In this document: positions 1 through 64,000 of the stretch, piece by piece | How the letters are laid out: the number at the start of each line of letters is the position of its first letter | Numbering within the stretch: position 1 is the first letter of the stretch | Source: Nanobdellati archaeon | Lineage (GTDB): Archaea > B1Sed10-29 > JAGVWA01 | Direction of reading: 5' to 3' | DNA length: 64,000 bases | Assembly (NCBI GenBank): GCA_018304505.1 | Contig: JAGVWA010000002.1 | Location: forward strand, 16,567-80,566 | Position numbers and translations under genes: made by a program | Notes under the pieces: model-generated | The model's database searches: none | The model's input: only the letters and a program-made list of their open reading frames with translations | What the model was told of the DNA's origin: nothing

Positions 1-3000
1 CACTGCACGCAGGAGCAGCTCGCGCGATCAGCAGCGCTAGGGCGTGATAGCAACCTTGTAAGTGAGTGTAAGTATAGCACTTACGGAAATCGATATCAAC
101 CAGGCTCACCAAGTGCTGACAGGGTGACTTGTGTTGCTGCAGGCTCAGATGATGAGTGGACCACGTTTTACGGAGCAGGCAAAGAATTTGTTCCGGGGCA
201 TGGTTTGCTTGACGTAAGCGGAGAAATTAAAAAACCAGCATACGAGGCTAATGACTTCACCAAATTCGAGACAGGCGCGGACCCAAAAGTTTATGGCGAG
301 GGCCGGGGGGCGGTGCTAAATGTCGGAGAGCGGTTTACAAGTGATATAAGCCCATTGCCAGCTGTGCCGAAAATCGATATTAAGAACCTGCAGCTGCTGA
401 TGCCGTACTATGCTAACAGGAGTTCTTTTGATGCCAATATTCTAGAAACACTAGATAAGAACCACCTGACTTACATTAGGCGAACGCAGTTCGTTGAGCC
501 ATTTATTGTCTTGAGAATGAAGAGCATTTTGGAAGAAATGTGGGGCGTGGCTGATTACTACGCAGGTGCAGTACAGCGCCCTGCAGATGCAGACAACTCG
601 AGCCAGTTCAACCGTGTAGTTTCGCTGGACATTTGTAACCCTCAACAAAGGCGGGCTGGCGATGCTTGTGAGCCCTTTGAGTATTACCTTGGCGATGGGG
701 CCTCGTCTTACGATTTGCTGCTGCCGGCCATATACCCAGAAATCATCCCTCCAGTTAATGATGGAGAATCGACAAGAACAATTGTGCACTTTGTGGCAAA
801 CTCAACACCACAGCTGCTTGAGTTAATCCAAAGATTCAACGAGAGCGTCCACGGCATCAGAGGGGCATTGTTTATCCAGACAGGCCAGTTCAATTTGCAG
901 GTGTTGACGCCCGGTGAGGACATCATCAAGGTCAACATGACGGGCATCGATTTAACTAGCAGCACTGTGTTGCAGCGCTTTGCCCAGACACAGCGCGGGG
1001 GCGAAACAGCAAGCCAGCTCGAGATAGAGTTCAGGCCAGGCAGCGTTGCTGACTCGCTGTTCATTGTTTCTGATTGCGCTTTCAAAGAAACATGTGGCGG
1101 CAATAATAACTTGAACCTAGACCTTGAAGCGCTAGTAATCGACAGGCTTAACAACATAACCTTTGGCACAGATAAGCAAGTTGTTTCAGCCGTACCGAAG
1201 GTCAACATGCTGCTGGAAATCCCGCTAGAGCAAGACAAGCCGGAAGAAGCGCTGTTCAAAAACAAGTACGTCGTGCTGGCAGAATCAGTAACAGAGGCTG
1301 AAAACCTCATCAAGAGGTTCATGGGAATCCAATTTAATGATGAGGGGAAGTATGTCTTTGCGCCAATCAAAACCGAAGCCCAGACAATACGATCCATGTC
1401 GGTACAGGTGAATGTCTCGAGGGGCCTGATAGTGAAGGACGTTCCAGAACTCACCTTGTCGGAGTTAGTCAAGTTCATTTTCGACGAGGACGACGATTCT
1501 GACACAAAGAAAGAATCAACGTTTATTCTTAGGTCGTATACGAGAGATGATGTTCGCATAGGGCAGGGTGTATCTGGTGAATGGCAGGGCGCAATTTGGG
1601 GCATTCCCGAAAACGGCGTGTACTCGCGCTTCGTCAACATCACCGCAACAGATTGCATTATTGGAAACCCAATAAACTCTGTTTCGCCTGATTTCCAGGA
1701 CGTGTTTGATTATAATGTGCCTGCTTCAGACCTGGGGAAGATAAACTTCGCATCTGGTGGTGACTCAAATGTGTATGGAAGGAACCCGGCGACTTATACT
1801 GGGCTGGCGTTGCTTACAATTTCACGCAGTACCACAAGAGCGGCTGGGCAGACCTACGAAGTCACTATTGACCCTGTAGAAAGGGAGAAACTGCAACGGT
1901 ATACCATCAGTGAAAGTACAAATTACACTATAAATAGTGTAACCGGGTCTGATGGGTTATTGTGGCAATTCTTCAATAGTACGGGATTAATTGACTCAAG
2001 TGTCATGGATTTGTCATCTTTGAACCCCGACAGCTTCTGCCTGTCGCAGTACCAGAGGGACGTTAGCGTTGCATCTGCAAATAGGATCGCGGTTGGTGCA
2101 CAGGTTGAAACCACAAAAGGTCTACCTGTTGATTCAGCCGATGGCACGATTCTAATAACAGACACTACCCCTTCTGGCACTGGGAAATCATGTGGATTCA
2201 CTGCTTCAAATTATTGTACGTTTGCCCAAGACACCGTAACGAGTTGGGAGGTTACCGGGGATTTCTTTGATAAGTGTGCTACTTTAGGTGTGGGAATAGC
2301 TAATAAAGGGGGGACGGTAACGTTCATTGCAGCGACGACTGCGACTCTTGGTATCTATCCTTTAATATGTGGGGGTGGGGCACTTCTCTCCGAAGGTACA
2401 ATAGAAGCCAAACAATGGGAGGAGGGCACGGCACGAGTAGTGACTGCCGAGTATTGCAGAGTTAATCCAGGGAATGGGGTATTCTACACTCCAACTCAGG
2501 AAAATGAATGCCTTATTCCATATGGGCCTAGTTGCGGCAGTGAACCCGCTAGCGATAACTCGTGCCCCACAGTACCCCCGAGATCCCCAGGAGCCTACTG
2601 CAAGCAAGGATTTACAAAATCTTCTAATGGAAGAGTGTGTTGCCCAGTTGATAAGCCAGCGGCTAGTGATGGTTTTTGCTGCCCAGCAGACAGAACTTAT
2701 AACCCAGAGCAAAACAGGTGCGCATGCACAAATGGTTTCGAGACCGCGAACGGAAATTGCGTTGGCTCGTTGAGTGAGTTAGGGGAACAAGAAAAGCAGC
2801 CGTACTACTATACGGAGTACATGAAGGACGGAAGCACTGCACTCGCAACGGGAATCTTCAAGGGAACGGCACCATTACAACAGCAAGTGACCGCAGTTGC
2901 CGAAACCACGGAAACAGATGTAACAGCTGAAACACCTGCTGGAACCACTAACGGAGTCGTGCTACCCCCCTCCCCCCAAGCGACAAAGAGCTTGATATAT

Positions 3001-3501
3001 GTGAAATCTGATGGAAGTGCTTCCCAACAATATAACGTAGACACTTATGTTAAGCCAACCCTTGGGCACTTGGTGGAGACTCTTGGTTACGGCACAAGAA
3101 ATGTCGACAGTGACTCGTATGTGACAGACAGAATTGGGGAAATATCAGGTTCAAGCGATTGGTATAACTGGGCCCTTACAAAATCGCGTACTAGTGCATT
3201 CAGGCGTATAGAGCCAGATGATGTTAATCTTTTCATGTTCCTAGGCTCGCGTTTTGAGGATGGGTGGGTTACAAACAAGCTTGAGCCATTGAAAATTAGG
3301 GACTTTTTCAGTAGGCAAAATGCTGGTGATTATTACATAGAAGTGATTCCCGAGACGGTTATTGCGGCTACAGGTGAAATCGAGAGGCACCCACTTGTTA
3401 TCATTATTAATTCCGAACGTATGAATTCAAGTGATGCAAACTTATTCTATGCCGCTGCTCGGAATGATATTCCCCTCAGAATTTCTTTTTGGACTAAGTA
3501 A
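1..3501 (+). CDS. large Cys-rich, probably extracellular protein (5'-partial; frame open to window start)
   Basis: Frame 1 has no stop from position 1 to the TAA at 3499-3501, so the gene begins outside the window (>1160 aa). Many N-x-S/T sequons. Disulfide-rich segment near the C-terminus (CPTVPPRSPGAYCKQG..CCPVDK..CCPADRTYNPEQNRCACTNGFETANGNC). No recognisable enzymatic motif. Internal minus-strand ORFs are antisense artefacts. Confidence 0.55.
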   Translation, partial: HCTQEQLARSAALGRDSNLVSECKYSTYGNRYQPGSPSADRVTCVAAGSDDEWTTFYGAGKEFVPGHGLLDVSGEIKKPAYEANDFTKFETGADPKVYGEGRGAVLNVGERFTSDISPLPAVPKIDIKNLQLLMPYYANRSSFDANILETLDKNHLTYIRRTQFVEPFIVLRMKSILEEMWGVADYYAGAVQRPADADNSSQFNRVVSLDICNPQQRRAGDACEPFEYYLGDGASSYDLLLPAIYPEIIPPVNDGESTRTIVHFVANSTPQLLELIQRFNESVHGIRGALFIQTGQFNLQVLTPGEDIIKVNMTGIDLTSSTVLQRFAQTQRGGETASQLEIEFRPGSVADSLFIVSDCAFKETCGGNNNLNLDLEALVIDRLNNITFGTDKQVVSAVPKVNMLLEIPLEQDKPEEALFKNKYVVLAESVTEAENLIKRFMGIQFNDEGKYVFAPIKTEAQTIRSMSVQVNVSRGLIVKDVPELTLSELVKFIFDEDDDSDTKKESTFILRSYTRDDVRIGQGVSGEWQGAIWGIPENGVYSRFVNITATDCIIGNPINSVSPDFQDVFDYNVPASDLGKINFASGGDSNVYGRNPATYTGLALLTISRSTTRAAGQTYEVTIDPVEREKLQRYTISESTNYTINSVTGSDGLLWQFFNSTGLIDSSVMDLSSLNPDSFCLSQYQRDVSVASANRIAVGAQVETTKGLPVDSADGTILITDTTPSGTGKSCGFTASNYCTFAQDTVTSWEVTGDFFDKCATLGVGIANKGGTVTFIAATTATLGIYPLICGGGALLSEGTIEAKQWEEGTARVVTAEYCRVNPGNGVFYTPTQENECLIPYGPSCGSEPASDNSCPTVPPRSPGAYCKQGFTKSSNGRVCCPVDKPAASDGFCCPADRTYNPEQNRCACTNGFETANGNCVGSLSELGEQEKQPYYYTEYMKDGSTALATGIFKGTAPLQQQVTAVAETTETDVTAETPAGTTNGVVLPPSPQATKSLIYVKSDGSASQQYNVDTYVKPTLGHLVETLGYGTRNVDSDSYVTDRIGEISGSSDWYNWALTKSRTSAFRRIEPDDVNLFMFLGSRFEDGWVTNKLEPLKIRDFFSRQNAGDYYIEVIPETVIAATGEIERHPLVIIINSERMNSSDANLFYAAARNDIPLRISFWTK

Positions 3502-3502
3502 T

Positions 3503-3555
3503 GCTGCACTGTAAACGTTTATAAACCCGCGCTGAGTGTTTTTGCGCGATGATGA
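3503..3555. repeat. direct repeat copy 1 (53 bp) containing the TATA-like palindrome AAACGTTTATAAAC
   Basis: gctgcactgtaaacgtttataaacccgcgctgagtgtttttgcgcgatgatga matches 4946-4998 at 50/53 positions, same orientation. It sits immediately after the stop of the giant ORF and 3' of the ATPase gene. Confidence 0.8.
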
Positions 3556-3587
3556 GCCGTTCAGCGAAAATACGCAGATGCACGCGC

Positions 3588-4838
3588 TTACTTCAATCCG
3601 TGTAGCATGAACTTCCACGCTGGAATAAGATGGATTTTTCCGTGTTCTGTTTTTATTTCATTTTCAGTGTCCTTTGTTATTATGATGCCTTTCTTGGTTT
3701 TGAATTTTTTCATAAATTCTTTTGTTCCTTTTAGGTCATCTGATACTATATTGTGCTGATATTTTACTTCTACGGGTGTCTTGTTAATGACCGCGTCTAC
3801 GTCATAGCTGTTTTTCCAGAACATGTTTGTTCCCAAGGCATTGATGACGGCCGTCTCTACCATTCTTCCGAAAAAGGAATCGTCTATAATTGGCTTGTAT
3901 GCGCTTATTATGCCCGTGTCGGTTAGGTATGCTCTCTTGGTTTTTCTTAGTGTGGACACGCCCCCTTTTCTGTAGTTTCCAAGTAATTTTACGACAAACC
4001 CCTCCTCTAGGATCATGACATATTCACTTACTGTTTTTCTATTCAAATCAAATTGCTGTGCAATTGATTGGTAACTTACGTCCATGCCGGGGTTTATCGC
4101 GATTGCTTCCATGATTTTTTTAAGTTTGTCAAGGTCGCGTATATGAAATAGTTGTAAAAAATCTTTGTAGATTATTTTGTCAATCACAATTGAGCGAATG
4201 TATTCTTTTGTTTGCCGCGCGTCTTCATTTATAACTTCTGGAAAACCACCACGTAGGATATATTCAACGAGTTCCTGCTTAATCTTTGCTTGCGGCAAAT
4301 TAATGTTTTTATTGCGCAGTTCGAGAAATTCCTTGAATGACAGGCTTGGCAGATAATGCTCATAAATGCGGCCAGCCAATGTTTCTTTAGTTTTTTGCGC
4401 TATAAATAGGCCTTCTGATCCACTGAGTACGAACTTCATTTTTGGATAAAGGTCATAGTATTTTTTAAGCTGGTTTTGCCAATTTTCTAGTTTTTGAATT
4501 TCATCAAGGAAAAGGTACGTTTTATCATGCCTGAAGTCCACGCCTTGCAGTTCTTTGTAACTAGTTAATATGTCATTTAGGTCTTTTACTGTTTCATCAA
4601 AGGAGAAGTACAGCACTTGCTTAGCGTCAACCCCGGTTGTGAGCAAGTGATTAATGGTTTGTCTCATCATCACTGTTTTTCCTACTCGTCGTAAGCCAAT
4701 AATTGATATTATCTGTCTTTTGCCAAGCTGGGATAACACTTCCTGCAACAAGTGCCGTTTATATGTTTCAAGCAATTCAGGAGGTACTCTGCGTGTGAAC
4801 CACCATTCATTAAATTCCTCAAGAACCTCTTTTCTCAT
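3588..4838 (-). CDS. AAA+ ATPase of the archaeal DUF4143/AAA_14-type family
   Basis: 416 aa. Walker A GLRRVGKT near the N-terminus. Overall sequence and length are typical of the widespread archaeal 'ATPase (AAA+ superfamily)' proteins with a C-terminal DUF4143-like region. The single gene is bracketed by the 53-bp direct repeats. Confidence 0.8.
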   Translation of the reverse strand: MRKEVLEEFNEWWFTRRVPPELLETYKRHLLQEVLSQLGKRQIISIIGLRRVGKTVMMRQTINHLLTTGVDAKQVLYFSFDETVKDLNDILTSYKELQGVDFRHDKTYLFLDEIQKLENWQNQLKKYYDLYPKMKFVLSGSEGLFIAQKTKETLAGRIYEHYLPSLSFKEFLELRNKNINLPQAKIKQELVEYILRGGFPEVINEDARQTKEYIRSIVIDKIIYKDFLQLFHIRDLDKLKKIMEAIAINPGMDVSYQSIAQQFDLNRKTVSEYVMILEEGFVVKLLGNYRKGGVSTLRKTKRAYLTDTGIISAYKPIIDDSFFGRMVETAVINALGTNMFWKNSYDVDAVINKTPVEVKYQHNIVSDDLKGTKEFMKKFKTKKGIIITKDTENEIKTEHGKIHLIPAWKFMLHGLK

Positions 4839-4945
4839 ATGTCCATTACACTGGGCACATATTTAAACTTTATGTCCGGTATAAGTGCCAAATATAGAGG
4901 GTTTGTGCGGGGCGTTGAGTGCAGGCCGAAACAAACTGACTGCGC

Positions 4946-4998
4946 GCTGCACTGTAAACGTTTATAAACCCGCGTTGAGTGTTTTTGCGTGATGACGA
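4946..4998. repeat. direct repeat copy 2 (53 bp); carries the promoter-like TATA palindrome and the first codons of the downstream gene
   Basis: gctgcactgtaaacgtttataaacccgcgttgagtgtttttgcgtgatgacga. TTTATAAA lies about 30 bp upstream of the GTG/ATG at 4989/4992, the classical archaeal TATA position. Copy 1 reproduces this sequence through the first 3 codons. Confidence 0.8.
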
Positions 4999-5432
4999 AC
5001 TGGGTGCTGCAGCTGAACTTTGGCAACAACACGAATCCGTTACTGGGCCTGTTCAAGTCGCTGTTCCTGATTTTCGACCAGATCATTGGCAGCATTGACA
5101 GGATTCTCGTCAACATCATTCCGCAGTACAACATCGTGAAGCTGGGCTTCAGGGTCCTGATTTTGCTGTACATCATCTCATTTGTCAGGGAGAAATTCGG
5201 CGGCGGAGCCCTAGGCACTATTGCGGCGCTGGTGGCTGCATACGTTTTTATATTCCAGCTCCCATTTTTGCAATTTGCGGTGCTGGCTTATATTATACTG
5301 ACCATGGGCATTTCCAATATCCTGCTTGACGTGGCCCTGGCCAACCCGTTCAAGATGATTGGCAAGAAGGGCAAGCCGGAAGCACCCCATGGCGGAGCGC
5401 AGCACCCGGATGGCGGGGGAGACGTGTTCTAG
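4992..5432 (+). CDS. small polytopic membrane protein (hypothetical), tail KKGKPEAPHGG
   Basis: ORF track 4989 (GTG); first ATG at 4992. About 4 hydrophobic helices, then a Lys/Pro/Gly-rich tail resembling the tails of the 6569-7930 array. Confidence 0.5.
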   Translation: MTNWVLQLNFGNNTNPLLGLFKSLFLIFDQIIGSIDRILVNIIPQYNIVKLGFRVLILLYIISFVREKFGGGALGTIAALVAAYVFIFQLPFLQFAVLAYIILTMGISNILLDVALANPFKMIGKKGKPEAPHGGAQHPDGGGDVF

Positions 5433-5433
5433 C

Positions 5434-5769
5434 ATGGCATCACGGGGTTTTGCAATAGGCACGTGGTACTTCATACTCTTCCTGGTAATCATGGCGTTCT
5501 TCCTTGTGGGGCCAATAATCTTGGCAGAAGCCTTCCCTGTACTGAAGATAATGCTGCTCGCGTTCTTTTGCTACGAGATTTACAAGTTTGTTGAAGCGCG
5601 CGTGGGCGGCGGCGTGCTGACGTATGTGCTCTCAGGCATACTGATTTATGTCTTCGTCATTGTGCTGTGGCCGCTCCTTGTGGCGTCGTACTTCTTCACG
5701 GTCATTGTAGGCCTGGGCCTGTTCGGGCCGATACTGTTCCAGCTGCAGCACGCGGTCGAGGGCAAGTAG
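5434..5769 (+). CDS. small polytopic membrane protein (hypothetical)
   Basis: ATG 2 nt after the previous stop (MASRGFAIGTWYFILFLVIMAFF...). 3-4 TM helices with a GGG motif. The longer track ORF 5359-5769 overlaps the upstream gene and is less likely. Confidence 0.5.
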   Translation: MASRGFAIGTWYFILFLVIMAFFLVGPIILAEAFPVLKIMLLAFFCYEIYKFVEARVGGGVLTYVLSGILIYVFVIVLWPLLVASYFFTVIVGLGLFGPILFQLQHAVEGK

Positions 5770-6307
5770 CTGAAGGGCTGGGCGGCAGTCGGTTTTAGGA
5801 AAGTTTTAAATTGGACTGTTCTATTATGAAAATCCACATCGTGAGTTTATATACTTTGGGATTTAATAAAATATAAACGTAAATTTCAAAGTTAATTTAT
5901 TTGGTTCTTCTGCGCCGCATGCTTGGGGTATTTTGAGTTTGAAATACTCCCGGTCGTGGAAGCCGTATGCTCTTCTCCTACAATATGGCAGAAGGGACCC
6001 CATTTTTATCACCTTATCCTAAACTAGCAGAAGAGCTGTATTTTATTAGGGCCTAGGGTCATTCTCTGTTAGCCGCCACCTAAGAATTTTATATAGTTTC
6101 TAATAAACCAGCCTAGAAATGCGAATGTGTTTTTTGATCCGCGCGCCCAGGATGGGATGGAGTTATATACTTTTTGTCATATATGCTAATGGGTATATAA
6201 TTTTCCTGGGCGTGCCCTTTTACCAGATAACGTTAAAATACTTTGGGGGTTTAGTACTATAGTATTATAGTATATTTAGTGTTAGGGTATTATACAACGG
6301 TGAAAAA

Positions 6308-6544
6308 ATGGGAAACGTGTTCGCGGACGTGCAGCTTGCTATTACATTGATACTGTTCATAATGCTCTTCCAGTGGTCTATTGAATTCACAGCCTCGATT
6401 TTCCTGGGCGCAGTGCTGGCCCTTGTTGTGGCATACCTCACCTTCTTCAGCCACTTCGAGATCCTGCTCCTGATCCTTGTGCTGTTCTTCGGCGCGCCGT
6501 TTTTCAAGGGCCTTCTCGAGGGCATTAAGGAAGGCGTAAAATGA
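6308..6544 (+). CDS. small 2-TM membrane protein (hypothetical)
   Basis: 78 aa, two hydrophobic helices. First gene of a tightly packed same-strand array that follows a 530-bp AT-rich noncoding region. Confidence 0.45.
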   Translation: MGNVFADVQLAITLILFIMLFQWSIEFTASIFLGAVLALVVAYLTFFSHFEILLLILVLFFGAPFFKGLLEGIKEGVK

Positions 6545-6568
6545 CGAGGTTTTTCTGGGGGGCTTAGC

Positions 6569-6871
6569 ATGGATTCGCTGTCGATAGTCATCGTGCTCCT
6601 CGTCACGTTCCTGGCATACCAGCAGGGCATACCGTGGCTTTTCTGGGGCTCAGTGCTGCTGTTTGTAGTCACTGTCAGGCAGCCCAGCGTGATCATTGTG
6701 TTCGGGTTGGGCCTGCTGGCGCTGCAATTCCTCAGGCTGCAGGACTTCTGGTTTATTATACTCGCCATCATCGTTGCCTTTGTGTTGATGACACAGAAAG
6801 AGCAACCCAAGCCCGCAGGCGGCGAAGAGCTCTACTCCCCTGAGCTGATGGAGCTCCTTGGTGGTAAGTAA
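6569..6871 (+). CDS. small 3-TM membrane protein, paralog family 'KPxx..YPEK-tail'
   Basis: 100 aa. Tail QKEQPKPAGGEELYSPELMEL resembles the tails of the next three genes. Its stop overlaps the next start (TAATG). Confidence 0.5.
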   Translation: MDSLSIVIVLLVTFLAYQQGIPWLFWGSVLLFVVTVRQPSVIIVFGLGLLALQFLRLQDFWFIILAIIVAFVLMTQKEQPKPAGGEELYSPELMELLGGK

Positions 6872-7221
6872 TGAAGCTTGACAATTCAGTGCTTGTGGCA
6901 GTCATCATCGTGCTGGCCTTCGGATTCCTTAACAAGCTCATAGTGCCGGCGATATTAGTAAGCATAGCAGTGGTTTATTTTATGGCAAAGCCAGAACCGG
7001 CGCCAGCCCTAATTACAGACACAGGGCAGCCCAAGGTAGAACCAATCAGGGTCCAGCGGGTTTACACAGGCCCGAAATCAATATACCCTGAGAAGATGGA
7101 GATCCACCTTAAGGGCGAAAAGGCCAAGCAGATCCACCTAAAGGAAGGCGCCAAGGGCACGCTCAAGGAACTTGGCAGGTGGGCGAAGTACTTCCTGACT
7201 GGAAAAATCGATGAAAAGTGA
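6871..7221 (+). CDS. small 2-TM membrane protein, paralog family 'KPxx..YPEK-tail'
   Basis: 116 aa. Two TM helices, then AKPEPAPA..SIYPEKMEIHLKGEKAKQIHLKEG. Confidence 0.55.
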   Translation: MKLDNSVLVAVIIVLAFGFLNKLIVPAILVSIAVVYFMAKPEPAPALITDTGQPKVEPIRVQRVYTGPKSIYPEKMEIHLKGEKAKQIHLKEGAKGTLKELGRWAKYFLTGKIDEK

Positions 7222-7238
7222 TCGCGGAGTGATATGCA

Positions 7239-7589
7239 ATGTCGAATAACAACACGTATGCGCTGCTCGCCATAATAATTTTGGCTTCACTGTACCTGAA
7301 ATTGCAGTGGCTCACCATAGGTTTGGTGCTGTTAACCGTGCTGTTGTATGTGTCAGAATCAAAGCCAGCAAAGGCCGAGGGGGCAAAGGCTGCACCAGGT
7401 TCGCAAGGGCCGACGCTGCGGCCTGTGATTTATGAGGACGTTGGGCCTGTGCCATCACTGTATCCTGAAAAGCAGGAAATCGTTATAGTTACAGAGCCCC
7501 CAAAAGTAGCAGCCACAATGGTGCTGGAGTCGCTGGCCAACATAACCTCGTCAGTGTTCTGGCTGTTTAAAGGACTAATGAGGAAATGA
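7239..7589 (+). CDS. small 2-TM membrane protein, paralog family 'KPxx..YPEK-tail'
   Basis: 116 aa. Two TM helices, then SKPAKAEGAKAAPG..SLYPEKQEIVIV. Overlaps the next gene by 4 nt (ATGA). Confidence 0.55.
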   Translation: MSNNNTYALLAIIILASLYLKLQWLTIGLVLLTVLLYVSESKPAKAEGAKAAPGSQGPTLRPVIYEDVGPVPSLYPEKQEIVIVTEPPKVAATMVLESLANITSSVFWLFKGLMRK

Positions 7590-7930
7590 TAAACATGAAC
7601 ACGACGCAACTGATATTAATCCTCATTGCTGCGCTGCTCGTTTACATTGGATACGGCATTCCTGCGCTTGTGCTGCTCGGGATCGCGTTCATGGTGAAGG
7701 AAAAACCAGCAGCCTCAAAGGCGGGCGCTGCAGGCGCGGGCGGCATCGCGCCCATCCAGATACCGTATCAGGCACCGTACACCATTCCAGAGAAAATGTC
7801 CATGAAGATGGGAGAGGCCAAGGCGGGAAAACGCAAGTGGGAAGGCCCGATGGAAGACGTCGCAGGTGGTCTCGGTGGTATAATCGGCAAGCTCCTTGGC
7901 AGGGCAGTAAGTGGGGGCAAGAAAAAATGA
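7586..7930 (+). CDS. small 2-TM membrane protein, paralog family 'KPxx..YPEK-tail'
   Basis: 114 aa. Two TM helices, then KEKPAASKAGAAGAGG..YTIPEKMSMKMGEAKAGKRK and a Gly-rich basic end. Confidence 0.55.
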   Translation: MINMNTTQLILILIAALLVYIGYGIPALVLLGIAFMVKEKPAASKAGAAGAGGIAPIQIPYQAPYTIPEKMSMKMGEAKAGKRKWEGPMEDVAGGLGGIIGKLLGRAVSGGKKK

Positions 7931-7958
7931 GGCCGGAGACAATTTGGTAGTGATCAAT

Positions 7959-8693
7959 ATGATCTGGTGGCTCTTTATTTTTCTTGTCTTGCTCGGGGTT
8001 TACATGAACAACATCGTTGTGCTTGCAGCAGCGCTCATCATCCCGCTTCACGAATTCTTCCTGAAACAGCAGGCGCAAGCCATGATGCCTACTAAACCAA
8101 TGCCCAGGGAGCATGCTGCAGTTCCCGTGCATGAAGACGCGCACATACGGATTCAGGATGAAATAATTCAGGGCCCTGCGCCGCCGCATCCGCTTGAGTC
8201 ATTTGACGTCTGGCGAAGGCCGTTCCCAGTGAATTTAGTGACACAGCTCGGGCTTACAGCTGCGCCTGTTGTACATCCAGAAACAGGAAAGCAGGTTTAC
8301 AGTGCTGAGGGCAAGCCCCTGATTGCACCAGCGATAGAGGCGAAAGAGCAGACTATCCCTCAGATATTGGCAGAAAAGCCCGAATACAGCAAAGACCCGC
8401 TGGTTAGAAGCAAGCTATTTATAGACTTCCCGCTTTACAACATCAGTGGCATCATCAAGTACGGTGGCGAGCTGGCGAGGGCCGTAGCTGAGCAGCCCGA
8501 GGTGTTTGAAGTAAAAGGGATGATGGAGACGCAGCTGGGGCAGCAGATAAAAACAATGCGCGCAGTTCAGCAAAGGTATTTTGAAGAAGTGGCTGCGTTC
8601 AACAAGATGCCGCGTGGGCCGGAAAAGCAGAAGGAGTATGAAAGGCTCAAGGGCCTTGACACAGCGTTGAAAAGAACAGGATGGTTAAAATGA
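7959..8693 (+). CDS. N-terminally membrane-anchored protein (hypothetical)
   Basis: The track start 7911 is GTG and overlaps the previous gene. The first ATG at 7959 gives MIWWLFIFLVLLGVYMNNIVVLAAALII (signal anchor) followed by a ~200-aa soluble domain. Its end overlaps the next gene's start. Confidence 0.5.
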   Translation: MIWWLFIFLVLLGVYMNNIVVLAAALIIPLHEFFLKQQAQAMMPTKPMPREHAAVPVHEDAHIRIQDEIIQGPAPPHPLESFDVWRRPFPVNLVTQLGLTAAPVVHPETGKQVYSAEGKPLIAPAIEAKEQTIPQILAEKPEYSKDPLVRSKLFIDFPLYNISGIIKYGGELARAVAEQPEVFEVKGMMETQLGQQIKTMRAVQQRYFEEVAAFNKMPRGPEKQKEYERLKGLDTALKRTGWLK

Positions 8694-9529
8694 TGACGAA
8701 GAAAATGTTCATGGCGTTGGGGATGCTGATTTTCATGTTTGCCGCAGTTCCGCTAGCAGTCGCGCAGGAAACCCCCGAGTTAGAAATAGGGACTCCGTAT
8801 GAGGAAATTCCGCAGGAGGAAATTGACGCTGCAATACAGGCTGCGCACGCAGCGGAAATCGCAACCACTAATCTCTTGAGCACCGGCATTTCGATTGACG
8901 AGGACCTTGGGTGTTATGATCGGCCTGACGGCGGCAAGGAATGCCTTAACCCGATAGTGTTTTTTGAAGAGCCAGTGACGTTCACAGACGACGTTTTCTG
9001 CTATTCAAGCAACCCCGAGGCGAGATGCACCAGTGACTGCAATGACATCCTGGACCTTGGCTGCACCACATCGATAAGAACCACGCAGGCTTCTGAAAAA
9101 GAGCTGTGCGTTGACGTGATTTCAAAAACAGGTGACGTTCGGGTTGAAGTTGAGTGCGAAAACATCACCATAAACGTGCAGGAATTCGACACGGGCCTTT
9201 TCCCTGGCGTCATAACGTCTTACGCGAACTGTCAGAAAAGAGTTACCGATGCCGATGCAGATGTGGCTGGCGGCCCGCAGGTGTATGAAGTGCAGTGCCC
9301 ATTCAAGGGCAAAACCTTCCTTGTAAACGGAGGTATAATGCACTACGGGGCCTTCATGATCAAGGACATTCTTTCAGAGACATCGCCGCAACAAATCGAG
9401 GTAAAGACCGTGTTTGCGGGCCTGCTGCTATTGATTTTCGTGTGGGCGCTCATTCCTACTCTGCTACAGAAGAAAAAACCGACTGTGGCTGTGGTACCAA
9501 AACCCCCGAAACCAAGCAAGCGCAGATAA
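8681..9529 (+). CDS. secreted Cys-rich protein with a C-terminal TM anchor and basic tail
   Basis: Sec-type signal MTKKMFMALGMLIFMFAAVPLAVAQE, about 12 Cys in the mature part. C-terminal VFAGLLLLIFVWALIPTLLQKKKP..KPPKPSKRR resembles an archaeal C-terminal membrane-anchor/sorting signal. Confidence 0.6.
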   Translation: MVKMMTKKMFMALGMLIFMFAAVPLAVAQETPELEIGTPYEEIPQEEIDAAIQAAHAAEIATTNLLSTGISIDEDLGCYDRPDGGKECLNPIVFFEEPVTFTDDVFCYSSNPEARCTSDCNDILDLGCTTSIRTTQASEKELCVDVISKTGDVRVEVECENITINVQEFDTGLFPGVITSYANCQKRVTDADADVAGGPQVYEVQCPFKGKTFLVNGGIMHYGAFMIKDILSETSPQQIEVKTVFAGLLLLIFVWALIPTLLQKKKPTVAVVPKPPKPSKRR

Positions 9530-9572
9530 AGCAGGCGTCAATAAAGCAGGTGCGGCAGACAAAACAGCGTCA

Positions 9573-9653
9573 AAGGCGCATGAGCATCTTGCGCCGTCAG
9601 AGGCGTATGAGCATCTTGCGCCGTCAAAGGCGCATGAGCATCTTCTTGTTCAG
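9573..9653. repeat. 3 x 27-bp tandem repeat; each unit contains the hairpin GGCGCA-N9-TGCGCC
   Basis: Units 9573-9599, 9600-9626, 9627-9653. Unit 3 encodes the last 9 codons of the minus-strand gene 9624-9923. Units 1 and 2 are in-frame copies each ending in TGA (reading ..KKMLMRL* RRKMLIRL* RRKMLMRL*). Confidence 0.85.
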
Positions 9654-9923
9654 GTCCAAGAGTTTCTCATTCAATTCTTTAATGGAAACAAGCAACGGCT
9701 TCAAGCCTTCAAGCATTTCCTTGATTGTGTGCACCTCATCGGCCAATTCGTGCGATTCCTTTTCAGACAAGCCGGAAACGCTGCCATGCAGCGCCTCGAT
9801 TTTCTTCTGGTGCTCTTCAAGGTCACTTTTCACAGTGTCCAAGACCCGCGAAACTTCCTCCGGGGACTCTGGCTCTGGCGCCGGTTCAGGCGCTGCGCCC
9901 GTTGTTTCTTCTTCATCCTGCAT
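9624..9923 (-). CDS. small acidic coiled-coil protein (hypothetical)
   Basis: 99 aa. Pro/Glu-rich N-terminus then heptad-like LEEHQKKIEALHG..LKPLLVSIKELNEKLLDLNKKMLMRL. The 3' end is part of the 27-bp tandem repeat. The overlapping plus-strand ORF 9295-9927 is judged antisense noise. Confidence 0.5.
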   Translation of the reverse strand: MQDEEETTGAAPEPAPEPESPEEVSRVLDTVKSDLEEHQKKIEALHGSVSGLSEKESHELADEVHTIKEMLEGLKPLLVSIKELNEKLLDLNKKMLMRL

Positions 9924-9991
9924 TTAATCACTCAACGTACACTGGTATTTAGTAACAAAGGTATATATATTAACATTCGCTTTATTAGCAC

Positions 9992-11533
9992 ATGGCGGAA
10001 CTGGACTTAAAACACGGGCCTTGGACAGCGATCTTCAGCGGCGAATGGAAGGGGCACGAAGTCAGTTTGTACCAAAACCCGGACATGCTGACGATGTTGA
10101 TGTTGGTAGACACATCGCCTGAAGGGCAAGCCAAGGGCGTCCTGATTGTCCTGAATAAGTACTTCACCTTCAAGGGGTCTCCAGAAGAGCTGGCAACTGC
10201 ATTACGGGGGTATTCGCTCGTGTTCGAAAAAAACACGCCGACGTTCAGGGCAAAGTACTTCGCCCTCTCGAGTTCACCGAGGTACGCGAAGCCTGACCAG
10301 GAATCGATACAGGAAACCATAGAAGAGAACTTTGCAGAGTTAAGGCAGAGGAGTGAACAGGCCATCGAATCAAGCACGGCTTATCAGGTTGACTTGACTG
10401 ACATTAGGAACTCCGGGAAGGATTTGCAGGACAAGCTCTTCAGTGAACCAAGCATACTCACGGGTTTAATGGTTACTGCGCCCGGTGTTGGGGCTGTCAC
10501 AGAAACAGAGGGCGGCGAAGCCATTGCAGGTGCCCCAGCGCGAGCCAAAGCAACCAATGAAGCAACAGCCCTGCTGGGAAAAAAACTCACAGGCGAAAAC
10601 GCAACAGAGGTACTGCAGAGCTTCCTCACAACGATTATTTCGGGCAGCGACAAGGAAGTGAAAAAAGCAGCACACGTGGTCCTTGAGAACTGTGTGTTGA
10701 ACAACGTCATCACGATTGTGTATGATGAGGACAATTACTTTGAGAGAATGAAAACGCCGAACCAGAACTTTGACCGGGAGCATTATCCTGAACTGGAACC
10801 GATAGGCATGCCTGTCAAAAACGTCACACTTGAGAAGATAGGCATCAACCTCGACCTCATGGACTCGAAATCATTTAGGGAGATTCTCAGGATAGCTGGT
10901 GATTCAATAACAGGGAATGACACTTATGCGCTGATAGGCGAGGTCTTTTATAAATATCCTCAGGGAATCGACAAGCTGGACGACGTCATTGGTTTGCTGC
11001 TGCAGGAAGAGGATCCGCAGAAGATGTTTCATTCGCGGCGTGCAGCCCGCTTCTTGAAAATCCTTGAGCAGAAACACCCGGGGGTTTTCAGAAAGGGCAC
11101 TGACATGACGCAGTTTGTGTCTGCTTATGCGGCTGCGTTGAGCCAGGCCATCAGGCTGCCATTGCAGAACGTGACGCCGGAAATCAAAAAGGCAGTCATG
11201 TTGTCCATGTCGAGCGCATTCCTGAACTATTACAAGGAACGCAACCCATCAAGTGCGCTCAAGGCGCTACACTTAATGACAAATGCCAACAACGTGATGC
11301 AGGCTGATTCTGAAAAAGTGCTTGATGCAAAGCTCATAGAAGTTTACAAGCAGTCGCAGCAGATCGGCATCGGTTACCTCTTCGGGCTTGACGTTGACGC
11401 CGCGCCCCACGCCGACGTTCAGTCAAACCAAAGTTTAAGCATTTCGTTTGTTACGGAAACCGAAGTCGCCGTGAAGGAAAAAACCGGCAAGCCCTACCGT
11501 GCAGTCCTGAGGCCGCCGCTGTCTGCATATTAA
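9992..11533 (+). CDS. hypothetical soluble protein (513 aa)
   Basis: Long ORF with no TM helices and no motif I recognise. Confidence 0.55.
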   Translation: MAELDLKHGPWTAIFSGEWKGHEVSLYQNPDMLTMLMLVDTSPEGQAKGVLIVLNKYFTFKGSPEELATALRGYSLVFEKNTPTFRAKYFALSSSPRYAKPDQESIQETIEENFAELRQRSEQAIESSTAYQVDLTDIRNSGKDLQDKLFSEPSILTGLMVTAPGVGAVTETEGGEAIAGAPARAKATNEATALLGKKLTGENATEVLQSFLTTIISGSDKEVKKAAHVVLENCVLNNVITIVYDEDNYFERMKTPNQNFDREHYPELEPIGMPVKNVTLEKIGINLDLMDSKSFREILRIAGDSITGNDTYALIGEVFYKYPQGIDKLDDVIGLLLQEEDPQKMFHSRRAARFLKILEQKHPGVFRKGTDMTQFVSAYAAALSQAIRLPLQNVTPEIKKAVMLSMSSAFLNYYKERNPSSALKALHLMTNANNVMQADSEKVLDAKLIEVYKQSQQIGIGYLFGLDVDAAPHADVQSNQSLSISFVTETEVAVKEKTGKPYRAVLRPPLSAY

Positions 11534-11557
11534 CTACGGGTTACGGGTCGTGGAAAA

Positions 11558-11695
11558 ATGGAAAAAATCAAGATGCTTGGAGCAATGATGAGACTGGCTC
11601 GTTTTAAAGGCGCAGCAAAAAAGAAAACAACTGATGCAGAATACGAGCTGATTAGAGCAAAGGCGTTTAAGACATTGGAAAAAAGATTCGAGTAA
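11558..11695 (+). CDS. possible small basic protein (45 aa)
   Basis: ATG 25 nt after the previous stop. MEKIKMLGAMMRLARFKGAAKKKTTDAEYELIRAKAFKTLEKRFE. Below the ORF-track cutoff; coding status uncertain. Confidence 0.25.
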   Translation: MEKIKMLGAMMRLARFKGAAKKKTTDAEYELIRAKAFKTLEKRFE

Positions 11696-11952
11696 TAGCT
11701 CAGAGCAGATCTTCAGGTTTGTAATGCGGTGAAATGTCTTCTAGTTTTTTAAAGTCCACATCGGTCTTCGTATAAATCCATCCAAATCGAGGTGTCAAGG
11801 TAGTATCTTTCCATCAAGGGGGATTAGTGATTTGGCATGTTTATATAACTTAGTCATGCCGCCGCTGTCTGCGTACTGAGGCCTCGTGAGGGAAGGCTTT
11901 TTATATAAAATGCGCCACAATTTTGTAAAAGTAATGGTGTGGAGGGATGTAA

Positions 11953-12324
11953 ATGTGGGGACAGCAAATAGTTGACGCAGCAACAGCCAACAGGCGAAGC
12001 ATTAAATGGTGGGGGCCGCGCGAATCATTTCCGTTCAGGGACGGCGAACCAAAATACCCCGAAGGCCGAATGGTTGGCTCAGTCGGCATCCCGCGCGAAG
12101 AACCCGGGCTGTACGTGAACGTTGTAAATGGTGATGCTGGAATATTTTACATGTATTTAACAGATGATGAAAACGGAAGACATGCAAGCCAGATGGCGAC
12201 AACCGCAGACCGTGCGTTCAGGCAGGACTTGCTGCGCCAAGGCCAGGACAGCAAAAGCACAAGGGAATTTTTGAGGGAAATGCAATCGCACTTTGAGCGG
12301 CAGTCCCCGGAAGAAGATCAGTAG
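11953..12324 (+). CDS. hypothetical protein (123 aa)
   Basis: ORF preceded by about 250 bp of noncoding sequence. No recognisable motif. Confidence 0.4.
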   Translation: MWGQQIVDAATANRRSIKWWGPRESFPFRDGEPKYPEGRMVGSVGIPREEPGLYVNVVNGDAGIFYMYLTDDENGRHASQMATTADRAFRQDLLRQGQDSKSTREFLREMQSHFERQSPEEDQ

Positions 12325-12803
12325 TCCTCTTCGTACTCGTCACGCGGGCGCCTTCTTCTGCGCACGGGTGCAGCGCGTTTTCTTTCCTCTAATTCAAGAG
12401 CTCGGTCGATCTTTTCGTCAATCAAGTCGTTGACCTGGTCTACAGTGACGTAGGCCACGGGGTTCATCTGGTTAACAATGTACTTTGTCTCATCAACAAC
12501 CCCGCGCAGCTTTGACAGCTCCTTCTGATTCTGATCGACAAGCCTCTGCAGTTCAGCCGCGTTTCCAGCACCCGCCGCACTGGCTGTCGCGGCCACTTGT
12601 TTCGTTGTAGCTGCCTCAGCTATCGCTTTTTCAAGGTCTTTGAGCATCTTATTATGGCTCACGAGGGTTTTGCCGATGATCTGCTCGTTCTTCTCGATGA
12701 TCTTCATTCGCTGTGCAATGACCTGAATTTTAGAATTAAGGGAACTCACTTCTCCTAATAAGGCTCCAACAGATGCGGGTTGCGCCATGTAATCATCGTG
12801 CAA
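12318..12803 (-). CDS. coiled-coil protein with an Arg-rich acidic C-terminus (hypothetical)
   Basis: 161 aa. Long heptad region and a C-terminal PVRRRRRPRDEYEEDY. Divergent from PolB. Confidence 0.5.
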   Translation of the reverse strand: MHDDYMAQPASVGALLGEVSSLNSKIQVIAQRMKIIEKNEQIIGKTLVSHNKMLKDLEKAIAEAATTKQVAATASAAGAGNAAELQRLVDQNQKELSKLRGVVDETKYIVNQMNPVAYVTVDQVNDLIDEKIDRALELEERKRAAPVRRRRRPRDEYEEDY

Positions 12804-12854
12804 AGTTTTAAATCAATCACGAGCCTTCTACATATAAACCTTACTTCATAGTGA

Positions 12855-15197
12855 GTGGTGATTGGAATCAAGGCTTACATTTTGGATCTCAAGTCAGAAG
12901 GGGAAGACAAGATAAAGATGACGCTGCGTGACAAGTCTTTTCAGGAAGCCCATGACACCTTGCAGCCGTACTTTTACCTAGAGCCTGAAAAAAAGGGCCA
13001 CAAGACGGACATAGAAAAGATCCCGGGCGTCATTAAAGTTGAGGATTACGAGGATTCGCTAGGCCAGAAGCTGCTGAAAATCACCGTGGATCATCCTGGC
13101 CGCATCCCGGAAATCAGGACCAAGATGCACGCTTACGGCGTCAACAGGGAGCATGACATACCGTATCACTTTAGGTATCTAATCGATAAGGCCCTGCATG
13201 CGAACACGTATTACGATTTCGAATTGGACAACGGAATGGTCAAGGGTGCCAAAAAAACATCACTTGGCTCGCCGAAGTTGAACATGTGCGCCTTCGACAT
13301 TGAGACCCATTCGGAAAAAGGTGTATTCCCCGACCCGAAACGTGACCCCGTGTTGATGATCGCATACAAGGACGACAAAGAAGAAAAGGTGTTCTATTGG
13401 CAGGAAGGTAAAGGAACCGAGAAAGAAATGATACTGGCCTTCATAGACAAGGTGAAGACGGAGGAAATCGACGTCCTGGTAGGCTATAACTCTGCGGGCT
13501 TCGATTTGCCATACTTGAAGGAGCGGGCCAAGAAGCTCGGTGTTGACTTCGATTTGTCAAGGGATGGGTCTGATCTGCACATAACAAAAGGCGCCTTCCC
13601 CAGGGCAACAATGTACGGCAGGATGCACATCGATGCGTACAACGGCGTCGAGTTTCTCAGTTATATCGGCGCGCTGAGGCTGCCAAAAAACGACCTTGAA
13701 TCAGTGTACAAAGCGTTCCTCGGAAAGGACAAAATCGACATACACTACGATGACATCACAACGTTCTGGAAAGCGGGCGGCGAGAAACTTAAGAAGCTAA
13801 TTCAGTACAACAAGGAAGACGCGCGCGCGGCATACGAAATCGCCGAACGTTTACTGCCGTTGTATAACGAACTCAGCCGTCTTATCGGGCTGCCGATTTC
13901 TGACGTGTCCAGGATGAGCCCGAGCCAGATGGTGGAATGGTACTTGACGAGGAAGGCCTTCGAGCGCAACGAAGTCATACCAAGGAAGCCGAGCAGCGAG
14001 GAAATCAAAAAACGTCAGCAGAGGCCAATAGAAGGCGGTTTCGTGAAACTGCCAAAACGGGGGATACATGAGCACATTGCCGTGTGCGATTTCCGGTCAT
14101 TGTACCCGAGCATCATCATTTCCCACAACCTCGATGGCCACGCGCTCAACTGCAATGACTGCACGGAAAAGGAAAAGCACCACAGCCCAGCAGGCTACTC
14201 ATTCTGCAGCAAAAAACAGGGCCTGATTCCACAGATCCTCGAAGAGCTCATCAACGCGCGCATTGGGGCAAAGAAAGAAATGAAAAAACACAAGCAAGGA
14301 ACGCATGACTACGATGTATTGCAGGCAAAACAGTGGGGACTCAAAATTTTGGCAAACTCAGTCTACGGCTACTTAAATTTTGCAATGGCGCGGTGGCACT
14401 CGCGTGAGGCGGCAGAGGCCACAACAAGCCTCGCCAGGTTCTACATCAAGGACACAATCGAAAAGGCTGAGAAGGCAGGCTTCGAAGTGCTTTATGCAGA
14501 CACTGATTCGGCGTTCTTGCTATTGAAAAACAAAAGCGAAGTCAAAAGGGCAAAGGAGTTCATTGAAAAAATCAACAAGTCGCTCCCTGGATTGATGGAA
14601 CTGGAATTCGAGGGATATTACCCAAGGGGCTTGTTTGTCACAAAGAAAGAAGGCGGTGCGGCAAAAAAACGATATGCTCTAATTAAGGAAGACGGCACCG
14701 TGGAGATAAAGGGCTTTGAATTCGTTAGAAGAGACTGGAGCAACATTGCCAAGATAACACAAGAAAAGGTCATTAATGCAGTGCTGAAGGAAGGCAAGCC
14801 GGAAAAGGGCATCAAGATAGTCAAGGACGTCATCAAGGATCTGCGGGCCGGCAAGGTTTCTCTTGAGGATCTTGTAATATACACGCAGATAACCCGCCCG
14901 CTGTCGAGCTACGAGGCCATCGGCCCCCACGTCAGGGCAGCCCAGCGGCTTATCGAAAAAGGCGAAAAGATCAGGCCTGGCAGCGTTGTGGAATACATTG
15001 TGACAGAAGGGCCGGGCAACATTGGCGAGAAGTCCTGGCCCAAACAGCTGCTGGGAAACCGCAAGCCGGACATGGAGTACTACATCAAGAACCAGATCAT
15101 CCCAAGCGTCATCAAAATACTGGCAGAGCTCGGCGTGACAGAAGATGAGTTAAGCAAGGATGAGAGGCAAAAATCGATAGCCCAGTGGTTCTCGTAA
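12855..15197 (+). CDS. polB: family B DNA polymerase (archaeal PolB)
   Basis: Exo I FDIETH, Exo II YNSAGFDLPYL, motif B KILANSVYGY, motif C YADTDS, N-terminal ILDxxxExxDK like archaeal PolB. 780 aa. GTG start (or the GTG 3 nt downstream). Confidence 0.92.
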   Translation: MVIGIKAYILDLKSEGEDKIKMTLRDKSFQEAHDTLQPYFYLEPEKKGHKTDIEKIPGVIKVEDYEDSLGQKLLKITVDHPGRIPEIRTKMHAYGVNREHDIPYHFRYLIDKALHANTYYDFELDNGMVKGAKKTSLGSPKLNMCAFDIETHSEKGVFPDPKRDPVLMIAYKDDKEEKVFYWQEGKGTEKEMILAFIDKVKTEEIDVLVGYNSAGFDLPYLKERAKKLGVDFDLSRDGSDLHITKGAFPRATMYGRMHIDAYNGVEFLSYIGALRLPKNDLESVYKAFLGKDKIDIHYDDITTFWKAGGEKLKKLIQYNKEDARAAYEIAERLLPLYNELSRLIGLPISDVSRMSPSQMVEWYLTRKAFERNEVIPRKPSSEEIKKRQQRPIEGGFVKLPKRGIHEHIAVCDFRSLYPSIIISHNLDGHALNCNDCTEKEKHHSPAGYSFCSKKQGLIPQILEELINARIGAKKEMKKHKQGTHDYDVLQAKQWGLKILANSVYGYLNFAMARWHSREAAEATTSLARFYIKDTIEKAEKAGFEVLYADTDSAFLLLKNKSEVKRAKEFIEKINKSLPGLMELEFEGYYPRGLFVTKKEGGAAKKRYALIKEDGTVEIKGFEFVRRDWSNIAKITQEKVINAVLKEGKPEKGIKIVKDVIKDLRAGKVSLEDLVIYTQITRPLSSYEAIGPHVRAAQRLIEKGEKIRPGSVVEYIVTEGPGNIGEKSWPKQLLGNRKPDMEYYIKNQIIPSVIKILAELGVTEDELSKDERQKSIAQWFS

Positions 15198-15272
15198 TCA
15201 GGGCCACTACGCTGCCCGCCGGAAGGTATTTATTTGTAATAGGATTAGTCTTCTATCGTATCATAAAATTCC

Positions 15273-15530
15273 ATGATCATTCACTTAGAGCTTTATACGT
15301 ATACTTCTTCTGATTTGCCTAAAAAGATAGCTATACGGGGCGATGGCAACTTCAATGTCCACGTGCAGTCCGTGGACGACTCATGGAGTGGTGCCATTAG
15401 CTTTAAGCCACGCAACAACAATGAGGTAATAAAAGTGGTTCCGCTTGGGCACCAACGTTATGACATTTACTGCGTGAACCCGTTTTATAGCGGGAGCTGT
15501 GATGTTAAGCAGGTGCGCTTTATTCGATAG
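15273..15530 (+). CDS. truncated member of the secreted 'KGxG..C-x(4-7)-C..EL[ED]I' paralog family (possible gene remnant)
   Basis: 85 aa with no signal peptide. Retains the family C-terminal module IAIRGDGNFNVHVQSVDD...CVNPFYSGSCDVKQVRFIR, closest to 17965/18810. Confidence 0.35.
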   Translation: MIIHLELYTYTSSDLPKKIAIRGDGNFNVHVQSVDDSWSGAISFKPRNNNEVIKVVPLGHQRYDIYCVNPFYSGSCDVKQVRFIR

Positions 15531-15572
15531 CGAATGAAAAGAAAAACGAGACCGTCATTGGCTGTGGCGTTT

Positions 15573-16016
15573 TTAGTAGTCAATGACGTCGAGTTCTCGT
15601 AGTTTGCACTGGAAGTACTTGCTCGTGCACTTTATGAAGAAACCAGTGATTTTCTTGTCGTCTTTAATCTTTGGTGTAACATAGACGCCGGATTTCCTCA
15701 TCTCTACTGGCGTGGTTTCGCCGCTCGTGGTTCCGTCTTCGAAGCGTGTTATTGCCACAAACCACCCGCTGCCGCGGAGTTTGAGCTGGCGCACCCTGTG
15801 CCTTGGCTCGTCGAGTTTTATTTCTAGAATTTGTTTTCTTTTGGTTTGTATCTTTGAGTATGTGCTGATTTTGCCGTCTGAGATTGAAGGCGAGTACACG
15901 CTGTCGCCGGCAGTGGCTGTGTAGCCTACATCAACTGCTAAGGCTGCGGGCACCATTAGTGTAACGGCCAGCAAAAATGCTAGTGCCCTAGTTGAGTTTA
16001 AGTTGAAATTTGTCAT
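15573..16016 (-). CDS. secreted protein, paralog family member (subtype A)
   Basis: Sec signal ..ALAVDVG. C-terminal module LKLRGSGWFVAITRFEDGTTSGETTPVEM..GFFIKCTSKYFQCKLRELDVIDY*. About 55% identical over the C-terminal 90 aa to 22469-22975. Confidence 0.7.
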   Translation of the reverse strand: MTNFNLNSTRALAFLLAVTLMVPAALAVDVGYTATAGDSVYSPSISDGKISTYSKIQTKRKQILEIKLDEPRHRVRQLKLRGSGWFVAITRFEDGTTSGETTPVEMRKSGVYVTPKIKDDKKITGFFIKCTSKYFQCKLRELDVIDY

Positions 16017-16185
16017 CGAATCATCTTAAATATTTATTGCAATTCCGGTATATAAACCTATCGGTTTGGTTATGGTTGTGGGAGAAAAATGCTGTGCTGT
16101 GGGAAATTGGGTATGGAAAAAAGTGCCGTGGGGTGTTAAATGCTGTTGGTGGTCTTTGTTATTAGTGGTGTTGATTATCGTGTTG

Positions 16186-16803
16186 CTATGGGTATATCTC
16201 GAGCTCATATATAAAGCAGGGAAAGTACTTATTAGTGCACTTTATTTCAAATCCATAGTACTGGTATGGCGATAACCCGCTGCTTCCTGTCGCGTCGCGA
16301 ATTGGTGGCACAATGTCTACCCCCCTCTTCTGGTTGGCCTTTACGGGTGTACTTTCGTAGCTTGTGGTAGAAATGCCTGCTCCCTTCGGTCTTTTAGCTG
16401 GATCACTTTTTTCATATTTTGATATGATAACAAACCAGCCGCTGCCTTTTATCCTGACCTTGCTTACTGTCCTGACGGGATTAGTGGCGGGATTACTGAA
16501 GGCGATTGAGAGTGACGAACGTCTCTTCACCGAGAGCAGATACTTGGTGTTCATGTTTCCATCACTGACTGTACTCCGTTTGGCATCTCCCAGACCCCTA
16601 AAAACGTAACTTATGGAGCCAGCGGCAAAGCCCGGTGTGATGGGCTCTTCTTGGGCAAAAATCTGATTGTAAACACTGTCTATGGTTTCATCGGCGAAGC
16701 CTGTGGCAAATGCAGCGACAACGATGATGGCGAGGGCTGCTGTTATGAGTAGGGGTTTGTTTTGAAGGTATTTGGTTATTGTTGCACCCTTTTGTTTTCT
16801 CAT
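16186..16803 (-). CDS. secreted/membrane-anchored protein, paralog family member (subtype B)
   Basis: Signal anchor ..AAFATGFADE. Module VRIKGSGWFVIISKYEK...GFEIKCTNKYFPCFIYELEIYP*. Pairs with 21744-22400 (same GFADE signal end and EIYP* terminus). Confidence 0.7.
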   Translation of the reverse strand: MRKQKGATITKYLQNKPLLITAALAIIVVAAFATGFADETIDSVYNQIFAQEEPITPGFAAGSISYVFRGLGDAKRSTVSDGNMNTKYLLSVKRRSSLSIAFSNPATNPVRTVSKVRIKGSGWFVIISKYEKSDPAKRPKGAGISTTSYESTPVKANQKRGVDIVPPIRDATGSSGLSPYQYYGFEIKCTNKYFPCFIYELEIYP

Positions 16804-16883
16804 ACAAAAAGATAAGTCACTGTGGTATTTATACGTTGCCGTTGTGGCCCTGCAACATGGGGCCGAACAAGTAACTATTAATA

Positions 16884-17804
16884 ATGGTCGCGAGTATGTT
16901 TATAAAGAGGATGTGCATGGAAGACGCAGAGAAGAAACTCGTCTTTAATCATAGCGAGACAAGGGGCCAGGGCTCAATGGAGTACCTGTTCATCATCGCA
17001 GGCGTTTTAGCAGTAGCTGCAATCGCTGTCTTGTTTTTGACAAGCGCGGGATCAGGGGCTGCACAGCAGCAACTAATCACGAATTGCGTCACTTCGGCCA
17101 CAACATGCCAGGCTGCACAGCTCGCGAGTCCGGGAACAACGTGCCTTTCATCATGCGCAAGGTCATGCAGTGACCCCAGAACGGGGATTGATCTGATGTC
17201 CAAGGATTCGGTTTTTGACATCCAAAGAAACAGGCCTGTTGCGTGCCCCCCGGGTTCGGCGTGCAGCCTTTGCGGGCTTGGAAAATCGGATTTAGTTGTA
17301 ACAGCACTAGCAGGGAACAAGCAGGTCGCGGTGCTGTCACCCCTGGTGCCGGAAAGCATCGGCCAAAACCAGCGTACTGCGGTCTCGTGCAACACTAGAA
17401 TAAGGCAGGTCATGTATCCCCTGCAAGGCGACAGGTATTTGCTTTACTACACCGTGGAAATACAAGGAAGAACACCCTTGGTTGATTTTTATGTCATTGA
17501 AAACAAGCCCGCGTCGTTCAATGGCCAATGTGTAGGAATAAACCCGACACAGGCCTACGGCAGCGTCCTGAATTTTATGAGCAACTATGAACAGCAAGAG
17601 GCCTGCGTAACAGAATTAGCCGGGCAAAACCCCCAAAATCCCTTTGCCCCGATACTGGTTTCAACAGCGCAGGCAAACAACCCCGCGGGCGCTATGGTAA
17701 ATCTTGATGAAGCAAACCTCGAATTCACGGTGCTGTACTTCACCCCGGGTTTTGAGCAGGACCTGTCAGATTCAACGCTCGGGTTAGTCATTGGCGGCCG
17801 CTGA
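16884..17804 (+). CDS. type IV pilin-like protein with an archaeal class III signal peptide, Cys-rich
   Basis: ..HSETRG|QGSMEYLFIIAGVLAVAAIAVLFL matches the archaeal prepilin (DUF361-like) motif (Q+1, S+3, E+5, hydrophobic stretch). Shares CxxxxRxCSDPRxGxD and near-identical N-terminal DNA with the pilins at 55369 and 55992. The leader is longer if 16884 is the true start; alternative ATGs at 16911/16917. Confidence 0.75.
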   Translation: MVASMFIKRMCMEDAEKKLVFNHSETRGQGSMEYLFIIAGVLAVAAIAVLFLTSAGSGAAQQQLITNCVTSATTCQAAQLASPGTTCLSSCARSCSDPRTGIDLMSKDSVFDIQRNRPVACPPGSACSLCGLGKSDLVVTALAGNKQVAVLSPLVPESIGQNQRTAVSCNTRIRQVMYPLQGDRYLLYYTVEIQGRTPLVDFYVIENKPASFNGQCVGINPTQAYGSVLNFMSNYEQQEACVTELAGQNPQNPFAPILVSTAQANNPAGAMVNLDEANLEFTVLYFTPGFEQDLSDSTLGLVIGGR

Positions 17805-17964
17805 CACCACTGCCACGGGGCCGTTGTCAGCTGCCATAGTGACGCTGTCAGCTGCTATGGCATGATATTGTAGGCCCGCGGAAAGGTTTTAGAAAGGTTT
17901 ATATATGTATGCTGGTTTGTTATAAAAATAAGGTTCCAAAGGCCAAATAAGCAGAGGTGAAAAA

Positions 17965-18771
17965 ATGGACTTAAGTTCGACTAACACAAAGATCATCATA
18001 GGGGTTTTAGTAGTGGCTGTTTTAGGAGGATACTATTTATTCTTTGATACAAGTACAACACCCGGGACTATTGAGGAGGCCACCATAGTTGGGCCACTGT
18101 CGGAGGATACAATCGGGCCCGGCTTTGCACCCACAACATCTTTTGTTAATTTAACATCTGGCCAAACCGGAACAGCGCCAGGTGGTGTCTCAGTAACCTT
18201 CAGGGCGGGTTCAAAAGTAGGGACGACACTCTACGCAACTTTCGATGTTGGAAGGGTATTGAGTGACGGAACAGCCTACAATTTCACAACTTATGCGATG
18301 TCGCTAAACCAATCGCATGTGAATGAAACCGCAGGGGTGACAGTATCTGTTGTCTCACTCGAAGAGATAAGCCAAGGTGTGTTTAATGTAATGGCAAGAA
18401 TAAGTGTAAGCGAACTTAATGTAAGTGTAAGTGAAGTAAAATTGAAGTACTACAATACATTATCAGGAAACATTAACGATGGTTCTACAGCAACATACAC
18501 GATAATGAGGAGCAGAACAGGTGTTGGCATCAAGCTGTTTACCAATTCCACTGTCAGTAAAATGACAATCAAGGGAAATGGCTACTTCAACGTGCACTCT
18601 AAGTTCACTGATGGGACATGGAGCAAAGCCTACGGCGCGCGCACAGACCCGAAAACATACGAAATCACGTTTACACCACCGTCAAAACCAGGGCAACTCA
18701 TCAGCAACTTTGAGCTATGGTGCAGCTGGAGCAGCGCTTGCAGGATAAATGAATTGGAGATCTACAAGTAA
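17965..18771 (+). CDS. secreted protein, paralog family member (subtype C)
   Basis: N-terminal signal anchor. Module MTIKGNGYFNVHSKFTDGTWS...ELWCSWSSACRINELEIYK*. Confidence 0.65.
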   Translation: MDLSSTNTKIIIGVLVVAVLGGYYLFFDTSTTPGTIEEATIVGPLSEDTIGPGFAPTTSFVNLTSGQTGTAPGGVSVTFRAGSKVGTTLYATFDVGRVLSDGTAYNFTTYAMSLNQSHVNETAGVTVSVVSLEEISQGVFNVMARISVSELNVSVSEVKLKYYNTLSGNINDGSTATYTIMRSRTGVGIKLFTNSTVSKMTIKGNGYFNVHSKFTDGTWSKAYGARTDPKTYEITFTPPSKPGQLISNFELWCSWSSACRINELEIYK

Positions 18772-18809
18772 GCACTAATAACCTATTTCGCAATTTGGGG
18801 AGATCATAA

Positions 18810-19328
18810 ATGCATAAACTGAATATAAAATCGAACACCAAAATCATTATCGGGGCGATAATCGCTCTAGCACTAGTTGCTGGGGTCTTTGTTTATGTTG
18901 ATTCAGGCTCAACGTCAACTGGTTTGACACCCGCGGAACTCGCGGACATAGAGGGGAAGTCTGCGCAGGAAGAATTGCGACCTGGCTATTATCTTAATCC
19001 GGGGCAGGTGCCGTACTATGGAGCACCAACAGCGATCTCAGATCGGAACACGGGCACGATAACCATACTCCGAAGGCGAGAGGGGGTCAAGGCATTAATT
19101 CTTGGCGGGTATGGGGCTCCATCAGTTGCAAAAATAAATGGATATGGTAGATTCAATGTTCATTCACTTTTCAGTGACGGGACTGCCAGCACTGCAGTAG
19201 TAGCAAGCGGGAGCGGTGATGTCACCCTGAAGAAAAAGTCAGGAACAACCATCAAAGGCGTTGAGTTATGGTGCCCTTCGTATTTTGGCAGCCCGTGTGG
19301 GATACGTGAACTTGAACTATACCAGTAG
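18810..19328 (+). CDS. secreted protein, paralog family member (subtype C)
   Basis: N-terminal signal anchor. Module AKINGYGRFNVHSLFSDGTAS...ELWCPSYFGSPCGIRELELYQ*. Confidence 0.65.
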   Translation: MHKLNIKSNTKIIIGAIIALALVAGVFVYVDSGSTSTGLTPAELADIEGKSAQEELRPGYYLNPGQVPYYGAPTAISDRNTGTITILRRREGVKALILGGYGAPSVAKINGYGRFNVHSLFSDGTASTAVVASGSGDVTLKKKSGTTIKGVELWCPSYFGSPCGIRELELYQ

Positions 19329-19384
19329 CTTGCAATGAGTTGCATAATCATCCTTCTAGTTGCATAGCTATTCACCCTGTGCTT

Positions 19385-19861
19385 TTACACCAAGCAAGGC
19401 CTGTACTGCTGCCGTTCTTGTAAGTAGTTCTGCAAGTGCGCAACACTAACTTCTGTAGTCTTGTCATCAAAATCAGTAATCACTATCCTGTCGCCATTCT
19501 CGAAAAACGGCAGCACCAGGGCGGTCTGCCACTCGTCAACGTTTTCAATGTCCCCGCCGGTTTCGAAACTTTCCCCGATTTGTATTGTCGGTACAGAAAA
19601 TCGCTGCTCATAAAGCACATCTCCTGCAGTTGACAAAACCTGTGCATTGTAACCCTGCAAAGCCCGCGGCGTCACGGACGCCTCTGCAACTGCCACGCCA
19701 GGAATCACTAAGCCAGACCCTGTTTTTTCCAAGCCCACGATGTATGATGCAGCGGGCGGGCTGGTTTGTGAAAAACCAAGCGACATCGACGCAACAATAA
19801 GCGACGCGGCCGCGAGAGCCAATATTACCAGCGATGCGTTATTTAGCCATTGTTTTCTCAA
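19385..19861 (-). CDS. secreted hypothetical protein, co-transcribed downstream of the metalloprotease
   Basis: Sec signal [29 protein letters not shown]. Its start overlaps the protease stop (ATGA-type overlap at 19858-19861). Confidence 0.55.
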
Positions 19862-21678
19862 GCATATCCCTCCAAGAGTTTTTCGAGTGCAGCAAAGCTC
19901 GGCGCGTCGAACTTCACCGTAACAAGTTCCGTTGTTTCATTCAGGGTCTGCCTTTGCGGCAGTTCCGCGCCCTCCATTAGCGATTCCCCAATCTCAGGGT
20001 TGTACTCTGCTGGTCGGTACCAGTCGCTGTACATGCAACCTTCGCGGCCATACTTGTCAGTGCTGTAGCAGCCAGTGCCAGGAATGTCATTCCATTTATC
20101 GCAACCCATTGGCGCACAATTCGGGGCATCTTTTAGCCTGCCGTCGCTGGGAAACCCGTATGAGTACTGGTCTGCAAGGTTTATCTGTTCAGGTCCAAAG
20201 GAGTGGCCGAACTCATGTAATGAAATTTCAGGGTACATTGCTGATGCATAAGCATGCGGATTCGCGGTGCCGGCTTGGTTGGGGGTGTTCATTAACACAA
20301 TGATCTCCTCATAGGGGCATATGCTAGCGATCCTGGAAATGGCCTCGTCGTTGCATTTTATTGTGCCACTGCTTTCTATGCAGTCAAGGCCAGCGCCCGA
20401 CAAAACCGTGTGGATGTTGATCTTGCCCGCGTTTTTCTTAAACGGCTCAACACTAACTAAATGGTCTGCGTGTATTTTCGCGTGCTGTTCAAATAGCGCG
20501 GCATTGGCGTATTTGTCGCCAAGGAAAACAATGTCTAGTGGATTGCTTCCTGTGCCCTGGTGCAGCGTTACGCATTCCAGTTCGTTTATTGTAAATGACA
20601 CGGAATCGCTTTGTTTGGTGTTTCCTTCTCGGTCTCTGGCTTCTATAATCATGTGTTTATCCCCAACAGTTGCCTGCACAGAGTCAAAGGTTCCAAGGTA
20701 CAGGCACTTGCCTGCTTTTTCTGATCCATCGATGGCTTTGCTGCGTTCCATTCTCACGTCAAACGTGCCGATTTTGGCGGTAACTGCAGGTACTGAGACG
20801 CATTCAGATTCCCCGGAGCTAGCTAAGTGTAAGACCTCTGTTTGGAGGGTGAAGACCGTTCCTTTTGTACTAGAAGTAGGGTAGATCGAGGTGTCTTTGA
20901 ACTGCGCGTTCGCCGCTATAAATGGGCTGGCCTGAAAACTTGTGAGCGCGAAATAAGCCACCACAGCAGCGGCAATTACCGCGGTGGCAATAAGGATTAT
21001 CTTGATCGTCCTCTTTGCAGCGTCGCTCAGCAGCGGTTTCTTGACTTCCACTTCTGGGGCCTTTAGGGCCTCTGGAACAGGTGCAGGCATCTCGATTTCC
21101 GGCGCTGCTACTGGCACTGGCGCCGGTGCAGGTGTGGGTGTCGGTTGCGGTTCTGTTGGTGTGGGTGTCGGCTCGGGGGTTGGTTCTGGTGTTGGCTCGG
21201 TGGTTGGTTCTGGTGTTGGCTCGGGGGTTGGTTCTGGTGTTGGCTCGGGGGTTGGTTCTGGTGTGGGTTCTGGTTGTGGTGTTGGTTCTGTGGGTGTTGG
21301 TTCTGGGGTCGGGGGTTCCGGCGTCGGGGCTGTTAGTTCTGTTGGTGTCGGTTCTGTTGGGGTTGGTTCTGCTGGTTCCGGTTCTGTTGGGGTTGGTTCT
21401 GCTGGTGTGAGTTTTTCAGGGGGCTGTGGTTCTGGTTCTGTTGGTGTGGGTTCTGGCGTGGAGGGTGTCGGTTCTGGAGTCGGCGCTGACTCCGGTTCTG
21501 TTGGTGTTGGTGTGGGTTCTGTCGGTGTCGGCTCAATTAGCGTGGCTTCTGGCGTTGTAATCTCGCGCTGTTGCCCTTCCCGCGTTTTGGGTTTTTCTTT
21601 CTCGGCTTCATGTTCTGGCTTCTTTTTTTCGCCACCCATGCGTAATGATAACCGTGTTTCATATATTAAAGTATACAA
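19858..21678 (-). CDS. membrane-anchored zinc metalloprotease (HEFGH zincin; M64/IgA-peptidase-like motif) with a ~200-aa N-terminal Pro/Thr/Glu repeat
   Basis: HExxH as LHEFGHSFG followed by LADQY, reminiscent of HEFGHxFxxLxDEY zincins. Single [23 protein letters not shown]. Cys-containing C-terminal domain. The N-terminal (TPEP)n low-complexity region precedes the TM. An alternative internal start at [10 protein letters not shown] just before the TM is possible. Confidence 0.6.
21100..21545. repeat. low-complexity tandem DNA repeat (18-bp period ggttctggtgttggctcg-like) encoding the (E/T)P(T/E)P repeat
   Basis: Visible periodic DNA. The plus-strand Gly/Ser/Val ORFs 20984-21712, 21081-21410 and 21145-21336 are antisense readings of the same repeat. 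Confidence 0.8.
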
Positions 21679-21743
21679 ATCTGCATGGTACCCGCGCGTT
21701 TATATATGTTGAGCTGCTAATATGTTTTAGTTGGTTGAGTGTA

Positions 21744-22400
21744 ATGGCAAGTGCGGTACTTACTCAGGTTTTGGGGCACAAGAAGCCCGTAATAATCGTG
21801 GCATTTGCTTTGGTTCTGGCAGTGGTTTTTGTTAGCGGTTTTGCCGATGAGGCGATTCAGGATGTATCTCGCTCGATTTCAGATGCCTTCGAGCCAGAGG
21901 CTGCACTGACAGCCGGTCATGCACTTGGCACTATTGATTATGAGGTATATATTTATCGTAGTTATGAGCAGTATTATTATTATAAAAACAAGGTTGAGGA
22001 GAAGGAACGGGATTACAATGCTCAATATAATATTATTGATCACAACCTGAAAACTAAGATAAAACTCGAAAACCAGCGGCGAGAAATCCTTAGCCTCAAT
22101 TTCAATAGAAGGAACACACTTAGCAAGGTCAGGATAAAAGGCAGCGGCTGGTTTGTTGTTACGGCCCATTATTATCAATCCAATAGTGGGGCTGTAAAAG
22201 ATCCGTCTTCAATTGATCGGCGTTTATTTACTCTTAGCGGCGAAACGACTCCTGTAAAGGCAAGCAAGAAAGGGGTAGATATTGACCCTGTACAAAACAC
22301 AATTACGCCTGTGGGGGTGATATACTTTCAATCAGTCGAGGTTTATTGTACTAGTAAGTACTTTGACTGTACGATCTACGGCATAGAGATATACCCATGA
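21744..22400 (+). CDS. secreted/membrane-anchored protein, paralog family member (subtype B)
   Basis: First ATG after the protease gene. The track start 21645 overlaps the protease CDS. Signal anchor ..VVFVSGFADE. Module VRIKGSGWFVVTAHYYQSN...VEVYCTSKYFDCTIYGIEIYP*. Confidence 0.7.
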   Translation: MASAVLTQVLGHKKPVIIVAFALVLAVVFVSGFADEAIQDVSRSISDAFEPEAALTAGHALGTIDYEVYIYRSYEQYYYYKNKVEEKERDYNAQYNIIDHNLKTKIKLENQRREILSLNFNRRNTLSKVRIKGSGWFVVTAHYYQSNSGAVKDPSSIDRRLFTLSGETTPVKASKKGVDIDPVQNTITPVGVIYFQSVEVYCTSKYFDCTIYGIEIYP

Positions 22401-22468
22401 AATGCCCACTCGTTAGGCACAGGCAAAGGTTTATATACCCAATTTGCAATAAATATTGAAGGTGATTT

Positions 22469-22975
22469 ATGATGAAAGTCAATGGAAAATCTTCAAAAGT
22501 CGGAAGGCTAATGCTGACTGCATTGGTGGTTTTAGGGCTACTGATGCCAATCGGAGTGCCGCAGCAAACCCCACAAGGAACGCATGACGGCAGCCAATAC
22601 CCTGAGCTAAGCTTTGCGTCGAAGATCAACTTTCAGGTCATCGCGGGCGACGAATACATGACCAAAAAGATCACTGATGGAAGCAAATGGACATACGCCA
22701 AGATCCAGAAAAAGCGACGCCAGAAGGTGGAGGTTCACTTTGATGAGCCGCAGGCCAATGTTACGTCAGTAAAAATCAAGGGCAGCGGCAAGTATGTCGT
22801 ACTAACGCGCTATGAAGACAGCAGCTCAAGCGGCGAAACAAAGACTATAAAAGCCAAGGGTAAGGGCGTTGTTGTTGTTCCAAAATCGGAAAGCGGCAAG
22901 AAAATCGACGGCATCTTCATAAAATGCACCAACAAGGTCTTCAGTTGTAAGCTAAAGGAACTCGAGATCAACTGA
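22469..22975 (+). CDS. secreted protein, paralog family member (subtype A)
   Basis: Sec signal. WTYAKIQKKRRQKVEVHFDEP..VKIKGSGKYVVLTRYEDSSSSGETKTIKAKG..IFIKCTNKVFSCKLKELEIN*. Confidence 0.7.
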   Translation: MMKVNGKSSKVGRLMLTALVVLGLLMPIGVPQQTPQGTHDGSQYPELSFASKINFQVIAGDEYMTKKITDGSKWTYAKIQKKRRQKVEVHFDEPQANVTSVKIKGSGKYVVLTRYEDSSSSGETKTIKAKGKGVVVVPKSESGKKIDGIFIKCTNKVFSCKLKELEIN

Positions 22976-23106
22976 TTACGCAACCTGGGGCTCCATTTCC
23001 TTTTTCAGCCCCATTTCCTTTTTATTTCACAATGCACTGATATTAGTAATGGAAATATTAGTAACAACTGTGAAGCGTTATCCAGAAACGCGCGGAAGGA
23101 AATTCA

Positions 23107-23490
23107 ATGACTAGTACAGAAAAACTCAAGGGCAAGGCGATGCAGTGGTACGAGCAGTCCAATAAGCACTCAACAGGCAGATCAGAGGTTGTGGAAAAGG
23201 AAGCGTACGACTCTGACGACGACACTGCACAAGAACTCAGAATCATCACGGACGTGAAAAAACTCATCGTGTCTGCAAACCTCGACCGCGCCTCAATATT
23301 CTTAGATACGCTCGCGTCATTCGAATACCAGCTCCGCAAGGGCAGGATTCCGGAAAACATGCCGCAGATGTTGAGAAACCTCGCAAAGAAGCCCGAGATT
23401 GCAGCAGGGTTAAAAACTATACTAAACAAATACACATTGAATGGGGTATCCTATTATTACCAATGGGGAATTAATCAACAGCAGGAATGA
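23107..23490 (+). CDS. hypothetical protein (127 aa)
   Basis: ORF upstream of MetAP. No recognisable motif. Confidence 0.45.
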   Translation: MTSTEKLKGKAMQWYEQSNKHSTGRSEVVEKEAYDSDDDTAQELRIITDVKKLIVSANLDRASIFLDTLASFEYQLRKGRIPENMPQMLRNLAKKPEIAAGLKTILNKYTLNGVSYYYQWGINQQQE

Positions 23491-23502
23491 AAAAAGACCG
23501 CG

Positions 23503-24414
23503 ATGAAAAGAGAGAGGACACAGATGTTTAACGAAGATGACATTCCGGACTTCATAAAAGCAGGCAAGATCGCTGAAACAGCCAGGGATCGCTCCAAGAA
23601 AATCGTTAAGCCAGGAGCCAAAATCATAGACATCGCGGAATCAATTGAGGGCTGGATCAAGGAAGAAGGCGGATCATTTGGCTTCCCTGCCAACATTTCG
23701 ATAAACAACATTGCCGCTCATTACACCCCTCCGTTTGATGATACATCTGAAATACCCGAAGACGCGGTGGTGAAAATCGACCTCGGAGCCTCGGTTAACG
23801 GCTGCGTTGGAGACACGGCGTACACGCTCGACTTCTCTGGCGAGCACGGAAAACTTCTAGAGGCATCTGAGCAGGCGCTCGAAAACATAATAAATCACAT
23901 CAAGTCGGGCATCAACGTTGGAGAGCTCGGGGAAATTGCAGAAGAAACCATAGCCGGAAAGGGCGTCAGGGTCATCAGGAATCTGTCAGGCCACAGGATA
24001 GAGCGGAACCTTCTCCATGGGGCCTCGGTGCCAATGATAAAGGGCTACAAGGGCTGGGAGCTCGAAGAGGGCATGGCGATTGCCATCGAGCCGTTCGCGT
24101 CTACTGGAAATGGGAACGTCAAGGAAGGCGCGAGGACAGAAATCTTCATGTTTCAGCGCGATATCCTAACCCGGAATTTGGACGCGCGCAATCTATTGGA
24201 GAACATAAAGCGAGAATTCAAGACCCTGCCGTTTGCCGAGCGATGGATTATTCGGGACCAGCAGACATTTAAATGGAGACTGGCAATGCGGGAACTCATA
24301 ACCCGCGGAGCACTGCACCCATACCCCGTGTTGCTGGAATCTGCAGGAAGCAGGGTTGCGCAGTTCGAAAAAACGCTGCTAGTAGAAAAGGATTCATGCA
24401 GAATACTGACATGA
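23503..24414 (+). CDS. map: methionine aminopeptidase, type 2 (archaeal MetAP)
   Basis: GFPANISINNIAAHYTP, KIDLGASVNGCVGDTA, HRIERNLLHG and AIEPFASTGNG align with the MetAP2 metal-ligand motifs. 303 aa. Confidence 0.85.
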   Translation: MKRERTQMFNEDDIPDFIKAGKIAETARDRSKKIVKPGAKIIDIAESIEGWIKEEGGSFGFPANISINNIAAHYTPPFDDTSEIPEDAVVKIDLGASVNGCVGDTAYTLDFSGEHGKLLEASEQALENIINHIKSGINVGELGEIAEETIAGKGVRVIRNLSGHRIERNLLHGASVPMIKGYKGWELEEGMAIAIEPFASTGNGNVKEGARTEIFMFQRDILTRNLDARNLLENIKREFKTLPFAERWIIRDQQTFKWRLAMRELITRGALHPYPVLLESAGSRVAQFEKTLLVEKDSCRILT

Positions 24415-24458
24415 CAAGGCCGTAACATGATACGGCGATAACATTACAAGGCGATAAC

Positions 24459-25670
24459 ATGACGCAAGTTGATTACAGGAACCTCGCAATTCACGCGACT
24501 GCATTTGGTTTATTTAGCGTGGCATGGATGTACCTATTTTCGCAACTAGGCATTGGGTTAAGCACTGCCACAGATCTTGGTTATGCCAGGTCACTGCTGA
24601 CGCAGCAAAGAATAATAAATGTTGTTTTAATGGCCCTGTTTTTCGGGGCAGCATCGGTCACGCTGGTAAGAAGGGCACACGTCAACACAATGTACGAGAA
24701 GTCATTGACCCCGCTAATCGGAGGGGCCATTGCTTATTACCCGGGCATGCTGTTCTTCGGCGCGACGTTACAGTACAACATGATTTATGCGTCGTACCTG
24801 ATTGGCGCAGCGCTGACGTCTGCCATGATTAAGCCGGACATCAAGGGCTTTGGCTCAAAATTAAAAGCAGGGTACCTTGCGCCAAAGAAACTGATTCTTG
24901 TGTTGGCCCTGGGCACCGCACTGACGACATTCGTTGTTGTAAACCAGGACATTGATTTTTACGAAAACCAGATCAAGCAGAACCTGCTTTCAAGCCTCGA
25001 GAGCTTTGACATCGGAAGCTTGGCATCGCAGATCGGTTCCAACGACGCACTGTTGCGGGCAACGGTTGAGCAGCAGCTGCAGCAGTACAGCGACATGGAA
25101 TTCGTGGAATCTCAGCTTCCCGCAATTGAATCGAATGAGTCAATGCAAACCCGCGTACTTGCGCAATTCCAGGCGCAGGCAGGATGGAATACGTTGTCAC
25201 CACAGCAGCAGCAGGAATATGTTTTGCAAGGCCTTGAGGATGTTTACAACAAGACAATAGCTGCGAGGGAAAACGCTATACAAGAAGCCATGGGCCTGTC
25301 TCGGCTAGAAGGCAGTGCGAAGGAAGAAAAAATTGAGGAGCTTATTGAACTCGCAAAGAAGGCAGGGCCCCAGCTCGGTCAGTTGCAAGGGAGTTTGGGC
25401 GAGGGGCAGTTGCAGGGGGTGCTTGAAAACGTTTTTGAAACCATGCCCCTGTTCAAGATGATCATACAGTATCTCCCGATTATTAACGCGTTTGCAAACT
25501 TCTCCGCAGTCATCTTTGTAGGCAACATCATGATTTCGCCCCTGAGTAGTGCCTTTGGCTTCCTGATCATACCAAAACAAGGATTTCAAAAAACGCAGCA
25601 GCAGACGCAGGAAGAAGAAATGAGGCAGGCTGCGGAGCACGCTACGAAGATGAAGAAGCTGCAGGGATAA
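24459..25670 (+). CDS. polytopic membrane protein with a Gln-rich linker (hypothetical)
   Basis: 5-6 N-terminal TM helices, Q-rich coiled segment, one C-terminal TM. Confidence 0.5.
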   Translation: MTQVDYRNLAIHATAFGLFSVAWMYLFSQLGIGLSTATDLGYARSLLTQQRIINVVLMALFFGAASVTLVRRAHVNTMYEKSLTPLIGGAIAYYPGMLFFGATLQYNMIYASYLIGAALTSAMIKPDIKGFGSKLKAGYLAPKKLILVLALGTALTTFVVVNQDIDFYENQIKQNLLSSLESFDIGSLASQIGSNDALLRATVEQQLQQYSDMEFVESQLPAIESNESMQTRVLAQFQAQAGWNTLSPQQQQEYVLQGLEDVYNKTIAARENAIQEAMGLSRLEGSAKEEKIEELIELAKKAGPQLGQLQGSLGEGQLQGVLENVFETMPLFKMIIQYLPIINAFANFSAVIFVGNIMISPLSSAFGFLIIPKQGFQKTQQQTQEEEMRQAAEHATKMKKLQG

Positions 25671-25724
25671 AGAATAAAAAAGAAGCAAAGACTTTTATTC
25701 ACCAATCAGCACAGATGAATAACT

Positions 25725-25799
25725 GGGTCCATAGCGCAGCTTGGATAGCGCGGTTGGCTTCGGACCAACAGGTCGGGGGTTCGAATCCCTCTGGGCCCG
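25725..25799 (+). tRNA. tRNA-Arg (anticodon TCG)
   Basis: Cloverleaf folded by hand: acceptor GGGTCCA/TGGGCCC, D-stem GCGC/GCGC, anticodon stem GTTGG/CCAAC with loop CTTCGGA (anticodon TCG, G37), T-stem GGGGG/CCCTC with loop TTCGAAT, discriminator G. CCA is not encoded. Confidence 0.9.
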
Positions 25800-25800
25800 T

Positions 25801-26030
25801 AGCAACAGTTTCGGCTGTTGCATCGCAAGGGCTGCGATTGCAACGAAACGAAGTTTCGTTGAAGATTTGAAAAACAGGGTTTTTCAAATTTGACAAACGC
25901 GTAGCGTTCTGTCAAATCTCAAGGAACGCAATTCCTTGCAGACCCCTTGCATCCCCGCAGTGCCACATTCGGCTGCGCCGAAGTGCCACGGTTCCTTGTA
26001 GGCTCCTTCTATCCTCGCAGTGCAAATGCA
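25801..26030. other. array of at least six consecutive stable hairpins immediately 3' of the tRNA (structured noncoding region)
   Basis: gcaacag-tttcgg-ctgttgc; atcgca-agggc-tgcgat; caacgaaac-gaa-gtttcgttg; ttgaaaaac-agg-gtttttcaa; ttgacaaacgc-gta-gcgttctgtcaa; caagga-acgcaat-tccttg; ttcggc-tgc-gccgaa. The stems are all different, so this is not a CRISPR array. Confidence 0.6.
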
Positions 26031-26062
26031 GCTTTATATACTAGTTTTTCTTTTCATTAGGC

Positions 26063-26692
26063 ATGGAACACATTCTGATAGACGTTCTTGTAAAACCGCA
26101 GCAAGCGCTGAAACACGTTAAGAAGGACGCTAATTTTGGCAACGGCTTGAAAGTCCTTGTCATATGGAGCGTTTTGTCATCAGTGATATTGTCAGCTGCA
26201 GCCTTTTTCCAGGCCCAGACCCGGTTCGCGTCTGCAGGCATTGACGCAACTGCGCTGCTGATAGACTCATTTGTCTCGTCAGAAATCAATTTCCTGCTAG
26301 TGTTTTTAATCATGGCCATCCTGGTGCACGTTTTTCTTAACGCTGTAAACGTCAAGCAGAAGATTGGCGTCTTTATCGGCACCTTGGCCTACCCGTTTTC
26401 AGCAATCATTGTGCTTTCGTCATTGTTCTCAGTCCTGATTTTCCTAGTGTCAGGTATAACGACGCAGAATGACCCGATAGGGTTCTATATATATCTTGTT
26501 TTGTCAGCGACAATGATGGGGCTTGCAATATATGGTTTCCTGCTGTACACCTTGACGATTTCGGAGGTCTACAGGACAAGCATGGCCACCGCGGCCGCGG
26601 TTATTATTTTAATGGCGCTAGTGGTCTTGAGCGTCGTCGCTTCGCCGGAATTGGCGCAGTCGTTCCTGCAGTTCTCAGGAACATTTATCTAA
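26063..26692 (+). CDS. polytopic membrane protein, Yip1-like topology (hypothetical)
   Basis: 209 aa. Hydrophilic N-terminus then 5 TM helices. Confidence 0.4.
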   Translation: MEHILIDVLVKPQQALKHVKKDANFGNGLKVLVIWSVLSSVILSAAAFFQAQTRFASAGIDATALLIDSFVSSEINFLLVFLIMAILVHVFLNAVNVKQKIGVFIGTLAYPFSAIIVLSSLFSVLIFLVSGITTQNDPIGFYIYLVLSATMMGLAIYGFLLYTLTISEVYRTSMATAAAVIILMALVVLSVVASPELAQSFLQFSGTFI

Positions 26693-27721
26693 TCCATACG
26701 GCTTTTTGATTACCTGGAAATCGAATGACACCTGGACAGTGCTTGGAGAAAACGGACGTACGATGCGCTTGTTTTTGATTTTATACGCGACTTTGTTTTT
26801 GCCGCACGCTTTTTGAATAATATGTTCTGTGTCCTCGAAAGCCGTTTGCTTGTCTGCGAAGTTGTAGAAGTGGACAGTGCCGTTGTTTTTTACGCTTTGG
26901 ATTGCAGCATCAAGGAAGTCCCCTGCGTCTTTCGGGAGTGGCATCAGGACCCTGTCAAAAACTTCGCCGAGTTTCCTGGCCTCAAGTGACACGTCTCCAA
27001 GTATCGGCTTGATTTTGTTTTGCATCCTGTTCAGCTTTATGTTATGCAGCAGGTATTCATATGACTCAGGATTCAATTCAATTGCCACTGCGGTCGCTTT
27101 TGGCTGGTGCTTTATGATGACGATTGGGAATGGCCCCACACCTGCAAAGAACGCACCGATTTTTTCACCGGGCTTCACCTGTTTCGCTATGCGCAGGCGC
27201 TCGTGGCTCAGCCTTGGAGAAAAATACGTCTTGTTGATGTCAAGCCTTAGCTGCACGCCGGACTCTTTGTATGTTGTCTCGGTTTTTCTCTCGCCCGCAA
27301 TCACCGTTGCTTTTCTGATCCTGTAGGTCCCTGAGTGGGCCCCCGCGCGCTTGCACACGGTTTTGATGTTTGGGTGCGTTTTCAAAATGGCTTCTCCGAT
27401 TTGTCTTTGTTTCTCGGCAAGAGGTTCAGGTATCTCGATTATTGCAATGTCGCCGATGACATCGAAGCTACGTATCGCGATTTCCAGTTCGCTATTTGTC
27501 AGGATGCCTCGCAGCGCTTGCTTGAGGTTTGCGGGTTTTTCTGTTTGCCGCGCGGCGCGCTTTTCAACAAGTTCGTATTCCTGTGGCTTCCTGTTAACGG
27601 GGATGTAGACGAAGCCGCCTTCTGAAAACGCGCCGTAGCTTTTTTTAAGCAAGCCTCGGGCTTTCAAGTTCTGTATCGTTTCCTGTGCCATTTTCCTGGG
27701 CACCTTTGCGCATGTAACCAT
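26675..27721 (-). CDS. trm5: tRNA (guanine37-N1)-methyltransferase Trm5 / Taw2-family class I methyltransferase
   Basis: FSPRLSHER, the SAM motif FFAGVGPFPIVI...ELNP and DRVLMPLP are characteristic of Met-10+/Trm5-like enzymes. 348 aa. Confidence 0.75.
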   Translation of the reverse strand: MVTCAKVPRKMAQETIQNLKARGLLKKSYGAFSEGGFVYIPVNRKPQEYELVEKRAARQTEKPANLKQALRGILTNSELEIAIRSFDVIGDIAIIEIPEPLAEKQRQIGEAILKTHPNIKTVCKRAGAHSGTYRIRKATVIAGERKTETTYKESGVQLRLDINKTYFSPRLSHERLRIAKQVKPGEKIGAFFAGVGPFPIVIIKHQPKATAVAIELNPESYEYLLHNIKLNRMQNKIKPILGDVSLEARKLGEVFDRVLMPLPKDAGDFLDAAIQSVKNNGTVHFYNFADKQTAFEDTEHIIQKACGKNKVAYKIKNKRIVRPFSPSTVQVSFDFQVIKKPYGLDKCS

Positions 27722-27754
27722 TAAGTTAATATTTACTCATGTAGTTTTAAAAAC

Positions 27755-28567
27755 ATGGGCTTTGTCGAGCAATATTTCATAGACCCGATGCTCTATGGCG
27801 GCGGCTATAACATAGTCAACACGCTTGTATATGCTGTTATACTCTTAGGGGCGCTGTATTTCGTAAAGAGTGGATTGGACAAATGGAAAGTTGAACTGAC
27901 CAGAGGTTTATGGAGCGACTTGCTGCTGCTGGTTTTGTTCGGCGGAATTGTCCGGGCCCTTGTAGATGCAGACATCGTTTCGAGAAATCCGCTAGTTGTA
28001 ACGCCTGGGATTTACATCTTCGTGTTCATCATTGCGGCCTTGATGATCTATCTGCAGAATCGCTACAAGGAGAAGTCAACATTGTATATCAGCCACGCTT
28101 TGCTTTTGTTGGTGGCGTTTACTGCGTTGTTTAATGGGCAGAATTGGTGGGCGCTGGTAATGATGCTGGCGCTAGCGGTCATTGTTTATGCTTTGACGGA
28201 GTTGATTTTCAGGTTTCATCCCGTCCTGAGCCGGCACATGGGGGTTTTGTCAGGCATTAACCGGCACGTGGTTTTTGCCCACGCCCTTGATTCTGTGTCC
28301 ACGTTCTTTTCAATCTCCTTTTTGTGTGTCGGGGGCTTTCGATATGCTGAGCAGCACGTGCTCCCGTCATTCCTGTTCAGCTTCGCGCCCATATGGGTCT
28401 TTATAATCATAAAAGTGGCCCTGGCTGTCGCTGCAGTTTACTACATAGACAAGGAAGTCAAGGACCACAGGTGGAACTGGCTGTTTAAGTTCACGGTCCT
28501 GGTTCTGGGATTGGGTCCCGGAACCAGAAACATCGTAAGCGCATTCCTAAATAGTGGTTTTTGTTAA
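27755..28567 (+). CDS. polytopic membrane protein (DUF63-like archaeal membrane protein)
   Basis: 270 aa, about 7 TM helices, C-terminal LGLGPGTRN motif. Confidence 0.4.
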   Translation: MGFVEQYFIDPMLYGGGYNIVNTLVYAVILLGALYFVKSGLDKWKVELTRGLWSDLLLLVLFGGIVRALVDADIVSRNPLVVTPGIYIFVFIIAALMIYLQNRYKEKSTLYISHALLLLVAFTALFNGQNWWALVMMLALAVIVYALTELIFRFHPVLSRHMGVLSGINRHVVFAHALDSVSTFFSISFLCVGGFRYAEQHVLPSFLFSFAPIWVFIIIKVALAVAAVYYIDKEVKDHRWNWLFKFTVLVLGLGPGTRNIVSAFLNSGFC

Positions 28568-28597
28568 TGCTTTTGTTACTTATGTTATAATGTGGGC

Positions 28598-28885
28598 TTA
28601 AGCCTCGACTTTTATTTCCCCGTTTCGCGGAATGTTGACCTGGATTTCTCCATTCCATTCGCGAACAAAGGCGCCGGTTATCGTAACCTTGGACCCCTGT
28701 GCCACGTTTTCACTCTGGTTGCCCCACAGCGAAACCTTTATCGAGCCGGTGTCGTCCTTCACCATAACTGTTGTCAGCGTGTTCGGGCCGTACTTGGTCT
28801 GTATCTGCCTTGGCTCTGAAACCTCTTCAACGGTTCCGGTTATGGTTACATCTCTGTCCCCTGATTTTATCTCACTTATGTTCAT
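28598..28885 (-). CDS. single OB-fold nucleic-acid-binding protein (RPA/SSB-like)
   Basis: 95 aa. DVTITGTV..VKDDTGSIKVSLWG..GSKVTITGAFVREWNGEIQVN has the alternating beta pattern of the aRPA OB fold. Confidence 0.5.
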   Translation of the reverse strand: MNISEIKSGDRDVTITGTVEEVSEPRQIQTKYGPNTLTTVMVKDDTGSIKVSLWGNQSENVAQGSKVTITGAFVREWNGEIQVNIPRNGEIKVEA

Positions 28886-28944
28886 TTTATTTACCTCTGT
28901 AAAGTCAGTGGCTTATTTATTCAAGTTGTTATATAAAAAAGGCT

Positions 28945-29535
28945 ATGAAACCCAAGCTGGTTAATTACACAAAAGAGTGCCTTGAATCCCGGAGATGGAA
29001 CGGTAATGTAGTTCAGATGCTCGTTGACGCGAGCATAACAAGCCTTGGCATGAGCTACTTCGGCGTCATTGTGCCAAAGGTGCGCGAATTCCCGCGGGCT
29101 TTTCCAGAAATAAATTCGCTAAAAGCGCTAGCAGACGCCAACACAGAGAAGCTCAGGGGGTTTTTCAAGAACAAGCGCTCATGGCATGTGGCGCAGTCGG
29201 TCGCCGCGGTGTTGATGAAGTACGGCAGTGGCGTTTCAGCACTGCGAAAATGGGCGTCACAGGCAGACCACCATTCCTGGCGCAATGACGAAATCGGGCA
29301 AATAAACGGCGTGGGCATCAACACCTTCCAGTATCTTAGGATGATGGGCGGCGTCAATACCATAATGCCAGACGGCATCGTAAAACGCTACATTGCGCGC
29401 GAATACGGGCTTGAGTGGAGCGATGACATTGACTTCATCGATAAGGTCCATGAAATGCAAGCTGGGTACTCGCCTATCGAACTCTGCTGGCTCTCCTGGC
29501 TGGTTGAGTCAAAAGAGATTGACAAGGAATTCTGA
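28945..29535 (+). CDS. hypothetical protein with a possible helix-hairpin-helix motif (GQINGVGINTFQYL)
   Basis: 196 aa ORF. The motif is only suggestive. Confidence 0.4.
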   Translation: MKPKLVNYTKECLESRRWNGNVVQMLVDASITSLGMSYFGVIVPKVREFPRAFPEINSLKALADANTEKLRGFFKNKRSWHVAQSVAAVLMKYGSGVSALRKWASQADHHSWRNDEIGQINGVGINTFQYLRMMGGVNTIMPDGIVKRYIAREYGLEWSDDIDFIDKVHEMQAGYSPIELCWLSWLVESKEIDKEF

Positions 29536-29617
29536 ATTATTCGTAGATATTTTTCCCGTGCCCAGCGAATAATGAAAAGAAAAAAATAAAGAAAAAGAAA
29601 GGAAAAAGGAAAATGAG

Positions 29618-29860
29618 TTATATTTCCTTTATCCATTTTGCGAGGAACTCGCGTAGTTCTGAGTCTTCTGCTGGAAATCCGAGCCCGCCCTTGTATCGCT
29701 TGCTGTCGGCCTTATTGTAGAAGCCCTTGCTGATGGAGATGAATTCCGGAACATCGTCCCCTTCCTTGACTTCGCTTGCTGGTACTCGTTTTCTTGCAAC
29801 TTCGATGAAGTTGTTTCCGTATTTGTACTCTTCTGCTTTGATTGTTTCAAATTCTGGCAT
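29618..29860 (-). CDS. small conserved hypothetical protein (80 aa)
   Basis: FIEVARKRV..EFISISKGFYNKADSKRYKGGLGFP. Pattern reminiscent of the small PC4/YdbC-like ssDNA-binding fold, but unverified. Confidence 0.4.
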   Translation of the reverse strand: MPEFETIKAEEYKYGNNFIEVARKRVPASEVKEGDDVPEFISISKGFYNKADSKRYKGGLGFPAEDSELREFLAKWIKEI

Positions 29861-29951
29861 GCCTTATTCCTCCGTTGTTTCCACTCGAGTGTGTGGTTGT
29901 GCTTAGTTTCTGGGCAATGTGCTATATATATCTTGCCTTAAAGGTATAGAC

Positions 29952-31085
29952 ATGGCCAGATATGCGTTTGTTTTCGGAAAGAATTGGCAACTCAGCCTAG
30001 CCGAGCTTTTGAGCTACTTTCAGCATCATGGGATCGGATGGGGATTTGTTGACTTGTCGAAAAAAGCGCTAATGGTGGACCTTGAAGCGCTGAGGAAGGA
30101 CATGGTGCACGAGCTCGGCGGGACCTTGCGGATCGTCAGGATTGAAAAGGAGTTCACGGCAGATCAAATCCCGCACATCGATTTCGGCGGCGGTGTTGAT
30201 GACTACCTCAGCGTGCATGGAAGCTACAACATTGTCAAGGTCGCGCGCAAGGTTTTTAACAGGATCCCGAAAGACGCCATGTTGAGCACTGCGGATTTGG
30301 CGAAAAAGGACATTCGCGAGGTGAACATTGTCTACGGTTTGAAGAAACTGTACTACGGCCCAACGGTGCAGTTCAGCGATCCATTCTATTATAAGGAGTT
30401 GGATTTGAAAAAGCCAGTGACGCGACCCGAACTCGGAATATCGCCGTCTAGGGCGCAGATTCTCTTAAACCTTGCACACTCGGAGGAAAATGTTCTGGAT
30501 CCATTCTGCGGAATCGGTACTATTGGGATAATGGGTTTTGGCAAGGTCGATAGGATATACTTGTCTGACAATGACAAAAACATTGTCAAGGATGCGCGAA
30601 GAAACATGGAGTGGGTCAAGAAACGTACAAATGCAAGCGCAACGGCAAAAACCAAATTCGAAACAAAGCCCATTGATGCACGTGTCTTGCATGAGGCCTT
30701 TCCAGAGAATTCGATGCAAAGCGTGGCGACAGAGCCCGATCTTGGGCCGAAAATGAGGTTCAGGCCGGACAAAAGCGACGCGCAGAAGATCCTGAGTTAT
30801 CTGCACCATACGTATCAGAAGTTTTTCCAGAACGTGCACAAGATAATGAAACCAGGAGCCCTCGTTGCCATCGTGTTCCCGGCCATCAACTCAAAGGCGG
30901 GCAAGGTCTTTATGAACAAGAAGTATGAAGGCTTCCGCTTCACGGATTTGTACGATGGAATTCCGCAGCACTACCGCGATGAGTTGAAGCTGCACAAGAA
31001 CTTTGTTCTTGATGAAGAGCGAGAAAAAGGCAAGTCTAGGGTCACGATAAGGGAATTTGCCGTTTACAGGGTCAAGAAGCATTAA
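29952..31085 (+). CDS. SAM-dependent RNA methyltransferase, Trm11/TrmG10-like (putative tRNA guanine-N2 methyltransferase)
   Basis: N-terminus MARYAFVFGKNWQLSLAELLSYF resembles the Trm11-family start. SAM motif I LDPFCGIGTIG. NPPY-like motif IV variant ATEPDLG. The track start 29919 is GTG; the first ATG is at 29952. Confidence 0.55.
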   Translation: MARYAFVFGKNWQLSLAELLSYFQHHGIGWGFVDLSKKALMVDLEALRKDMVHELGGTLRIVRIEKEFTADQIPHIDFGGGVDDYLSVHGSYNIVKVARKVFNRIPKDAMLSTADLAKKDIREVNIVYGLKKLYYGPTVQFSDPFYYKELDLKKPVTRPELGISPSRAQILLNLAHSEENVLDPFCGIGTIGIMGFGKVDRIYLSDNDKNIVKDARRNMEWVKKRTNASATAKTKFETKPIDARVLHEAFPENSMQSVATEPDLGPKMRFRPDKSDAQKILSYLHHTYQKFFQNVHKIMKPGALVAIVFPAINSKAGKVFMNKKYEGFRFTDLYDGIPQHYRDELKLHKNFVLDEEREKGKSRVTIREFAVYRVKKH

Positions 31086-31177
31086 GCATTAGCGCTACTT
31101 TTAAATACCAGGTTGTGCAGAATTGCTCATTGTGCAACATAGAATTTGCAAAACAACTTGGAATGGGTGATTGATTA

Positions 31178-31534
31178 ATGTGGACAATTGAACGTGCACA
31201 GCAGGAATTTGAACAGGCTAAGGGGATCATGGCCAGCCGCGGCAGTGAGGTGCCACTTGCACCCCTAATAGAGGCTAAAATGCAGGCTGTGGGAGATTAC
31301 AGGTTTGGCAGAGACTACTACAACGCTTTGCTGCACTTAAAGATCGCATGCAGTGACCTCAGCTACTCAGCGAGGCAGGTACAAGAATCAAATGACGATG
31401 GTGTTGTCAGGGATCACTTAATTAGGGCTCGTGACGAACTTGCAGATGAGGCAAAGGACATCATTTGTGAGGCAACATCAGAGCTCGCGTCGTTGAATAA
31501 TCAGATCCAGCAGCCAGACGTGATTTCCGATTAA
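31178..31534 (+). CDS. hypothetical protein (118 aa)
   Basis: Helical. No recognisable motif. Confidence 0.4.
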   Translation: MWTIERAQQEFEQAKGIMASRGSEVPLAPLIEAKMQAVGDYRFGRDYYNALLHLKIACSDLSYSARQVQESNDDGVVRDHLIRARDELADEAKDIICEATSELASLNNQIQQPDVISD

Positions 31535-32811
31535 GAAATGACGTATTGTTCAAGCACCGCTTTTTCCTTCAACACGTCATTGCCCGTGATGATTTTGGCT
31601 TTCTTCACAGGCCCTGACAAGTGGCTGGGCGTGGGCGTCAAAAGCAACTCAGAAATGAGGTCTTCGATCTTTTGCTTGTCGCGTTTTTTCCACGCGAACA
31701 GCACTTCATTTTCGAGCCAGTAGTTTGGGTTCCTTGCAATGAAATTCTTGACGTGCTCGTCGTCAAAAACCCGCGGTCCGCGGTGCTTCTTGAACTTGCT
31801 CAGTTTTGTTGTGTCTGTTTCGAGAACAACCCAGCAGTTCTTTTGCTCGTCTGTGTAGTGGAAGTTTCTGTAGACCCTGAAGTCCTGGATTTCAAGTTGC
31901 TTGGCAAAGTACCCTGATAAGCGCTCTAGCTGCCCCCATACGATTTCCTCAATAACGCCCGTTGGATAACTGAACTTCACGATCGTAATGTGCCTTCCGG
32001 CTAGTGCTTTTTTCAAATCTATTTTTTCCGGTTTCCTGAAAAAGAATTCAATATTCTGGTTTTTCATGAATTGTTGCGACATCATGACGAATTTGGCCAG
32101 GCTCTGCATTGACACTGCGGAGGCCATGTTGCGTTCCTTGTCGACAGGGTCGATAACAACCAGGGGTTCGTTTTCGAATTTAAGATAGCGGTCGCGCGTT
32201 TTCTCGTGGTCAATGATGACCTTTGATTTCCAGCCCTGTGCAGCTGTAATGACGTTAAGGAAGCTGCCATAATGAAGAACGAGAACTTCGCAAAGAACGC
32301 CTGAGAAGCCGTGCGTTTTCGTGTTGGCGCCGTAGAGGTTGTTGTTGCGCAGGAACTGTTTCAGTAGGAGGACATCGTCGCGCTTCTTAGCGATTTTGTC
32401 TTTTAAGTATTCGTCGTGCAATGGAGATCGGTCGACGGCAGAGATGATCTTGTCTTTCATGTGATAGCAAGGCACGATCTCCACGTCCAGGCCTTCAACA
32501 TTGCCCTTGACGTACGGGTGCTCTGCATAATGCACCGTGGGATTGTGCTTTTTCAAGACCCGTTTTCCGAGCTGTATTGACTTGGCCTCGAACTCATTCC
32601 TTGCCATGGTTTCCGGGAAGTACACGAAAATGTCCAGGTCGCGCGAGCCTGAAATGAATGTTCCACGGGACCGTGAGCCCACGACGACTGGCTCAAAGCC
32701 CTCTAGCAGAATGCCGCTGCACAGCAGGTCGCTTATCTGCCGAGCTTTTTCGACCTCAGTGGCTTTTGGGCGTATCTTTTTCAAAACTTCCTCGAACAGT
32801 GTTGACATCAT
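31531..32811 (-). CDS. cca: CCA-adding enzyme (archaeal class I tRNA nucleotidyltransferase)
   Basis: GSRSRGTFISGSRDLDIFVYF matches the archaeal CCA head motif GSxxRGTxxxGSSDIDIFV. 426 aa. Confidence 0.88.
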   Translation of the reverse strand: MMSTLFEEVLKKIRPKATEVEKARQISDLLCSGILLEGFEPVVVGSRSRGTFISGSRDLDIFVYFPETMARNEFEAKSIQLGKRVLKKHNPTVHYAEHPYVKGNVEGLDVEIVPCYHMKDKIISAVDRSPLHDEYLKDKIAKKRDDVLLLKQFLRNNNLYGANTKTHGFSGVLCEVLVLHYGSFLNVITAAQGWKSKVIIDHEKTRDRYLKFENEPLVVIDPVDKERNMASAVSMQSLAKFVMMSQQFMKNQNIEFFFRKPEKIDLKKALAGRHITIVKFSYPTGVIEEIVWGQLERLSGYFAKQLEIQDFRVYRNFHYTDEQKNCWVVLETDTTKLSKFKKHRGPRVFDDEHVKNFIARNPNYWLENEVLFAWKKRDKQKIEDLISELLLTPTPSHLSGPVKKAKIITGNDVLKEKAVLEQYVIS

Positions 32812-32842
32812 TATTTATATGTGTGGCTGATTTATATAAAGT

Positions 32843-34381
32843 ATGGGGCAACCTGGGAAGTTGGCTGAAGAACGCAGCAATGCGAAGATTTTTTCGGGTG
32901 AGCCGTGGAATTTTTATTATATAACGAAACCACATTTGAGCGATGATGAGCGCGAATTCATTGCGCTGATCGAGGAATCGGTTCTTGCTGATTACACAGC
33001 CCATGATCTGGAAATCATGATGCTTAAGGACAAGAAGCGTGAGAAGTTCATCGAGAAGGTCAATGATCTTTTGAGGGGTCTGCGGGAAAAAGTGGGTGTG
33101 TTTTCGGGCTCTGAGGAGGACAGGCAGCTCATTATCGAGAAGGTTAGCGATTTCATCGGCAAGCATGCGCCTTTTGTCGAGCAAAGGGATTACGTTGTCG
33201 GGGCAATCGTGAAGGACATGGTGGGGCTTGGCAGGCTAAGTGACCTCTTGGAAGACGGGTATCTTGAGGAAATAATGGTAAACGGGCCTGCGAAAAAGGT
33301 TTTTGTCTATGACAGGACCCACGGGCTGTGCGAAACGAACGTTGAGTTTGAAGACGACGCGCAAATCCAATTTCTAGTAAAGAAAATTTCTGATTACGTT
33401 AAGAAAGATGTGTCAACAGAACAGCCGCTTATCGACGCGCGCCTGCCTGATGGCTCACGAGTCAACGCGACAATTCCACCAGCATCCCCCAAGGGCACGT
33501 CAATTACTATCCGGAAGTTCAGAAAGAAACCGATAACTATAACTGAACTGATCGCCAGCGGGACACTAACGAGCGACTTGGCCGCGTTTTTCTGGATGGC
33601 CATCGAGGGGCTGCATGTTTACCCTGCGAATTTCGTCATCGCCGGCGGCACGGGAAGTGGCAAGACCAGCACGATGAATGCGCTTTCCGTGTTCATCCCG
33701 CCGCATGAGCGCCTTGTCACGATTGAGGACACGCTTGAGTTGAATTTGTATGATCGGGAAAACTGGATACAGCTAGAGGCCAGGCCGGGAATAGGCGCGA
33801 AACCGCTTGAAATGAATGACCTCTTAGTGAATTCGCTGCGCATGAGGCCCGATAGGGTTTTGGTTGGTGAAGTCAGGGGCCCGGAGGCCAACACCATGTT
33901 CATCGCAATGGACACTGGCCATCAGGGGGTCATGTCGACATTGCATGCAAACACGGGCCGTGAAACAATTCTCAGGCTGCAGAGCGCGCCCATGAGTGTG
34001 CCAAATGCCCTGTTCAGTTTGCTCGACCTGGTGGTTGTGCAGCACAGGATGTATCATCCGAAAAAGGGGCTTGTGAGGAAGGTCGTCGAGGTTTCGGAAG
34101 CCAGCGTGATGGAGGACAAGGTCCTGCTTTCAAACCTCTACAACTACGACCGCGATGCTGACGCAATAAAGCGAAGCAGCCTCCCGTCTAGGTATTTTGA
34201 ACGCCTTTCATATTACACCGGCCTGAGCATCAACGATGTCAGGGATGAGCACACCGCGCGCAAGCTGGTTCTGGATTACCTTGTTAAGAAAAAAATATTT
34301 GACTACCAAACGATCAGGCAGATGGCGTTCGATTACTATTCTGACCCAGAGAAGGTCATCAAGAAAATTGGCACAGCCTAA
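32843..34381 (+). CDS. FlaI/PilB/VirB11-family secretion ATPase (archaeal type IV filament assembly ATPase), copy 1
   Basis: Walker A GGTGSGKTST, Asp/His boxes (VGEVRG..., TLHAN). Overall similar to the ATPase at 51163. No TadC/FlaJ partner is adjacent. Confidence 0.85.
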   Translation: MGQPGKLAEERSNAKIFSGEPWNFYYITKPHLSDDEREFIALIEESVLADYTAHDLEIMMLKDKKREKFIEKVNDLLRGLREKVGVFSGSEEDRQLIIEKVSDFIGKHAPFVEQRDYVVGAIVKDMVGLGRLSDLLEDGYLEEIMVNGPAKKVFVYDRTHGLCETNVEFEDDAQIQFLVKKISDYVKKDVSTEQPLIDARLPDGSRVNATIPPASPKGTSITIRKFRKKPITITELIASGTLTSDLAAFFWMAIEGLHVYPANFVIAGGTGSGKTSTMNALSVFIPPHERLVTIEDTLELNLYDRENWIQLEARPGIGAKPLEMNDLLVNSLRMRPDRVLVGEVRGPEANTMFIAMDTGHQGVMSTLHANTGRETILRLQSAPMSVPNALFSLLDLVVVQHRMYHPKKGLVRKVVEVSEASVMEDKVLLSNLYNYDRDADAIKRSSLPSRYFERLSYYTGLSINDVRDEHTARKLVLDYLVKKKIFDYQTIRQMAFDYYSDPEKVIKKIGTA

Positions 34382-36225
34382 CCCGCAGGGGCATTGTCGC
34401 CCTGTACTACAACAGCCGTTATGCGCACCTCTGTTTCTTTGCCGTCAAGCGTGTCCCAGTAATCGATCTGCAGCCCGGGTGTTCTGGTGATGCCGTGGCA
34501 TATGCCATCTGCAATGCCGAGCATTTCTATCTGCGCTTCCTCATAGGTGAAATTCTGAACAGGGCAGTGAACGCTGACGATCTTTGCAGGAAACAGGAGG
34601 TTCCATGAAATAATCATTACCGCGATAAGCAGCGGCACTGCGATTGCAACGGCTATCTTGTGCTTCGAGAGCTTGCCCATCACGGTTTCCGGTTTTTCTT
34701 CCTCCTCAAGTTCCATGACCTCTTCGCCCTCAAGCCGCAGGATGTTCTTTTCGTACAGCTTCTCGATCGCGCTTTCAATCAGTTCGGTCGACATTTTCAA
34801 GTCAAGTGAGGATTCGCGCAGGTTGATGCGGCCCTTGTTTTTTATCACATAGTTTAGGATGTCTGTAAGGAACGGCGTCGGCGCAGTGTCTTGAAGGATC
34901 ACGAACGTCTTGTTCATGTCCAGGCGTTGGAGTTTCTTTTTTGGCTTTCGGGTATAGTGTTCTATGAACCGCTGTACGGCCAAGTTGTTGGTTGCCTGGA
35001 AACCAAGAAGAATCAACAGTGTCACCGACACGATGATGAAGTAATTCAAAAATGGATTTTTGGGTTTTTCGGAAAACACGAAAGCCGTGGCCTTGAAGTA
35101 ATTATTGACTGATGAGTTATCGTTTGGCAGCGTGTGCACTTCAGGTATTGGCTCTTCGTATATTATTTCCCTTCTGCCGATGCTTATGTCTGCTGCTGAT
35201 GCCGCTGAGATGTCTACCCACCCTTCTTCTAAGCCCCTGAACACCCTGATCCAACCAGTTGTTTTGTTTGATACGTCAGTGCCGATCATTACCCTGCAGG
35301 GTAGCAGTGCGCTGATGCACAGAGCTTTTACAACCGCGATTTGTTCATTTGATATTAGTTCTTTGCCAATCAGATTTATTGTTGTAAAGTTTTCAAGAAT
35401 ATCCCCTCCTGCTGTGGCGTAGTCCAGCCTCAATCTGTCCCGCAGTGTAAAGAATCTTGTCAGGATGTTGATTCTGCGCACGTCCAACGGGGGGACGGTG
35501 CCGTTGATTATGAACAGCGGGTCCCTGAAAAGGCCGGTGAACTCTGTCGGGAATTCCTCAGAGGCTTTCTTTTGCACATTGAACGGAAAGAAGCGCAGGA
35601 AATGTTCCTCTTTTTGGCCTGGTGCGAGGGTCTTGCTTATAGCGAATTTTTTCTCTGGCAGCCTGATGAAGTTTTGGGGGGGTTGTTCCAGGCCCCCGGA
35701 AAAGAGCACTGCGATGGTCGGACCTTGGGTGTCTTCTGGCATTACTATCAGGTATGTGTTGCGCTCTTCGTCATACTCCTTTGGGCTGAAAACGGTTATA
35801 GCACCGCTGATTTTTTTGATTGTGTATTCAATTGTTATGTTTATCGGCGCAGTGTTTCGGTTTTCAAGTTTGATATTGCTTTCAATGTATTCGTCCGCGA
35901 TGGTCAATTCCCTGATCAGCTCTGCCTTGTCGGTCAGGTCCCGATTTGTCAAAACATACGCATCTTCGCCTGTTTTTGGAACATCAAGATCGAACTCGAG
36001 TGGCTTTGAAAGCTCTGTGCCGTCAACTGTTACGCGCGGGCTCAGTGTAATCAGGTAAGTACCGGACACGCGCGAGAATTCCGTGGCATTGATCGGCAGG
36101 TGCATGGCGTAATTTTCGCTGTACAGCACGTAATCCTCGTTGTACTTGTTAAAGTAGTCGATCGCCATTGCGGGCGTAAGCATCAGCGTGATGATCAACA
36201 GTATGTACAGGTTTTTCTTTTTCAT
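34378..36225 (-). CDS. large bitopic membrane protein: signal peptide, ~380-aa extracellular domain, TM, ~180-aa cytoplasmic tail, second TM (hypothetical)
   Basis: MKKKNLYILLIITLMLTPAMA signal. TM at FLNYFIIVSVTLLILLGF and near the C-terminus IAVAIAVPLLIAVMIISW. Convergent with and overlapping the ATPase stop. Confidence 0.5.
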   Translation of the reverse strand: MKKKNLYILLIITLMLTPAMAIDYFNKYNEDYVLYSENYAMHLPINATEFSRVSGTYLITLSPRVTVDGTELSKPLEFDLDVPKTGEDAYVLTNRDLTDKAELIRELTIADEYIESNIKLENRNTAPINITIEYTIKKISGAITVFSPKEYDEERNTYLIVMPEDTQGPTIAVLFSGGLEQPPQNFIRLPEKKFAISKTLAPGQKEEHFLRFFPFNVQKKASEEFPTEFTGLFRDPLFIINGTVPPLDVRRINILTRFFTLRDRLRLDYATAGGDILENFTTINLIGKELISNEQIAVVKALCISALLPCRVMIGTDVSNKTTGWIRVFRGLEEGWVDISAASAADISIGRREIIYEEPIPEVHTLPNDNSSVNNYFKATAFVFSEKPKNPFLNYFIIVSVTLLILLGFQATNNLAVQRFIEHYTRKPKKKLQRLDMNKTFVILQDTAPTPFLTDILNYVIKNKGRINLRESSLDLKMSTELIESAIEKLYEKNILRLEGEEVMELEEEEKPETVMGKLSKHKIAVAIAVPLLIAVMIISWNLLFPAKIVSVHCPVQNFTYEEAQIEMLGIADGICHGITRTPGLQIDYWDTLDGKETEVRITAVVVQGDNAPAG

Positions 36226-36755
36226 TTGAGTTCAACTTCATGAATCGTTTCATACAAGGGGCCTTGTTCGGTGAGGGTGCTTTTAATGAGCTCTATTTTC
36301 ATAACACGCACGTCTCTATTATATTCTTTGTTCAGCACATCATGCACTTCCTCAGGGGGCCTTCCCTTGGCGCGCGCCAGGGTTATGTGCGGCTTGTACC
36401 CCTGTTCCTTCATAAACCCGAGTCCAGCAAGCTTTTCCTCAAGGTGGCTGTGTAGCTTCATCAATGGCTCTGATTCAACGCCAAGCCAAACCACGCGTAT
36501 GAATTTTTTGTCCGGAAAAACCCCTAGGTTGCTGAGGCGCAGGTCAAAAGCGTTAGTCTCGGCGCTTGCCGCGATTTCGTCAAGAATACTCTTTATCTGC
36601 CCGGCCTGCTCTTCATCTATGTCGCCGAGGAATTTCAGGTTCAGGTGCATGACTTCTGGTTTCACTAGCCGCAGCTCCTTGAATTTCCCCAGCTTGTCGA
36701 TTATTTCGAGCAGTCCCTTGTCAGCCTTGATTCTTATGCCGATGAAAGCCCTCAT
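36222..36755 (-). CDS. thpR: RNA 2',3'-cyclic phosphodiesterase ThpR/LigT (2H phosphoesterase)
   Basis: MRAFIGIRI..., first motif HLNLKFLG (H-x-N-x variant of H-x-T/S-x), second motif HITLAR. 177 aa. Confidence 0.75.
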   Translation of the reverse strand: MRAFIGIRIKADKGLLEIIDKLGKFKELRLVKPEVMHLNLKFLGDIDEEQAGQIKSILDEIAASAETNAFDLRLSNLGVFPDKKFIRVVWLGVESEPLMKLHSHLEEKLAGLGFMKEQGYKPHITLARAKGRPPEEVHDVLNKEYNRDVRVMKIELIKSTLTEQGPLYETIHEVELK

Positions 36756-36821
36756 GGGTATATGAAGAACCGCGGCTTTTAATTCCTTTTGCTCATTTCT
36801 CGGTCCATTCTGCTTTGGCTG

Positions 36822-38585
36822 CTAGATGATTTTCAGAAAATTAATTTTCTTGTTATTTACCATTTCCTTGTCGCTAGTCTCGAGGCATTTTCCTGCAGGA
36901 AAGTACTGCTGCATCTCCTCATGGTTTCCGATGCTTGTTGAGATGGACTTGTTCAGGCCCTCGCGCCGGTTGGAATTCTCGAAATGGCTAAGGCACTCCG
37001 GGTCTTCTACGAGACCGAGCTGCACGTTGATTTCCGTGTCTTTTGTAAACTCGCGCAGGTGCTTTTTTGAAAAACGTAGTATGCGGCCGATGATTTTGCT
37101 GTCGCCATAATACTCGGCGGTTTCCTGCAGGCCGTAGTATGAGATGATGTTCTGGAAGTTGTTGAACCGTATGTACTCCTCGTTGTCATAGGCCTGCGTT
37201 AAGAATCCCAGCGTCTTGTCTTTGTAAAGCCGGTCTTGCATGACGTCTTTCTTTATCCGCATTATCTCCACCGCGGCCTTCATGTCCCTTGCGAGCTCGT
37301 CATATAAGGCGTTTTCGTCTTGCGATTTTAGGACATGCTTTAAGACATTTAATGATACAGACTGCATGGTGCCGCTCCTTAATGAACGGGTTTCCCTGCC
37401 AGAAAGCACGTTGCCGGCTAGCATGCTTTCGTTGCTTTCCTGTTTCAGGTAGTAGATCCCCTTTTGCAGCTCCGTCTCGGGTTTCTTTATGCGCCTGTGT
37501 TTTATGCATATGCGCGGATGATTAAACGGTTTTGCCTCGTAGTCTCCCTGAATGAACGCCTTTACAAGTGCGTCCTTGAATTTTCGGGCTTCTTCGCTGT
37601 AATGCGAATACGGGGCCTTTGAGCCTGGCACAGGAGCATGTTCTTTTTTCAAAAAATCCGGGACCTCGTTGTCAAGGTTAATGGTAAACGCGTCCGGGTT
37701 TTGTTGCGAATTGCTGAGTTCGTAGAGGAAAACCTGCGCGATCTGCTCGATGTCTTTGTCAGATTTCTTTTCAAGGTATGGGGAAATAAAGATGTTGAAG
37801 AAATCGAAGCCAGCGCCCTTGCCGAGGTACTGTTTCGACGTAAGCAATACCCGGGCAGCGTGGGATGCGACAACCTGGGCGTGCTTTGGCGGGCCAGTGC
37901 TGGGAATTCCATGAATCCTGACTCCATGGCGCAGGAATGGCCGGAGGTCGTTCTGTATGCTCTCTGGGCACGTTGGAAAGTTGTCTAAGTTGTGTATGAA
38001 CAGGTCAGCGTTCAGGTGAGACTGCGCAATGTTAAATGGCAGTACCCGTGTTAACGTGTATTCACGCAGCATGGCCTGGCCGAAACCGGTCGTCATTTCT
38101 ATGGGGCTCTGTTTCTGCTCCTCAATGATTTTTGAGATGTCGTAAACCGGCAAACCTGCCCGCGTGTATCTGGTTTTGTAAGTTGTGAGCCGTTTGTCGA
38201 GTAGCATAACGTTCGCCATTTCCCGAATCAGGGGCGAGCTGATGTCCTTCAGCTGGAGCCGCCTGATGTCATCCTCGATCTCTTGCGCGATTTCCATCGC
38301 GGTTATCCTTGGGAGCCGCGTTTCCTTGATCAGTGACCGCGTTATAAAGCTGCGGTCGAATGATTCCAGTGTGTTTCTTGATGTCCGGACCTTGATTGAG
38401 TGGTAGTCATCGAACTGTTTCGCAGCATCCGGGGACAATTCGCTGAGGACTTTCGCTATTTTGTTTGTGATCGCCTTGTTTGTCTCAGGCAGCGTGTCGA
38501 TTTCTAGCGCAACTTGGGACGCAAGCCAGAACGAGAGGCCCGCTTCTTGGCACTTCTTCACTATAATGTTCTTGGACACACTCAT
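36822..38585 (-). CDS. anaerobic ribonucleoside-triphosphate reductase (NrdD)-like protein lacking a recognisable C-terminal glycyl-radical motif
   Basis: N-terminal ATP-cone-like segment (IIVKKCQEAGLSF...). Central IHNLDNFPTCPES..GPPKHAQVVASHAARVLLTSKQYLGKGAGFDFF parallels the NrdD core HYHDLD...EPPKSISTATAVTAQIIAQVASSQYGG. No RVCGY-type Gly-radical end, no Zn ribbon, and no NrdG nearby. Confidence 0.4.
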   Translation of the reverse strand: MSVSKNIIVKKCQEAGLSFWLASQVALEIDTLPETNKAITNKIAKVLSELSPDAAKQFDDYHSIKVRTSRNTLESFDRSFITRSLIKETRLPRITAMEIAQEIEDDIRRLQLKDISSPLIREMANVMLLDKRLTTYKTRYTRAGLPVYDISKIIEEQKQSPIEMTTGFGQAMLREYTLTRVLPFNIAQSHLNADLFIHNLDNFPTCPESIQNDLRPFLRHGVRIHGIPSTGPPKHAQVVASHAARVLLTSKQYLGKGAGFDFFNIFISPYLEKKSDKDIEQIAQVFLYELSNSQQNPDAFTINLDNEVPDFLKKEHAPVPGSKAPYSHYSEEARKFKDALVKAFIQGDYEAKPFNHPRICIKHRRIKKPETELQKGIYYLKQESNESMLAGNVLSGRETRSLRSGTMQSVSLNVLKHVLKSQDENALYDELARDMKAAVEIMRIKKDVMQDRLYKDKTLGFLTQAYDNEEYIRFNNFQNIISYYGLQETAEYYGDSKIIGRILRFSKKHLREFTKDTEINVQLGLVEDPECLSHFENSNRREGLNKSISTSIGNHEEMQQYFPAGKCLETSDKEMVNNKKINFLKII

Positions 38586-38619
38586 ACCTTTATTTACACC
38601 TTTTCACAAATAATAAGGT

Positions 38620-39039
38620 ATGGAAGACGTTGACGAAATCGATGCAAAGCTGCTTTCAATGCTCGCAGAGGACTCAAGGCAGTCGTACACCGACCTTGCT
38701 AAGACCCTGAATTTGAGCGACGTGGCCGTGAAAAAACGCATCGACAAACTCATGGAGAAAAAAATCATTACGAACTTTTCAATAACCGTAGACCAGGCAA
38801 AGCTCGGCAAGGCGCTGCACTCATTTCTCCTGCTTCGCACAAATCCGACAGAGACGGACAGCATCCTCGCGGAACTAAGGAAGATACCGGACATTGGAAG
38901 GATATCGAGCGCCCTCGGCCCTTTTGACATCGTTATTGAAATACACACGTCAAAAATCAGCGACCTGAAACGCCTAACCGAGGAGGACATCGGAAACCTA
39001 AAGGGCGTTATTGAAGTTAGAACCCTCATTATGACATGA
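38620..39039 (+). CDS. lrp: Lrp/AsnC-family transcriptional regulator
   Basis: HTH IDAKLLSMLAEDSRQSYTDLAKTLNLSDVAVKKRIDKL plus the C-terminal RAM/AsnC-type domain. 139 aa. Confidence 0.85.
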   Translation: MEDVDEIDAKLLSMLAEDSRQSYTDLAKTLNLSDVAVKKRIDKLMEKKIITNFSITVDQAKLGKALHSFLLLRTNPTETDSILAELRKIPDIGRISSALGPFDIVIEIHTSKISDLKRLTEEDIGNLKGVIEVRTLIMT

Positions 39040-39080
39040 CATTAAGGCATGACATAGTGCAGGGGCACTGGGGCATTGTT

Positions 39081-39368
39081 ATGAAAGTCGAAATTGATTT
39101 GATGAAAACCGAATCCCCTGAGGCACTTGTTGACGCGCTCCGCGGCGTGTTCAGCTCCTTCAGCGTCACAGGGCAGCGCGCGGACAAAATACTCGGAAGC
39201 ATTGATGATGCGGACTTCGAAAGTGAATTCAAGCTGCGGGGGCCTGAATTCCTCAAGCAGTCAATGGAGGAACAAGGGTACATAGACCTTAGCAAGATGG
39301 CATTGCTGGCCAAAAAGCTGGGGCCCGACCAGGGCTTTCCGCTGGGCAAAATCAGGGTTTTTCGATGA
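39081..39368 (+). CDS. hypothetical protein (about 95 aa)
   Basis: The track ORF 39036 overlaps the lrp stop. The ATG at 39081 (MKVEIDLMKTE...) is more plausible. Confidence 0.35.
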   Translation: MKVEIDLMKTESPEALVDALRGVFSSFSVTGQRADKILGSIDDADFESEFKLRGPEFLKQSMEEQGYIDLSKMALLAKKLGPDQGFPLGKIRVFR

Positions 39369-39396
39369 AAACCATATATAATAAGAAGGCCATAAT

Positions 39397-40173
39397 ATGC
39401 TCATGAGCAAGCTCTGGAAGCCATTGGTGCTTTTGCTGGTGCTGTTATCCATAGGCCTCTCGACCCTGAATCTGGAGTCCCCGACGCTGTATGAAGGCTC
39501 TTCGCTGTGGCAAATCGGGCCGGGCCAGCAAACAACCCTGGTGTTCTCGCGGAAATTTGGCGACCAAACATTTCCATGGGACGCGCTGCAGCTTGACGTT
39601 CCAAATGGATGGCAGTACTCGACCTCATTGCAGGCTGACACAATCACTGCTAGCCTGAAAGTTGGGCAAAAAGCAGTGCCTGGAGAATATGTCATTAAAG
39701 CCACGCTGCTGACGAACCTCGGAACCAGGATGCCGGAGTCAAAGGATTTTAAGCTCACAGTGACAGACAAGCCATACGTGGTGATGATACCGGCAGAGAT
39801 CAGGGCACCGGCGGGCAGGAAAACGCAGGTAGAATTTACAATCGAGTCAAGGTCTATAAGCCAGGATGAATTGATGTTCGACAAGATCAGTGGCCTCCCA
39901 AGCGCTTGGTCCAGCGAAACGCGGGCGGTGCTTGAACCAGGTGCCAGCCAGGCAATGACATTCTACATAACCCCAGAACAGGAAGGCCTCTTTGAAGTTG
40001 AATTCAGATATCAGAGCGCCTCAGGAGACTCAAGGGCGAGAAAGAGCATAGTGATAGTAAAGCCCACCTTGGAGTCAACGCTTAAGGGTTTCAGCCAAGG
40101 GGTTGTGCTGACGCCGAATGTGCTGCAGCCGTTCTATTCATTAATCAGTTTGCTCGCGTCCGTACTATACTAA
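39397..40173 (+). CDS. secreted protein with a C-terminal hydrophobic anchor (hypothetical surface protein)
   Basis: Signal MLMSKLWKPLVLLLVLLSIGLS. Beta-rich body. C-terminal PFYSLISLLASVLY. Confidence 0.5.
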   Translation: MLMSKLWKPLVLLLVLLSIGLSTLNLESPTLYEGSSLWQIGPGQQTTLVFSRKFGDQTFPWDALQLDVPNGWQYSTSLQADTITASLKVGQKAVPGEYVIKATLLTNLGTRMPESKDFKLTVTDKPYVVMIPAEIRAPAGRKTQVEFTIESRSISQDELMFDKISGLPSAWSSETRAVLEPGASQAMTFYITPEQEGLFEVEFRYQSASGDSRARKSIVIVKPTLESTLKGFSQGVVLTPNVLQPFYSLISLLASVLY

Positions 40174-40243
40174 TCAATCAATGGGCCAGCCAATCAATCA
40201 ATAGGCAACTGATGTATAACTCTCATATGATGGTGGGATAATA

Positions 40244-41812
40244 ATGACGACCGAAGCTGTTTTTCAGGGCATAGTTGGAAAAATCGTAAGCGGGGAGATC
40301 ACGACAAAAGCCCAGTTGACAGAAGAGAAGAAGCGCATCTCGAAAATCAACAGGCTTAACAAGGTCATCCGCGACTCCGATATACTCAGCTGCGCTTCTG
40401 AAAACACCGACCAGGTCATTGATCTGCTCAGGAAAAAGGACACGCGGACCATCAGCGGCGTGACACCGTTGGCGATAATGACGCCGCCGCTGGCATGCCC
40501 GCCGCAGGCGCAGTGCATCTACTGTCCGGGCGGGCCAAAAGTAGGCTCAGCAAAGGCATACACAGGGTTCGAGCCAGCAGCTCGCAGAGCTAAGGCATTC
40601 AACTTCGACTCATATGAACAAGCCAAAAACCGCATTCAGCAATTCCTCAATACAGGCCACAGTGCAGACAAACTCGAGCTCATTATTATGGGCGGCACAT
40701 TCACGTACCAAAACCCGCGCTTCCAGGACAGGTTCATGAAAGGCTGCCTAGACGCCATGAACAACAACATTTCGGAAACGTATGACCAAGCCAAACTTTT
40801 TAACGAAACCGCACAGCACAGGTGCATTGGAATGACCTTCGAAACGCGCCCCGACTGCTGCGGAAAAAACGAAATCGATAGGATGCTGTACTATGGAGGC
40901 ACCCGAGTAGAACTCGGGGTTCAAAATCCAGACAACGAAATTTACAAAATCATCAAGCGGGGGCACACCCGCGAGCACGTCATTCAAGCAACGCGCGATC
41001 TAAAGGAATCAGCGTTTAAGGTCTTGTACCACGTGATGCCAGGGCTGCCGGGATCAAGTCCGGGCAAGGACGTTGAAATGTTTAAGGGTCTTTTCGAGAA
41101 CCAGGACTTCAGACCCGACATGCTCAAGATCTACCCATGCCTTTTGGTAGACCAGAAGTACGGCCTCACAGGCACTTATGACTTATGGAAAAACGGAGAA
41201 TGGGAACCGTACAACGACGAGCAGGCCGCGCAAGTAATAGCACAGGCGCACAAATACATTCCAAGGTATTGCCGAGTAATGCGAATTCAGAGAGACATAC
41301 CAACAAACCTCCTCGTTACGGGAATCAAGTACGCTAACCTCAGGCAGCTCGTTGACGCGGAAATGCAAAACCAAGGTATACAGTGCCAGTGCATCCGCTG
41401 CAGGGAAATCAAAAACCGCGTACCAGAAAAAATCGAGTTGCGAAGAATCGATTACGAAGCCTCACAAGGCCGAGAAGTTTTCCTATCGCTCGACGACGCC
41501 GACAGAGATAAGATCATCGGCTTCATCAGGCTCAGGCTACCAAGGAAGCCATGGAGGTCAGAACTGCAAGGCAACACGGCCCTTGTCCGAGAATTGCACG
41601 TGTACGGAAAATCGTTGCAAGTCGGCCACAAAGACGACAAGGCGGTGCAGCACAAAGGCCACGGCAAGCGATTACTGAAAGAGGCAGAAGAAATCGCCAA
41701 GGACGAGTTTGGAATGGACAACCTCGCTGTGATTTCCGGCATTGGGGTCAGGCCATATTATTACAAGCAGGGCTACAAGCCAGAAGGAGCCTACGTCACG
41801 AAGAAACTTTAA
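40244..41812 (+). CDS. elp3: Elongator protein 3 homolog (radical-SAM + GNAT tRNA carboxymethyluridine synthase)
   Basis: Radical-SAM cluster CPPQAQCIYCPGG. C-terminal GNAT HKGHGKRLLKEAEEIA. 522 aa. Confidence 0.9.
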   Translation: MTTEAVFQGIVGKIVSGEITTKAQLTEEKKRISKINRLNKVIRDSDILSCASENTDQVIDLLRKKDTRTISGVTPLAIMTPPLACPPQAQCIYCPGGPKVGSAKAYTGFEPAARRAKAFNFDSYEQAKNRIQQFLNTGHSADKLELIIMGGTFTYQNPRFQDRFMKGCLDAMNNNISETYDQAKLFNETAQHRCIGMTFETRPDCCGKNEIDRMLYYGGTRVELGVQNPDNEIYKIIKRGHTREHVIQATRDLKESAFKVLYHVMPGLPGSSPGKDVEMFKGLFENQDFRPDMLKIYPCLLVDQKYGLTGTYDLWKNGEWEPYNDEQAAQVIAQAHKYIPRYCRVMRIQRDIPTNLLVTGIKYANLRQLVDAEMQNQGIQCQCIRCREIKNRVPEKIELRRIDYEASQGREVFLSLDDADRDKIIGFIRLRLPRKPWRSELQGNTALVRELHVYGKSLQVGHKDDKAVQHKGHGKRLLKEAEEIAKDEFGMDNLAVISGIGVRPYYYKQGYKPEGAYVTKKL

Positions 41813-41838
41813 ATGAAACAAACGCATAAAGGGATATA

Positions 41839-43164
41839 ATGTACTCAAAACAATTAGAGAAAGTCTTAAAGGACAACAAAATCGCTGTCGGCGATCCAAT
41901 ACAGATAGAAAAGCACAAGAAGCTCTACCAGGGAGTGCTAATGCCGGGCACGGAAACGCAAGCAAACGACACACTTATGATCAAACTCGTGAACGGCTAC
42001 AACGTAGGCATTAGCATTGACGCAACAACAAGGATCACAAAATCAGCACATCCAAAGCAAGAAAAAGAAAAACACGAGCATCGAAAGCAGGACAAGACAA
42101 AGCCATCAATTTCTTTGGTCAGCACTGGTGGCACCATCGCGAGCCGTGTTGACTACACTACCGGCGGGGTTTCCCCGGCACTAGACGCGCACGAAATCAT
42201 TGATAGCATTCCAGAACTCTTGGACTTTGTTTACATCGCGGACATGACAAACCCGATGAATGTGGCAAGCGAAGACATACTCCCAAGTGACTGGCAAAAC
42301 TTGGCAAAGGAACTTGAAAAAAAGCTAAACAGCGACATTGAAGGAGTTGTGGTGACGCACGGAACCGACACGATGCACTACACCACAGCTGCAATGTCAT
42401 TTATGCTCGACACGCCGAAGCCCGTTGTCTTTGTTGGATCGCAGAGGTCGAGCGACAGGCCGAGCAGCGACGCGTCAATGAATCTGCTCTGCGCATCATA
42501 CCTAGCCGGCTACAGTGACATCGCCGAGATTGGGGTTTGCATGCACGCGAACACCAGCGATTCATTCTGTTTGTTCAACCGAGGAACTAAAGTAAAAAAG
42601 CTCCACACCTCCCGCCGCGATGCATTCAGGCCGATAAATGACCTTCCATTGGCGAGGGTTTTCCCGCACGGCGAAATCAGCATCCTGAACAAGAATTACA
42701 AAAAGAAATCCGATGACGCTAAAGCACGGGCGATGACGAAATTCGAGGACAAGGTCGCGATCATCAAAGCTTACCCCGGATGCGACCCTGAAATCATAGA
42801 CCACTACGTGTCAAAAGGTTACCGTGGCCTAGTTGTAGAAGCGACAGGCCTCGGGCACGTGCCGACGAACAGCAAAAAGAGTTGGAAGGCAAGCATCCAA
42901 AGCGCCATCAAAAAAGACGTCATTGTCGCCTTCGCGCCGCAGACACAATACGGTCGCCTCGACCCGAACGTGTACGCCAACGGCAGAATAATGAAAGACA
43001 GCGGTGTTGTATATTGCGAAGACATGCTGCCAGAAACAGCGTACGTCAAGTTGGGCTGGCTGCTCGGAAACTACAAAAATATCGATGAGGCCAGACAGCT
43101 GATGGCACAGAACCTTAAGGGTGAAATCACTGCCCGGACGTTGCCGGAGACTTTTTTGTACTAA
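41839..43164 (+). CDS. gatD: Glu-tRNA(Gln) amidotransferase subunit D
   Basis: Asparaginase-type active site SLVSTGGTIASRVDYTTGG, HGTDTM, and the GatD-specific N-terminal extension. 441 aa. Confidence 0.88.
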   Translation: MYSKQLEKVLKDNKIAVGDPIQIEKHKKLYQGVLMPGTETQANDTLMIKLVNGYNVGISIDATTRITKSAHPKQEKEKHEHRKQDKTKPSISLVSTGGTIASRVDYTTGGVSPALDAHEIIDSIPELLDFVYIADMTNPMNVASEDILPSDWQNLAKELEKKLNSDIEGVVVTHGTDTMHYTTAAMSFMLDTPKPVVFVGSQRSSDRPSSDASMNLLCASYLAGYSDIAEIGVCMHANTSDSFCLFNRGTKVKKLHTSRRDAFRPINDLPLARVFPHGEISILNKNYKKKSDDAKARAMTKFEDKVAIIKAYPGCDPEIIDHYVSKGYRGLVVEATGLGHVPTNSKKSWKASIQSAIKKDVIVAFAPQTQYGRLDPNVYANGRIMKDSGVVYCEDMLPETAYVKLGWLLGNYKNIDEARQLMAQNLKGEITARTLPETFLY

Positions 43165-43176
43165 CTAACTCAAAGT

Positions 43177-43640
43177 ATGGGATTCAAAAAAATGATAATA
43201 GGACTCACCGGCTTGGCGCTATCAGGAAAAGACCAAGTCGCGAAGCATCTACAAGACAAATACGGCTACAGGATGCTTGTTTTTAGCGATGAACTCAAAA
43301 ATGAAGTGGAAGCAAAAGGCTTGGAAATGACTAAAATGAACAAGTAAATAGTAGGGGATGAATTAAGAGACGCGGAAGGTCCAGCAGGCGCGGCAAAGCA
43401 GATCCGGATGACATCGACTCATTCATGGCGCGCGATGAAAGGGACATCCAGAACAAGGGGCTCGACAAGGTAATCCGCATGGTGGATTACAAGCTCATCA
43501 ACAATGGCACAATCGAAACACTGCACTGCGACATTGAACTCCTATTTGAGGAACTTGAAAAGGAAGAAATCACCCTAGGGGATTTAACCGATGTTGGTGT
43601 AAACTGGTTTAAACCAGTGAACGTTGCAAAAACCGCTTAA
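43177..43640 (+). pseudogene. fragmented P-loop nucleotide kinase-like gene (dephospho-CoA/cytidylate-kinase-like N-terminus), disrupted by a stop and frameshifts
   Basis: 43177-43347 encodes MGFKKMIIGLTGLALSGKDQ... (degenerate Walker A with Asp in place of Ser/Thr) and ends in TAA. Plausible continuations lie in two other frames (IVGDELRDAEGPAGAAKQIR..., then the track ORF 43425-43640). Confidence 0.3.
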
Positions 43641-44136
43641 AGGAAGCCATGCACAAATAACGGCATGGCTTATTATTTCGATAAGCATCTGGATCGCGTT
43701 TTTAAGGTCACAGGACCTGCTTGAGGAAAACCCTGTAAGTCCGTATGGCGAATGGTTTTCTGAAGAAGCGGCAATGTGGTTTGATTACATTGAGAAGAAA
43801 AATGAGATGTTGTACGTGTCGTCAATTATTCAGGATGAAATAAAAAACTTCGATATGGAAAATGGCACTAATCTCGTTGGTCCGTATTTTGAGAAGTGCG
43901 GGGACTTTTATGTGGTCGATAAACTAAAGGTAATTGAGCCGACAGTTAATGAGAGGGGCCTTGCAAGGTCAAATAACCGTGTGTATAAGATAGGGTATGA
44001 TGATTGTCTACAAGGTGCCATGATAAAGAACAATAACCTAATTGGGGTTAGTGCTGACAAACATTGGGTTAAACTCTCACGGTTTGAGAACTTCATTTTT
44101 TATTTCGTGACTGAGATACATAATTTCTCTTTCTAG
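43624..44136 (+). CDS. hypothetical protein (170 aa), one N-terminal TM
   Basis: ORF. The 3' end overlaps the convergent RHH gene. Confidence 0.4.
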   Translation: MQKPLKGSHAQITAWLIISISIWIAFLRSQDLLEENPVSPYGEWFSEEAAMWFDYIEKKNEMLYVSSIIQDEIKNFDMENGTNLVGPYFEKCGDFYVVDKLKVIEPTVNERGLARSNNRVYKIGYDDCLQGAMIKNNNLIGVSADKHWVKLSRFENFIFYFVTEIHNFSF

Positions 44137-44428
44137 CCTCAAGCCGTGCCATGGTTTCATTGTGTATCTTTGAATGCTCCGCAGCCATAAGTTCAATCAT
44201 CTTGTCCTCGTCACCGCCAGCGCGCTTCAGGTAGTCCTGTTCCATTCTGCGTCTGATTTCCCGCACCTCTTTTACCAGGGGGTCATTTTCCAACGCCAGG
44301 ATCCTTGCCCGGGCAGCTTCGCGGATGAACTCCGAGCGGGTACCGTAGTGCTTTTCAACATACCAGTCTATATCGCTTACCAAGTTTGTTGGTAGCCTTA
44401 CCTGCACTGCAGTTGTTCGTGATGACAT
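44093..44428 (-). CDS. ribbon-helix-helix (CopG/Arc-like) DNA-binding protein
   Basis: VQVRLPTNLVSDIDWYVEKHYGTRSEFIREAARARILAL is a canonical RHH beta-strand plus helices. Start taken at the internal ATG (track start 44467). Confidence 0.6.
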   Translation of the reverse strand: MSSRTTAVQVRLPTNLVSDIDWYVEKHYGTRSEFIREAARARILALENDPLVKEVREIRRRMEQDYLKRAGGDEDKMIELMAAEHSKIHNETMARLEARKRNYVSQSRNKK

Positions 44429-44573
44429 ATGCATCCCCATTAGCGAGGCACACAAAGTGTACTCCATTTGTATACCAAATGTATACTATTTGTATCGCTG
44501 CTGTTTTATATACCATTCGGTGCAGAACGCTTAATATATCTCAAGCTCCATCTTTAACAACAAGGATGAGAGC

Positions 44574-46427
44574 ATGGATTACAAAAAACTCGGACTGAAG
44601 GCAGGCCTGGAATTCCACCAGCGGCTCGACACGCACAAGCTGTTCTGCAATTGTTCCTCGGTCCTGGAAGAAAATCCCAGCGTTGAATTCACGCGCCGCC
44701 TCCGCCCAACAGCCAGCGAACTAGGCAAGGTCGATCCGGCAGCCCTCAACGAATTTTTATCCAAAAAGACGTTCAACTATCAAGGCTTCGAAAACAGCGT
44801 CTGCCTTGTGGAGCAAGATGAAGAGCCGCCGCACGAAGTCAACAAACAAGCGCTCGAAATCGCGCTCAAAATCGGTCTAATGCTGGACATGAACTTTTTC
44901 GACCAAGTTCAAGTAATGAGGAAAACAGTCATCGACGGCTCAAACACTGCAGGTTTCCAGCGAACCATGATGTTGGGCCACAACGGCGAGCTGAAAACGC
45001 CGTACGGCGAGGTTGGAATTCTCGGAATCTTTTTGGAAGAGGAATCGTCTGGCATCGTTGGCGAAAAAGGCAAGGCGGCGTACCGCCTCGACCGCTTGGG
45101 CATACCGTTAATCGAAATCGCCACAGACCTCATTCCAGAACCCACACCGGAAAAAGTAAAAGACGTGGCGCTATATCTCGGTTCACTGTTGCGGACCACA
45201 CGGCAAGTCCAACGGGGGCAGGGCACGATAAGGCAGGACGTCAACATCTCGATCAAGGACGGCGCGCGCGTCGAGCTAAAGGGCGTTCAGGATATACGCA
45301 TGCTTGAGCAGGTAATTGAATTCGAAGTACAGCGACAGCTCAAACTCCTGGAACTAAAAGATGAAATGAAAAAGCGCAAGCTGGAAAAGCCGAAGGTAAA
45401 GCCAATAGACGTAACAGAAATATTCCGGGACACAAAGAACGAGTTCATAAAAAAAGCAATACATTCCAACGGGGTCGTCAAGCTTCTAGTTCTCAAGAAT
45501 TACAAAGGAGTCATTGGCGCCGAGCTAAATCCCAACAGAAGGTTCGGAAGCGAATTAGGTGATTATGCAAAAGCAGTAGGCGTCGGGGGCATAATTCACA
45601 CCGATGAAAACTTAGGTAAGTACAAGATCCAAAACGAAGTTCTTGAAATCGTCGCCAAGAATAAACTTGAAGAAAGCGATGCATTCATTCTCATCGCCGA
45701 GTCAGAAGACAAAGTCGACAACGCGTTCAATGCAATCAGCAAGAGGATCGGTGCAGCGTTCAGCGAAATTCCAAATGAGACACGTAATGTGATGCCTGAT
45801 GGGGTTTCAATGTACATGAGGCCACTGGCAGGGGCCTCGCGAATGTATCCTGAAACCGACATCTCGTATGTGAACATCACACAGAAAATGCTAGGCGAGC
45901 TGAAAAAGCAGCTGCCTAAGACGCCTGAACAGATCTCGGCAGAGCTTGAAAAGAAACACCGCTTGTCGAAACAGCTAGCGGGGATTATGATGCTGTCAAA
46001 GAACTATGAACTCTTTGAATCACTTGTTGGAAAAGGACACGACGCAAGGCTCGTGGCTCCGACACTCGAATACACATTGACTGAATTAAGGCGGCAGGGC
46101 GTCGACGTTGAAGTGTTTACTGAAGCGCATTTTGACGCGCTCTTCAAAGCACTTAAGGAAAACAAGTTCGCAAAAGAAGCCATTCCAAAGGTACTCGCTG
46201 CGTGGGCCAGCAAGCCTCACTATAATATAGTGCAGGTCATCGAAGAAGCAGGGCTTGGGGGGGTTTCAGAAAAGGAAATCCGCGACTATGCTGTCGGGGC
46301 AATGAAGAAAATCGACACCAGCGGGCCTAGGGCGTTTAACATGCTCATGGGTGATTTAATGAAGAAGTACCGTGGCAAGGCCGACGGCGCGTTGATTGCG
46401 CGGATCGCGAAAGAGGTATTAAGTTAG
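44574..46427 (+). CDS. gatE: Glu-tRNA(Gln) amidotransferase subunit E
   Basis: N-terminus MDYKKLGLKAGLEFHQRLDTHKLFCNC and the overall GatB/E-type architecture. 617 aa. Confidence 0.9.
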   Translation: MDYKKLGLKAGLEFHQRLDTHKLFCNCSSVLEENPSVEFTRRLRPTASELGKVDPAALNEFLSKKTFNYQGFENSVCLVEQDEEPPHEVNKQALEIALKIGLMLDMNFFDQVQVMRKTVIDGSNTAGFQRTMMLGHNGELKTPYGEVGILGIFLEEESSGIVGEKGKAAYRLDRLGIPLIEIATDLIPEPTPEKVKDVALYLGSLLRTTRQVQRGQGTIRQDVNISIKDGARVELKGVQDIRMLEQVIEFEVQRQLKLLELKDEMKKRKLEKPKVKPIDVTEIFRDTKNEFIKKAIHSNGVVKLLVLKNYKGVIGAELNPNRRFGSELGDYAKAVGVGGIIHTDENLGKYKIQNEVLEIVAKNKLEESDAFILIAESEDKVDNAFNAISKRIGAAFSEIPNETRNVMPDGVSMYMRPLAGASRMYPETDISYVNITQKMLGELKKQLPKTPEQISAELEKKHRLSKQLAGIMMLSKNYELFESLVGKGHDARLVAPTLEYTLTELRRQGVDVEVFTEAHFDALFKALKENKFAKEAIPKVLAAWASKPHYNIVQVIEEAGLGGVSEKEIRDYAVGAMKKIDTSGPRAFNMLMGDLMKKYRGKADGALIARIAKEVLS

Positions 46428-46568
46428 GGTTCCTTTTTTATTTATGAATAAGCAAGGTATTCTCCGGGGCCTTACGGAAAAGCGTAAGGTTCAAAAGGCC
46501 AGCCGACAAAACGTATGTTTTTTAAAAAGAACAAAATTGCACTTTTTGTTCTTTATATAGAACAGTTC

Positions 46569-47480
46569 TCAAGCAGCTTCTTGCAAAACCTGAAGCATCT
46601 CGCACTTCTTGCACACCAGGGAGCTTGTCAGCTCGCCGCATTTTTCGCACTGCAACGGCGCAGAGATGTTTTCAAGCCCACTTTGCAGTATCGGCAGCAT
46701 CCGGTCGTACGCGTTCAGTATGCCGAATTTTGTTCCAGGGCGCTTTTCTTCCATTTGGTTCATGAAGTTCCGGATATCTCTACGGAACGCGTCAGTGCTG
46801 TACGGGCACTCGATGTCATCGTACTCGATTCCGTTAACCAGTGCATAGACCACGTTTTCTTTTTCCGGCGAGTCGCGCAGCGGTTTTATTCTGGGAACGA
46901 AAAGCTCATTTTCTACCAAGCCCGCTACTGGCCCTGTGCGCGCCATCCGCTGCACTTCGCCGCGGAAGAAGTTCATTAGTATTACTTGGACCTCATCATC
47001 AAGGTTGTGCCCTGTAGCCAACTTAGTCATTCCAAGTTCCCGTGCAGTCCGGTTTAACTGTTCACGCCTGAACACGCCGCAGTAGCTGCACGCGGGTTTC
47101 GCTGGGTCACGCTTTCTCGCATCATCAATCGTTATGCCGTACTGGTCTTTGTTGCGTACGATGGTTAGCGGAATTTCACGCTGTTCGCAAAACCGCTCCA
47201 CGTAAGGAATGGTCTTGTCCCTGTATCCGGAAATGCCTTCATCAACACAAATTGCGTTCACGTCGTAATGCATGTCCTTCAGCACGTACAGCGTCACGAG
47301 TGAGTCCTTGCCACCGGAAACGCCGACGCCTACTTTGTCGTGGCGCGAGAGCATGTTGTTCCGTACAATGTTTCTTTTCACGCGCTGCCAGTAGTACCTT
47401 GAAAAGCAGTAGCTACAGAGCTGTTTCTGCATGTACCTCATGTCAATGACGGCGCGGTTACTGCACTTGCTGCACTTCAT
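46569..47480 (-). CDS. ncsA: tRNA thiolation PP-loop ATPase NcsA (Ncs6/Ctu1/TtuA family)
   Basis: PP-loop SGGKDS. N-terminal CxxC..CxxC and C-terminal CxxC..CxxC zinc fingers. 303 aa. Confidence 0.8.
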   Translation of the reverse strand: MKCSKCSNRAVIDMRYMQKQLCSYCFSRYYWQRVKRNIVRNNMLSRHDKVGVGVSGGKDSLVTLYVLKDMHYDVNAICVDEGISGYRDKTIPYVERFCEQREIPLTIVRNKDQYGITIDDARKRDPAKPACSYCGVFRREQLNRTARELGMTKLATGHNLDDEVQVILMNFFRGEVQRMARTGPVAGLVENELFVPRIKPLRDSPEKENVVYALVNGIEYDDIECPYSTDAFRRDIRNFMNQMEEKRPGTKFGILNAYDRMLPILQSGLENISAPLQCEKCGELTSSLVCKKCEMLQVLQEAA

Positions 47481-47484
47481 TTTT

Positions 47485-47682
47485 TCAGCCCCCGCTTACG
47501 ACGCGTATGAGCTTGACTGCCGCGTTTTCTTCAAGGGCGTCTTGGGGCAGCATTAGTTCCCTGTTCACCGAGACGACGTAGTCTTCGAAAAACAGCTTGC
47601 GTTGGCTAAACAAGTCCTGCACTGTTGCACCTTCGAATTCTACAGGTGCCGTGTTGCCGTCAAGCTCTAGTTTGACTTGCAT
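47485..47682 (-). CDS. ubiquitin-like small archaeal modifier / sulfur carrier (SAMP, ThiS/MoaD-like) ending in Gly-Gly
   Basis: 65 aa with C-terminal ..RVVSGG*. Immediately downstream of ncsA on the same strand. Confidence 0.6.
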   Translation of the reverse strand: MQVKLELDGNTAPVEFEGATVQDLFSQRKLFFEDYVVSVNRELMLPQDALEENAAVKLIRVVSGG

Positions 47683-47736
47683 TGCTTACACCGAAATTAG
47701 ACGTCCTTGTTTTACCGAATAAAAATCGGCGCCCTG

Positions 47737-48135
47737 TCACATGGACAGGGCCTGTCGTGTTTTTTCTATGTCGTTTGTCGTCAAAGCGATTCTTGTTGTA
47801 CCTTTTCCTGAACCGAGTATAAAAAGATTGTCTATGTTTACGCCCTTGTGGGCCAGCTTGTGCGTGGCCTTTGCCAATTCGCCTGGCTTATCGGGTAATT
47901 CGACCACGTGCAAGTCCTTCACATCATATTTGAAGCCCCCGAGTTTCAGGGCTCGCGTTGCCGCGTTTTCGTCATGCACTGCCATTCTCACAACGCCGCT
48001 CTTGTCATTATAGTTTGTCTGTTCTGCATATAATGAGAGAATGTTCACGCCGCTTTTTGCGAGCACGTCGCACACGTTATAAAGAGTGCCTGGCCTGTTA
48101 GGCAGACTTACAGATATCTGTTTCACTGAAATCAC
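47737..48135 (-). CDS. ACT-domain protein (tandem ACT)
   Basis: Two ligand-binding-type repeats: ISVSLPNRPGTLYNVCDVLAKSGVNILSL and HVVELPDKPGELAKATHKLAHKGVNIDNLF. Confidence 0.65.
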   Translation of the reverse strand: MISVKQISVSLPNRPGTLYNVCDVLAKSGVNILSLYAEQTNYNDKSGVVRMAVHDENAATRALKLGGFKYDVKDLHVVELPDKPGELAKATHKLAHKGVNIDNLFILGSGKGTTRIALTTNDIEKTRQALSM

Positions 48136-48199
48136 CCCTTTTTAATTAGAGCGTAACTTCCATAAAAGCATATGGCATGAATTGAATCCCGCGTCAACA

Positions 48200-49111
48200 T
48201 CAAGAACGGTACTTTCCGCCGCCTATCCGTTGTGCGATTTGGTTGTAGAGCCACGCGAGCAGGTAGCCGAAAACGAAGCTGTAGACTAGGTTGTATACCA
48301 ACAGGGCGATGATTGCAATTCCCGGGGGCATTCCACTGAAAAGGGGCATGGTCGCCATTATAATGGGCATCACTCCAGGCATCGCAGACATAAACGCTAC
48401 ACCGAGGATGGCAAACAAGGTGCTGAAAATCGCAGACAATTTCGCAATTGGCATCTCGAGAACTGAAGTGATTTCAATCATCTTATCGGCAGCGGTTTTT
48501 GTTTTATACGTAATGCCGTCCGTGAAGTCAGTTATTATGTTGTAAACCACACCCTGGATAGCCACAACAATCGCTGCAATGACCACAAAGATGATTGGGA
48601 GCATGATTAGACCTCCAAATGCCACCATCCCTCCGAGTAAACCAAACAAAAAACTGATAAGCCCAAGGAGAATGCCAAGGATCGCCGCCACCAATGCAAA
48701 TACCTTGACCAGCTGGGCAACTCCGAATTTTTTCAATTCGATTCTTTGTGATCGCTTGGGGGACTTCGAATTTATGGTAAGCTCAATGCCGCCGATTTTT
48801 GAGGCCATGTAATTGTAAACCCGTATTAGGACATATGTAAAAATAAAGACAAAGATGATAGAAAACAATGGCACCAGAATGATGTCTGTACCACCGAAAA
48901 TCGCTGCACTGTCACGCTGCGGCATTACGGGCAGCACGAGTTCAAGTAGCCCCTGGATAAACGCAATGACTGCAATAACGATAGCTGTGATTTTTGCATT
49001 AGACATCGGGTCGAAATACCTGAACTGCAATTTCGACATGCTTGCCGTCATGCATGCATTATGTTTCGCTGATATAAATACTTGCTTAGCACGGTATGCT
49101 GGCATGGCCAT
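48200..49111 (-). CDS. polytopic membrane protein (hypothetical, about 8 TM)
   Basis: 303 aa and highly hydrophobic. Confidence 0.5.
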   Translation of the reverse strand: MAMPAYRAKQVFISAKHNACMTASMSKLQFRYFDPMSNAKITAIVIAVIAFIQGLLELVLPVMPQRDSAAIFGGTDIILVPLFSIIFVFIFTYVLIRVYNYMASKIGGIELTINSKSPKRSQRIELKKFGVAQLVKVFALVAAILGILLGLISFLFGLLGGMVAFGGLIMLPIIFVVIAAIVVAIQGVVYNIITDFTDGITYKTKTAADKMIEITSVLEMPIAKLSAIFSTLFAILGVAFMSAMPGVMPIIMATMPLFSGMPPGIAIIALLVYNLVYSFVFGYLLAWLYNQIAQRIGGGKYRS

Positions 49112-49192
49112 GTTTCATATTATCCATCTGCTATGCACCATGCCACCAGAAACGTTTATTAAACCAAAAACTCAAAAGAGGATTGAGGAAAA

Positions 49193-51091
49193 ATGAAAAT
49201 CATAGCACTGCACTCGGACTTCATAGAATACAAAGCGGTAAAAGAAGCGATCAAAAACCCGCCAGCGGCCGACAAAGAGCTGCACAAAGTGGAAGATTGC
49301 CTCGTCGTCTTTACGGCTATCGAAAAGCAAGACGAGGGCCACGAGGACACCGTTGCAAAGAACGCAGCATCTGAAATAAAAAAGATCGCGGGCCAGGTCA
49401 AAGCAGATACGGTCGTCATATACCCATGGGTGCACCTTTCGTCAAATCCGTCAAGCCCCGGCAGCGCGCAAAGCGTACTGAAGCTGCTGAACGAGAAACT
49501 CAAGAAAGAATTCAAGACCGTGGAGCAGAGCCCCTTCGGCTGGTACAAGCAATTCGAGATCAAGGTAAAAGGCCACCCGCTCGCGGAACTGTCGCGTGAG
49601 ATAAAAACAGTGGACGTAGAGGACGCTAAAGAAGACCAGGAAGAATCGCAAGCTCTCAAAGCAGAAAAAAAGCTCGTGTCGCACTGGCACATTCTTGACA
49701 TGAACGGAACACTGCATGATATTAGCATTAATGATGATAAAATCAAAGGTTTCGATTTCGCTGGCCGCAAGAATCTGGAGAAATTCACCCGGTATGAGAT
49801 GGCCAAGGTGCGGGTTGCAAAAGAAGAGCCGCCGCATGTGAAAATCATGCGCGACCTCGAACTTGTTGATTATGAACCGGGTACAGATCCCGGGCACTTC
49901 AGGTACTATCCAAAAGGCCGCCTCGTAAAATCGCTACTGGAGGACCTCATCACGAAAGAAGTTATTGACTACGGCGGCATGGAGGTCGAGACGCCGATAA
50001 TGTATGATTACGAGCACCCGTCACTGAAAGCCTACCTAAATAGGTTTCCGGCAAGGCAGTATTCAATACAAACGCCGAACAAAAAAGTATTCCTGCGTTT
50101 CGCTGCATGTTTCGGGCAATTCCTGATGGCAAACCATGCTACGATTTCCTACAAGAACTTACCAATGAGGCTGTACGAGCTGACGCGATATTCGTTCAGG
50201 GTTGAACAACGCGGCGAGCTCACGGGGCTTCGCAGGCTCAGGGCATTTTCGATGCCGGACTGCCATGCCTTTTGTCAGGATTTGGAACAGGCAAAACAGG
50301 AAATGCACGCCCGCTTCGATCTGGCGGAGAGGATACACTCAAAGATCGGATTCAAGCTACCTGACGACTTTGAATTTGCCATTCGAACAACAAAGGAATT
50401 CTACAACGAGAACAAGCCGCACATCATGTCACTGATTGAAAAATGGGGCAAGCCAGCGCTTGTGGAAATGTGGGACGAGAAGTTTTTCTACTACAACATG
50501 AAATACGAGTGGAATTTCGTTGACGCGCTCGACAAAGCCTCGGCATTGACAACAGACCAGGTTGACACGGAAAACGCCAAGAACTACGACATCACGTACA
50601 TCGACACCGAGGGCAAGGCACAGAATCCCTTGATTTTGCATTTCAGCCCCGGCGCAGTAGAACGCATTATCTACGCAATGCTAGAGAAAATCTACATGGA
50701 GAGCCAAAACAACAGCAAGGTGCCCATGCTGCCCATCTGGCTCTCGCCGGCGCAAGTGCGTATAATACCGGTTTCAGAAAAGCAACGAGATTACGCGATC
50801 AATTTGTCGGAGAAATTCAACAACGTGCGCGTTGATGTCGATGACAGGGACGAAAAGCTCGGAAAGAAGATTATGCAAGCTGGAACTGAGTGGGTACCCC
50901 GCATAGTAGTTATCGGAGACAGGGAAGTGCAAGACGGAACCCTGACAGTGACGCTGCGCGAAACCGGCGAGAAGAAACAGATGTCAATTTCCGAATTACA
51001 GAACAACATCGACGAGGCCATGGAAAGCCGGCCGTTCAAGGCCCTCTCACTGCCGAAGCTGCTTTCGAAAAGGCCGGTTTTTGTAGGCTGA
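49193..51091 (+). CDS. thrS: threonyl-tRNA synthetase, archaeal type with N-terminal editing domain
   Basis: Archaeal ThrRS N-domain MKIIALHSDFIEYKAVKEAI...VVIYPWVHLSS. Class II motif 2 FRVEQRGELTGLRRLRAFSMPDCHAFC. C-terminal anticodon-binding domain. 632 aa. Confidence 0.9.
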   Translation: MKIIALHSDFIEYKAVKEAIKNPPAADKELHKVEDCLVVFTAIEKQDEGHEDTVAKNAASEIKKIAGQVKADTVVIYPWVHLSSNPSSPGSAQSVLKLLNEKLKKEFKTVEQSPFGWYKQFEIKVKGHPLAELSREIKTVDVEDAKEDQEESQALKAEKKLVSHWHILDMNGTLHDISINDDKIKGFDFAGRKNLEKFTRYEMAKVRVAKEEPPHVKIMRDLELVDYEPGTDPGHFRYYPKGRLVKSLLEDLITKEVIDYGGMEVETPIMYDYEHPSLKAYLNRFPARQYSIQTPNKKVFLRFAACFGQFLMANHATISYKNLPMRLYELTRYSFRVEQRGELTGLRRLRAFSMPDCHAFCQDLEQAKQEMHARFDLAERIHSKIGFKLPDDFEFAIRTTKEFYNENKPHIMSLIEKWGKPALVEMWDEKFFYYNMKYEWNFVDALDKASALTTDQVDTENAKNYDITYIDTEGKAQNPLILHFSPGAVERIIYAMLEKIYMESQNNSKVPMLPIWLSPAQVRIIPVSEKQRDYAINLSEKFNNVRVDVDDRDEKLGKKIMQAGTEWVPRIVVIGDREVQDGTLTVTLRETGEKKQMSISELQNNIDEAMESRPFKALSLPKLLSKRPVFVG

Positions 51092-51162
51092 CGCGGCGCG
51101 TCCGGTGCAGGCGCACCTGGGGCACAATATCTATATAAAGCCAGAGCTCTTTTTGTAAAACA

Positions 51163-53112
51163 ATGGGATATCTAGATGATCTTTTAAATAAAAAAGGCAA
51201 GGAAAAGCCACGCGAGGGCGCAGCAGAAGCGCCAGAAGCCGAAGTGCCACCAGAGGCTGCACAGCCGGCGCAAGTTGCAGAGGCACCACAGGCCTCACAG
51301 ACCCCTCAGGTATCACAGGCCCCACCAGTTGAACTGGCAGAGAAGCCTGTGGAAATTGTTGAGGTAAAACCAAAGCCGCTGGCGAAAGCAGCAGCACCTG
51401 CCAAGGTAAGCAAGCCATTAGCGCTTGAACAAAAGCCGTCTGCGCTGGACCAGATCATCAAGCCGAAGAAGCAATCGAAAGCCCTCGAAGCAGTTCTCGG
51501 CGCCAGTGTAAAGGAAGCAGTGGCAGAAGCCAAGCAAATTGCAGAAGCAGAGCAGGCAAGGGAAGAGGCCAAAATAGAGGAGCTCAAAAAAGCAGGCCCC
51601 GGCGAAGGCACGGAAGAGCTCATAAAAGAGGCGGCAGAGGAAGCAAAGGAACTCGAAATCACAGGCAAGAAACACTTATTGACATCATACGGTGACGTTA
51701 AAATCTACAGGGTCGAGGGTGAAGACCTCCCGGTTTATTCGATTCCAGTGATCAAGCCGACAGGGCCCGAGAAAATCATTGTTAACACAATAAAGGAAGC
51801 AGCCACGCGCCTTATCACGATAAGCCCTGAAGAAATCCGCGACCCGGAAAAGCGCCGCGACTTCTTTTTCAAACGCATTCAGGACATCATCGAATCAAGT
51901 CCGGAACTCGGCGTGCCGAGGACCCAGATAAAGTTCTACACAGAAATGGTCGTTAGGGAAATGATAGGCTTCGGTATACTGGATCCGTTGATCAAGGACG
52001 ACAAGCTGGAAGAAATCATGGTCATCGGACCAAGAAAGCCAGTGTACATCGCCCATCGCGATTACGACGTAATGAAGACAAACTTGTTGTTTGCCAAAGA
52101 CGACGAAATCAGGAACATCATTGACAGAATCGCTAGGCAGGTAAACAGGCGTGTAGATCAGTCTGCCCCAATGATGGACGCCCGTCTGATAGACGGCTCA
52201 AGGGTCAACGCAACCATCCCTCCGATTTCGATAGACGGATCAAGCCTCACCATCAGGAAGTTCAAGGCGGACCCATACACTATAGTCGACCTGATTAACT
52301 TCGGCGCAACAGACACAAAGCTTGCAGCGTTTATGTGGCTCTGCGTCGACGGCCTCGGCGCGAAACCGGCAAACATCATAGTTGCCGGCGGAACTGGCAG
52401 TGGCAAGACCACGACGCTGAACTGCCTTGCGAGTTTCATTCCGTCATCAGAGCGCGTCCTGTCCATTGAGGACACTGCAGAACTTCAACTGCCTATTGAT
52501 CACTGGATACGCTTTGAAACGCGAGTCAAGGGCCTCGAGGGCACCGGTGAGGTATCGATGGAAGACCTTCTAAAAAACAGCCTGCGTATGAGGCCTGACA
52601 GAATCGTTGTCGGGGAAGTCAGGGGCGCAGAGGCTGAAACACTTTTTACGGCAATCAACACGGGACACGATGGTTCTGTCAGTACGATACACGCCAACAG
52701 CGCGAAGGAAACTGTAGTGAGGTTGCAAAGCTCACCAATGAACGTGCCGAACATAATGCTTGGCGCGCTGCACTTCATCTTGTTGCAGAAGCGTATTTAC
52801 GATAGGCGCAAGGGCTCAATAAGGCGCTGGACAGAACTCGGGGAGCTGCAGAAAACAGAATCCGGCGCGCCTCAGGTAAACATTCTTTTCCGATGGAACC
52901 CTGTTGATGATACATTTGAGTTTACAGGAACGCCGTCAAGGTACATCCAGGAGCTGCAGCAGTTCACAGGCCTCTCTAGCAAGCAGATCCAGCAAAACGT
53001 TGACGAGAGGGCAAAGATTCTCGACAGGCTCGTTAAAACAAAAACACGCTCCCTTGATGAAGTCAAGGAAGAATTCAGAAACTACTATGCCTCAAAGAGG
53101 GTAAAGAAATGA
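51163..53112 (+). CDS. FlaI/PilB/VirB11-family secretion ATPase (type IV pilus assembly ATPase), copy 2, with an Ala/Glu/Pro/Lys-rich N-terminal extension
   Basis: Walker A GGTGSGKTTT, VGEVRGAEA, TIHANS. Its stop overlaps the downstream TadC-like gene start. Confidence 0.85.
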   Translation: MGYLDDLLNKKGKEKPREGAAEAPEAEVPPEAAQPAQVAEAPQASQTPQVSQAPPVELAEKPVEIVEVKPKPLAKAAAPAKVSKPLALEQKPSALDQIIKPKKQSKALEAVLGASVKEAVAEAKQIAEAEQAREEAKIEELKKAGPGEGTEELIKEAAEEAKELEITGKKHLLTSYGDVKIYRVEGEDLPVYSIPVIKPTGPEKIIVNTIKEAATRLITISPEEIRDPEKRRDFFFKRIQDIIESSPELGVPRTQIKFYTEMVVREMIGFGILDPLIKDDKLEEIMVIGPRKPVYIAHRDYDVMKTNLLFAKDDEIRNIIDRIARQVNRRVDQSAPMMDARLIDGSRVNATIPPISIDGSSLTIRKFKADPYTIVDLINFGATDTKLAAFMWLCVDGLGAKPANIIVAGGTGSGKTTTLNCLASFIPSSERVLSIEDTAELQLPIDHWIRFETRVKGLEGTGEVSMEDLLKNSLRMRPDRIVVGEVRGAEAETLFTAINTGHDGSVSTIHANSAKETVVRLQSSPMNVPNIMLGALHFILLQKRIYDRRKGSIRRWTELGELQKTESGAPQVNILFRWNPVDDTFEFTGTPSRYIQELQQFTGLSSKQIQQNVDERAKILDRLVKTKTRSLDEVKEEFRNYYASKRVKK

Positions 53113-54311
53113 CTGACTTGAAGAAGCTCCTAAAAAAAAGGGGCCCAGTCGAGGAAAAGAAAACCAGCGAACAAAAAATGAAGGAGGCAATCACTAGGCT
53201 TGAGGCAGGTGCATCGGTAGAAGAAGCTGAAGAGGGCGACGAAATCGATAGAAAGGCGCTCGCGAGCATGCTCGGCCGCCTGAGAGAAAAGTACAAGCGC
53301 GAAGGCTACCTCAAGGAGGTTTCTGAAGAAGAATCAGAGCGCTCAAAGCAAATGAAAAAAATAATGGAAGGGGGCGTCATCGGCGTAAAGGAAGCAGGCG
53401 CAGAAGAGCTCTTGGGGGTGCAGAGCCCAATAGTAAAGGTCTTCGCGCAATTCTACTTATCCCTGGAGGCGCCGCTGAAGTTTTTCAGAAACGCGCTGCA
53501 GGCAACCTTTGGAAAAAGCCTCGAAAGAAACCTGATTGCGGCAAGGATGAATTACACGCCAAGCCAATACCTCACGATAGTTACGAGCGCCACAATCATA
53601 ACATGGCTCGTTTATTTTCTCTTCGCAACCCTGTTCATAGTTACGGGTACAGCCGCGCTCGGCCCGCTGATCGCTGGCGCGCTCTTCGCGCCATTCTTAA
53701 TACTGATAGTTGGAATCCTTATACCGAGCAGCAACGCGGCCAAGGTCGCGTCAAACATTGAGAAGGACCTGCCATTTGCGCTGAGGCACATGAGCATCGA
53801 AATCAGGGCCGGTGTCGGTATTTTCAAGACAATGCAGTCGATCGCGGAGTCTGGCTACGGCGAACTGAGCATCGGTTTTCAGAAGGTCCTTAGCGACATC
53901 AGCAAGGGCGTGCCGACAGAAGACGCGCTCGAAAATTGGTCGAACCTGATGGGATCAGAAGCCCTCAAGCGTGTCGTGACGCACATTGTCAGGGCGCTCA
54001 AGACTGGCAGCAATCTCTCAGATATAATGGTGACAATTGCAGAGGACGTGACTTTCGAACGCAAAGCAAAAATCCAGGATTATGCGCAGAAGCTCAACTT
54101 GATGAGCCTGTTCCTGATGATGATCGCCATTGTCCTGCCGGTCATGGCGGGCGTCCTTACCGCCGTCGCCAGTTCGCCCAGCATAACGCGCTTCGTGTCA
54201 TTTTTTGCGGGCTTTGACACGAGCTTCCTAACAGTGATTTACTTCATCATAATTCCGGGCCTTCTTACCATGTTCCTGTTCTTCATCAAGGCGGGAGACC
54301 CGGGAACGTAA
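53109..54311 (+). CDS. type II secretion system F-domain membrane protein (TadB/TadC/FlaJ-like), part 1
   Basis: Hydrophilic N-terminus, 3 TM, cytoplasmic T2SSF-like domain (LPFALRHMSIEIRAGVGIFKTMQSIAE...ALKRVVTHIVRALKTG), C-terminal TM helices. Confidence 0.7.
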   Translation: MTDLKKLLKKRGPVEEKKTSEQKMKEAITRLEAGASVEEAEEGDEIDRKALASMLGRLREKYKREGYLKEVSEEESERSKQMKKIMEGGVIGVKEAGAEELLGVQSPIVKVFAQFYLSLEAPLKFFRNALQATFGKSLERNLIAARMNYTPSQYLTIVTSATIITWLVYFLFATLFIVTGTAALGPLIAGALFAPFLILIVGILIPSSNAAKVASNIEKDLPFALRHMSIEIRAGVGIFKTMQSIAESGYGELSIGFQKVLSDISKGVPTEDALENWSNLMGSEALKRVVTHIVRALKTGSNLSDIMVTIAEDVTFERKAKIQDYAQKLNLMSLFLMMIAIVLPVMAGVLTAVASSPSITRFVSFFAGFDTSFLTVIYFIIIPGLLTMFLFFIKAGDPGT

Positions 54312-54357
54312 CATAATGAAAAATAATGAAAACATGTAATACATCAGATAAAATGAG

Positions 54358-55290
54358 TTGATAAAAATGGCAGAAATTGAAATGACGTCGCAGCAAGGCC
54401 CAATAACAAAAGCGGTAAAGGGCATCATGGGTAAGTACACTGCGGCGTTTGAGTACACGGGCATCAAGTTTCCCCCCCGGCTGGCGATTCTTGGAACCAT
54501 TGGCGCTGCATTTTTCGTTGGCTTGATAACGATTTTGATCGACCCTGTTTTATCGCTGCTGCTCGTTGTTCTCATACTGGACATCGGCATGGGCCTCCCG
54601 TTTTTCCTCGTTGACAAAAAAATCGCACAGCTCGAAGGCAGTTTGCCCGATGTGCTGCATCACATGGGAACCACCCTGAAAACCGGGGGAACTATTGAGG
54701 TTGCGCTTCGCGAAATTTCAGAAGTGGACTATGGCCCGCTGACATTCGAGACCAAAAAGATGCTCAGGGAAATCAATGAAGGCAGGACATTTGAGGACGC
54801 CTTCTTCCGCTTTGCAGATCAGTCAAGAAGCGAGCTAATCAGGAGGACGGCCACTATAATAGTAGCCGCGCGCAGGGCGGGCGGGGGTCTGGTTGATACG
54901 TTGGCGTCAATGTCCGATGACATCCGGGAAATCGCGCGCCTAAAGCGTGAACGCGTTTCGGCAACCGCGATGCCTTTCATGTTCCTGCTCGCAGCCGGCG
55001 TCTTCCTTGCGCCGCTAGTCTTCGGCATAGTGAAATCAGTGCTCGAGATCCTGCTGCAGTCTGCAGTTGATGAGGCAACAAAGGCCCAGAGCGTCATCCT
55101 GCTCAATTCATTCGACACAACCTTCAAGCTCTATCTCGTAATAGAGACCGCGTTTAACACAGTCGGCGCAGTCCTCATCAGGACCGGCCAGTTCACGAAA
55201 TCCATACCCTATCTGCCGTTCACCATGCTGATTTCGTATGTTATATATACCGCAGTATCAACGACATTCCTTTCACTAATCGGGGGGTGA
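54358..55290 (+). CDS. type II secretion system F-domain membrane protein (TadB/TadC/FlaJ-like), part 2
   Basis: TM helices, then a second T2SSF-like domain (LPDVLHHMGTTLKTGGTIEVALREIS...LIRRTATIIVAARRAGG), then C-terminal TM helices. Confidence 0.7.
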   Translation: MIKMAEIEMTSQQGPITKAVKGIMGKYTAAFEYTGIKFPPRLAILGTIGAAFFVGLITILIDPVLSLLLVVLILDIGMGLPFFLVDKKIAQLEGSLPDVLHHMGTTLKTGGTIEVALREISEVDYGPLTFETKKMLREINEGRTFEDAFFRFADQSRSELIRRTATIIVAARRAGGGLVDTLASMSDDIREIARLKRERVSATAMPFMFLLAAGVFLAPLVFGIVKSVLEILLQSAVDEATKAQSVILLNSFDTTFKLYLVIETAFNTVGAVLIRTGQFTKSIPYLPFTMLISYVIYTAVSTTFLSLIGG

Positions 55291-55368
55291 GGAAAAGGTT
55301 GAGGAAAGGTTTATAAACAAATGCTGATTTCATAACTCAGTTATACTAACAATATGGAGGTAAAATGA

Positions 55369-55830
55369 ATGAGCGGAACAAAAGGTCAAGGTTCACTTGA
55401 GTACCTGTTTATCATCGCAGGCGTTTTAGCAGTAGCAGCAATTGCTGTCTTGTTTTTGACAAGCGCAGGAGCAGGCGCAGCACAATCACAGCTAAGAGCA
55501 ACATGCGTCGCAGCAGCGCAACAGTGCGGTTCCTTGCAATTGACTCAGCCAGGCGTAACGTGTCCAAACACCTGCGGCAGGGCGTGTAGCGACCCAAGAA
55601 CCGGCACAGACGTACTGGGTATAGAGGACGTCTGGAATGTCCAAGTGCAGCAACTCGCACCATCAGGAAGATGCTTTAATGAGGATGGTGGGGAGATCCT
55701 TGTTGACGGTGCGCCCATTGATGACCAGGTTACCTGCGAAGACGATAATGGCGGAATCTTCTTCGACAACAACTGCGTACCTGGAACAGCGTGTTACCAG
55801 TGTTCAATAGCAGGGCCAATACCAGCGTAA
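55369..55830 (+). CDS. type IV pilin with archaeal class III signal peptide, Cys-rich
   Basis: MSGTKG|QGSLEYLFIIAGVLAVAAIAVLFL. CxxxxRACSDPRTGTD motif. 153 aa. The N-terminal 60 aa and the underlying DNA are nearly identical to the pilin at 16884. Confidence 0.78.
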   Translation: MSGTKGQGSLEYLFIIAGVLAVAAIAVLFLTSAGAGAAQSQLRATCVAAAQQCGSLQLTQPGVTCPNTCGRACSDPRTGTDVLGIEDVWNVQVQQLAPSGRCFNEDGGEILVDGAPIDDQVTCEDDNGGIFFDNNCVPGTACYQCSIAGPIPA

Positions 55831-55991
55831 AACCAATTATTAATAAAACCGGAAAAGGGGAACGCGTTCCCCACTTCCAATTTAATAACCTAATTCTTAT
55901 TTTATTGACAACTTCACTGTGGGGCAGCTTTTAAACGAACCCAGTTCTTGCCTGAACAAGGTTTTTAAACCACGTGCGCATTCATTACTTC

Positions 55992-57194
55992 ATGCAAAAG
56001 GGCCAGGGTTCACTTGAGTACCTGTTTATCATCGCAGGCGTCCTCGCTGTCGCGTCCTTAGTTGTGCTTTTCTTGGCAAGCAGCGCAGCCCAGAGCGCGG
56101 AACAGCAGATAATAAGCGCGTGTGTCGGCGCGGCTGCTGAGTGCCAAACCCTTAGATTGGGAAACAAAAACCTTGAATGCCCCAATTTGTGCAGCAGGGC
56201 GTGCAGCGACCCGCGCAATGGCCTCGACTTAAAGACAAAGCAGAAGATCTATGACCCGGACACGCAGAAGCTCATCATCTGCCCGCCAGGTTCCGCGTGC
56301 GGGTCATGCAAGGTCGGCAGCATACAACACGTTACACAACAGGAGGCGGTGCGTTTAAGCCAAGACCTGCTGCTGAAAGTCAACGAGCCGGTGGTGCTGG
56401 ACAACGGTTATACTTTACTGTTCACGCTTGAACCATACCCAAGTGATTCAGCACTAACGTTGTTCGCGTTCACGCTAACGGATCTGCAAGGAACCAAACA
56501 TAAGCAAGGCTTCCCAGTAGAGACTGACGACACGCTGATTGAACTGAACCAGAAGCGCATTATTCAGCAGGCTGCGGTGCTGTTTGATACAGTCTCCCCA
56601 GTGCTTGCCATGAATTTTGACGCCATCGCGACGCAGCAGAACAAGCTGATACTGATCGGCATGATCACAGATTCAGTAACAGGGGATGTACTGAGGCTGC
56701 CTAAGCCGACATTGTATCTGAGCCCGTTTGACTGGTCAAAAATTGAGGGGGCATGCTTTGGCGAAGACACGCGGAATTGTGGTACTACAATGGATTCCAT
56801 GGTTGGCAAGGTAGCACAGTTTAGCCCGTATCTTTACTTCACGGCGACACAAGCTACGCATCCCGAAACAGGCATCAGCGGCACAAGGTATGACTTCAGC
56901 ATGTTTCTCTCAAGTACGCTTCTTGATCTCTGTATTGAAAGTGGTGATAGGACTAAATACCCTGATGGGGTGGCGCTTGTGAAGGATTATAAAAATCTCA
57001 ACGACCTTCAAAAGGGGTGCATTGATTTCTATATTTCAGAAAATGGAAACCCGTTTGCTGCAGAGTTATTTGGGCAGGGCACATTCGGGCCCGCAAAATC
57101 ATACCTAGGCGCAACTGTTGCCATCTCAAGCTATCGGGTACGGATCGTTGACATCAAGGGAACGCGGCTTGGCCTGGCGCCAGTGTTCCAGTGA
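55992..57194 (+). CDS. type IV pilin-like protein with class III signal peptide and a large C-terminal domain
   Basis: MQKG|QGSLEYLFIIAGVLAVASLVVLFL, then CPNLCSRACSDPRNGLD. About 400 aa. The track start 55974 is GTG; the ATG at 55992 gives a short leader. Confidence 0.7.
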   Translation: MQKGQGSLEYLFIIAGVLAVASLVVLFLASSAAQSAEQQIISACVGAAAECQTLRLGNKNLECPNLCSRACSDPRNGLDLKTKQKIYDPDTQKLIICPPGSACGSCKVGSIQHVTQQEAVRLSQDLLLKVNEPVVLDNGYTLLFTLEPYPSDSALTLFAFTLTDLQGTKHKQGFPVETDDTLIELNQKRIIQQAAVLFDTVSPVLAMNFDAIATQQNKLILIGMITDSVTGDVLRLPKPTLYLSPFDWSKIEGACFGEDTRNCGTTMDSMVGKVAQFSPYLYFTATQATHPETGISGTRYDFSMFLSSTLLDLCIESGDRTKYPDGVALVKDYKNLNDLQKGCIDFYISENGNPFAAELFGQGTFGPAKSYLGATVAISSYRVRIVDIKGTRLGLAPVFQ

Positions 57195-57422
57195 AATAAA
57201 CCCGTGCTGGTTTAAACTGGTTAACTTCACAAAATCGTTATAAGGAAACCGTGTGCTGGCCGTGACTGCGTTGCCAATAACTCCCATTATCTATAATAGT
57301 GAACGCAAAGTATTTAATGATTTTGTAAACTAGGTATAGTTAAAACCGAGCAATGGAATAAACGGGTTTAAACCCGCGGCTGTTGCAAAATCAATATATA
57401 ATTCGTATGCTATAAAAAGCGT

Positions 57423-58022
57423 GTGTTTCTCAACATCGCGGTGTTCATGCTGCTCGCGCTCGCGGCACTGAACGACATAAAGACAAGGATAATTCCGCCA
57501 TTGTTTTCGCATGTCTTGATAGCAATTGGCATCGTTAGCGTGTTCTTTGAATTCTCGCCAGTAAAAATGCTTCTGCCGATAGTGTTTTATGCTCTCTACA
57601 AGGTTGGTGCGATGGGGGGTGGCGATGCCAAGGTCTTAATGGGCTTAGGCATGCTGTTTTCCCAGCAAGTGCTTGTGATCTTGGGCATCGCGGTGCTCTT
57701 GTCAGGCGGGTTTCTGTTGGCCAGCGCAACGCCTCTCCGGGCTGTTGTGGAGTATGTCATGTCATCACTGCGGAGATTCAGAGGCTCAAAATTATCCCTG
57801 ATGATTGCGCTTTTCATTCTGCGCGAAAACACCATGGCATCGTTGTGGGCGTTTTTAGGCTTCTTTGCGCTCTGGGTTGCTGCTGACGTGTTTTTTTCAT
57901 CAATCAGCAATGCGAGAAAAACACACAGGAAAACCAGCGTGCCGTTCATTCCCTTTGTGGCGATGTCCTTTGCCCTGTGGGCTTTACTGGCTGCATACAC
58001 GGAAATTTGTGTGCTTTGTTAA
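57423..58022 (+). CDS. prepilin/preflagellin peptidase (A24 family, PibD/FlaK-like)
   Basis: Polytopic. First catalytic-Asp context AALNDIKTR and second GGGDAKVL are the two Asp motifs of archaeal A24 peptidases. The GTG start at 57423 places the first Asp at position 18; an alternative ATG is at 57447. Confidence 0.75.
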   Translation: MFLNIAVFMLLALAALNDIKTRIIPPLFSHVLIAIGIVSVFFEFSPVKMLLPIVFYALYKVGAMGGGDAKVLMGLGMLFSQQVLVILGIAVLLSGGFLLASATPLRAVVEYVMSSLRRFRGSKLSLMIALFILRENTMASLWAFLGFFALWVAADVFFSSISNARKTHRKTSVPFIPFVAMSFALWALLAAYTEICVLC

Positions 58023-58174
58023 GCGTAGCGTACAAAAGTATTTTGTTAAGTTTGTTTTACAATATGCATGCATTTCGTAAAGTTTACTTTACAATATGCC
58101 AATGCGACGCCAAATGGGGGCGCTATCGAGGCTGCATGAAGCTTTAAATATGTGCGTTTGTTATCCATAGGTAT

Positions 58175-61100
58175 ATGACGGCCGTACGAAACATCAATGA
58201 GTCGCGTGGACAGTTGTCACTTGAAGTTCTTGTTATTCTAGCTGTCGGCCTAGTGTCAGCGGCCCTCGTCGGCGTGTTCGCGTCAAACTTAATCAGCATC
58301 AGCGAGGGCATCGAGGCCCAGACCGAGGCCTTTGGGGGCGTCGTAGCCGAGACACTGGAGCAGCCAGAGTTCGAGCGGGCACAGCAGTTTCTCCCTGACT
58401 TGACGATTACGGAAAACATCCGGTTTGTTTCGGCAGCGGAAACAGCTGCCGCAGCCGCAGAAAGTGGGGTCATTGGCAGTGCACTTGTTGAAGTAGGGGA
58501 AATAAAAGCCAGTGAGTCGGCAACACTAACACTGACACAAGATCAGGCAACGCAGACAGGCATCAGCGAAATCACAATCAGTGCAGCAAATCAAATCCCG
58601 GACAGGTCACAGGTTACCGTGCAAAAGTTCTCAGACAAACCGGCAACGCTCGCAATCGCGCCGCTGGCTGTGCAAGAAGACGCTGCAATACCCGTGTATG
58701 CGTACCTCGAAATCACAGCAGTGGGCTTCACAAACAATGATGTTGAAGAGGCCACCATCAAGTTCCAAGTAGAAAAAGCGTGGCTCACAGAGAACGGTTT
58801 GTCTGACGCCCAAATCGTGCTGAGCAGGTTCTCTGGTGATGCATGGGCTGAACTGCCGACAACAGTTGTTACTCCAGACGACACTCAGGACGATACGTAT
58901 GTATATTATAGTGCGGTCTCTCCTGGCTTCAGCACCTTCGCGATCACGCCACAGGCGCCAGTACGTCCATCGTCAGTAGTCCCGGTTGCGTTGTGGCAGT
59001 TTAACGGCAACAGCCGTGCTGACTCTACAGGCCAGGCTGGCCAGGTCATTGGCGGGAATCTTGTGTCTGGGCGTTTTGCTGGTGGCCTTGAGTTAACTTC
59101 AGGTAGTGCGACCTTGAATTCAGACTGGTTTTCATCAAGTGGTAGTATAGAGCTTTGGTTTAAGCCTTCGTTGGAATACTCGCCGAGTAGTCCTGCATCT
59201 CAGAGAGCCTATCTTTTTAGTGGTTTTGAAGAGTCTCCTGTTGCCTGGATCCGTGAAGTTAACAATAATCCGGGTGTGTTGTCTGTGTGCATCAAAAACA
59301 CAGCTGGCCAGAATGCATGTGTGAATTCACAGACAAAAGCATGGCTTAAAGGCAGGTGGTATCATCTGGCGGTCACTTGGGAAGGTATTGGTACCACGGG
59401 GATTTTAAAGGTATACGTGAATGGCGTGCTTGAATCTGAGAATCGAAATGCTGGCGTGCCTAAAGCGGGCAGTGTACCTAATAATAAATGGCAATTGGGC
59501 AGAGGCTATGGCGAAACAAAGCCAATAAAGGCTGTGTTTGACGAAGTCGGCATTTACAATGTCGTGAAAAGCACCACTGAGATAGCGGAAGACGCGGCTG
59601 CACACGTGGAGTATGTTTATGTTGCTCCGAGCCTTCCACTTTTAAACGCCGCGCCTGAGCGGGATTTACAAAACCCAGAAATCGAGTTTGCCACGATTCA
59701 GGGAAGCAACGTCTACCTATCCCCCGCAGCTTCCTTCATAAGCACGCCGACACTGCCATCGATTTCAGAATTCACTGATGTAGATCATTTGTTGTCTACG
59801 CAGCTCGGTATCTTCAATTCTTTGACGAAGTTCTATGTTGCTAAATACACAACAGTACAGGGGTTCAAGAGAATCGAGGGATATTACAAGGTGCCGGATT
59901 CAACAGCATCATATCCTTTGTACATTGACCTCAATGGAGACGACTTGGCAGACTATTGGTTTTCGAGGAGCGGAATCGCAAATTGGTATAATAGGTACTG
60001 TGCAAGGACAGACAGGACAGGCTCCTGGCTGTATGGTAGCTCGGCAGGGCTTAAGACCGAACACAATTGTGAACAAGGTAGCGTAGTGACTAATATGGCT
60101 GATAACTATGCTTTTAAATTCCACATAACAACGCGTGACGAGATAAGGGTATCAACAGGGCTGGCAGGCACAGATCCGCTGAAAGACAAAATGACGAATG
60201 CAGTGACGCTGTCTATTCAAGCGCCGCCAACAGCAGGGGAGGTTGCAGAACCTATGCCCTCGAAGCCTGTCGACACCTGCGTTGCAAGTACACTTTCAAC
60301 TATTGCCCCGAATGAGATTAAGGAAAGGGCAGTATTAACACTTGATGGCAGCAAGGATGACTTTGATTGCGCTGACAGGTATAGTTTACAGGGTGATGCC
60401 GATGCACAAAGAAAAATCTACGTTGCTAGGGCAGCTAACACTCGCAAGACCCACGTGCACTTTGACGCGGACATTAATGAACTAAACAACTTTGTGTTGG
60501 CACACGCGTACATTGACATTGACAATGACAACACTGCAGACATTGATATGATGAAGCAATTCTCAAGGTCGCAGGTAACTTCTGGCGGGCAGACAAGCAC
60601 AACAGAACGCACCCTGTACTCAATCAGCTGCTTTAATGCCCGGGCAACTACAAAATGGGAGGTTGGGAACTGCGCAGACCGGGGAGTACAACATACCCAA
60701 ACGGGCGTCAGTTCAGACAAGCCCATAGAAGCCAGTTTCGAACCCAGGTTTCCTTCAATAAAAATAGCTACACAAGAACCGTCAAACATTCAAAGCCCGA
60801 TTCTCAGGGGCACGGTTTATGAATTCTTAACTGGCGTACGAGCTGTTGTAGAGCAGGTGGTTTCAAGGGACATTGTTTCTGCTTCAGCCACCCTGAATTT
60901 GCTGACCACGCTTAACGCGCCGAAGGACTTTAAACTCACCACCCCAATTGCAGGCTTCACTGCAACGTCAGTAAAATCAATAAGCATATCGTCAAGCAAA
61001 CAGTTGTCTCCAGGAAGCATAACCATAGAAAAATTATCCCGCATGCCGGCTGGCCTAACAGACCCCGGGCTAGACAACATCTTTACCAGGCTGTCGATCA

Positions 61101-64000
61101 CTAGCCAGGGCTTTTACATTGCAGACGTTACCCAGGCGACGCTTGAATTCGACATACCCAAGACTTGGCTACAAGCTAATATACCGAGGACTTGGCTACA
61201 AGCTAATAATGCAGGGTCACAAGCCATTTCTGTTTATCGGTATGAGGTAGATAAGTGGACAGAATACAAAGCTGAATTGGTTTCACAAGACATAGCAACA
61301 GCGTCCTTCAAAGCTGTGTTGCCCGGCTTATCAGTGCTCGTCATTGGGGAACGCACAGTACCAACAGCACCTGCAGCTCCAACAGAAGCAGAACCTGCAG
61401 CAGAGGAGCCTGAAGTGCCAGCAGTTACAGCACCTGCAGTAGGCACAGCAGTATCAGCAACGCCGCGCGGTGAACCCATTTCAGGGAACCTTGAATTCGA
61501 TGTGTACAACATCGGCAGGGTTGATTATCCGCCAACGCGGCTGCCAGTGTTAGCAGCTTCTTCCAAGCCCCGGGTTTTGCAATACCCCCAAATCGGTTTC
61601 CAAACCCCTGCGCAAACAACTCCAGAGCTTACTGTAAGCGACTACACCAAAATCCAGGATGCCTTGGCGCTGGAGCAAAACACATTTTCAGAGCAAGAAC
61701 TCATTATTGCCGCGCAGTACGCGAAGCAAAAATGCACCGAAACAGGGGCCCTTGGACCGAGCGTATCAGTAATCAATACGCCATTCACCAACCTTAACGA
61801 CTTGGCAGGTCCAAGAAACGGTGAGGCTAGCTGGTACATAACCAATACAGGCAGCACTGCTGCTACAGGCGTGCAGATAAAAATCGACGTTAGGGTATTC
61901 TTTGATGGAGGCAGGACCTTTACAGCAATAGAAAAGAGGGACGTCCCTGCAGGGCAAACCATTGTCATAAACCTTGCGGATCCATCAATATTATATAGGA
62001 TAACTCCAAGCGGCTCCCCAGTTCGGTGGAGTGATATGTTAACAACCCTCAGGGGAATAGACACTGTTACTATGACAGCCACAGTAGCAAATGACCCGAA
62101 CCAAAATGACAACAGGGGCACAGCGAAACTAACCTCAACGTCACCCTACACCTGGCAACTAACCTCGCCAGACTTCAACACTCAGGTGGCTTCGACAGTG
62201 CAAGTTGATTACTGTCGGTACCAGCCGCTGTTGCTCGTTGCAATTTTAAAAAGCCCTGACCAATACGGCTTTAACTTAGAATCTTTCCTGCAGCAGCGCG
62301 TGGCAGAGCAACTCATAACGCAGGCAGAAATCGTTGTGCCCGGCCGTGGAGCCCTTGTAGACGCCTCACTGTACACCGCAGAGTGCTACGCAGAGCTGCC
62401 GTTGTTGACAGAAGAAGGAGGGGCAGAAACAACAGACGAAGGGCAAGCGCAGTCCAGTGCGGTTTGCCAGGGCCAGCCAATAGCGTCAGTGCGTGTTCCT
62501 TCGACACAAGCAGGCACGTTCAACACGTTGAGAATGCAGAACCTCGAGCTATATACAGGGCAGGACTACGTGCTTGTTGTGGACCCCCAAGATGGTTTGG
62601 TTGAGTCAAGGGAAGACAACAACGCCATTCGATTTAAAGGCGCAGACCTTGTGGCGCTAAGACCTGTCGAGGCGCCATTAATTAGCCTGCCGCGGGAAAT
62701 AATCGACATACTTCTGCCGCCGACAGCAGGCGCAGTAGGCGACGTCACGGTAGGCAGCTTCGACACAGCAACATCGTATCAACTCAACGACCCCTTCGGC
62801 GGCGCGTACTCGATTGCCTCGCTGGATGCGAAAATCGCGTCGTTGCAGGGTGTTCTGTTGCGCACTGAGGACTTATCCTTTACCCGTGCTGCAGGGGAGA
62901 ACATCCAGGATCTTGTATTTCAGGATAATATGCTATCCATGCCCGTCAAGCCATCAGCGCTGCCCCAGGGAATTGACACCACATCTTTTTTCTATGTTAA
63001 CTCAGCATGGCAGCGGGACAGCTATGGATTGCAGTTTATAGACAAGTCACAGCAAGGCGTTTCTGACGGGCTGAGTAAAATAGATTACTCAGGGCTCGGA
63101 ATACAGGATATACATTTCAGTGACCCGAATAACGGCGTGATTGGGGGGTTGATTATATCAGGTGGAAATACATATGCAATGCTTGCAATTACTGAAACAG
63201 GTGGTGACGATTGGGTAATTTACTTGGTCCGTGAAGCGGCAACACATACGGTTCTTGTAGGTCACAGTTTAGGCAAGCCAGTTGCCTTGCTTTCAGACAG
63301 CCGCCTAGTCTACATTGAGGACGGCAAGGTCAAGAAATCAATAGACTTGGCAAATCTCGGCGGCGGATTTGACATGATGGCCACATCGAGCACGGATGTA
63401 TATCTTGGGGAAAAAGCCACAGGCAAGGTTTACAAAATCAGCGCGCTTGACGCAACGCAGGCAAAACTTGATTATCAAGCAGTGCAGTCAAATGCAGAAT
63501 CGCTAGCTGGATTGGCGGGAGCGCGTGGGCTGTTCGCAAGTGATGATCGTGACATTGGTTATCCTATAATAGAGTTCCAATTTCCTTCTCTGTCAACAGG
63601 AAGACGCATTGTTGACACCAGCGCTCAACAAACCACCACGCTAGGCGCGCAGCGCACACTTGTCGCGAACTCAAAGAAGCGCGACAACGCGATCCTCGTT
63701 TTGAACAACGTGAAATCAACAGGCGGAACGCGAATTACGGGCTACACAGTTCGATTGAAGGACTCTACCAAGATCCTCGCCTCGGGCCTCGCGTTGCAGC
63801 CCTCGATTTCGCAATTACTAATATCACTGCCATTGCAGGCCGTCGAATTCAACAGCCAGGGTATTACTGATCAGCCCTTGCAGATCACGTTCCAGCAGGA
63901 GAACGGCGCAACCACAACCATTGATGGGCCGAAGGTGTACGACATCGCTAAGGACACAAGGTCCAAGGCTGCCCTGGATTTGCTTGAGCGCGACATTAGC
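58175..64000 (+). CDS. giant (>1940 aa, 3'-partial) pilin-like surface protein with class III signal peptide and a LamG/concanavalin-A-like jelly-roll domain
   Basis: ATG at 58175, then MTAVRNINESRG|QLSLEVLVILAVGLVSAALVGVFA (Q+1, S+3, E+5 pilin motif). LamG-type motifs SDWFSSSGSIELWFKPS...YLFSG...WYHLAVTWEG...LKVYVNGVL. Frame 2 was read by hand with no stop through position 64000. The track lists only short artefactual ORFs in the other frames. Confidence 0.65.
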   Translation, partial: MTAVRNINESRGQLSLEVLVILAVGLVSAALVGVFASNLISISEGIEAQTEAFGGVVAETLEQPEFERAQQFLPDLTITENIRFVSAAETAAAAAESGVIGSALVEVGEIKASESATLTLTQDQATQTGISEITISAANQIPDRSQVTVQKFSDKPATLAIAPLAVQEDAAIPVYAYLEITAVGFTNNDVEEATIKFQVEKAWLTENGLSDAQIVLSRFSGDAWAELPTTVVTPDDTQDDTYVYYSAVSPGFSTFAITPQAPVRPSSVVPVALWQFNGNSRADSTGQAGQVIGGNLVSGRFAGGLELTSGSATLNSDWFSSSGSIELWFKPSLEYSPSSPASQRAYLFSGFEESPVAWIREVNNNPGVLSVCIKNTAGQNACVNSQTKAWLKGRWYHLAVTWEGIGTTGILKVYVNGVLESENRNAGVPKAGSVPNNKWQLGRGYGETKPIKAVFDEVGIYNVVKSTTEIAEDAAAHVEYVYVAPSLPLLNAAPERDLQNPEIEFATIQGSNVYLSPAASFISTPTLPSISEFTDVDHLLSTQLGIFNSLTKFYVAKYTTVQGFKRIEGYYKVPDSTASYPLYIDLNGDDLADYWFSRSGIANWYNRYCARTDRTGSWLYGSSAGLKTEHNCEQGSVVTNMADNYAFKFHITTRDEIRVSTGLAGTDPLKDKMTNAVTLSIQAPPTAGEVAEPMPSKPVDTCVASTLSTIAPNEIKERAVLTLDGSKDDFDCADRYSLQGDADAQRKIYVARAANTRKTHVHFDADINELNNFVLAHAYIDIDNDNTADIDMMKQFSRSQVTSGGQTSTTERTLYSISCFNARATTKWEVGNCADRGVQHTQTGVSSDKPIEASFEPRFPSIKIATQEPSNIQSPILRGTVYEFLTGVRAVVEQVVSRDIVSASATLNLLTTLNAPKDFKLTTPIAGFTATSVKSISISSSKQLSPGSITIEKLSRMPAGLTDPGLDNIFTRLSITSQGFYIADVTQATLEFDIPKTWLQANIPRTWLQANNAGSQAISVYRYEVDKWTEYKAELVSQDIATASFKAVLPGLSVLVIGERTVPTAPAAPTEAEPAAEEPEVPAVTAPAVGTAVSATPRGEPISGNLEFDVYNIGRVDYPPTRLPVLAASSKPRVLQYPQIGFQTPAQTTPELTVSDYTKIQDALALEQNTFSEQELIIAAQYAKQKCTETGALGPSVSVINTPFTNLNDLAGPRNGEASWYITNTGSTAATGVQIKIDVRVFFDGGRTFTAIEKRDVPAGQTIVINLADPSILYRITPSGSPVRWSDMLTTLRGIDTVTMTATVANDPNQNDNRGTAKLTSTSPYTWQLTSPDFNTQVASTVQVDYCRYQPLLLVAILKSPDQYGFNLESFLQQRVAEQLITQAEIVVPGRGALVDASLYTAECYAELPLLTEEGGAETTDEGQAQSSAVCQGQPIASVRVPSTQAGTFNTLRMQNLELYTGQDYVLVVDPQDGLVESREDNNAIRFKGADLVALRPVEAPLISLPREIIDILLPPTAGAVGDVTVGSFDTATSYQLNDPFGGAYSIASLDAKIASLQGVLLRTEDLSFTRAAGENIQDLVFQDNMLSMPVKPSALPQGIDTTSFFYVNSAWQRDSYGLQFIDKSQQGVSDGLSKIDYSGLGIQDIHFSDPNNGVIGGLIISGGNTYAMLAITETGGDDWVIYLVREAATHTVLVGHSLGKPVALLSDSRLVYIEDGKVKKSIDLANLGGGFDMMATSSTDVYLGEKATGKVYKISALDATQAKLDYQAVQSNAESLAGLAGARGLFASDDRDIGYPIIEFQFPSLSTGRRIVDTSAQQTTTLGAQRTLVANSKKRDNAILVLNNVKSTGGTRITGYTVRLKDSTKILASGLALQPSISQLLISLPLQAVEFNSQGITDQPLQITFQQENGATTTIDGPKVYDIAKDTRSKAALDLLERDIS

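Follow-up and report, generated by a model that had tools for sequence, protein, structure and literature searches.

The 64,000-nt stretch of archaeal DNA analyzed here (the window) runs out within a gene whose product, judged from its sequence, is probably an adhesin held at the pilus or at the membrane by a pilin-type helix. The gene comes from a tiny archaeon of the symbiotic DPANN type and belongs to an otherwise ordinary cluster that, on its gene content, is an archaeal System 1/clade 1 (Epd-like) type IV filament locus. We put at about one half the probability that this 2,383-aa protein is an extracellular, lectin-bearing adhesin carried on a pilin-type N-terminus and displayed by the System 1 pilus machinery, either at the filament tip or in the membrane. 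Attachment to host cells is the presumed lifestyle of DPANN archaea and CPR bacteria, and little is understood of how they recognize and hold those hosts. A pilus locus with its own giant, putatively pilin-anchored lectin protein provides a concrete candidate for a host-binding molecule of an uncultured archaeon. Type IV pili are linked to episymbiosis in Saccharibacteria, according to two reports (PMC12206443, PMC10633639).

Gene content of the locus

All coordinates given here are window positions on the + strand. The locus begins with a FlaI/TadA-like ATPase gene, followed by two T2SSF genes, two genes for Cys-rich class III pilins, an A24 peptidase gene, and the giant ORF. This order was proposed in a first-pass annotation and is borne out by Pfam matches; the interpretation of the cluster is likewise supported: it specifies a type IV filament and brings together class III pilins, a platform divided between two genes, and an A24 peptidase of its own. 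The secretion/assembly ATPase (51163–53112, 649 aa) matches PF00437 (T2SSE, 168 bits), has a readable Walker A sequence, GGTGSGKTT, and carries an N-terminal low-complexity extension of ~170 aa. FlaI and TadA are its top NCBIfam matches, both under cutoff (FlaI scores 331 bits, below the equivalog cutoff), and its best database matches are 49 to 54% identical and come from Iainarchaeota-like MAGs and Methanobacterium. The TadC/FlaJ-like platform protein is encoded in two halves. The first (53109–54311, 400 aa) is a single PF00482 T2SSF domain (69.5 bits) that aligns with the N-terminal half of UpsF in NCBIfam, and the second (54358–55290, 307–310 aa; PF00482, 79.9 bits) aligns with the C-terminal half of ArlJ/FlaJ and UpsF.

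The first pilin (55369–55830, 153 aa, 10 Cys; PF04021, 34 bits) begins MSGTKG/QGSLEYLFII..., where the slash marks the predicted cleavage site. The second (ATG at 55992, ending at 57194; 400 aa, 12 Cys; PF04021, 29 bits) lies in an ORF that opens with a GTG at 55974 (406 aa) and has a C-terminal extension of ~290 aa. Alignment reveals a pilin module of ~110 aa common to the 153-aa pilin and two paralogs. A third Cys-rich paralog with the QGS(L/M)EYL motif, identified by PF04021 (32.5 bits), alignment, and motif scan, is encoded at 16884–17804, 34 kb from the locus, and is probably a further substrate of the same machinery. The A24 prepilin (class III signal) peptidase (57423–58022, 199 aa) scores 35.4 bits against PF01478 (cutoff 26.5). 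Both catalytic-type Asp residues are readable (LND18IKTRIIP and GGGD68), the protein weakly matches the N-terminal part of EppA in NCBIfam, and a search of PDB sequences with it gave no match.

The locus had been described as complete and ending in the giant gene. Beyond the window, 3′ of that gene, seven more genes follow, namely, six small class-III-like genes and one for a membrane protein; of the 14 genes of this archaeal type IV filament locus, the window holds the first half. The products of the six small genes have N-termini with [KR]G and a hydrophobic stretch; one of them reaches the PF04021 cutoff and also bears a CARDB domain. The giant gene is located between the peptidase gene and these minor-pilin-like genes, on the same strand, which we count in favor of a pilus-linked adhesin.

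Relationship to System 1 loci

A platform split in two is the hallmark of System 1 (bioRxiv 10.64898/2026.04.22.720090), and in the clade 1/System 1 model two TadC proteins are accompanied by five or more minor pilins, a peptidase dedicated to the system, and large adhesins of LamG-like type (PMC4858521; bioRxiv 10.64898/2026.04.22.720090). The present locus fits this model, with a FlaI/TadA ATPase, two T2SSF genes, a dedicated peptidase, and six minor-pilin-like genes. With clade 1/System 1 loci, exemplified by that for the Epd pili of Methanococcus maripaludis and found in Methanobacteriales, Thermococcales, and some DPANN, it shares the two-gene platform, the dedicated peptidase, substrates with Q+1 and an acidic +5 residue, at least five minor-pilin-like genes, and a large concanavalin-fold protein. 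It differs in gathering the ATPase, pilins, and accessory genes in one cluster, in its short peptidase (199 aa, compared with the 334 positions of the NCBIfam EppA model), and in the giant protein itself, which, unlike System 1 DUF2341 proteins, bears a class III signal of its own, is 2,383 aa long, has PF13385 rather than DUF2341, contains PGF-pre-PGF domains, and has no detectable ortholog. DUF2341 was not among the Pfam matches of the giant protein at E ≤ 5, where PF13385 was found instead; the two are of the same concanavalin-type jelly-roll kind.

For comparison, 47 GTDB and 61 JGI loci were chosen by ATPase kinship (identities of at most 54%, barring one 306-residue partial match at 61%). 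None of the 108 holds a class-III-like ORF of at least 450 aa (GTDB loci) or at least 700 aa (JGI loci), and the giant gene is therefore not a conserved part of the System 1 machine. The Methanobacterium loci hold ATPase and TadC genes only.

The giant ORF is intact

The giant ORF opens with an ATG at 58175 and runs to the end of the window at 64000 with no stop in frame, covering the first 1,942 of 2,383 codons, in agreement with its earlier description as an ORF of >1940 aa running off the window. The full-length protein (NCBI MBS3060142.1) agrees with the window at every one of these 1,942 residues, and two ENA assemblies of the same population, independent of each other, carry strain variants of 2,430 and 2,431 aa. 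The portion beyond the window contains neither an interrupting stop nor a frameshift, either of which the first-pass annotation had named as grounds against a single giant gene. The frame is kept across three independent assemblies, with in-frame indels only, and we count this in favor of the adhesin reading; the strain variants differ by 2 to 8 substitutions, too few for dN/dS.

Class III signal and N-terminal anchor

The giant protein begins MTAVRNINESRG/QLSLEVLVIL..., as previously noted, and a class III signal is credible on both a near-cutoff match to PF04021 and the determinants recognized by EppA. The predicted leader (58175–58210, 12 aa) would be cleaved after G12. Its R-2 and G-1, together with Q+1 and E+5 of the mature protein, are determinants reported for EppA substrates, in which Q+1 is required for cleavage and an acidic +5 residue is typical (PMC4187195). 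When only the first 50 aa are used, PF04021 scores 21.7 bits (E = 1.9e-4, aa 10–34; cutoff 23.7); on the whole protein, it scores 14.7 bits.

A pilin-type hydrophobic helix of 30 residues, QLSLEVLVILAVGLVSAALVGVFASNLISI (58211–58300), is predicted to follow, from Kyte–Doolittle analysis and identity to the pilins. The Kyte–Doolittle maxima of the protein all fall at aa 12–24, with means of 2.2 to 2.8 over aa 13–40, and no hydrophobic segment was found outside aa 12–42. A C-terminal PGF motif or transmembrane anchor is absent, the protein ending ...DKDYSLARGLG. Over its first 25 residues, the mature N-terminus is identical to the three QGS pilins at 10 to 12 positions, compared with 1 to 6 for the minor-pilin-like proteins. 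When all six frames of the window were scanned, [KR]G followed by Q-x-S-x-E and a hydrophobic stretch turned up in the giant ORF and the three pilins and nowhere else.

These data bear on the alternative that this is simply a giant surface protein, Sec-secreted or held by a signal anchor, that the A24 peptidase does not process and that has a class-III-like N-terminus and a place in the locus by coincidence. The PF04021 score is under the gathering score, relatives of the PGF-pre-PGF and LamG domains normally have Sec-type signals ending in AxA, and the protein is an orphan, leaving the conservation of the motif without support. However, a hydrophobic stretch of 30 residues exceeds the length of the h-region of Sec signals, which is shorter than that, no AxA-type site comes after it, and the exact R-G-Q-x-S-x-E motif is confined, in the window, to the pilins and the giant ORF. 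Moreover, because none of 149 domain relatives has a class III N-terminus, the signal appears to have been specifically acquired, in a gene that adjoins the peptidase gene. We regard this alternative as very unlikely.

In an AF2 model of aa 1–560 (55-sequence alignment), a helix is placed at aa 17–35 with low confidence; aa 31–96 are of low confidence (pLDDT <50 at aa 31–62 and 77–86), and the first confident fold begins at ~aa 97. No recognizable pilin head domain was found after the helix by Pfam, in the AF2 model, or in the PDB, and a Foldseek search of this model against the PDB returned no match at E ≤ 1e-3 and no pilin match.

Domain architecture

The recognizable domains of the giant protein are two copies of PGF-pre-PGF and one LamG domain, and ~75% of its length is without a detectable homolog. 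The first PGF-pre-PGF copy (aa 101–261, 58475–58957) scores 149.7 bits against a local HMM and is modeled by AF2 with pLDDT >90. The second (aa 916–1060, 60920–61354) scores 68.8 bits and aligns with the first with a Smith–Waterman score of 123; together, they match TIGR04213 at 126.6 bits. A LamG/concanavalin-A-like lectin domain, called in the first-pass annotation and confirmed here, occupies aa 312–471 (59108–59587; PF13385, 65.1 bits). AF2 modeled it with moderate confidence, compared with high confidence for PGF-pre-PGF, and Foldseek matched it to neurexin LNS2 with a probability of 0.97 but with E = 0.07. Two weakly related modules with YIDxxxDxxAD motifs (aa ~560–740 and ~745–915, 59852–60919) share a weak repeat of ~60 aa (Smith–Waterman score of 50, compared with 30 ± 4.3 for shuffled sequences; 0 of 300 shuffles reach 50) and have no Pfam match and no homolog. 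A Pro/Thr/Ala/Glu-rich linker (61355–61495), recognized from the sequence and by family comparison, comes after the second PGF-pre-PGF copy, and aa ~1421–1484 (62435–62626) form a weak CARDB-like segment (PF07705, 15.6 bits, E = 0.019, below cutoff). The content of LamG, two surface-protein PGF-pre-PGF domains, and weak CARDB is of the adhesin type, and we count it in favor of that function. The previous description of the protein as repetitive is weakly true: it applies to the two PGF-pre-PGF copies and the single ~60-aa repeat, and BLAST self-comparison found nothing else.

Searches with the rest of the protein were largely negative. A word-indexed search with the full sequence returned only its own cluster and one paralog, the latter through PGF-pre-PGF. 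Searches with aa 476–1000 and with the final 1,200 aa returned nothing, negatives that are weak because the query's own cluster was missed as well. In an exhaustive HMMER search with aa 1–1200 against 1.84 billion representatives, the best 150 of 4,147 matches were single-domain matches only, and among these 150 the architecture of the giant protein was unmatched. Pfam searches with ten overlapping 251-aa pieces spanning aa 470–2431 gave only subthreshold CARDB and NTCP5_P3_N, and a PDB sequence search with the giant protein gave a best E of 0.18. For the last 1,200 aa, single-sequence AF2 modeling gave no usable structure (pLDDT 32). A BNR/Asp-box propeller was considered for the C-terminal part and rejected, with a single Asp-box-like motif found.

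The position of the first PGF-pre-PGF copy, adjoining the N-terminal anchor, is the mirror image of the family arrangement. Of 144 family matches, 134 have the domain near the C-terminus, and in 121 a transmembrane segment comes after it. PGF-CTERM surface glycoproteins, such as MBS3060431.1 from the same genome, share with the giant protein PGF-pre-PGF domains of 40–48% identity and a Pro/Thr-rich linker after the second copy. They differ in having an N-terminal Sec signal and a C-terminal domain and transmembrane anchor, in place of the class III N-terminal anchor predicted here. In family members, the linker precedes the C-terminal membrane anchor, and the same-genome paralog has the identical order of domain and linker and then a transmembrane segment; no anchor follows the linker of the giant protein. 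The giant protein may illustrate how an adhesin originates, a Sec signal and C-terminal anchor having been swapped for a class III N-terminal anchor.

Since PGF-pre-PGF is normally membrane-proximal, a protein that simply stays in the membrane would also fit. It is possible, although somewhat doubtful, that the giant protein is an N-terminally membrane-anchored adhesin for which the class III signal serves processing and anchoring only, as for the sugar-binding proteins of the Sulfolobus bindosome, with no polymerization and with PGF-pre-PGF as a membrane- or S-layer-proximal pedestal. The placement of that domain directly after the anchor, where the family has it directly before a C-terminal anchor, speaks for this possibility, as do the lack of a detected pilin head domain, the absence of the gene from all related loci compared, and the widespread occurrence of class III signals on archaeal nonpilin binding proteins (bioRxiv 10.64898/2026.04.22.720090). 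Against it, the gene sits between the peptidase gene and six minor-pilin genes, and the helix keeps Glu at +5 and is close to those of the main pilins. Bindosome proteins are also thought to need the TFF machine for surface assembly, so that permanent membrane anchoring overlaps with our preferred reading of an adhesin displayed by the pilus machinery, and an anchor-proximal PGF-pre-PGF domain is compatible with either pilus entry or membrane anchoring.

Avoidance of glycosylation sequons

The mature giant protein has no N-glycosylation sequons. The whole protein contains one N-x-S/T, located within the leader, compared with 15.8 ± 3.6 expected; other ORFs in the window contain 61, compared with 58.1 expected, and the S-layer-like surface paralog from the same genome contains 96, compared with 31 expected, a three-fold enrichment. 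Such avoidance implies extracytoplasmic exposure of the giant protein. Its completeness, in a genome whose other surface protein is packed with sequons, marks it as a clear, so far unexplained, sign of selection, and it sets the protein apart from the sequon-enriched PGF-CTERM glycoproteins.

The same counts argue against a structural rather than adhesive role, in which the giant protein would belong to the envelope or a sheath, in the manner of an S-layer protein, and help the filament to cross or dock at the cell wall. PGF-pre-PGF is typical of archaeal envelope glycoproteins, including the same-genome paralog, and S-layer-like proteins are listed as accessory to archaeal type IV pilus loci (PMC4858521). 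A structural role of this kind is nonetheless highly improbable, given zero sequons where that paralog is enriched, the lack of a C-terminal anchor, the presence of a lectin domain, and a gene that is not conserved across related loci, which is unexpected for a structural component.

Comparison with known adhesin systems

Large DUF2341 (LamG-like) proteins have been proposed as tip adhesins of clade 1 pili (Makarova, Koonin & Albers 2016, PMC4858521; Sivabalasarma & Albers 2026 preprint), LamG proteins have been tied to type IV pilus loci in DPANN (Golyshina 2017, PMC5498576), and bacteria are known to have modular pilins that bear lectins (Raynaud 2021, PMC8179133). In light of these studies, the tip adhesin suggested in the first-pass annotation is less novel than was implied. 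The general design is already known, and the giant protein, known from sequence, appears to be an unusual version of it, an orphan of a single lineage.

LamG-domain proteins are expanded in DPANN. A parallel by description is ‘Ca. Mancarchaeum’ Mia14, which has LamG jelly-roll proteins beside a pilus locus of the Methanococci/Methanobacteria type; a role in host contact was proposed for them, and neither a class III signal nor giant size is reported in that account (Golyshina et al. 2017, PMC5498576). Bacterial modular pilins share with the giant protein a class III signal and pilin helix with a grafted binding module. In Streptococcus sanguinis, PilC carries a concanavalin-A-like lectin module and PilB a vWA module; PF13385 is among the commonest grafts, and modular pilins have a predicted or demonstrated tip location and a role in adhesion (PMC8179133; PMC9934059). 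The giant protein differs in its archaeal signal (PF04021, with no N-methylation motif), in its lack of a recognizable pilin head, and in being ~3 times longer than the largest protein in the bacterial survey (860 aa). Sulfolobus bindosome substrates and further archaeal binding proteins with class III signals, which are processed by the prepilin peptidase and depend on the TFF machine, similarly place a large nonpilin ectodomain on a class III signal. Unlike the bindosome, the present case involves lectin/adhesin domains and a gene within a pilus operon; no solute-binding protein family was detected by Pfam or NCBIfam, and no ABC transporter genes are present in the locus. The PilY1/PilC tip adhesins of bacterial type IVa pili are likewise large, have a modular binding region at the N-terminus, and are encoded amid minor-pilin genes. 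PilY1 is a nonpilin with a C-terminal β-propeller (PF05567), whereas the giant protein has its own predicted pilin-type anchor and lacks this propeller at E ≤ 5 (full protein) and E ≤ 10 (ten overlapping pieces).

Proposed mode of display

If the giant protein is an adhesin displayed by the pilus machinery, its basic leader of 12 residues would remain on the cytoplasmic side once the protein had inserted into the membrane, and the adjacent A24 peptidase would cleave after Gly12, making Gln13 the new N-terminus. The hydrophobic helix that remains, 30 residues long, has Glu at +5 and matches the co-encoded pilins at half of its positions; it would then be the sole anchor. In the least certain steps, the ATPase and split platform might extract this helix along with the six downstream minor-pilin-like proteins, and together these proteins might form a priming or tip complex of the Cys-rich pilin filament. 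The ectodomain of ~250 kDa, ordered as a PGF-pre-PGF pedestal, the LamG lectin, and then ~1,900 unassigned aa that are weakly CARDB-like, would be kept away from the cell and bind a host or surface glycan.

Counted against a pilus adhesin are the absence of a homolog, the PF04021 score below gathering, the absence of a recognizable head domain, the membrane-proximal position of PGF-pre-PGF in its family, and the lack of a comparable gene in 108 loci. To our knowledge, a ~250-kDa subunit would also far exceed any pilin shown to assemble. We offer only as an unlikely and tentative extension that the protein could be a "mega-pilin," a glycan-free class III protein of ~250 kDa polymerized as the first (tip) subunit of the pilus, with the PGF-pre-PGF pedestal replacing the head and the LamG ectodomain recognizing the host. 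Such a protein might have arisen when the C-terminal anchor of a surface protein was relocated to the N-terminus and two genes were fused, and would be kept sequon-free to prevent its own glycans from masking or occupying the lectin.

Sequence features in and near the giant ORF

The sequence TTTACAATATGC occurs twice in the gap 5′ of the giant ORF (58056–58099), in exact copies spaced 32 bp apart, and nowhere else in the window. The copies are possibly promoter or regulator sites, for which the evidence is weak because at least two matches also occurred in 9 of 100 shuffles. Scans for sigma-70 promoters and terminators gave counts not above those of shuffles, the sigma-70 model being uninformative for an archaeon.

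The strain variants differ in a variable patch at nt ~62368–62415, with six substitutions and a 3-nt indel. We rejected the hypothesis of a diversity-generating retroelement target because no template repeat, that is, no second copy of the patch, was found in the window or in the extended locus sequence. The 27-bp internal duplication reported earlier is confirmed as a tandem repeat (61154–61208) of 2.0 copies with 92% match (TRF score 96), which encodes KTWLQANIP/RTWLQANN at aa 996–1012. It amounts to an in-frame insertion of 9 aa within the conserved ‘SWL’ motif of the second PGF-pre-PGF copy and is present in every strain variant.

Organization of the pilus gene cluster

The plus strand between 51163 and 64000 carries the gene series described in the first-pass annotation. 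It encodes a secretion ATPase (649 aa; PF00437, 168 bits), two neighboring genes with one T2SSF domain apiece, the first corresponding to the N-terminal half of UpsF/FlaJ and the second to the C-terminal half, two Cys-rich proteins that pass the class III signal profile PF04021 (153 aa, 34 bits; 400/406 aa, 29 bits), an A24 peptidase with both aspartates visible (199 aa; PF01478, 35.4 bits; LND18IKTRIIP, GGGD68), and a giant ORF, open over 1,942 codons from its first start codon (ATG, 58175) to base 64000. The annotation had also called the locus complete and ending in the giant gene; this was incorrect, because the cluster carries on downstream in L054, a contig from another assembly that extends past the end of the window. 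There, the giant gene is followed by six small genes, whose products start with a basic residue, Gly, and a hydrophobic stretch (KG↓QIAIEF; RG↓QVSFEL, with a CARDB domain; KG↓LISLD; RRG↓IIFTMD; RNG↓VVFTLD; GRG↓FIFSG), and by the gene of a 295-aa protein with a signal peptide, coiled coil, and C-terminal TM segment, after which an unrelated opposite-strand gene marks the end of the cluster. Among the 14 genes of the cluster, the giant one is central, with the peptidase on one side and the minor-pilin-like block on the other. One of the downstream minor-pilin-like proteins, of 238 aa (L054 18214–18930), whose class III signal reaches the PF04021 cutoff and whose C-terminal CARDB adhesion-type domain scores 57.5 bits, is a predicted second, small modular pilin of the same locus.

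The Cys-rich QGS(L/M)EYLFIIAGVLAVAA pilin family has a third member, encoded 34 kb from the locus (16884–17804, plus strand; PF04021, 32.5 bits). All three paralogs have a Cys-rich module of ~110 aa in common and carry unlike C-terminal extensions, so that these "pilins" are themselves modular.

Archaeal type IV filament loci of clade 1, or "System 1," which spans Methanococcus Epd pili, Methanobacteriales, Thermococcales, and some DPANN, are described as combining a platform divided between two genes, a peptidase of their own, substrates marked by Gln at +1 and acidity at +5, numerous minor pilins, and a large concanavalin-fold protein (PMC4858521; bioRxiv 10.64898/2026.04.22.720090; PMC4187195). 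We call the window cluster a probable member of this type, the ATPase being placed by identity matches. In keeping with this type, the nearest relatives of the ATPase, 49 to 54% identical, were in Iainarchaeota-like MAGs (Ca. Forterrea and others) and many Methanobacterium genomes; none closer was found in one genome per GTDB species or in JGI metagenomes. Unlike in the 2016 clade 1 model, DUF2341 was not detected in the window's locus, and PF13385 was found instead. Among 108 related System 1 loci, none encoded a class-III-like ORF of at least 450 aa (47 GTDB loci) or at least 700 aa (61 JGI loci), and Iainarchaeota-like loci have small pilin-like genes where the giant gene would sit. The giant gene is lineage specific, added to a machine that is itself conserved.

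Integrity and strain variation of the giant ORF

Exact-sequence look-up of the peptidase identified other assemblies of the locus, in which the complete giant ORF encodes 2,431 and 2,430 aa (two ENA metagenome contigs) or 2,383 aa (NCBI MBS3060142.1, annotated [quoted passage not shown] which equals the window translation over all 1,942 residues). A stop or frameshift splitting the ORF, set beforehand as grounds for abandoning it, was found in none of these full-length copies. Across 5.8 kb, the variants show 2 to 8 substitutions and a pair of in-frame indels (3 and 141 nt). The 141-nt (47-aa) segment, at ~63069/63070, is missing from the window strain and occurs in two other assemblies. In one assembly, 6 substitutions and a 3-nt indel are packed into ~50 nt (~62368–62415), the remaining gene being almost identical. 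On L054, the polymorphism sites are 14101–14340 and 14851–15090. A template repeat, as for a DGR-type origin of the variable patch, was sought and not found.

A probable class III signal at the N terminus

The giant protein begins MTAVRNINESR-G↓Q-L-S-L-E-VLVILAVGLVSAALVGVFASNLISI, and PF04021 scored its first 50 residues at 21.7 bits (E = 1.9e-4), narrowly missing the gathering score of 23.7 bits. In experiments with M. maripaludis, cleavage by EppA depends on Gln at +1, and an acidic +5 residue is typical of EppA substrates (PMC4187195); the giant protein has both features. When all six frames of the 64-kb window were scanned for [KR][GA] ahead of a 20-residue hydrophobic run, a Q-x-S-x-E sequence was seen only in the giant ORF and the three pilins, the distant paralog included. 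Over its first 25 mature residues, the giant protein matches the three pilins at 10 to 12 positions, versus 1 to 6 for the minor-pilin-like proteins encoded downstream; when only positions 6 to 25 were counted, 195 of 10,000 composition-preserving shuffles reached the pilin identity level. Residues 12 to 42 form its only hydrophobic segment, and the C terminus (...SLARGLG) has no anchor. A hydrophobic run of 30 residues exceeds the length of a Sec h-region, and direct reading found no AxA site after it. We regard a class III signal as well supported, short of proof, and a coincidental signal-anchor as improbable.

Domain architecture and origin

A profile built from family members detected PGF-pre-PGF domains at aa 101–261 (149.7 bits) and aa 916–1060 (68.8 bits); NCBIfam TIGR04213 scored the pair jointly at 126.6 bits. 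The LamG domain noted earlier was recovered at aa 312–471 (PF13385, 65 bits), as was the 27-bp tandem duplication (61154–61208, two copies, 92% match), whose 9 residues are an insertion within the conserved "SWL" motif of PGF-pre-PGF copy 2. A pair of modules bearing YIDxxxDxxAD motifs, weakly related to each other, lies between LamG and copy 2. After copy 2 comes a Pro/Thr/Ala/Glu linker, of the kind that precedes the C-terminal membrane anchor in MBS3060431.1, a surface-protein paralog from the same genome, and then ~1,280 more residues, where the sole Pfam match is a subthreshold CARDB. AF2 (55-sequence alignment) gave pLDDT >90 for PGF-pre-PGF and about 57 to 79 for LamG, the helix and next 60 residues being uncertain; Foldseek against the PDB returned weak LNS/lectin-type matches only. 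The C-terminal 1,200 residues yielded no usable model (pLDDT 32).

Among the best 150 of 4,147 matches (1.84 billion representatives), none spans more than one domain of residues 1 to 1200. A class-III-like N terminus is absent from all 149 relatives listed, whose N-terminal signals, where present, are Sec-type, ending in AFA, ASA, or similar. In 134 of 144 relatives, PGF-pre-PGF ends at most 150 residues from the C terminus, with a hydrophobic anchor next in 121. Thus, the giant protein has kept the domain beside the anchor, with both shifted to the N terminus. The anchorless internal domain and linker suggest a trace of two former genes that fused.

Depletion of N-glycosylation sequons

The 2,383-aa protein contains a single N-x-S/T sequon, N7-E-S, in the predicted leader and none in the mature protein, against 15.8 ± 3.6 expected from residue shuffling (0 of 500 shuffles as low). 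The 27 other window ORFs together have 61 (58.1 expected), and MBS3060431.1 has 96 (31.4 expected), a threefold enrichment. Because neutral sequence would match expectation, the absence implies that the giant protein meets the N-glycosylation machinery and that selection disfavors sites, which supports a predicted extracytoplasmic location. Possible causes are protection of the lectin against masking or self-binding, or transit via the assembly machinery or S-layer.

Proposed function and precedents

We infer, with a probability of about 0.5, that the giant protein is a modular pilin-signal adhesin. The neighboring peptidase would cut it after Gly12, and the pilin-like helix would hold it; together with the six minor-pilin-like proteins, it would be loaded by the ATPase and split platform as part of the filament's priming or tip complex. 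The Cys-rich pilins would make up the filament, and the lectin-bearing ectodomain would thereby be displayed away from the cell. In the main rival reading, which is less probable, the same processed protein might remain a membrane adhesin anchored at its N terminus, in the manner of bindosome proteins. A pedestal domain close to the anchor and the failure to recognize a pilin head favor this reading; the operon position, Glu at +5, and pilin-matched helix favor the tip model. A structural role in the envelope seems very unlikely. As a candidate host-binding molecule of DPANN, the protein is well suited to experiment; it comes from a single lineage, and each functional step is inferred.

Modular pilins that carry lectins are well documented in bacteria, where PF13385 is one of the modules most often fused and the longest protein surveyed has 860 aa (PMC8179133). 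Large LamG-like proteins have been proposed as tip adhesins of this very archaeal pilus clade (PMC4858521), a DPANN archaeon was described in which LamG proteins are associated with pilus loci (PMC5498576), and non-pilin binding proteins with class III signals are reported to be widespread in archaea (2026 preprint, bioRxiv 10.64898/2026.04.22.720090). The general design is therefore already known; the new elements are its combination within a single archaeal protein of 2,383 aa, the orphan status, the mirrored PGF-pre-PGF topology, and the sequon avoidance.

Other features in and around the cluster

The pilus ATPase gene is immediately preceded by a threonyl-tRNA synthetase gene (49193–51091), as it is in the distant Iainarchaeota-like loci L007, L009, and L049; the synthetase types differ (632 aa with an archaeal editing domain in the window, ~580 aa in the Iainarchaeota-like loci). 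The ATPase has a low-complexity Ala/Glu/Pro/Gln/Lys-rich extension of ~170 aa ahead of its conserved domains (51163–51680), and a 9-bp unit is repeated five times within this N-terminal region (51281–51325). The System 1 ATPase of Iainarchaeota-like and Methanobacterium loci is accompanied by a conserved ~390- to 410-aa polytopic membrane protein with the motif GLIPG(L/I)H.N (L007 17335–18510, L049 17133–18296, L016 7284–8516). The 152-bp gap before the giant ORF holds an exact 12-bp direct repeat, TTTACAATATGC, in two copies (58056–58067 and 58088–58099; 32 bp spacing), which may be a promoter or regulator site, with weak statistical support. L054 encodes another large surface-type protein (24973–27296; 1,110 aa, weak CLIPPER match), whose gene lies outside the pilus cluster, ~7.7 kb farther downstream than the giant gene.
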